Source of the DNA: Candidatus Krumholzibacteriota bacterium
Lineage (GTDB): Bacteria; Krumholzibacteriota; Krumholzibacteriia; LZORAL124-64-63
DNA length: 17,877 nt
Assembly (NCBI GenBank): GCA_039714075.1
Contig: JBDLKA010000077.1
Span: forward strand, 1-17,877
Direction of reading: 5' to 3'
Shown here: positions 1 to 17,877 of the stretch, in pieces
How positions within the stretch are numbered: position 1 is the stretch's first letter
Layout of the letters: each line of letters starts with the position of its first letter
Program-made: the position numbers and the translations under genes
The notes under the pieces: generated by a model
Told to the model about the DNA's origin: nothing
Seen by the model: only the letters and a program-made list of their open reading frames with translations
Database searches by the model: none

Positions 1-1004
1 TGCCCGAACCCTACACCGGCATGAACCCCTATGAGGTCTATCGCTCCCTCGGTTGCTTGGCCCGCCTGTACGAGTACAATTCCTGTTTCCGGCGCATCGA
101 GCATCCCGGGGTGCGCTTCGTCCGGCGCGACCTGAACGAGACGGATGTGGAAACGGTGGTCGAGACACCGGTGGGCACACAGACCGCCGTGCACCGGAAA
201 TCCCTCAACAGCCCCCACGGGATCACGTTGAAGTGGGAGGTCGAAACGCTCGAGGAATTGAAGGTTGCCACCTGGCGCGAGGAGAACGCCGCGTGGGAGT
301 GGGACCAGGAGGAATTCGACCGCCACATGCGCACCTGCGGCGACCTGGGCGCCCCCACCATGTTCATGCCGCGGATGAACGTCCAGTGCCTGTACATCGA
401 GAAGATGGGGGTGGAGAAGGGCGTGTACGCCATGTTCGAATGGCCGACGGAGATCGAGACCTTCTTCGGCGTCCTGGACGAGAGCCACGACCGGTTGATC
501 GACGTCATCAACCCTTCGCCCGTCGAGATAATCAACTTCGGCGAGAACATCCACGCGGGAACGCTCTCGCCGGACCTGTTCCGGGGCTATCACCTGCCGG
601 CCTGCCGGCGGCGGTGCGAGAAGCTCCACGGCGCCGGGAAGTTCGTCACTTCCCACTGGGATGGCGACACGAAACCGCTGCTGCCCTTCGCCAGGGAAAC
701 GGGGCTGGACGGCATCGAGGCGATCACTCCCTACCCGCAGGGGGACGTGACGCTCGAGGAGATGAAGGATGCCCTGGGGGACGAGATCTTTCTTCTGGAC
801 GGGATCCCGGCCATCTACTTCGACGACACCTACCCGGTGGAGACGCTCATCGAATGCACGGAGAAGCTGATCGAACTGTTCGCGCCCAGGCTGGTGCTGG
901 GGATCTCGGATGAGATATCATCGACCGGGGACATCGAGCGGCTGCGGGTCGTGGGCGACATCGTGGACGAGTACAACAAGCGGGTCGATCCCGGGATCGA
1001 CTGA
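1..1004 (+). CDS. Uroporphyrinogen decarboxylase/MtaA (URO-D/CIMS-like) superfamily protein, 5'-truncated
   Basis: Frame is open from the window edge (PEPYTG precedes the ATG at 21), so the real start is probably upstream. Motifs TPVGT, INFGEN...LSPDLF, SHWDG, GLDGIEAITP.PQGD, LLDGIP and LVLGISDE fit the URO-D-like TIM barrel. Adjacent to a corrinoid protein. Confidence 0.8.
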   Translation, partial: PEPYTGMNPYEVYRSLGCLARLYEYNSCFRRIEHPGVRFVRRDLNETDVETVVETPVGTQTAVHRKSLNSPHGITLKWEVETLEELKVATWREENAAWEWDQEEFDRHMRTCGDLGAPTMFMPRMNVQCLYIEKMGVEKGVYAMFEWPTEIETFFGVLDESHDRLIDVINPSPVEIINFGENIHAGTLSPDLFRGYHLPACRRRCEKLHGAGKFVTSHWDGDTKPLLPFARETGLDGIEAITPYPQGDVTLEEMKDALGDEIFLLDGIPAIYFDDTYPVETLIECTEKLIELFAPRLVLGISDEISSTGDIERLRVVGDIVDEYNKRVDPGID

Positions 1005-1013
1005 GGAGCACCC

Positions 1014-1697
1014 ATGGAAGAACTGCTGGAAAGACTCGCGGTCTGCATCGAGCACGGCAAGGTCGACGCCGATTCTCCCTATCCACCGGAATTGAAGGGA
1101 CAGGAGGGGGCGACCGAATTGACGAGACGGGCCCTGGCCGCCGGCTGCCCGCCCCGGGAAGTGCTCGCCGGCGGCCTGATGACCGGCATGGGGCGCGTGG
1201 GAGACCGCTTCGAGAAGGGCGAGGCCTTCATCCCCGAACTGCTGATCGCCGCCCGGGCCATGACCGCGTCGATGGAACTGCTCAAGCCCTATTTCGAAAG
1301 CGGGGACATCGAGTACCGGGGCAAGGTCATCCTGGGCACGGTGGCCGGCGACCTGCACGACATCGGCAAGAACATCGTGCGGATGGTGCTCGAGGGCGAC
1401 GGCTGGGAAGTGATAGACCTGGGCGTGGACGTGACCACCGAGCAGTTTCTCGACACGTTGGCCGGGAATCCCGGCAGCCTGGTCGGCCTGAGCGCCCTGT
1501 TGACGACAACCATGATCAACATGGAAAGGACCACGGCCGAGATCCAGGTAAAATATCCCGGTACGCCGGTCTTCGTGGGAGGGGCGCCGCTGTCCGATGA
1601 GTTCTGCGCGAAGATCGGCGCGAGCGGATATTTCCAGGATCCGCAGAAGTTCGCGAAACATCTGCGCGGGCCGGCTGATACCGAAGGCGGGGACTAG
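1014..1697 (+). CDS. Cobalamin-binding corrinoid protein (methyltransferase cognate, MtaC/MetH B12-domain type)
   Basis: GTVAGDLHDIGKNIV (DxHxxG base-off/His-on motif), DLGVDV, VGLSALLTTTM and VFVGGAP. N-terminal cap domain GM..VG.RFE.GE.FIPELL.AA.AM. GAGGAG RBS upstream of the ATG. Confidence 0.95.
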   Translation: MEELLERLAVCIEHGKVDADSPYPPELKGQEGATELTRRALAAGCPPREVLAGGLMTGMGRVGDRFEKGEAFIPELLIAARAMTASMELLKPYFESGDIEYRGKVILGTVAGDLHDIGKNIVRMVLEGDGWEVIDLGVDVTTEQFLDTLAGNPGSLVGLSALLTTTMINMERTTAEIQVKYPGTPVFVGGAPLSDEFCAKIGASGYFQDPQKFAKHLRGPADTEGGD

Positions 1698-1701
1698 CGG
1701 C

Positions 1702-2754
1702 ATGTCGCAATCCTCGCGTGAACTCGTCCGGCGCGCGTTGCGGTTCGAGCACCCGGAGCGCCTGCCGCGCCAACTCTGGACGCTGCCCTGGGCGAATATC
1801 CACCATCCCGGGACGGTGGCGGAGTTGGAACGGCGCTACCCTGCGGACATCGAGATCTGCCAGTACTTCTACCGGCCCTCGCAACGCGCCGAGGGCGACC
1901 CCTACCGGGTCGGCACGAGCACCGACGCGTGGGGCTGCGTGTTCAGGAACATCCAGCCCGGAATGATCGGCGAGGTGGACGAGCCCATCCTGGCAAACAT
2001 GGCCGATGCCGCGGCCTACCGGCCTCCCTGCGAGCAGTTGCCCAAGGCCGGAAGCCGTGAGTGGTCGGAGGCGCAGGACGTGATCAGCCGCTTCCACGCC
2101 GGGACCGACAGGTTCGTCTTCGCCAATATCGATACCCGGCCCTGGGAGCGGTACCAGTTCCTGCGCGGCACGGAGAACGCCCTTGTCGATGTACTGATGC
2201 CCGAGTCTGGAATGACCGATCTGCTGCAGAAGATCCACGGGTTCTACCTCCGGGAGCTGGAGTTCTGGTGCGCCGCGGATGTCGACGCCATTCCCCTGGC
2301 CGACGACTGGGGGACGCAATCCAACCTGCTGATCAACCCTGATCTCTGGCGCGAGCATTTCAAGCCGCTGTACCGCGAGTACTGCGAGATGGCCAGGGCC
2401 CACGGGAAGTTCGTGTTCCTGCATTCGGACGGCTTCGTCACCGACATCTACGAGGATCTCATCGAGATCGGCATCGATGCGGTCAACTCCCAGCTCTTCT
2501 GCATGGACATGGGCGAGCTGGCCCGGATAGGCAAGGGCAGGATCACCTTCTGGGGCGAGATCGACAGGCAGAAGGTGTTGACCTCGGAGAACCCCGAGGA
2601 CGGCCGCGCGGCGGTGCGCGAGGTGGCGCGGCACCTGTACGATCCGGCCGGCGGGATCATCGCGCAGTTCGAATTCGGAGCCGGGGCGAACCCGGAAACC
2701 GTGATGGTGATTTTCGACGAGTGGGAGAAGGTCCATCGTGAAGCGACCCGATAA
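1702..2754 (+). CDS. URO-D/MtaA superfamily protein (putative methyltransferase component)
   Basis: Likely start is the ATG at 1702 (MSQSSRELVRRALRFEHPERLP), 4 nt after the corrinoid stop. Motifs TDAWGC, WER.QFLRG.EN, DDWGTQ..LLI.P..WRE.FKP.Y, FLHSDG and FWGEIDRQ. Confidence 0.9.
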   Translation: MSQSSRELVRRALRFEHPERLPRQLWTLPWANIHHPGTVAELERRYPADIEICQYFYRPSQRAEGDPYRVGTSTDAWGCVFRNIQPGMIGEVDEPILANMADAAAYRPPCEQLPKAGSREWSEAQDVISRFHAGTDRFVFANIDTRPWERYQFLRGTENALVDVLMPESGMTDLLQKIHGFYLRELEFWCAADVDAIPLADDWGTQSNLLINPDLWREHFKPLYREYCEMARAHGKFVFLHSDGFVTDIYEDLIEIGIDAVNSQLFCMDMGELARIGKGRITFWGEIDRQKVLTSENPEDGRAAVREVARHLYDPAGGIIAQFEFGAGANPETVMVIFDEWEKVHREATR

Positions 2755-3682
2755 CAACATCAGCAACAGGGACCGCCTGGTCACGATTCTCGAGGGAGGG
2801 GTGCCCGACTTCCCGCCCCATTTCGAGATCACTTTCCAACTGGGCAAAGAGTTCTTCGACATGGATTGGCAGCAGGTGAACGAGGCGCCGTATGCATCGG
2901 AAGCGGCCCGGACGGAGGCCCTCGAGGATTTCCACATCGAGCTCCAGCTGCGGTTGATCGAGGAGTTCGACTACGCGGCCGTGCAGCCCCCGAACAGCCT
3001 GGCGGGCATAGAGAAGACGAAGAGGGCGGTGGGGGAGCGGGCGCTGGTCGCGCCGCACGACTGGGACGGGGTGTTCTGGATGCCGGGCGGCAACGAGATC
3101 ATGCAGTTCGTCGAGCGGATGTACCTGCGTCCGGACGAGATGCACGCGGAAGCGCGCACCAAGTGCGACGCAGCCAAGCTGCGCCTGGCGCAGCAGGCCG
3201 ACGCCGGAGCGGACTTCTTCCTGCTGGCCTACGACTTCGGTTTCAACAACGGCCCCTTCATCTCGCCGACGCAGTTCGGTGAATTCGTGGCGCCCTACCT
3301 GGACGAGATCGTCGCCGCCGTTCACGACACGGGCAAGAAGGCGCTGCTGCACTCGGACGGCGACCTGAACCTGCTGCTCGACAGGATCCACGCCACCGGC
3401 ATCGACGGCTACCAGTCGGTCGACCCCCAGGGGAACATGGACATCCGGGCGGTGCGCGAGAGGTTCCCGGACTGGATCCTGATGGGCAACGTGAACTCGG
3501 GCATGCTGCAGTTCACCGACGAGGAGAAGATCCGCGAGTCGGTGGACTACTGCATGGAGCACGGGGGCGTGGGGAAGAGGTACGTCTTTTCGACCAGCAA
3601 CTGCATCTTCGACGGCATGCCGGCCGGGAGCTATCGGATGATGTTGAGGGAGTACCGGAAGTGGGCGACCGATCCGGGATAG
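2738..3682 (+). CDS. URO-D/MtaA superfamily protein
   Basis: GTG start overlaps the previous gene. Motifs DFGFNNGPFISP.QF.EFV.PY, LLHSDG, GIDGYQSVDPQGNMD, LMGNV and FSTSNCI. Confidence 0.88.
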   Translation: MKRPDNNISNRDRLVTILEGGVPDFPPHFEITFQLGKEFFDMDWQQVNEAPYASEAARTEALEDFHIELQLRLIEEFDYAAVQPPNSLAGIEKTKRAVGERALVAPHDWDGVFWMPGGNEIMQFVERMYLRPDEMHAEARTKCDAAKLRLAQQADAGADFFLLAYDFGFNNGPFISPTQFGEFVAPYLDEIVAAVHDTGKKALLHSDGDLNLLLDRIHATGIDGYQSVDPQGNMDIRAVRERFPDWILMGNVNSGMLQFTDEEKIRESVDYCMEHGGVGKRYVFSTSNCIFDGMPAGSYRMMLREYRKWATDPG

Positions 3683-3760
3683 GCGACGGGGTGGCAGCTA
3701 CCGTCTGCGGCTGACTTAGGTCAGATAGCATGTCGAAATGAACTGGGAATTAGACGGGCT

Positions 3761-5053
3761 TCATTCTTGTGCCGCATGCAAACGCGGGTTGTCGAGGCGC
3801 AAGCGGTACATCACTTGATTGTAGTTGTAGCGCGGGGTTTTCTCTGGGGCCCCACTGAACGAATCTGTATAGGTTCCCTCCAAGTAGATGATACGGCCAC
3901 CCTCTTGGTTGAAGAACGTGTGTGTGGCAACATTATAGAAATTGTACCGATCGTGATGAATGATCTTCACGGCCTCGCCGTACGGACCTTCCGGTTGTGT
4001 CGCCTCGGAGTAATAGACATCGCCGGTATCTTCCATAAGCATGATCCAGCGTTTCCGGTACTCGTTCCAGACAACACAGGACGGCCGCGCGCCGCTCGCA
4101 GGCAGCAGAACATCGCGCGCTTCCCATCGGCTTGAATCCTGAATCGCGTTCCAGTCGTCCGGCACGCGCAGCCACGGATAGAGATACCAGTAGCCGTCAT
4201 GCTGGAAGGGGTGAGAGGAGACATGGTGATCGCGGCAAGGCAGTTGCACCCAGGGCTGAAATACTCCCGTCCGGTCATCGAACAGTGCCAAACCACACTC
4301 GTCGGGAAATTTCAGACCATCCTGCCTCGTATATGTAGCGATCAGCCGCTCCTCGCCATTCGGATCAATCATCGGGATCAAGCCCTCGATCCACACCAAG
4401 CCTTTGCTCGGTAAAGGGAGCATTCGCTTCACGCGCCCTTTCGGATCCGTGAAGTAGTCGTAGTTCACCGCTACGTCAGGATTATCGCCAAGATCGCTGG
4501 TTGCCGCCGTAACACTGAAGTTCCAGTATGAAGGCCCAACAGTGTCGCCCCAGATCCAGAAGATCGCGCCCTTGTACACTGCGGCGGAGACCGTATCCTG
4601 GCCGAGCACCAGAGCATTCATCATCGGTTCTTCCAGCGCCACCGGCAAACCTGCCATCTTGCTGTCACGGTAGATACCCTCTCCAGTCAGACGATACAGT
4701 CGTTCGGCGATCATCGTGCGATGGACGCGCAGTTCCAATACTCCGCCGGGTTCGATTCTTGCGTTCACTCCCCGTCCAAGGGGTGTTTCATCCGAATATT
4801 CATAGCCGTGGCTTCGGATGGCGATGAACACCTCACGTTCGATGAACGATGGCTCGTCGATTGCAGCCACGCCGGCGCTGTCGGTCCAGTACTTGACCTC
4901 GTTTGGAAACCTCAACTCAACCAGCGGTACGCCGCGGCCTGTCTCTTGGTCGACTACATGAATCACGAAGTATTCTATCGTCCGGGCGTCGGCGCGAGAC
5001 CAGTGCAATACCGCCGCGATAATCAACGCAATGACCAGCGATACAAGCCTCAA
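3761..5053 (-). CDS. Secreted hypothetical protein, possibly a beta-propeller glycoside-hydrolase-like protein
   Basis: 430-aa ORF with a TTG start and an N-terminal signal peptide (MRLVSLVIALIIAAVLHWSRADA). It has an Ig/CarboxypepD-like start (VVDQETGRGVPLVEL), a WIWGDT motif reminiscent of DUF4185-type FGDT, and short aromatic-rich beta strands. Function is inferred only. Confidence 0.6.
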   Translation of the reverse strand: MRLVSLVIALIIAAVLHWSRADARTIEYFVIHVVDQETGRGVPLVELRFPNEVKYWTDSAGVAAIDEPSFIEREVFIAIRSHGYEYSDETPLGRGVNARIEPGGVLELRVHRTMIAERLYRLTGEGIYRDSKMAGLPVALEEPMMNALVLGQDTVSAAVYKGAIFWIWGDTVGPSYWNFSVTAATSDLGDNPDVAVNYDYFTDPKGRVKRMLPLPSKGLVWIEGLIPMIDPNGEERLIATYTRQDGLKFPDECGLALFDDRTGVFQPWVQLPCRDHHVSSHPFQHDGYWYLYPWLRVPDDWNAIQDSSRWEARDVLLPASGARPSCVVWNEYRKRWIMLMEDTGDVYYSEATQPEGPYGEAVKIIHHDRYNFYNVATHTFFNQEGGRIIYLEGTYTDSFSGAPEKTPRYNYNQVMYRLRLDNPRLHAAQE

Positions 5054-5378
5054 GACGTACCCCGTTTCATTGATTCAGCGGTTCAACGGGAACCATGATG
5101 GTCTTCGTACCCGGTTTTCCTGCAGACAATTCAGGATACCATTTCACGGCCGAACTTCGAGTCAAGCTTTCCTGGCAGGTTTTAATCCCCCTACCCAGGG
5201 GGGTAGATTAGTGAACAAACCCCCCAGCTAGCCCCCCGCTAACCGTAAATGTCTATAAAATTACAGATGCAGGATCTCCGCTACCCGAAGAACGGATGGT
5301 TGGCTGGTTCGAGATTCCATGGTTTAGTTGGTCCGCTCCGGTAGGGCAAGGTTCGAACAAGAAGGATCCGGTAATATC

Positions 5379-7157
5379 GTGCAACTCGACTCTCTTGACT
5401 GGCTGGTCGTGGTTGTTTGCCTCGTTGCGGCCTTTGCGCCGGCGTTGTGGTTTGCCCGTCGTGCCAGTCGCGGCACGGCCGAGTTCTTCGCCAGCGGCCG
5501 CACGGCTCCCTGGTGGTTGATCGGCACGAGCATGGTGGCGACCACCTTCAGTACCGACACGCCCAACCTGGTCACCGATCTTGTACGGTCAAACGGTGTG
5601 GCCGCAAATTGGAGCTGGTGGGCTTTCCTGATTACAGGGATGGCGACGGTGTTCCTCTACGCCCGCCTGTGGCGGCGCAGCGGCGCTCTTACCGACCTCG
5701 AATTTTACGAGATGCGATATAGCGGCCGACTCGCTGCTGTCGTTCGCGGTGTGCGCGCCGTATATCTCGGTCTCGTGTTCAACGCCGTGATCATGGCGAC
5801 CGTTACCCTGGCCGCCGTGAAGATCGCCCATGTTCTGCTTGGCTGGGATCGGGGTACGACACTCGTCGTTTGTTTCCTGTTGAGCGTGGGCTTTTCAGCA
5901 CTGGCCGGCCTCTGGGGCGTGCTCGTGGCGGACCTGGTACAGTTCGCCATCGCCATGATTGGCGTTATTGCAGCGGCGCGGGCCGCCCTGCAGGCGCCTC
6001 AGGTGGGAGGGCTGACTGGTCTGGTCGATCGACTTGATCCGCAGACTCTGGCCTTTTTCCCCGACCCGGGTGACGGAACGGTGTTCGTATCGGTATTGGT
6101 CGTGCCTCTTGCGGTCCAGTGGTGGGCGGTGTGGTATCCCGGGGCGGAACCGGGCGGCGGCAGTTACATCGCCCAGCGCATGCTGGCGGCCCGCGATGAA
6201 AACCACGCCCTGAAGGCGGTTCTCTGGTTCAACGTGGCCCACTATGCCCTGCGCCCGTGGCCCTGGATCCTGGTTGCTCTGGCCTCGCTGTTGGTTTTTC
6301 CGGAACTGTCCGACATCCGTGCCGCTCTACCGCATGTCGACCCCGCGCTGCTCGGGAATGACATCGCCTATCCGGCCATGCTGACGCTCTTGCCCCACGG
6401 ACTGCTGGGTCTGCTGGTGGCTTCACTCACGTCGGCGTATGTCTCCACCATGAGCACCCATCTGAACTGGGGCGCTTCATACCTGGTGAACGACCTGTAT
6501 CGCCGTTTTCTCCGTCCGGACGCTGATGAACGCCACTTGGTGCGGATGTCGCGTCTGGTGACGGTCGGTCTCATGGGCTGCGCCGCGGGGTTCACTCTTC
6601 TTCTTGAGACGGCGGGGGAGGCCTTTCGCCTGCTTCTCTCCTTCGGCGCGGGCACCGGCCTGATCTACCTGTTGCGCTGGTACTGGTGGCGTATCAACGC
6701 CTGGAGCGAGATTTCGGCCATGATCGTGTCATTCCTGGTCACGATCTCGATACATCTGCTCGGGCGGGCCGATGTCATCAGGCTGGGGTCGGACGCGACC
6801 CTGCTCTGGACGGTCGGGATCACCACCTTTGTCTGGCTGGCCGTGACTTTTATGACGCCGCCCGTCGATCGAACCACTCTCGCCGCGTTCGTCCGCCGCG
6901 TCCGCCCGGCGGGGCCCGGTTGGCCGGGATTCACGAGCGACGATTCGCTACCGGCCGACAACCTGCCGCGCGCCCTGCTCTCCTGGTCCCTGGGCTGCCT
7001 GTCCATCTATGCGGCGCTGTTCGCAATCGGCAGTTTCCTCTACGGGTATACGGCAAGGGGCTCTTCCCTCGGTGTGCTGGCCGTCGTGGCCTTCCTTGCG
7101 TTGAACCGGTTTTCGAGGGGACCCAAGGACCAACCCCCAGGGATCCGGGTCAGATAG
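5379..7157 (+). CDS. Sodium:solute symporter (SSS) family transporter
   Basis: Probable start is the GTG at 5379 (MQLDSLDWLVV) after GAAGGA. Motifs EFFASGR..PWWL.GTSMVATTFSTDTP and YIAQRMLAA.DE, with many hydrophobic TM segments. Confidence 0.92.
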   Translation: MQLDSLDWLVVVVCLVAAFAPALWFARRASRGTAEFFASGRTAPWWLIGTSMVATTFSTDTPNLVTDLVRSNGVAANWSWWAFLITGMATVFLYARLWRRSGALTDLEFYEMRYSGRLAAVVRGVRAVYLGLVFNAVIMATVTLAAVKIAHVLLGWDRGTTLVVCFLLSVGFSALAGLWGVLVADLVQFAIAMIGVIAAARAALQAPQVGGLTGLVDRLDPQTLAFFPDPGDGTVFVSVLVVPLAVQWWAVWYPGAEPGGGSYIAQRMLAARDENHALKAVLWFNVAHYALRPWPWILVALASLLVFPELSDIRAALPHVDPALLGNDIAYPAMLTLLPHGLLGLLVASLTSAYVSTMSTHLNWGASYLVNDLYRRFLRPDADERHLVRMSRLVTVGLMGCAAGFTLLLETAGEAFRLLLSFGAGTGLIYLLRWYWWRINAWSEISAMIVSFLVTISIHLLGRADVIRLGSDATLLWTVGITTFVWLAVTFMTPPVDRTTLAAFVRRVRPAGPGWPGFTSDDSLPADNLPRALLSWSLGCLSIYAALFAIGSFLYGYTARGSSLGVLAVVAFLALNRFSRGPKDQPPGIRVR

Positions 7158-9123
7158 TGTCGATCACGTGTTGCATCGCCTCCCGGGAAGCCAGCAGGGC
7201 TTCCAGCAGGGACAGTTGAGCTCGAGCTCGCCTCAGATTGTGCCCGGGCTCGTCGACCGGATAGTAGATATCGCCCCCCAGATGGTCTGCCAGGAAGCGT
7301 AGTGACTGTTCGTAGGTGATCACAATGGCGCCGGCAACCAGTTGAAACCGCTCCGGTCTGCTGATCCAACCGTCGGCGCCTTCCAGATAACCCGAGGCCA
7401 GATCGTGAAAGATATCCTCCCGTATGGTGATAAGGTCCGGATCAGGTTCGTCTTCGGGCCGACCTGTGACCGAAGAGCGCACGAGGTCGCCGAAATCGAA
7501 GACAGCGCAACCCGGCATGACCGTGTCGAGATCAACCACGCAAAGCGCTTTGCCCGTCTCGGTATCGACGAGAACGTTATCGAGTTTGGCGTCGTTATGG
7601 ACCAGGCGCACAGGCAGGCTTTCCCGCGGCAGGGAACCGGCCAGCGACGCCAGGGCGACGAGGCGATCATACTCCGGGCGGCAGGTCCCGAGCCGACCGT
7701 GATTGTCGGATTCCGCGCTGGATCGGAGGGCCGCCAACCGGCTCGGCGTGTCGTGAAAACCGGGCAGGATTTCCCGCGGTCTCGGCCCTGGTCCCTCGTT
7801 GACCAGTTCCAGGAATTGACCGAGGAGTCTGGCCGCGTCGAATATCTCGGCGGAATTCGTGCAAAGGGGCGGGCGGGAGTCGGGGATCAGGGCGGCTACG
7901 CGCCAGACGTCGCCGTCGTCGTCGCGCAGCCAGGGACGATCTTCAGACCCTTCGCGGAAGGTAAGGCGTTTCCGGGGGTCGGCTTCGCCGCGCCGGCGCA
8001 AGGCTTCGTCCACGCGCCGGGCGGCCACGGCGGCGTTCTCGGCCACGGCGATCGGGTCGGGGAAAACACGATGGTTCAGGCGTTGCACCAGATGCGGGCC
8101 CTGCACCGTGTCCACACGCCAGGTGGTGTGGATCAGGCCTTTGCCGAAGGGCCGGGCCGGGGAATCGGCCACATCGAGGCCGAATTGCCGGATGATACGC
8201 AAGGGGCTCTCCAGCTTCTCCAGGCGCCTGGCCACACGCTGGCGGTCCCGGGGCCAGGTCATTCCGCACCAGGAATCCGGAGCCGTCCTTACGCGCACTC
8301 CGGCCTTCCCGGATCTGATGGCGCGATCGACCGCCGCCGGGAGATGGCACTCGTCGGTCTCGAGATTCGCGGTGGCCAGGAAGTCCGTCAGGCAGTCCTC
8401 GAGCAAGGGGAAGATGTCGGGCGTGAAGGCCCAGGCATTCATCGACACGGGCTTGTCCTGGGGCAGGCTCGACCCGCGTTCCGGCCCGGTCGTGATACGT
8501 CCTTCGCCGTCGATGGCCAGGTGTTCTTCGAGGGCAATAAGCCAACCGTCATCGTCCACCTCACAGACGGCCCGTGAGACCGTCCCTTCCCTGGACAGGG
8601 TCGAGGCGAGGGGATAACCAAGCATGGCGAAAATGGGACCGGCGACCGCCTCGGAATCGGTTTCCGTCAGGGCGGCGGCCAGAGCGGTCGGAGCATTCGG
8701 ACCGTAGTGGTCGTCGGCGTTGAACAACAGGAACGGGCCCGTCACGGCGCGGCGGACCGACCAGGCCGCGTGAGCGGTTCCCCAGGGTCTGGTCCGACAA
8801 ACCGGGGATGGCGAGGGCAGGTCGTCGGGTATCTGCAGGACGACGTCGAGCTGGAGATCCCGAATCGGACGCGCTGCAAAGAGTGAGCGAATGTCACGCT
8901 CCAGCTGCGGGGCCGTGACGATCACGGCGTGGCGGCAGCCGGCACGATGGGCGTCGCGCAGCGTGACTTCCAGGAGCGTCGCACCGTCCGGAGCAACCGG
9001 CACCAGCTGCTTGGCGCCTCCGAAGCGATGGCCGACGCCTCCGGCAAGAACAACAACCTCCAGGTCGGCGGTTCCCCGAGGCTGAGAGGAATTGTCCGGT
9101 AGCCCTGTTTTGCCGGCGTTCAT
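7150..9123 (-). CDS. Fusion of an N-terminal sugar-phosphate nucleotidyltransferase and a C-terminal APH/choline-kinase-fold N-acetylhexosamine 1-kinase (NahK)-like domain
   Basis: N-half motifs: VVLAGGVGHRFGGAKQL, RPWGTAHA, NADDHYG, GTVSRAVC, VSMNAWAFTP. C-half motifs: G.GLIHTTW, QRLN..VF, LPGFHDTP, HNDAKLDNVL, VDLDTVMPG..FDFGD, LRFLADHL.GD.YY, HNL.RARAQ. One uninterrupted 657-aa frame. Confidence 0.85.
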   Translation of the reverse strand: MNAGKTGLPDNSSQPRGTADLEVVVLAGGVGHRFGGAKQLVPVAPDGATLLEVTLRDAHRAGCRHAVIVTAPQLERDIRSLFAARPIRDLQLDVVLQIPDDLPSPSPVCRTRPWGTAHAAWSVRRAVTGPFLLFNADDHYGPNAPTALAAALTETDSEAVAGPIFAMLGYPLASTLSREGTVSRAVCEVDDDGWLIALEEHLAIDGEGRITTGPERGSSLPQDKPVSMNAWAFTPDIFPLLEDCLTDFLATANLETDECHLPAAVDRAIRSGKAGVRVRTAPDSWCGMTWPRDRQRVARRLEKLESPLRIIRQFGLDVADSPARPFGKGLIHTTWRVDTVQGPHLVQRLNHRVFPDPIAVAENAAVAARRVDEALRRRGEADPRKRLTFREGSEDRPWLRDDDGDVWRVAALIPDSRPPLCTNSAEIFDAARLLGQFLELVNEGPGPRPREILPGFHDTPSRLAALRSSAESDNHGRLGTCRPEYDRLVALASLAGSLPRESLPVRLVHNDAKLDNVLVDTETGKALCVVDLDTVMPGCAVFDFGDLVRSSVTGRPEDEPDPDLITIREDIFHDLASGYLEGADGWISRPERFQLVAGAIVITYEQSLRFLADHLGGDIYYPVDEPGHNLRRARAQLSLLEALLASREAMQHVIDTI

Positions 9124-10544
9124 CTCACCTCGAGCTGCCGGCGTGCCGCTTCGATCTCATGAACGGGCAGCAGTGCCGGATCCACATCGACCACCTGAAG
9201 CGGTTGGTTGGTCTGCCAGCGGCCGCGGGTGAAATCCGGTATCCGCTGGGAGTTTGATCGATGACCCACCGACGCGATGCTCAGTGGCACCACCGCGCTC
9301 CACGCCGCCGCGTCGTACACGTCCTGATCCAGCGGCAGCCCGTTCTTCAGACAGTAGATCAGCCTGTAGTCCATGATGAAGTCCATGCCGCCGTGGCCGC
9401 CAACCTTCCTGGCGATGTCACCGATGGTCCGGGTCAAGGGGTGCCGGTACTTCTCCTCGAGTTGGGCGAAGATCTCGTCATCGACCCAGCGGTGGCCATG
9501 TTCGTGCAGGCAGATGCCCTTGCGGGGCCACTTGCGAGCCATGCCCAACGAACCCTGCAACAGGTGGATTCGGCTATACGCGCGGGGGGTGCTCGTGTCG
9601 TGCTGCACCATCACGGTTTGGCCATTGGCACACTTTATCAGGGTAGTGTTCATGTCACCGCGGTAGGTGGGCAGATCACTGAACTCGGTGTTGCCCGTCT
9701 GCCGGGCGTGTTCGGTGAACGCCGCCTCCTGGCTGGACATGCTGGTCAGGTAGTCGAACGTGTTGCCCCGGTTTATGTCCAGACACTGGGCCACGGGCCC
9801 CAGCCCATGGGTGGGATAGAGGTTGCCGTTGAAGCGGAGATTGTGCTTGATGCGCCAGTTTCCCTGGTAGATCTCCCGGTCGTCTTTCGGCTGCATGTAG
9901 TCCACCAGCGAGTGGATGTAGGCGCCCTCGGCGTGGGTCAGCTCGCCGAACACGCCCTGGCGCACCATGTTGAAGGTCATCAGCTCGAAAAAATCATAGC
10001 AGCAGTTCTCCAGCATCATGCAGTGCTTGCCGGTGCGTTCGCTGGTGTCGACCAGGCGCCAGCAATCGTCGATGGTGGTGGCTGCCGGCACCTCGACCGC
10101 TGCGTGCTTGCCGTTTTCCATGGCGCCCACGGCCATGGGTACGTGCCACTCCCAGGGGGTGACGATGTAGACCAGATCCAGGTCCAGCTGGCAGAGATTG
10201 CGCCAGTCCTCGGGTCCGGCGGTGAACCCCTGGGCCAAAGGCCGGCCATGGTCTTTCAGGATGTTTTGGGTGTGGTCCACGCGGTCGGGCCGGATATCGC
10301 ATAGGGCGACGATGTCCACCCCCCGAATCTTGATCAGCCGCTCGACGGCGCCGGGTCCGCGCATGCCCAGGCCCACCACGCCTACGCGCACTTTTTCCAT
10401 GGCAGGTGCGGTGAAGCCGCACATGTTTCGGCGCGAACCGGTGGAGGGAAGCATCTGGCAGCCGGACAGGTTCCAGCTACCGACGGCACCCGCGGTGAGG
10501 GCCAGCAGCTCGAGGAATCGGCGGCGCGGCAATTGGGCACTCAT
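9120..10544 (-). CDS. GH109 NAD+-dependent alpha-N-acetylgalactosaminidase-type enzyme (Gfo/Idh/MocA fold), Tat-exported lipoprotein
   Basis: Twin-arginine RRRFL and lipobox LSG-C29. Rossmann VGVVGLGMRG, TPWEWH, EVPAA, MMLENCCY, YPTHGLGP, catalytic GGHGG and DVYDAA.WS. Its stop overlaps the next start (ATGA, 9120-9123). Confidence 0.92.
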   Translation of the reverse strand: MSAQLPRRRFLELLALTAGAVGSWNLSGCQMLPSTGSRRNMCGFTAPAMEKVRVGVVGLGMRGPGAVERLIKIRGVDIVALCDIRPDRVDHTQNILKDHGRPLAQGFTAGPEDWRNLCQLDLDLVYIVTPWEWHVPMAVGAMENGKHAAVEVPAATTIDDCWRLVDTSERTGKHCMMLENCCYDFFELMTFNMVRQGVFGELTHAEGAYIHSLVDYMQPKDDREIYQGNWRIKHNLRFNGNLYPTHGLGPVAQCLDINRGNTFDYLTSMSSQEAAFTEHARQTGNTEFSDLPTYRGDMNTTLIKCANGQTVMVQHDTSTPRAYSRIHLLQGSLGMARKWPRKGICLHEHGHRWVDDEIFAQLEEKYRHPLTRTIGDIARKVGGHGGMDFIMDYRLIYCLKNGLPLDQDVYDAAAWSAVVPLSIASVGHRSNSQRIPDFTRGRWQTNQPLQVVDVDPALLPVHEIEAARRQLEVR

Positions 10545-10612
10545 TACTTCTCCACTTTGGGTAAAGGATACTTCAACATGGGCCAGGCACGGATCAGGAG
10601 GTGACGTGATCG

Positions 10613-11944
10613 CTACCGAATCAAGGTAATGCGGCCGTTCTGCTCGAACGATTCGGACCTCAGGCGATAGAAAAAGACCCCGGAGCCGACTTCCAGCCCC
10701 CGGTCGTCGCCGCCGTCCCAGATGATCTCATGGGGACCCGCACTTCGAATCTCGTTCAGCAACCGACGAACACGCCGTCCGGAGACATCGAAGATCTCCA
10801 GCGTGACATTCTCCGCTGTCGCCAACCGGAAGGCTATTCGGGTGCTTGATTGGGCCGGATTCGGCCAGGTGGAGGCGAAGGGCGATCCAAGGGGTTCGCC
10901 GGTCGAATCCCGGGCTCCCGATACACTGGAGCAATAGGTGTCGAACGCATCGCGAGCAGTGTTCATGAACGTATACGACGTCGCCTCCGGTAGATTGGCG
11001 GTTGGAGTCGTGTACCAGGACTGGATCGTGATGACATCCGGGAAGATCGAATCCTGGACAAGACGGTTCATGTAGGAAATCGTCCCCGTGTAGAACTGCC
11101 AGTATCCAGAGCGCGGTTCCGCATTCACCACGAGGTGAAAGGCGATTCCTCGGTCCCGACACCAGCCCTGTATGCTTCTGAACTTCGTCGGATTATCGAC
11201 ATCCGCGTCGTTGTTATGCGTCCTGTTGGCGATGTAGTATTGATACGGACAGTCTACCTCGAAAAAATCCAGCGTATATCCGGCATCGACCAAGGCCGTA
11301 TATACGGTGTTCAACGCATCCAGGTAATAAACTCCGGTCTGGTCGGTGAAGTTGGGAAAAGGCTGATAACCAGGCAGTTCGGGGGTGAAGTCCCAGTTGG
11401 GAAGGTTCGAGATGAGCCCGATGCGGGCGTTCGGGTACTTGGCTCGGCACATCCCCCAGAACTCGACGATCTCGGCCGCGGCCTGTTCGAGATCGACCGT
11501 CGGATTCGCGATCATCATCAGCCGCCGAATGGGACCATCCAGATGTATGGCGGTGACTTGTCCACCGGCGGAAAAGACCGGATCCAGCTGCTGCTCGGCG
11601 ATGCCGAAGTTGTAGGCTGCGTTATCACCTGAAGGGAAATCGCCGTATTCGCAGGCGATGTCGATTCCATGCTGATCCATGAAGGCCACCATGCCCGCGG
11701 TATCGATCGGCCCGCACCAGGAATACATGCACCCGTAGTATTTGAAAAAATCGATTTGATCCGCGACCGTGGACCACTGGGAATAGGAGGTGAACAACGA
11801 GTCGACCGATGTGCCGTTCACATGGGATGGCGCCACGCCTATCTCGGTGAAGGGGCACGACCGCGCCGGGTCTCCGCAGCCAAAAGCGAAGACCACCGCG
11901 AACAGCACCTGAACGACGAACCGGGCAAAGGGCGAGCTATTCAT
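10613..11944 (-). CDS. Secreted protein with an uncharacterised N-terminal (probably TIM-barrel) domain and a C-terminal FlgD-Ig/T9SS-type sorting domain
   Basis: Hydrophobic N-terminal signal. C-terminal PNP...T.I.F.L......LEIFDVSGRRVRRL......G.H...WDG.DD.G..V.SGVFFYRL is the typical FlgD-Ig/Por-type tail. Confidence 0.8.
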   Translation of the reverse strand: MNSSPFARFVVQVLFAVVFAFGCGDPARSCPFTEIGVAPSHVNGTSVDSLFTSYSQWSTVADQIDFFKYYGCMYSWCGPIDTAGMVAFMDQHGIDIACEYGDFPSGDNAAYNFGIAEQQLDPVFSAGGQVTAIHLDGPIRRLMMIANPTVDLEQAAAEIVEFWGMCRAKYPNARIGLISNLPNWDFTPELPGYQPFPNFTDQTGVYYLDALNTVYTALVDAGYTLDFFEVDCPYQYYIANRTHNNDADVDNPTKFRSIQGWCRDRGIAFHLVVNAEPRSGYWQFYTGTISYMNRLVQDSIFPDVITIQSWYTTPTANLPEATSYTFMNTARDAFDTYCSSVSGARDSTGEPLGSPFASTWPNPAQSSTRIAFRLATAENVTLEIFDVSGRRVRRLLNEIRSAGPHEIIWDGGDDRGLEVGSGVFFYRLRSESFEQNGRITLIR

Positions 11945-12077
11945 TGTTCCACATCATCCTGTTGACTGCAGGGCCTGGTCTCTTCGCGGGATCATCGCCG
12001 GTTTGTGCCTCAGTGAGCAGATCCCCGGCAAGCCCGCAGCCTATGACATTAGCACAGGGACAAGGGTTGCAAACCCT

Positions 12078-13307
12078 CTATTGGCCGAAGAAGAGATAGC
12101 ACACCAGGATCGCGGCCGTCACGCCGGCCAGGTCCGCGGCCAGTCCGCAGATCACGGCGTGGCGACTGCGCTTTATCCCCACCGCTCCGAAGTACACGGC
12201 AAGGACGTAGAAGGTCGTTTCGGTGCTGCCCTGGATGATACTGGCCAGGCGGCCGGCGAACGAGTCGGCGCCGTGGGTCTGCATGGCTTCGACCATCATG
12301 CCGCGCGCCCCGCTGCCCGACAGGGGTTTCATGAAGGCGGTGGGCAGCCCGTCGATGAAGCGGGTGTCGATGCCGATTCCTCCGGCCGCCGATCGCAGCC
12401 CGTCCAGGACCAGGTCGAGCGCGCCGCTGGCTCGGAACACCCCGATCGCGACCAGCATCGCCACCAGATAGGGGATGATGCCGACGGCGACCTTGAACCC
12501 GTCCTTGGCGCCCTCGACGAAGGTCTCGTAGAGGTTGATCCCGCGTTTGATGCCCCCGGCCATGAACGCGATGATCACCGCGAAGATCAGGAAGTTCGCC
12601 AGGATCGAGGACTGGGTTTCCATGGCGGCCCGGTCCAGGCGGCTGAACCATACGACCAGACCCGCGATCAGCGCGGTCATGCCTCCGAGGTAGCCGAGGA
12701 CGACCGGATCGTACAGGCGGATCTTCTGGAACAGGCTGGTGATCAGCAGCCCGGCCAGGGTGCTGCAGTAGGTGGCGATCAGGATCGGCAGGAAGATGTC
12801 CGTCGGATCGGCCGCGCCCATCTGCGCGCGGAAGGTGAAGATGGTCACCGGCACGATCGTCACCGCCGAGGTGTTGATCACCAGGAACAGGATCTGGTCG
12901 TCGGAAGCGGTTTCCTTCTCGGGGTTGAGTTCCTGCAGTTCGCCCATCGCCTTCAGGCCCAGCGGCGTGGCGGCGTTGTCCAGTCCCAGCATGTTGGCGG
13001 CCATGTTCATGACGATGCTGCCGCTGGCGGGGTGCCCTGCGGGGATGCCGGGGAAGAGTTTGCGCAGCAGCGGGCCGAAGATTCTGGCCAGGAAATCAAC
13101 CGCGCCGCCCTTTTCGCCGATGCGCATGATGCCCAGCCACAGGCACATCACGCCGGTCAGGCCCAGGGCGATCTTGAAGGCGGTTTCGGCCATGTCGAAG
13201 GTCGAGCCGACAATGTCGCGCCAGACCTCGGTGTGGCCCATGAAGGCACGCGCGATCGCGGCGGCGAAGCCTCCGATGAAGAAGAAGGTCCAGATCCTGT
13301 TGAGCAT
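12078..13307 (-). CDS. spmAB: SpmA/SpmB fusion, nucleoside-recognition (Gate) domain membrane protein
   Basis: SpmA part: MLN.IW, NMAANMLGLDNAATPLGLKAM.ELQ.LNP. SpmB part: YE.FVEGAKDGF, KPLSGSG, QGSTETTFYVLAVYFG.V. Confidence 0.92.
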   Translation of the reverse strand: MLNRIWTFFFIGGFAAAIARAFMGHTEVWRDIVGSTFDMAETAFKIALGLTGVMCLWLGIMRIGEKGGAVDFLARIFGPLLRKLFPGIPAGHPASGSIVMNMAANMLGLDNAATPLGLKAMGELQELNPEKETASDDQILFLVINTSAVTIVPVTIFTFRAQMGAADPTDIFLPILIATYCSTLAGLLITSLFQKIRLYDPVVLGYLGGMTALIAGLVVWFSRLDRAAMETQSSILANFLIFAVIIAFMAGGIKRGINLYETFVEGAKDGFKVAVGIIPYLVAMLVAIGVFRASGALDLVLDGLRSAAGGIGIDTRFIDGLPTAFMKPLSGSGARGMMVEAMQTHGADSFAGRLASIIQGSTETTFYVLAVYFGAVGIKRSRHAVICGLAADLAGVTAAILVCYLFFGQ

Positions 13308-13355
13308 CCGTTCTCCAGGTTTACGGTGGCAGGTTCGGGCCGGAATGGCTGAATA

Positions 13356-13394
13356 AAACCTGCGGCGGGGCCAGCATAGCCCCGCCGCAGGTTT
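13356..13394 (-). terminator. Intrinsic terminator hairpin downstream of the beta-barrel gene, possibly bidirectional
   Basis: Perfect 16-bp inverted repeat AAACCTGCGGCGGGGC / GCCCCGCCGCAGGTTT with a 7-nt loop. The minus strand reads ...GGTTTTATT after the stem, about 40 nt past the stop at 13436. Confidence 0.8.
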
Positions 13395-13435
13395 CTGTCA
13401 TTCCCAATCAGCGGAAGCTGTGGGTGACCAATGAC

Positions 13436-14005
13436 TCAATAGGCCAGCCAGCTGACCGTGACCATCACGTTGGAAATGGTCCAATCAATCCCCTCGATGT
13501 CATTGTCCCCCGACACTCCCGAGTGTATGAGGGTGAGTTCGGCGATGACGTTCCGGGCAAATTCGAACCCGACACCGAGTGTAATTCCGAATCCCGACAT
13601 GGTTTCATCGACATCGCGGTCATTGACGACACCCACGCCCAGGCCTCCCGAAAAGAACACGGACGGGGCCTGGGGCTCCAGAAAGTAACTGACACCCGCC
13701 GCCGACATGCCGTTCGTCAATTTCCAATCAATCCCGGCTACCTCGGGGGTGTACCAAAGGGCCCGGTTGGTGTAGTAGAGAAGGACCTGGCTGCTGAGTC
13801 CACCGCCGATCTTTAAATCCGTCCCGAATCCCATGGCATCGAACGAGGCGCTGGCCCCGAATCCCGATGCTGACAATTTACCCTGTCCCATCCCCGCCCC
13901 GAGGTTCAGCATGAACCCATTTCGGTCCCCGTCGAACGCCGAGGCGGTCAAGGGAGCCACCAACAGAAACAATACCGTGGTAAGAAACAGAGCCTTAATC
14001 TTCAT
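13436..14005 (-). CDS. Outer-membrane beta-barrel protein (OMP_b-brl/OmpA-like TM domain)
   Basis: Probable start is the ATG at 14005 (MKIKALFLTTVLFLLVAPLTASA signal peptide) after AAGGAG. Gly- and aromatic-rich alternating strands, and a C-terminal ...VTVSWLAY aromatic beta-signal. Confidence 0.8.
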   Translation of the reverse strand: MKIKALFLTTVLFLLVAPLTASAFDGDRNGFMLNLGAGMGQGKLSASGFGASASFDAMGFGTDLKIGGGLSSQVLLYYTNRALWYTPEVAGIDWKLTNGMSAAGVSYFLEPQAPSVFFSGGLGVGVVNDRDVDETMSGFGITLGVGFEFARNVIAELTLIHSGVSGDNDIEGIDWTISNVMVTVSWLAY

Positions 14006-14178
14006 TCTTTTTCTCCTTATTAATTGTTTGGCGATTGGGACTGCAGGAAATTTACCAGCCATAATGATTTACTGTCATCAACAATGTTTTACCCCAGGAA
14101 TCCCAATTGGTGTGGCTTGATTCGGTGCCTGTGGCTACAGTGGGCTTGTGGCGGAAACAACATGAGAGGCCGTTTGGA

Positions 14179-15015
14179 ATGGAAACCGTTTGGGCAGGCA
14201 CACTGAAGAAAATGCGGGTGGAAGCCGCTGCTCCGGTGGAATACCACTTCACCGACGGCTGGTGGGAAAAAGAGAACCGCGCGACCGATCACGGAGTGAA
14301 CGACCATCTGGGCAAGCAGTTGGTGATCCGCTTTTCCGGCGAGATCAACTGCACCGCCTGCGGCCGCAAGACCAGGAAGACCTTCGCCCAGGGTTACTGT
14401 TTTCCCTGTTCCATGTCGCGGGCCGAGGCGGACATCTGCATCATCAAACCCGAGATGTGTCATTACGGCCAGGAAGACAACCCCTGCCGCGACGAGGAAT
14501 TCGCCCGGTCGCAGTGCTTCCGTCCGCACATCCTGTACTGTTCCATGACCAGTGGCGTGAAGGTGGGGATCACGCGGGAACCCAACGTGCCTTCGCGGTG
14601 GATAGACCAGGGGGCGGTGGCGGCCATTCCCGTGGCGCGCATGGCGGACCGGCGCACCGTCGGCCTGGTGGAAAAACGTCTCATCGGCGAGGGCTTTGCG
14701 GACAAGACCCACTGGACGCGCATGCTCAAGGGGAATCCCGAGGATTTCGACCTGGCCGGGGCGGTGGCCAGGGTGGTGGCCCGTTTGGAGGATTGGGGCG
14801 AAGAGGGCATCCTGCCGGAATCCGAAAGAAGGGAACACCGGTTCGAGTACCCGGTGCTCGACTGGCCGACCAAGGTCAAGAGCTTCAACCTGGACAAGGA
14901 TCCCGAGGCCGGCGGCGTGCTGCAGGGCATCAAGGGGCAGTACCTGATTTTCGACGGCGGGGTGATCAACCTGCGCAAGTACGCCGGTTACAAGGTGGAG
15001 ATCCTGGCCGGCTGA
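14179..15015 (+). CDS. DUF2797 domain-containing protein (Cys-rich)
   Basis: Probable start is the ATG at 14179 (METVWAGTLKKM). Motifs G.I.C..CGRKT.K.F.QGYCFPC, CI.KPE.CH...CRDEE....CF.PH..Y, KVGITR....RWIDQGA, DKT.W..ML and L.GIKGQYLIFD.GVIN.RK..GY. Confidence 0.85.
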   Translation: METVWAGTLKKMRVEAAAPVEYHFTDGWWEKENRATDHGVNDHLGKQLVIRFSGEINCTACGRKTRKTFAQGYCFPCSMSRAEADICIIKPEMCHYGQEDNPCRDEEFARSQCFRPHILYCSMTSGVKVGITREPNVPSRWIDQGAVAAIPVARMADRRTVGLVEKRLIGEGFADKTHWTRMLKGNPEDFDLAGAVARVVARLEDWGEEGILPESERREHRFEYPVLDWPTKVKSFNLDKDPEAGGVLQGIKGQYLIFDGGVINLRKYAGYKVEILAG

Positions 15016-15043
15016 TTTTCGTGTCTCCGGTGATTGACCGATC

Positions 15044-15078
15044 GGCCCGTCCCGTCCCCGGGCGGAGCCTCTTTTTTT
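15044..15078 (+). terminator. Probable intrinsic terminator after DUF2797
   Basis: GC-rich imperfect stem GGC-CCGTCC / GGGCGG-A-GCC followed by TCTTTTTTT, about 30 nt after the stop. Confidence 0.6.
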
Positions 15079-15199
15079 GACTCCTGGATGTCCAGTTCGG
15101 AAACAACCCATTCCATTTTAACAATCTGCGGCAAAACCTGGTTCCGGAATACGCCCTGCAAAGGGTCCGCCTGTTCACGAGGCAAGGACGCCACCCGAC

Positions 15200-15205
15200 A
15201 GGAGG
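15200..15205 (+). promoter_or_regulatory. Strong Shine-Dalgarno for the 87-aa peptide
   Basis: AGGAGG lies 7 nt upstream of the ATG at 15213. Confidence 0.8.
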
Positions 15206-15212
15206 AAACAGA

Positions 15213-15476
15213 ATGAATCAGAAAACGAATCCCCAGGACAACCAGCAGCCCGACCTTGAGGCGAGCCTCAGAAGGCTTGGCATCAGGGAGCTCGAGGAAC
15301 GCATGGAGATCAGTCCGCTGTTGACCGATACCGGCACCACGGCCACCGATCCGGATGTACCTTCGATCTGCTGTACCTGCAAGATTCCCGATCCCTTCGG
15401 CAAGGACGGGACGCTGCCTTATCCCACCATCGATCTCGGCCCCACCGGTCCCACGAATCCCAACGGGATGTGGTAG
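15213..15476 (+). CDS. Small peptide, putative RiPP precursor
   Basis: 87 aa with a perfect RBS. Amphipathic/acidic leader-like segment DLEASLRRLGIRELEERMEISPLL, a Thr/Asp-rich linker, a CCTCK cluster and a Pro/Gly/Thr-rich tail. Its stop overlaps the next start. The precursor role is inferred from context. Confidence 0.75.
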   Translation: MNQKTNPQDNQQPDLEASLRRLGIRELEERMEISPLLTDTGTTATDPDVPSICCTCKIPDPFGKDGTLPYPTIDLGPTGPTNPNGMW

Positions 15477-16675
15477 TGCCGACCTCCGGTGACAGCCGCC
15501 CGCCGCGGTCCGGATCTTCGCGGAGTTCCGGACCCGGCCGGCGGGACGGCAAAACGGCGGCCGATATCCGCGGGCAGTGGAGCGAGGCCGACTTCACCTG
15601 GGAGTTATGGAATCTACGGGCCCTGCTGCCCGATGCCTGCCGCGGTGATCTGCTGGATATCAAGCTCCGGCAGGAACTGGTGCTGGCAAGAGAGCGGGAG
15701 GCTCTTGCCGGTCTGTGGACCGGGGACCGGGACATCCTGGCCCCGGGCCACGGCTTTCTGGAGCGGAACCCGGAGCTGAAATCCGGGGTGACCGTGTCCA
15801 TGCACCTGGGCCCCTACCAGCTTCTGGCGGAACCCTTCCTGGCCGCGGGCCTGGAGCCGGTGATCCTGCTCAACAGCCAGGCCATGAAATCCTTCCAGCC
15901 GGGGACCAGGGCCCTGGTCCACCATCTGGGGTATCGCACCAGGATCCAGTGGGTGCCAGTGGGCGGCCGGGGATTTGTCCGTGCCCTGGTGCGGGCCGTC
16001 AGATCGGGCCGTCCGGTCCTGGTTTACCTCGACGGCAACAGCGGGGAAAAGGGGATGGAGGAAACCCGCAACCGCGGCTTGAAGTACAGCCTGCCCGGCC
16101 GCGACATCAGGGTCCGCACGGGATTGGCCAAACTGGTGTGCCGGCTCGGCTGTCCCGTACACCGTGTGTCGCTTCACTGGTCCGATGAATGGGATCTGAT
16201 CTGGCGCCGGGACCCCACCTTGACCTGGGGCCGGAGCGATCATCCCGACGTGGTGACCCGGGTGCTGTTCGACTGGTGCTTCGGCCGGATCATGGCCCGG
16301 CCCGAGCAATGGCAGTACTGGGCCATGCTGCGGGAATCCAGCGCGTGTTTCGGCAAGGGCCTGGGCGATGAAATCCGCGTTCCCGCGGGCCTGCGGTCCG
16401 ATTTCCGGAAATCCTTCGTGGCCTGCCTGGAAGGATCGCCGGAAACGGTGCGGATGATCCTGGAAAAGGAGATTGAGATATGGACGGGTGATGTGCTGGC
16501 CGATCTGACCGAGGACCGTTTCTATCCGGCGGACGGCATGAGCGACGAGGACCTCGACCCCCTGCGCGAAGGCCAACCCACCCTGGCCGAATTGACGTCC
16601 TACCACGGGGAATCCTGGGTCCGGTTCCATGGCCTGCGGCTCTGCCTGCTGGGCATGGCCCGGTTGGGCGGTTGA
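15470..16675 (+). CDS. LpxL/HtrB-like (LPLAT/LABLAT) acyltransferase with a C-terminal extension, possibly RRE/PqqD-like
   Basis: Motifs G...VSMHLGPYQ (H-G-x-Y/W block), .L.RA.RSG..V.VYLDG, V.TG.AKL....GCPV and I...PEQW.YW. GTG start at 15470 or 15476, overlapping the peptide stop. Confidence 0.75.
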   Translation: MVVPTSGDSRPPRSGSSRSSGPGRRDGKTAADIRGQWSEADFTWELWNLRALLPDACRGDLLDIKLRQELVLAREREALAGLWTGDRDILAPGHGFLERNPELKSGVTVSMHLGPYQLLAEPFLAAGLEPVILLNSQAMKSFQPGTRALVHHLGYRTRIQWVPVGGRGFVRALVRAVRSGRPVLVYLDGNSGEKGMEETRNRGLKYSLPGRDIRVRTGLAKLVCRLGCPVHRVSLHWSDEWDLIWRRDPTLTWGRSDHPDVVTRVLFDWCFGRIMARPEQWQYWAMLRESSACFGKGLGDEIRVPAGLRSDFRKSFVACLEGSPETVRMILEKEIEIWTGDVLADLTEDRFYPADGMSDEDLDPLREGQPTLAELTSYHGESWVRFHGLRLCLLGMARLGG

Positions 16676-16678
16676 AGG

Positions 16679-17877
16679 GTGACGCCGGTCCTGGAAATCG
16701 TTTCGCATCCCACGGGGCCCTGGTTGGTGAAGGCGGGGAACATCATGTACGCGGTGCCTCCCCGGCTCGGCCGGGCGTTGCGGCCCCTGGCGGGGCGGTT
16801 GCCTGCCCGCCGGGAAATCCGCAACTGCCTGGCCGAAGTCCGGCGGGGCCATGAACTGTCAAAACCTGAAATCGATACCTGGGTGGATGAACTGGGTCGC
16901 GCCCTGGCACCCGACCCCGCGCCGGCAAAGGGCCGGGCCGGGCTGCGCCGGGTCGGCCGTCCCATCCGCCTGCGCGTTCCCCTGGTTCCGGCCCCCGTCG
17001 TGCGCCGTCTCGCGGGCATTCTGCGCGTGCCGGCCGGAAACCGTGGCCTGGTGTTCGTGGCCGCGTTGGGTTTGGCGGGGTACGTGGCGGCGGGATACAT
17101 GGCGGCCGGGTCCTGGCGGGTCGGGTTCTCCTGGGACCTCGAAACCGCGGCCGCCGGGCTCGGCCTGTTTCTTTTGACCGCGGTCTGGCACGAACTGGGT
17201 CACGCCGCGGCCCTGGCCCGGTCGGGATACCCCCCGGGGGGCATCGGGGCCGGGGTGTTGTTCGTGATTCCGGTCCTGTTCGCCGACGTTACGGCCATGG
17301 GCGTTCTGCCGCGGGCCGGCCGGATCCGGGTAGATGTTTCCGGAATGATCTTCCAATTGGGGGCCGGAGGTTTTCTCATGGCGCTGGCCGCCTGGGGTGG
17401 CGCCGACCGGGCCTGGACCCCGGCCCTGACCCTGGCCGGATCGTCGGCCCTGCTGGCGATTTCCTGGAGCCTGTTCCCCTTCCTCCATTCGGACGGCTAT
17501 TGGCTGCTGTGCGATCTGCTGGGACTGGAAAGCCTGGACCGCCCGCCGGCCGAACCTGCGGGAAAGGGTCTACGGCTATTTTTGGTGGGGTATCAGCTGA
17601 CCAACGCTGCGTTTCTGCTGATGATCGGAGTATTTTTCCCCTGGAAAATGGTGGGGTTGTTGGGTGGTTTGGTCCAGCATCTGGGTTATTCCCTGGATTC
17701 AGCGACCGGGCGGTGGGTGGCTGTTGCAGTGGGTTTCGGGTTCGTGGCCATGCTCGGGGTGGGCGTGGCCCACAGGGTAATGGCCCTGATCCGCTCGGCA
17801 CGCGCCGGCATACTGGATATCACTGCGAAAAACGCCCCCCGGGGGGCATTTGGGGACAATAAATATGTTGTCAATAG
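16679..17877 (+). CDS. M50 (site-2) membrane zinc metallopeptidase, YydH/EpeP-like, 3'-truncated by the window
   Basis: Translated by hand from the GTG at 16679 (MTPVLEIVSHPTGPWLV...), with no stop before the window end. HELGH at 17189-17203, then G..G.G..FVIPVLFADVT, RIRVDVSG and SLFPFLHSDGYWLL.DLLG at about 17468-17524. Several TM helices. Not in the supplied ORF track. Confidence 0.88.
   Translation, partial: MTPVLEIVSHPTGPWLVKAGNIMYAVPPRLGRALRPLAGRLPARREIRNCLAEVRRGHELSKPEIDTWVDELGRALAPDPAPAKGRAGLRRVGRPIRLRVPLVPAPVVRRLAGILRVPAGNRGLVFVAALGLAGYVAAGYMAAGSWRVGFSWDLETAAAGLGLFLLTAVWHELGHAAALARSGYPPGGIGAGVLFVIPVLFADVTAMGVLPRAGRIRVDVSGMIFQLGAGGFLMALAAWGGADRAWTPALTLAGSSALLAISWSLFPFLHSDGYWLLCDLLGLESLDRPPAEPAGKGLRLFLVGYQLTNAAFLLMIGVFFPWKMVGLLGGLVQHLGYSLDSATGRWVAVAVGFGFVAMLGVGVAHRVMALIRSARAGILDITAKNAPRGAFGDNKYVVN

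Follow-up and report, generated by a model that had tools for sequence, protein, structure and literature searches.

A three-gene cassette conserved in Krumholzibacteriia is a candidate RiPP pathway pairing an LpxM/PatA-fold protein with a membrane protease

We describe a cassette of three genes, spanning about 2.7 kb, at the end of a 17,877-nt stretch of DNA from a Candidatus Krumholzibacteriota bacterium (the whole stretch analysed, hereafter the window). The cassette encodes a small peptide, a protein with an acyltransferase fold and an HExxH membrane protease, and it represents a well-supported candidate for a new RiPP class in which we infer that the peptide is acylated. Our preferred reading is that the three genes form a RiPP pathway with its own sigma-54-type promoter, in which the enzyme acylates the peptide and the protease removes the leader; we judge this somewhat more probable than its negation (a probability of roughly 0.55). 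We hold a more detailed version only tentatively, at a little under even odds: an LPLAT/LpxL-fold enzyme would have gained a leader-binding domain by fusion and would thereby have come to fatty-acylate an internal Cys, as a thioester, or an adjacent Lys of the peptide, giving a sigma-54-regulated lipopeptide that has been kept vertically throughout Krumholzibacteriia.

The three genes lie on the + strand, and the coupling described in an earlier note on this DNA was verified for the open reading frames, the TAG/GTG overlap and the 3-nt gap (Table 1). The acyltransferase-like gene starts at GTG 15470 or at the in-frame GTG 15476, overlapping the TAG of the peptide gene, and the GTG of the protease gene sits 3 nt past the stop codon of the acyltransferase-like gene. 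The ribosome-binding site claimed for the 87-aa peptide is likewise present.

Table 1 Coordinates of the cassette, its motifs and its flanking elements in the window
Feature	Position	Strand	Description
DUF2797 gene	14107-15015		Pfam match, E 5.6e-82
Dyad TGTC-N10-GAC	15022-15038	+	Just past DUF2797 stop; the -24 element follows about 110 nt further downstream
Intrinsic terminator of DUF2797 gene	15047-15078	+	GC-rich hairpin then T-run
Sigma-54-type promoter element GG-N10-GC (GGAATACGCCCTGC)	15146-15159	+	67 nt 5' of ATG
Shine-Dalgarno AGGAGG of precursor gene	15200-15205	+	7 nt 5' of ATG
Precursor peptide gene	15213-15476	+	ORF, 87 aa, ATG start, stop TAG 15474-15476
Leader motif L19-L37 (LRRLGIRELEERMEISPLL) of precursor	15267-15323	+	
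Core motif C53-C54-T-C56-K57 of precursor	15369-15383	+	
LpxM/PatA-fold acyltransferase homologue gene	15470-16675	+	ORF, 401 aa, stop TGA 16673-16675
C-terminal 100-aa domain, candidate RRE-like winged helix	16373-16672	+	Predicted structure
HExxH membrane protease gene	16679-17877	+	GTG start; 399 codons to window end, stop absent
HELGH motif (H171-H175) of protease	17189-17203	+	

The arrangement recurs in 43 related loci of Krumholzibacteriia-type genomes, all sequences used being metagenome bins. A peptide ORF lies upstream of the acyltransferase-like gene in 38 of the 43 loci and a protease downstream in 40. Four of the five loci lacking the peptide have no upstream sequence, and two of the three lacking the protease have less than 300 nt downstream; the remaining case in both sets is L038, the only locus without either gene despite having room for them, in which DUF2797 is still found. 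All misses but L038 fall at contig ends. The arrangement is far beyond chance, and the neighbour check proposed in the earlier note comes out in favour of its reading: acyltransferase-like homologues nearly always have a small ORF of the ELEER type on one side and an HExxH membrane protease on the other. Location in lipid A/LPS loci, which that note had named as evidence against its reading, is not what the neighbourhoods display. Annotated neighbours are DUF2797, Smr, SDR, FolB and HPPK, and no lpx/LPS families were detected among the scanned window ORFs or the annotated neighbours of the relatives. The suggestion of further genes past the window end was not borne out: in the relatives the protease is followed by housekeeping genes (two Smr genes, SDR, and the folate genes FolB and HPPK), on which grounds additional cassette genes downstream were rejected, and the cassette thus appears complete at three genes. 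Transporter, immunity, acyl carrier and acyl-activating genes were all absent within it. DUF2797, the co-directional upstream neighbour in 35 of the 43 loci, was rejected as a member, since a covarying terminator separates it from the peptide gene, it lies 1.8-7.5 kb away in 10 loci and it is kept in L038. Pairwise identities of the acyltransferase-like protein and of SDR are correlated (r = 0.56, reached by 0 of 2000 permutations), and the GC content of the cassette (0.64-0.67) falls within the range for the rest of the window, taken in 1-kb blocks (0.57-0.68), so recent horizontal transfer is not indicated. The cassette therefore appears to be vertically inherited in Krumholzibacteriia, syntenic and co-inherited with housekeeping genes. 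Such synteny and co-inheritance are unusual for specialised-metabolite clusters and, like the missing transporter, immunity, acyl carrier and acyl-activating genes, count against our preferred reading.

Upstream of the precursor genes we found a conserved element of the sigma-54 type, GG-N10-GC. Of 40 precursor genes, 39 have GG-N9-TGC in the 110 nt before their start, mostly at -56 to -87, and 35 have the stricter GG-N8-TTGC, compared with 20% and 4%, respectively, of random 110-nt windows from the same loci; a sigma-70 promoter scan of 14900-15500 returned 0 sites. The terminator that had been claimed between DUF2797 and the peptide gene is upheld by comparison. By itself the scan says little (it found 1 site where shuffled sequences lead one to expect 0.7, with 6 pairs, 5 being GC, and a T-run), but the hairpin is kept in 15 aligned loci, whose consensus has 9 predicted pairs, 5 of them with compensatory changes, the window copy being register-shifted. 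Taken together, the covarying terminator and the conserved GG-N10-GC element speak for the cassette being its own transcription unit. These bounding elements, predicted by alignment, are newly described here; the earlier note named the terminator but missed the promoter. The dyad beyond the DUF2797 stop is a possible activator binding site; it takes the form TGTC-N10-GACA in several relatives, all 15 aligned loci agree in its GTC and AC columns, and it is also conserved in a 23-locus alignment. Rfam gave 0 matches across the whole window, and therefore no known riboswitch or leader RNA.

The precursors share a consensus leader, L..LG..ELEER.E.SPLL, followed by a variable core. L19, L22, R30 and E32 are invariant across 40 aligned precursors, at least 90% of which retain C54. 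The C-termini are variable and do not end in Thr. A precursor profile search retrieved 124 small proteins (E<=0.01). Among the 120 listed of these 124, scripted sorting assigned 63 cores to CC[TVS]CK, 39 to C..KC, 3 to CxCxxC and 14 to 'other', leaving P0316 unplaced, which by eye resembles CC[TVS]CK. The 14 'other' cores include 7 with a single Cys (CG[TS]YKED), 2 that are one residue off CC[TVS]CK, 1 without Cys, and P0350, which looks truncated or frameshifted past its first Cys. With two exceptions among the 120 listed precursors, one an anchor misplacement and the other the precursor without Cys, the first Cys lies 9-19 residues past the leader block. A Lys follows near the conserved Cys (C-x0-3-K) in most core classes, and one class has no Lys. 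The peptide, whose lack of conservation or translation would have weakened the earlier proposal, is conserved and bears a coding signature, with pairwise differences in the leader block of 0.383, 0.162 and 0.468 at the three codon positions. A Shine-Dalgarno site accompanies this signature: GGAGG or AGGAG stands a few nucleotides 5' of most precursor starts (judged by eye and uncounted; four called starts are wrong, with GTG starts). Hydropathy revealed no hydrophobic segment in the precursor and hence no signal peptide. With their conserved leader, variable core and neighbouring tailoring enzyme, the peptides look like RiPP precursors.

The predicted structure of the middle protein confirms an LpxM/PatA acyltransferase fold, with a catalytic domain at residues about 28-290 of 401. 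Its AF2 model (pLDDT 83.2) finds LpxM 5kn7 (E 5.6e-8) and PatA (1.4e-7) as top Foldseek matches, all with a probability of 1.00 and a target-normalised TM of 0.55-0.64. The earlier assignment as an LpxL-like acyltransferase thus stands at the level of fold, but not as a Pfam-level assignment of the window protein, which matched no family at E<=0.01 (PF01553 only, E 0.056); the NCBIfam PatA model gave E 0.039, and PDB sequences yielded 0 matches both to the protein by phmmer and to the family profile. PF03279 is matched by 21 of 31 family members (best E 3.5e-8), and a profile of the family plus its relatives reaches PatA at 6.8e-11 and LpxM at 7.8e-4. As neither this protein nor the protease of the window has a Pfam assignment, their family placement rests on relatives, profiles and folds. 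Database names of the homologues range from 'hypothetical' to 'lipid A acyltransferase' and 'lauroyl/myristoyl acyltransferase'. The HxGPY block of the family aligns on HSGNWD of PatA, placing His112 (codon 15803-15805) on the PatA motif His. H112, D188, G189, N190, R216, T217 and G218 are invariant in the family alignment. The HX4(D/E) motif is incomplete, its +5 acid being replaced by Q117 in the window protein and by Q, N, R, K, H or P in the family, so catalysis needs another acid; D188 (invariant, in a DGN motif) and E121 (conserved in at least 90%) are alternatives.

This missing acid also speaks for the first alternative that has to be weighed, a RiPP pathway without peptide acylation, in which the LpxM/PatA-fold protein is a degenerate scaffold or performs other chemistry on the Cys motif. 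As a scaffold it could hold the peptide by its leader and offer it to the protease or to an enzyme whose gene lies outside the cassette. The precedent is MpaB of the daptides, an accessory protein with a C-terminal RRE. Such a pathway would yield a lipid-free peptide rich in Cys, which might bind metal or be linked by disulfides. It also fits the sub-threshold Pfam scores of the window enzyme and the absence of acyl-donor genes from the cassette, and Cys clusters are typical metal ligands. However, an alignment of 44 sequences, distant relatives included with the family members, shows the motif His to be invariant and D188, G189, G192 and G218 to be conserved in at least 90%, and such active-site conservation at an overall identity of 50-86% argues for a working enzyme. 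PatA, which reportedly relies on its His plus a distal Glu, works, and LpxL-family enzymes use donors from primary metabolism, with no need for dedicated donor genes. We therefore consider a pathway without acylation unlikely, and we favour an acylating enzyme.

Beyond its catalytic domain, the enzyme carries an extra C-terminal domain of 100 residues, a feature that goes beyond the earlier note. The model (pLDDT 95.1 here) opens with a helix and four short strands, which are followed by three more helices and a closing strand. Foldseek found no significant match to this domain (E 0.5-2.6, TM 0.42-0.52), the best weak folds being LynD, TbiB1 with leader, NisB, TbtB, TruD, MadB, ThcOx and the YcfD winged helix; with several strands ahead of three helices the domain has an order compatible with an RRE, all fold scores being non-significant. 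The domain profile had 0 matches among PDB sequences, a Pfam scan of 41 such domains gave scattered chance-level matches with neither PqqD nor any other family at E<=0.01, hhalign against the N-terminal domain of the protease gave a probability of 0.5%, and the ESM Atlas returned no usable match. Its weak resemblance to RiPP leader binders makes the domain a candidate for leader binding.

The protease begins with a soluble domain of about 120 aa, after which come at least 5 hydrophobic segments, as judged by hydropathy, and its HExxH is intact in every full-length homologue. It had been called an M50 peptidase, and the HELGH motif in a membrane protein agrees with this, whereas Pfam, PF02163 included, returned nothing for the window protease even at E<=10. 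Only two NCBIfam models matched, both of RiPP leader peptidases: daptide_HExxH (E 1.3e-21, residues 13-362 on positions 17-371 of the 379 in the model, 77 bits against a model cutoff of 300) and YydH/LiaK (residues 163-286, E 1.5e-6). The kinship to RiPP leader peptidases that had been proposed is therefore retained, with daptide MpaP rather than YydH/EpeP as the closer relative. The profile of the N-terminal domain produced only chance-level matches in the PDB. By its sequence matches, the protease belongs with the RiPP leader peptidases.

It is also conceivable, though improbable, that the cassette is not a RiPP system, and that the enzyme acylates a membrane lipid or glycolipid, the HExxH protein being a regulatory site-2 protease and the small protein its regulator or substrate. 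LpxL and LpxM act on lipid A, and PatA acts on phosphatidylinositol mannosides; the nearest solved structures are lipid and glycolipid acyltransferases, some homologues are named accordingly, and both the sigma-54-type regulation and the housekeeping-like vertical inheritance in a conserved chromosomal neighbourhood would suit such a role. Against this, the annotated neighbours lack lpx/LPS genes, the enzyme has no TM segment by hydropathy and thus no membrane anchor, and the best (non-significant) folds for its extra domain are RiPP leader binders. The translationally coupled small ORF has a conserved leader, a variable core and fixed spacing to the Cys motif, the best protease families are two RiPP leader-peptidase models, and the core classes follow the enzyme tree with 4 changes against 13.3 in shuffles, although kin share labels anyway. 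A transient acylation, in which a thioester or ester on the core gives way to a macrocycle (thiolactone, lactam or lactone) or is lost again, so that the final product is cyclic and not lipidated, has a slim chance: C-x0-3-K in most core classes would suit S-to-N transfer or a Cys/Lys linkage, but one core class lacks Lys, the data are equally compatible with stable acylation, and no LpxL-family enzyme is known to act in this way.

Returning to the RiPP pathway with stable acylation, we infer its leader binding, acyl transfer, acceptor residue, order of steps and product role as follows. The ribosome would make a precursor of 64-99 aa. With the winged-helix domain at its C-terminus, the second protein would bind the L..LG..ELEER.E.SPLL leader and so bring the Cys core motif, 9-19 residues further on, into the LpxM/PatA-fold active site. 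The enzyme, presumably soluble or peripheral, would use His112, probably with Asp188 or Glu121, to transfer a fatty acyl group from acyl-ACP or acyl-CoA of primary metabolism to the core, the acceptor most likely being the thiol of the conserved Cys, or the Lys 1-4 residues on in most classes. The intramembrane metalloprotease, resembling daptide MpaP, would use its N-terminal domain to recognise that leader as well and would remove it at the membrane, leaving a membrane-associated or released lipopeptide.

If this is true, the cassette would offer a new route to lipopeptides and the first RiPP class defined by an LPLAT/LpxL fold, and its enzyme might be the first S-acyltransferase in bacteria that is dedicated to peptides. 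It would imply that the fold of lipid A and glycolipid acyltransferases can be retargeted to peptides by fusion of a recognition domain, and the enzyme-leader pair could then serve site-directed peptide lipidation. The vertical inheritance suggests that the product serves the physiology of the cell, for instance as a signal or as a metal binder anchored in the membrane, and is not an antibiotic. Together with the sigma-54-type control, this lineage-wide inheritance raises the question of what a conserved modified peptide does in an uncultured phylum. Because its homologues go by names such as 'hypothetical' and 'lipid A acyltransferase', the system would escape genome-mining tools; since the cassette is small and has no accessory requirements, the hypothesis is directly testable by heterologous expression.

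Among known systems, daptides (MpaA/MpaB/MpaP) are similar in several respects. They combine a short precursor bearing a conserved leader with an intramembrane HExxH protease that removes it. The peptidase MpaP joins an N-terminal RRE to an intramembrane site-2 protease and adjoins, in the daptide locus, a DUF protein with a C-terminal RRE, and daptide-related peptidases are grouped under PF02163 (Ren et al., bioRxiv 10.1101/2023.03.08.531785). The last ~100 residues of the tailoring-side protein are thus an RRE in daptides and are proposed to be one in the cassette, so that both systems would share a layout of two proteins, an RRE-type protein (putative in the cassette) and an intramembrane protease. 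In contrast to daptides, the cassette has no oxidative decarboxylase, aminotransferase, alcohol dehydrogenase or methyltransferase, its precursors have no conserved terminal Thr of the kind that MpaB/C/D/M-type enzymes convert in daptides, its protease scores far below the daptide cutoff, and its tailoring enzyme has an LpxM/PatA fold. The epipeptide locus yydFGHIJ likewise uses a membrane HExxH protease to mature a small ribosomal peptide, but the cassette lacks its radical-SAM epimerase and ABC transporter, and the match is confined to the catalytic core of the protease.

LpxL, LpxM and PatA (5kn7, 5f2t and related entries) share their fold with the cassette enzyme at a Foldseek probability of 1.00, and PatA likewise has no TM anchor. 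The cassette enzyme differs from these structures in an identity of only 16-18%, in the missing +5 acid, and in having the C-terminal 100-aa domain and a conserved Arg/Ser/Gly-rich N-terminal tail; its genomic partners are a peptide and a protease rather than genes for lipid A or glycolipids. The main texts of the open-access papers searched yielded none linking RiPPs to LpxL, lipid A acyltransferases or the LPLAT fold, and their listings and abstracts no description of this cassette in Krumholzibacteriota. A fatty-acylated ribosomal peptide, the proposed end product, is already known from other lipidated RiPPs. Selidamides, goadvionins and nostolysamides are N-acylated RiPPs made by GNAT-type enzymes. 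DAG-RiPPs are lipidated by the lipoprotein pathway (PMC12636315), and the cassette precursor differs from theirs in having no lipoprotein signal peptide. What would set the cassette apart from all of these is a proposed acyltransferase of the LPLAT/LpxL superfamily fold and, as its likely acceptor, an internal Cys/Lys motif.

The three genes at the 3′ end of the window had been described in the earlier note as co-directional, and the ORF list and translations bear this out, with all three on the + strand. AGGAGG lies 7 nt ahead of the peptide ATG, and the ORF of the 401-aa middle protein (the enzyme) starts by overlapping the stop codon of the peptide gene. The remaining genes of the window are unrelated to this cassette, as judged from a Pfam and NCBIfam scan of the ORFs. 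Among them, the B12-binding protein (1014-1697) has the glycine-betaine corrinoid protein MtgC as its best NCBIfam match (E 1e-46, under the model cutoff).

Positions of the cassette, its upstream elements and the other genes of the window
Feature	Position	Strand	Remarks
Corrinoid-dependent methyltransferase set	3-3682		three URO-D/MtaA-like ORFs around the B12-binding protein
Nucleotidyltransferase + APH-type kinase fusion	7150-9123	-	
GH109-like GFO/IDH/MocA oxidoreductase	9120-10544	-	
Protein with T9SS C-terminal sorting domain	10613-11944	-	
Sodium/solute symporter			elsewhere in window
DUF2797 gene	14107-15015		next gene upstream of cassette
Dyad TGTC-N10-GAC(A)	15022-15038		between DUF2797 stop and terminator; conserved in aligned loci
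GG-N10-GC element	15146-15159		between terminator and peptide gene; typically TGG-N8-TTGC
Peptide gene	15213-15476	+	87-aa ORF
Enzyme gene	GTG 15470 (or in-frame GTG 15476) to TGA 16675	+	401-aa ORF
Protease gene	GTG 16679 to past window end	+	ORF open at 3′ side

The enzyme belongs to a narrow, well-conserved family. It matched nothing at E ≤ 0.01 in Pfam or NCBIfam, showed no more than a faint resemblance to acyltransferase models (E 0.056 for PF01553 and 0.039 for PatA) and contains no hydrophobic segment by hydropathy. A word-indexed search returned 190 relatives. The 120 of these that were listed are 52-86% identical and come from Krumholzibacteriia bins; those that carry a name are annotated as 'lipid A biosynthesis acyltransferase', 'lauroyl/myristoyl acyltransferase' or 'hypothetical protein'. 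When 1.84 billion cluster representatives were searched exhaustively with HMMER, just 20 clusters reached E ≤ 1e-30 and 29 reached E ≤ 1e-10; the weaker matches beyond these form a tail of distant proteins that align with enzyme residues about 100-290. PF03279 was matched at E ≤ 0.001 by 11 of the 15 tail proteins scanned (two of the 11 slightly under Pfam's gathering score), and 21 of 31 aligned family members also match it. In Foldseek, the AlphaFold model on the family alignment (pLDDT 83.2) matches LpxM (5kn7, E 5.6e-8) and PatA (about 1e-7) best, all at probability 1.00, and a profile of the family and its distant relatives matches PatA at 6.8e-11 and LpxM at 7.8e-4, aligning the invariant His112 block (HxGPY) with HSGNWD of PatA. 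From these Pfam matches, the predicted structure and the PatA profile alignment, we consider an LpxL-superfamily fold with a conserved catalytic His to be established. The canonical His-acid dyad of the superfamily is not established: the acid expected five residues past the His is Q117 in the window protein, at a position that is not conserved. D188-G189-N190 and R216-T217-G218 are invariant in the family. With the variable acid position on one side and the invariant His block on the other, we regard it as unlikely, though worth keeping in mind, that the protein is a non-acylating scaffold or performs other chemistry on the Cys motif of the precursor. Residues 1-27 (15470-15550) form a disordered N-terminal tail (pLDDT below 50), which in most family members carries an Arg/Ser/Gly/Pro-rich motif with the consensus R..RSG..RSSGP.RR.

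The last 100 residues of the enzyme are conserved in 41 sequences and are modelled at pLDDT 95.1 as a domain of one helix, four short strands, three helices and a final strand. Foldseek gave no match to this C-terminal domain at E ≤ 0.001; the best weak, non-significant matches (E 0.5-2.6, TM 0.42-0.52) are LynD, TbiB1 with its leader peptide, NisB, TbtB, TruD, MadB, ThcOx and the winged-helix domain of YcfD. LynD, NisB, TbtB, TruD, MadB and ThcOx bind leaders through an RRE, the leader-recognition domain of RiPP enzymes, and the leader complex of TbiB1 is stated in its PDB title. Every sequence-level search with the domain (PDB, Pfam, hhalign against the protease N-terminal domain) was negative. 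Since no fold match is significant and the sequence tests are negative, we propose an RRE-like domain as a hypothesis, not as a result. A strand-rich C-terminal extension (e.g. ..F....YLLD...Y..Y.I) is also present in many distant LpxL-like proteins from the representative library (P0152-P0213, 300-410 aa). It can be aligned to the first half of the enzyme's C-terminal domain, so a peptide-binding-like tail may be more widespread among LpxL-fold enzymes.

A search for two family motifs in the GTDB set, with one genome per species, yielded 43 loci, all in Krumholzibacteriota-type bins, part of them under other labels. A precursor homologue lies upstream of the enzyme in 38 loci, with two precursor genes each in L011 and L030, and a protease homologue follows the enzyme in 40. 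Four of the five loci lacking a precursor begin inside the enzyme gene, and two of the three lacking a protease (L026, L032) end within 300 nt; the remaining case in both is L038, which has room for a protease. A lipid-directed enzyme within a proteolytic signalling module seems to us improbable.

The peptide matched no Pfam or NCBIfam model and contains no hydrophobic segment by hydropathy. In an alignment of 40 precursors, L19, L22, R30 and E32 are invariant within the leader block L..LG..ELEER.E.SPLL, and the core that follows is variable. Within this block, differences by codon position are 0.383, 0.162 and 0.468; this signature, together with Shine-Dalgarno sites upstream of most precursor starts, supports translation of the predicted precursors. 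The precursor profile matched 124 small proteins in the wider database (E ≤ 0.01), none of which has a name. Among the 120 listed, scored by script, 63 have a CC[TVS]CK core (class A), 39 a C..KC core such as CCHDKCSGND and three a CxCxxC core; P0316 was left unplaced and is class A-like by eye. The other 14 include seven with a single-Cys core, CG[TS]YKED (a subgroup within P0383-P0392 with the same leader), two that are one residue away from class A, one without Cys, and P0350, apparently truncated or frameshifted past its first Cys. The single-Cys subgroup narrows the common denominator of the cores to a single Cys with a Lys 1-4 residues after it, a pattern from which the CxCxxC class departs in having no Lys whatever. 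The leader block is followed by the first Cys after 9-19 residues in all but two of the 120 (one misplaced leader anchor, one precursor without Cys) and after 13-19 in all but eight, a fixed spacing such as a leader-tethered enzyme would impose. On the enzyme tree, the C..KC class is a single clade (support 100/99) and the class without Lys falls into two; all other branches, the deepest included, are CC.CK, so that core class changes four times compared with 13.3 in shuffles. This pattern shows that the core is stable within clades; it is no proof of co-evolution, since related sequences share class labels anyway.

The protease, which has no Pfam match, begins with a soluble domain of about 120 aa and also has HELGH and at least five hydrophobic segments. 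Its match to the NCBIfam model daptide_HExxH, which describes the intramembrane metalloprotease of daptide biosynthesis, spans residues 13-362 with E 1.3e-21 and a score of 77 bits (cutoff 300); the model for the YydH/LiaK epipeptide protease matches as well, at 1.5e-6.

The cassette appears to have its own control region. Of 40 precursor genes in L001-L043, 39 are preceded within 110 nt by a GG-N10-GC element, compared with 20% of random windows, and 35 by the stricter GG-N8-TTGC form, compared with 4%; the element sits about 56-87 nt ahead of the gene. Its spacing and sequence fit the -24/-12 sigma-54 promoter consensus. Such a putative promoter implies control by an enhancer-binding activator, a type of protein that did not turn up in the scan of the window ORFs. 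The dyad, about 110 nt upstream of the element, could be a binding site for an activator or regulator. The loop of the terminator contains another conserved GTC. The region between DUF2797 and the cassette contains a hairpin followed by a T-run, and five of its nine predicted pairs show compensatory changes across 15 aligned loci, which upgrades a terminator call that was weak from a single sequence.

DUF2797 is co-directional upstream in 35 of the 43 loci, directly adjacent in 24 (gap 163-315 nt), 955 nt off in the frameshifted L040 and 1.8-7.5 kb off in 10. Downstream, relatives carry two tandem Smr-domain genes, then SDR (32/43 loci), FolB and HPPK, none of them plausible as a RiPP gene. 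In many loci the Smr genes (PF01713) directly follow the protease, e.g. L001 7357-8040 and L005 12268-13113. Pairwise identities of enzyme and SDR are correlated (r = 0.56, reached in 0 of 2000 permutations) and cassette GC resembles its surroundings, from which we conclude that the cassette is old in this lineage and has been passed down vertically. L038 (about 9800-12800) holds a divergent enzyme copy (37% identity, long branch of 1.2) directly after DUF2797, with the GG-N10-GC element kept and SDR next, and neither precursor nor protease gene; this cassette is either decaying or repurposed. Precursor and enzyme are frameshifted in L040 (9653-11829) and the protease is split over frames in L003 (11101-12228), which could reflect decay or indel errors, both assemblies carrying 'MFD' isolate names. 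In L008 (7587-9448), enzyme and protease are separated by a 1.9-kb insertion, on whose minus strand lies an ORF of 395 aa without a Pfam match.

The most economical mechanism is one in which, guided by the leader, the enzyme would move an acyl group from acyl-ACP or acyl-CoA to the precursor core, the acceptor being perhaps the conserved Cys or the Lys after it, with leader removal at the membrane presumably following. That acylation is transient and leads to cyclisation, on the same Cys-containing cores, we consider very doubtful. RiPP logic joined to a new class-defining enzyme fold is well supported genomically, and the acylation chemistry is predicted. Neither the peptide nor the enzyme is covered by a model in NCBIfam release 20, and the accessible portions of the open-access literature yielded nothing relevant tying RiPPs to lipid A biosynthesis acyltransferase, LpxL, LPLAT, PlsC or HtrB, on RRE-Finder with acyltransferase, or on RiPPs in Krumholzibacteriota. 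Side-chain and N-terminal acylation of known lipidated RiPPs is performed by GNAT-type enzymes. According to a DAG-RiPP preprint (2025; PMC12636315), the remaining known lipidated RiPPs carry their acyl groups on side chains or at the N-terminus. The layout of the cassette parallels daptide biosynthesis, in which a tailoring-side protein has a C-terminal RRE and the leader is removed by an RRE-fused intramembrane site-2-type protease (10.1101/2023.03.08.531785); unlike in daptides, the tailoring protein here is an LpxM/PatA-fold enzyme.

Follow-up and report, generated by a model that had tools for sequence, protein, structure and literature searches.

The last residues (about 327 to 401) of an acyltransferase-like protein from a Candidatus Krumholzibacteriota bacterium probably form a RiPP recognition element (RRE) of the PqqD type, carried at the C-terminus of an enzyme with the PatA/LpxM acyltransferase fold. 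The protein is encoded in the middle of a small system of three tightly packed genes, within a window of 17,877 nucleotides (the whole stretch of DNA analyzed here, contig JBDLKA010000077.1), where it follows the gene of a short precursor peptide and precedes that of a metalloprotease-like protein (Table 1). Such an arrangement suggests that lipidated ribosomal peptides are made here by a route not yet described. Going one step further, and more tentatively, the cassette may represent an undescribed RiPP class, in which an LPLAT acyltransferase guided by a C-terminal RRE would lipidate a Cys-rich peptide and an RRE-bearing HExxH intramembrane protease would release the product.

Table 1. Coordinates of the cassette and of its features in the window (res, residues of the encoded protein).
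Feature	Position (nt)	Strand	Basis
Shine-Dalgarno-like AGGAGG, 7 nt upstream of the precursor's ATG start	15200..15205	+	Sequence read
Precursor peptide gene, 87 aa	15213..15476	+	ORF, tblastn relatives, alignment
Acyltransferase-like protein, 401 aa	15470..16675	+	ORF
Basic Arg/Ser/Gly/Pro-rich N-terminal stretch, res 1-28	15470..15553	+	pLDDT <50, predicted disordered
PatA/LpxM-fold acyltransferase domain, res ~30-291	15557..16342	+	Foldseek; H112, D188, PEQWQYW
Linker of low confidence (res 295-302), then the connecting helix (res 306-322)	16343..16447	+	AlphaFold2
RRE-like winged-helix core, res 327-401	16448..16672	+	AlphaFold2 models, VIA-align RRE matches, profile chain to PqqD
Strand RFYPA (res 350-354), RRE beta-3 equivalent	16517..16531	+	hhalign registers against PqqD beta-3
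Helix-3 segment WVRFHGLRLCLLG (res 383-395)	16616..16654	+	Mean identity about 93%; hhalign register against PqqD helix 3
HExxH intramembrane metalloprotease-like gene, 3' end beyond the window	16679..17875	+	NCBIfam daptide_HExxH, RiPP_HExxH_LiaK

The acyltransferase domain closes with the motif PEQWQYW (residues 278-284, nt 16301-16321). Generic LpxL-like proteins retrieved with phmmer align to the 401-aa protein no further than residues 284-292, and in relatives the match to the 295-position Pfam LpxL model PF03279 breaks off at model positions 286-289, where the corresponding PEQW lies. The C-terminal extension described in an earlier note on this sequence is therefore real, though its length is about 110 residues (292-401) rather than about 115. 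The part of it in which that note had read an RRE, nt 16448-16675, corresponds to residues 327-401 plus the stop codon. AlphaFold2 models of the full-length protein (40-sequence alignment, mean pLDDT 84.3) and of the isolated domain (27 sequences, pLDDT 90.1) both place the three strands and three helices recognized from the letters at their positions. Strands occupy residues 328-331, 335-338 (IEIW), 342-345 (VLAD) and 350-353 (RFYP), and helices residues 359-367, 372-379 and 381-393, followed by a short end strand at 397-400; the leading strand, this terminal strand and the connecting helix are additions of the models. The earlier reading depended on the fold being a winged helix, and what is predicted is a beta-beta-beta-alpha-alpha-alpha winged helix, with the dimensions and order typical of RREs, i.e., some 80-90 residues in which a three-stranded antiparallel sheet is followed by three helices, as in PqqD.

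The C-terminal domain is no chance feature. Every one of the 40 aligned homologues has it, 15 positions from W338 to R398 being invariant, and it occurs in 53 of the 151 genomes searched across the phylum. In the 40-sequence alignment, mean conservation reaches about 96% in beta-2, 91% in beta-3 and 93% in helix 3, versus 59-69% in helices 1 and 2; the RRE-Finder paper describes beta-3 and alpha-3 as the regions that exceed the rest of the RRE domain in conservation. R350 and F351, which open the strand RFYPA, occur in 40 of 40 sequences, and the segment WVRFHGLRLCLLG has the highest conservation within the C-terminal domain. We propose that RFYPA would act as the edge strand pairing with a leader peptide and that WVRFHGLRLCLLG would form the opposite wall of the leader groove.

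When the domain model was searched with VIA-align against 48,161 chains, 15 of the 50 rows listed were RiPP biosynthetic proteins: TbtB (Z 6.4), the PbtF RRE (Z 6.1, rmsd 3.1, 76 residues aligned to an 86-residue chain), TigE (5.9), MibB (5.8), ThcOx and MccB (5.4), LynD (5.2), PqqD (5sxy; Z 4.9, rmsd 2.9, 79 residues aligned), TbiB1 (4.9), NisB and McbBCD (4.8), MadB (4.7), lasso B1 (4.5), CteB (4.1) and TglHI (3.4). A second look gave RiPP enzymes, aligned at their leader-binding domains, in 11 of its 15 highest rows, and the cyclodehydratases LynD (4v1v; Z 6.2, rmsd 2.5 Å, 73 residues) and TruD (Z 6.0, 2.5 Å, 74 residues) gave the best compact superpositions; TbiB1, the PbtF RRE and PqqD ranged there from 4.9 to 6.1, with TbiB1 at 4.9-5.1 across both searches. 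All these Z-scores, 6.6 at most, lie in a middling range of VIA-align, where values under 8 may mean a mere common arrangement. The best listed row was CmlS (Z 6.6), and winged helices of the YcfD/NO66 and GATOR/SEA types match the RRE scores, so that the fold by itself cannot single out peptide binding. With Foldseek, the domain model had no match at E<=0.001, and the list below significance was headed by TbiB1 and LynD.

Some of these neighbors would fit a domain with no part in peptide recognition. It could be a winged helix of generic type whose function is structural, as in YcfD/NO66 and CmlS, serving dimerization, the support or covering of the acyltransferase domain like a lid, or orientation at the membrane; the peptide, if it is the substrate, would then be recognized elsewhere, e.g., by the N-terminal unit of the protease or by the acyltransferase groove. 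Besides CmlS, the winged helices of YcfD-like, NO66 and MINA type (Z 5.1-5.8) score level with the RREs, and all these rows, that of CmlS included, extend over a larger part of the model (87-99 aligned residues, among them helix 306-322). Furthermore, the RRE-Finder paper allows that some fused RRE-like domains may be vestigial. Nevertheless, we consider a purely structural role unlikely: the secondary-structure order is that of RREs, RREs make up most of the matches that superpose compactly on the 75-residue core (rmsd 2.4-3.4 Å), and conservation is maximal on beta-3 and helix 3. Far less credible still is a DNA-binding winged helix-turn-helix by which the protein would regulate its own operon. 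FUR, ArsR, MexR, CzrA and other regulators are among the neighbors (Z 3.3-3.6), as is 3dee (Z 5.5), but the DNA-binding rows are ranked lower than the RREs with no more than 50-62 residues aligned, the strands come before the helices, unlike in classic regulators of this type, and the domain is always joined to an acyltransferase of membrane-associated type. The presence of 3dee among the neighbors is, moreover, expected for an RRE, since the RRE-Finder paper treats 3DEE as the outgroup closest to RREs.

Direct sequence comparison did not connect the domain with PqqD, which suits the structural alternative. Pfam searches with pieces of 116 and 75 aa retrieved no PF05402 and no other family at E<=10, NCBIfam none at the same limit, and the domain fails to reach the gathering threshold of PF05402 (PqqD); a scan of the source genome with that model matched two other contigs (C133 and C1) and not the domain's own locus. 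Neither an hmmsearch of the domain and full-length alignments against PDB sequences (nothing relevant; a lone chance row, MLL1, E 0.65) nor an ESM Atlas search with the domain found a relative. A proxy for the HHpred comparison with PqqD suggested in the earlier note likewise gave no direct match, hhalign returning 0.5% and 0.3% for the domain against a set of 20 PqqD domains taken from the same phylum.

A connection appears through an intermediate group. A profile built from the C-terminal part of 37 sequences of the window family matched its counterpart from 12 distant LpxL-like proteins at 62.4% (E 7.4e-5, 97 co-linear columns), and this distant group matched the 20 bona fide PqqD domains at 71.7% (E 3.5e-5, 72 columns), against 0.2-0.9% for four controls with reversed columns. 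RRE-Finder asks for an HHpred probability of at least 80% to PDB 5SXY or 3G2B; both links, obtained with hhalign as a proxy and a same-phylum PqqD set, are under this value. In turn, two distant relatives have PqqD-like signals below threshold, P0149 at residues 767-818 (PQQ_PqqD 0.0018, lasso_PqqD 0.0044) and P0214 in its C-terminal extension (lasso_PqqD 0.0031-0.018). From this two-step chain we infer that the domain is homologous to PqqD, and the chain arrives at PqqD and not at other winged helices, which argues against the structural alternative; along it, the terminal L..LG is placed opposite the hydrophobic terminus of PqqD helix 3. The RRE assignment made in the earlier note is thus partly supported, by the fold, the best neighbors, the profile chain and the gene neighborhood described below, and not by the direct PqqD tests or by Foldseek significance. 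A comparison of the domain alignment with 5.8 billion proteins of 60-193 aa produced 21 hits, all fragments of the same family and without a Pfam domain, and among them no free-standing relative.

The gene context is strongly RiPP-like, with the domain encoded, as is usual for RREs, beside a short precursor gene and maturation genes. The GTG start of the acyltransferase overlaps the stop of the peptide gene by 7 nt, and the protease gene begins 3 nt past the acyltransferase stop. Relatives of the peptide gene were found upstream of the acyltransferase by tblastn in 32 of 40 loci and by ORF reading in six more (38/40), both misses being contigs without upstream DNA; the HExxH protease follows in 36 of the 40, and the other four end within 230 nt. 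The order peptide-acyltransferase-protease is therefore kept in all informative related loci, the misses being contig ends only. One distant relative of 836 aa, P0203, is a natural fusion that combines a PqqD-like unit with a daptide-type HExxH protease (E 4.3e-30), and both with an LpxL-like domain that bears the C-terminal extension. The cassette, single-copy and with conserved synteny, occurs in 52 of the 60 sampled genomes of one Krumholzibacteriota family, and its product, instead of being a sporadic antibiotic, may thus be a lineage-wide, membrane-anchored lipopeptide, for example a cofactor-like molecule with metal or redox activity. A DUF2797 gene (14107-15015), syntenic in many loci, was considered as a fourth member and set aside, as it lies 2-5 kb off elsewhere.

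The precursor is built from a leader, LEASLRRLGIRELEERMEISPLL at residues ~15-37, a variable linker, a Cys-rich core CCTCK (residues 53-57) and a Pro/Gly-rich tail, and across loci the consensus is SLxxLGIxELEERLExSPLL for the leader and CCxCK for the core. In the alignment of 27 peptides, L19, L22, R30, E32 and C54 are invariant, each of them being encoded by two to four different codons. A leader near-invariant over 27 loci needs some reader, which again is against a merely structural role of the C-terminal domain. Co-variation of leader and domain over 19 paired loci was dropped as evidence, because the co-changes follow the family tree and are indistinguishable from shared descent; a visible case is the leader PLKIxQLEERLEVS, found together with WVKFHALRL in helix 3.

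The third gene encodes a protein with HELGH at residues 171-175 (nt 17189-17203), which is matched by the NCBIfam models daptide_HExxH (NF041824; E 1.3e-21, residues 13-362, model positions 17-371 of 379) and RiPP_HExxH_LiaK (1.5e-6). Its 77.1 bits fall short of the equivalog cut-off of 300, and we regard it for this reason as a relative of the daptide family and not as an equivalog. Judging from its sequence, the first ~75 residues appear to form a second RRE-like unit, and RRE dependence has been described for the daptide protease MpaP. As a caveat on the RRE reading, the RRE-like N-terminus of the protease could itself be the working leader reader.

The vicinity of this protease bears on another possibility, to which we give little credence, that the C-terminal domain docks a second protein, either an acyl carrier protein or the neighboring HExxH protease, and so holds together a membrane-bound processing complex. 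The fusion of protease and acyltransferase in P0203 suggests such a joint complex. Yet P0203 keeps its extension although the protease is already covalently attached, so that protease tethering cannot be the sole role of the domain, and the structural neighbors listed include no module that docks acyl carrier proteins or proteases. The invariant basic residues of the domain (R350, R366, R390 and R398) could conceivably meet an acidic acyl carrier protein, but the acidic ELEERxE leader would suit them equally well.

As for the catalytic part, all 14 Foldseek matches of the acyltransferase domain at E<=0.001 were PatA or LpxM (best 5f2z_C, E 1.1e-8, 257 columns; for the PatA/LpxM/LpxL fold, E 1e-8 to 1e-7 and TM 0.55-0.67 on the target), so that it has the PatA/LpxM alpha/beta acyltransferase fold. 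It has in common with these enzymes a conserved His (HxG motif), a conserved carboxylate (DGN block) and PEQW as end motif. H112 lies in HLGPYQ (nt 15803-15820) and is present in 39 of 40 sequences, and D188 lies in YLDGN (nt 16025-16039) and is present in 40 of 40; both the His and the Asp are invariant across 44 distant relatives. The acid of the HX4D motif is absent, position 117 (His +5) being Q in 33 of 40 sequences and D or E in none. According to PMC4792965, PatA, HtrB and MsbB pair the His with a block-3 Glu/Asp and not with the D of HX4D, and from this statement D188 would be the counterpart of PatA E200. In Pfam and NCBIfam searches, the 401-aa protein lacks PF03279 at E<=1 and scores under the curated cut-offs of PF01553 (13.7 bits, cut-off 23) and PRK07920 (13 bits, cut-off 209); a precomputed PF03279 hit exists for 33 of 120 homologues among those listed. 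Given the missing HX4D acid and the acyltransferase cut-offs of Pfam and NCBIfam, none of which is reached, acyl transfer is put forward here as a putative activity. The pattern RxxRSGxxRSSGPxRR of the N-terminal stretch is conserved in most aligned rows.

Under the RRE reading, the domain would bind the 87-aa precursor, co-transcribed with the enzyme, by its conserved leader. By analogy with solved RRE complexes, this leader, whose ELEERMEI segment was expected in the earlier note to dock as an extra strand, would most likely lie as an added strand along beta-3 (RFYPA) and against helix 3. A flexible linker (residues 292-305) would then allow the Cys-rich core (CCxCK) into the acyltransferase groove, where H112, probably assisted by the carboxylate of D188, would transfer a fatty acyl group from acyl-CoA or acyl-ACP to a core side chain, the candidate targets being a Cys thiol or the Lys amine. 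Subsequently, the downstream HExxH intramembrane protease, seemingly with an N-terminal RRE-like unit of its own, would remove the leader.

The putative RRE resembles PqqD and the discrete RREs (TbiB1, 6jx3, the PbtF RRE) in its size of about 75-85 residues with three strands and then three helices, in its VIA-align scores (Z 4.5-6.1, 71-79 residues aligned, nearly the whole of these small proteins), in its conservation peak on beta-3 and helix 3, and in a gene that adjoins that of the precursor peptide. It differs in the absent direct sequence or profile match, in being fused where they are discrete, and in that its leader binding is putative; its model also starts with one more strand, and helix 3 follows helix 2 after a far shorter connection than in PqqD. 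As a leader-recognition module within a modifying enzyme, it is comparable to the fused RREs of the cyclodehydratases LynD and TruD, of MccB, of the dehydratases NisB, MibB, MadB and TbtB, and of CteB. However, the aligned domain is N-terminal in LynD, TruD, MccB and CteB, whereas here it is C-terminal and its catalytic partner is an acyltransferase of the LPLAT superfamily. Within the main texts consulted, those of the RRE-Finder paper and of the daptide preprint among them, no published fusion of an RRE with an LpxL/PatA-type acyltransferase was found; the RRE reading, if true, would add a new enzyme class to the RRE fusion partners.

The mycobacterial PIM acyltransferase PatA and the lipid A secondary acyltransferases LpxM/LpxL end at the PEQW region and acylate glycolipids, whereas the present protein adds a tail of 110 residues that resembles a peptide-recognition module, lacks the HX4D acid and lies in a peptide-protease cassette. 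The outcome proposed here, leader-directed fatty acylation of a ribosomal peptide, is shared with the GNAT acyltransferases of selidamides, lipolanthines, goadvionins, lipoavitides and aphotorhaptins (PMC13647313), which belong to a different superfamily from the LpxL/PatA fold found here. All the ribosomal lipopeptide pathways named in the accessible text of that work (2026) use GNAT acyltransferases, and the terms "RRE", "LpxL" and "lipid A" have zero occurrences in it. An RRE on a lipid A/PIM-type acyltransferase would thus constitute, if true, a second, unrelated route to genetically encoded lipopeptides. MpaP, an RRE-dependent intramembrane HExxH peptidase, offers a parallel for the protease, which matches daptide_HExxH over nearly its full length and appears to start with an RRE-like unit; the other genes of the daptide pathway (decarboxylase, aminotransferase, methyltransferase) are absent within the window.

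Scans of metagenome contigs with the distant LpxL-like alignment and with one of its members, P0155, retrieved no relative. The architecture extends beyond this lineage: among the distant LpxL-like proteins, at least 44 representatives of clusters at 50% identity bear a C-terminal extension of at least 90 aa. Peptides may therefore be the substrates of many proteins currently annotated as "lipid A biosynthesis lauroyl acyltransferase", and the recurrence of the acyltransferase plus RRE-like architecture in many distant LpxL-like proteins of other origin may be the sign of an extensive, so far hidden family of enzymes that lipidate peptides.

The protein encoded by the middle gene of a three-gene cassette is longer at its C-terminus than generic LpxL-like enzymes. 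In phmmer searches such proteins align to it no further than residues 284-292, and in its relatives the PF03279 match stops at the PEQW motif, having reached profile position 286-289 of 295. Since PEQWQYW occupies residues 278-284 of the window protein, where ordinary enzymes end, about 110 residues are extra; the earlier note had rightly recognized this extension, which it put at about 115. AlphaFold2 models were built for the whole protein and for the domain alone (domain-only pLDDT 90.1, pTM 0.82), and both reproduce the three strands (EIEIW, VLADL, RFYPA) followed by three helices that had been proposed from the sequence.

Coordinates of the cassette genes (nucleotides of the window) and of the predicted elements of the C-terminal domain (residues of the acyltransferase-like protein)
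Feature	Position	Strand	Remarks
Peptide ORF, 87 codons	15213-15476	+	ATG start; AGGAGG 7 nt upstream of the ATG
Acyltransferase-like ORF, 401 codons	15470-16675	+	GTG start; 7-nt overlap with the stop of the peptide gene
HExxH ORF	16679-17875, leaving the window	+	begins 3 nt past the acyltransferase stop
C-terminal domain under study	16448-16675 (residues 327-401)	+	in the middle protein
Low-confidence linker	residues 295-302		both models
Helix before the strands	residues 306-322		both models
Four strands	residues 328-331, 335-338, 342-345, 350-353		both models
Three helices	residues 359-367, 372-379, 381-393		both models
Short last strand	residues 397-400		both models

Conservation, taken as the mean identity per element in a 40-sequence alignment, reaches ~96% in beta-2, ~93% in helix 3 (383-395) and ~91% in beta-3, with ~69% in helix 1 and ~59% in helix 2. 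According to the RRE-Finder paper, RiPP recognition elements (RREs), the PqqD-type leader-binding domains, are best conserved in helix 3 and strand 3, and the leader lodges between these two.

Foldseek returned no match to the domain model at E<=0.001, and the best of its sub-threshold matches are leader-bound TbiB1 (E 1.0) and LynD. Among 48,161 representative chains, VIA-align gave 16 at Z>=5, of which none reached Z 8, and RiPP biosynthetic proteins account for 15 of its best 50 matches. The Z values are 6.4 for TbtB, 6.1 for the PbtF RRE domain (76 residues aligned, in a chain of 86), 5.9 for TigE, 5.8 for MibB, 5.4 for ThcOx and for MccB (chain residues 1-82), 5.2 for LynD (chain residues 6-85), 4.9 for PqqD and TbiB1, 4.8 for NisB and McbBCD, 4.7 for MadB, 4.5 for lasso B1, 4.1 for CteB and 3.4 for TglHI. 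In a second look, at Foldseek's 415 candidates, such proteins fill 11 of the top 15 rows, LynD standing at Z 6.2 (2.5 A, 73 residues) and TruD at Z 6.0 (2.5 A, 74 residues). For PbtF, TbiB1, PqqD, LynD, TruD and MccB the leader-binding part is evident from entry titles or N-terminal ranges; the ranges aligned in NisB, MibB, MadB and TbtB are presumably their leader-binding regions. Against an RRE reading, CmlS heads the VIA-align list (Z 6.6), YcfD/NO66-type oxygenases have winged helices scoring Z 5.1-5.8, and by the tool's own caution values of Z below 8 may reflect a common arrangement. Weighing the RRE matches against these rows, we conclude that the modelled domain is a winged helix of RRE type, a fold that does not by itself prove function.

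The identification as RRE/PqqD-like made in the earlier note is partly supported, by fold and gene context, but not as direct membership of the PqqD family. Pfam and NCBIfam searches with the domain gave zero families at E<=10, a PF05402 scan of the whole genome hit two PqqD-like genes elsewhere, on contigs C133 and C1, but not this domain, and hhalign of its 27-sequence alignment against 20 bona fide PqqD domains of the same phylum gave 0.5%. A bridge is offered by distant LpxL-like proteins from a library of 1.8 billion proteins, many of which have 55-130 residues past PxQWxxW. The C-terminus of the window family (37 sequences) compared with a distant group of 12 gave 62.4% (E 7.4e-5, 97 co-linear columns), and the same 12 sequences against the PqqD alignment gave 71.7% (E 3.5e-5, 72 columns); reversed-column controls (n=4) gave 0.2-0.9%, and both bridge values fall below the 80% rule of the RRE-Finder paper. 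The registers of the profile alignment are consistent with the structure: VLADL falls in beta-2, RFYPA in beta-3, DLxxLRxG in helix 1, PTLxEL in helix 2 and WVRFHGLRLCLLG in helix 3. Among 44 distant members, the sole non-acyltransferase NCBIfam families found in at least two were two PqqD models, and Pfam PqqD was found in two (best E 0.011). In the bridge group, the C-terminal extension of one member, P0149 (residues 767-818), matches PQQ_PqqD at 0.0018 and lasso_PqqD at 0.0044, and that of another, P0214, scanned alone, matches lasso_PqqD at 0.0031, all below threshold. Remote homology of the domain to PqqD through this group is therefore probable on profile evidence. Three of the distant proteins, P0146 (854 aa), P0149 (829 aa) and P0271 (881 aa), are tandem duplications with two LpxL-like acyltransferase units per chain; in P0146 an RRE-like extension comes after each of the two units.

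Across the phylum, 53 of the 151 sampled genomes match the domain profile: 52 of the 60 from the window's own family and none of the 90 from the other eight families. Most have one copy, and three of the 53 show a second, partial or weaker match. Evident fragments aside, the match always lies inside a long open frame, and a search of proteins of 60-193 aa turned up no free-standing form.

As for the catalytic part, the window protein scores under every curated Pfam and NCBIfam acyltransferase cut-off (PF01553, 13.7 bits against 23, with no PF03279 row at E<=1; PIM acyltransferase, 13 bits against 209). Its whole-protein model (40 homologues; mean pLDDT 84.3, pTM 0.73) gave 14 Foldseek matches at E<=0.001 (best 1.1e-8), all of them mycobacterial PatA or Acinetobacter LpxM, and the predicted fold is clearly the PatA/LpxM acyltransferase fold. 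H112 is retained in 39 of 40 homologues, the position five residues on being Q in 33 and acidic in none, and D188, in YLDGN, is invariant; with the 44 distant relatives aligned, their equivalents are among only five invariant columns. Because PatA, HtrB and MsbB pair the histidine with the block 3 Glu/Asp and not with the D of HX4D (PMC4792965), H112 and D188 are a plausible catalytic pair, by analogy rather than geometry. The first 28 residues (window 15470-15553) are predicted to be disordered (pLDDT <50), but most of the 40 homologues in the alignment share a basic motif there, RxxRSGxxRSSGPxRR, possibly for membrane or partner contact.

The three closely packed genes, peptide, acyltransferase-like and HExxH, lie on the + strand, and a search of one genome per species gave 40 related loci, nearly all labelled Krumholzibacteriia MAGs. 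The peptide gene is immediately upstream of the acyltransferase in 38 (32 by tblastn, six by ORF reading), the other two starting within the acyltransferase gene; the HExxH gene is downstream in 36, and in the remaining four the contig ends no more than 230 nt on. The peptides have a leader in common, SLxxLGIxELEERLExSPLL, in which L19, L22, R30 and E32 are invariant; after a variable linker comes a Cys-rich core with invariant C54, chiefly CCxCK, also CCHDKC and CxCxCxCD. Each invariant residue is encoded by two to four different codons, showing that selection acts on the peptide at the protein level. Comparison of loci L010, L011, L012, L014 and L022 with L033, L036 and L038 distinguishes at least three core types: CCxCK(I/M)P, CCHDKCSGND and a Lys-free one, CxCxCxCD. 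All share Cys and no other core residue, an argument for Cys over Lys as the putative common modification site.

Some loci depart from this layout. L031 has two different precursor genes in tandem before the acyltransferase (4205-4438 and 4451-4660), with a common LEERLEVS leader and differing Cys-rich cores. In L009 (7239-9124) about 1.9 kb separate the acyltransferase and HExxH genes, which abut in other loci. L040 (6001-7446) holds a divergent acyltransferase copy (33% identity over residues 40-360) whose frame continues for 482 codons and lacks the C-terminal domain, with leader-like and HExxH-like pieces close by; it may be frameshifted or decaying.

The downstream protein, an intramembrane metalloprotease-like protein with HELGH at residues 171-175, matches the NCBIfam daptide HExxH protease model over nearly its full length (E 1.3e-21), at 77 bits, under the 300-bit equivalog cut-off. 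In the daptide preprint, the protease MpaP is described as an intramembrane peptidase that depends on an RRE. A distant protein, P0203 (836 aa), combines in one chain a PqqD-like unit (E 2.6e-4), a daptide-type HExxH protease (E 4.3e-30), an LpxL-like domain and an RRE-like C-terminal extension, which speaks for the acyltransferase and the HExxH protease, adjacent in the window, being functionally linked. In P0203 the domains stand in the opposite order to the window genes. At the N-terminus of the window's HExxH protein, about 75 residues (window 16679-16900) read as a second RRE-like unit, conserved in 34 sequences as LEVxxHPxGPWLVxAG..xxAVPPxLGRAL.PLxGRxPxxxELR and sharing with the acyltransferase's C-terminal domain the turn LxPLxxGxPxxxEL. 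The daptide_HExxH match includes this unit, and hhalign against PqqD gave 0.3%, not significant.

We consider it reasonably probable that the fusion protein is an RRE-guided peptide acyltransferase. The analysis shows the gene and domain anatomy, the predicted fold, the neighbours and the conservation; leader binding, the chemistry and the order of steps we infer. On this reading the C-terminal domain would grip the peptide leader, the linker would allow the core to get to the acyltransferase groove, an acyl group would be passed to a core Cys or Lys, and the membrane protease would then cut off the leader. The RRE-Finder main text names glycosyltransferases and glutathione S-transferases as new RRE fusions, and the word acyltransferase is absent from that main text. 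The consulted parts of a 2026 paper on RiPP N-acyltransferases give only GNAT enzymes for RiPP lipopeptides, and the listed papers joining RiPPs, lauroyl, acyltransferase and precursor peptides concern side-chain acylated RiPP lipopeptides. Full-text searches found no paper linking RiPPs to lipid A biosynthesis acyltransferases, nor RREs to lysophospholipid acyltransferases, and titles and opening lines of related abstracts name no RRE-acyltransferase fusion of LpxL type. Judged by this comparison, a known recognition module would sit on a catalytic partner of a new class, the acyltransferase.

Elsewhere in the window the genes are ordinary ones for metabolism and transport. At 3-3682, three URO-D-like (MtaA/CmuA-type) genes flanking a B12-binding-domain gene look like a corrinoid-dependent methyltransferase system with no relation to the cassette. 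Just upstream of the cassette, at 14107-15015, lies a gene for a DUF2797 protein (E 5.6e-82) that contains a zinc-ribbon-like stretch rich in Cys. Synteny of this gene is kept in many of the related loci, but in others it lies 2-5 kb from the cassette.
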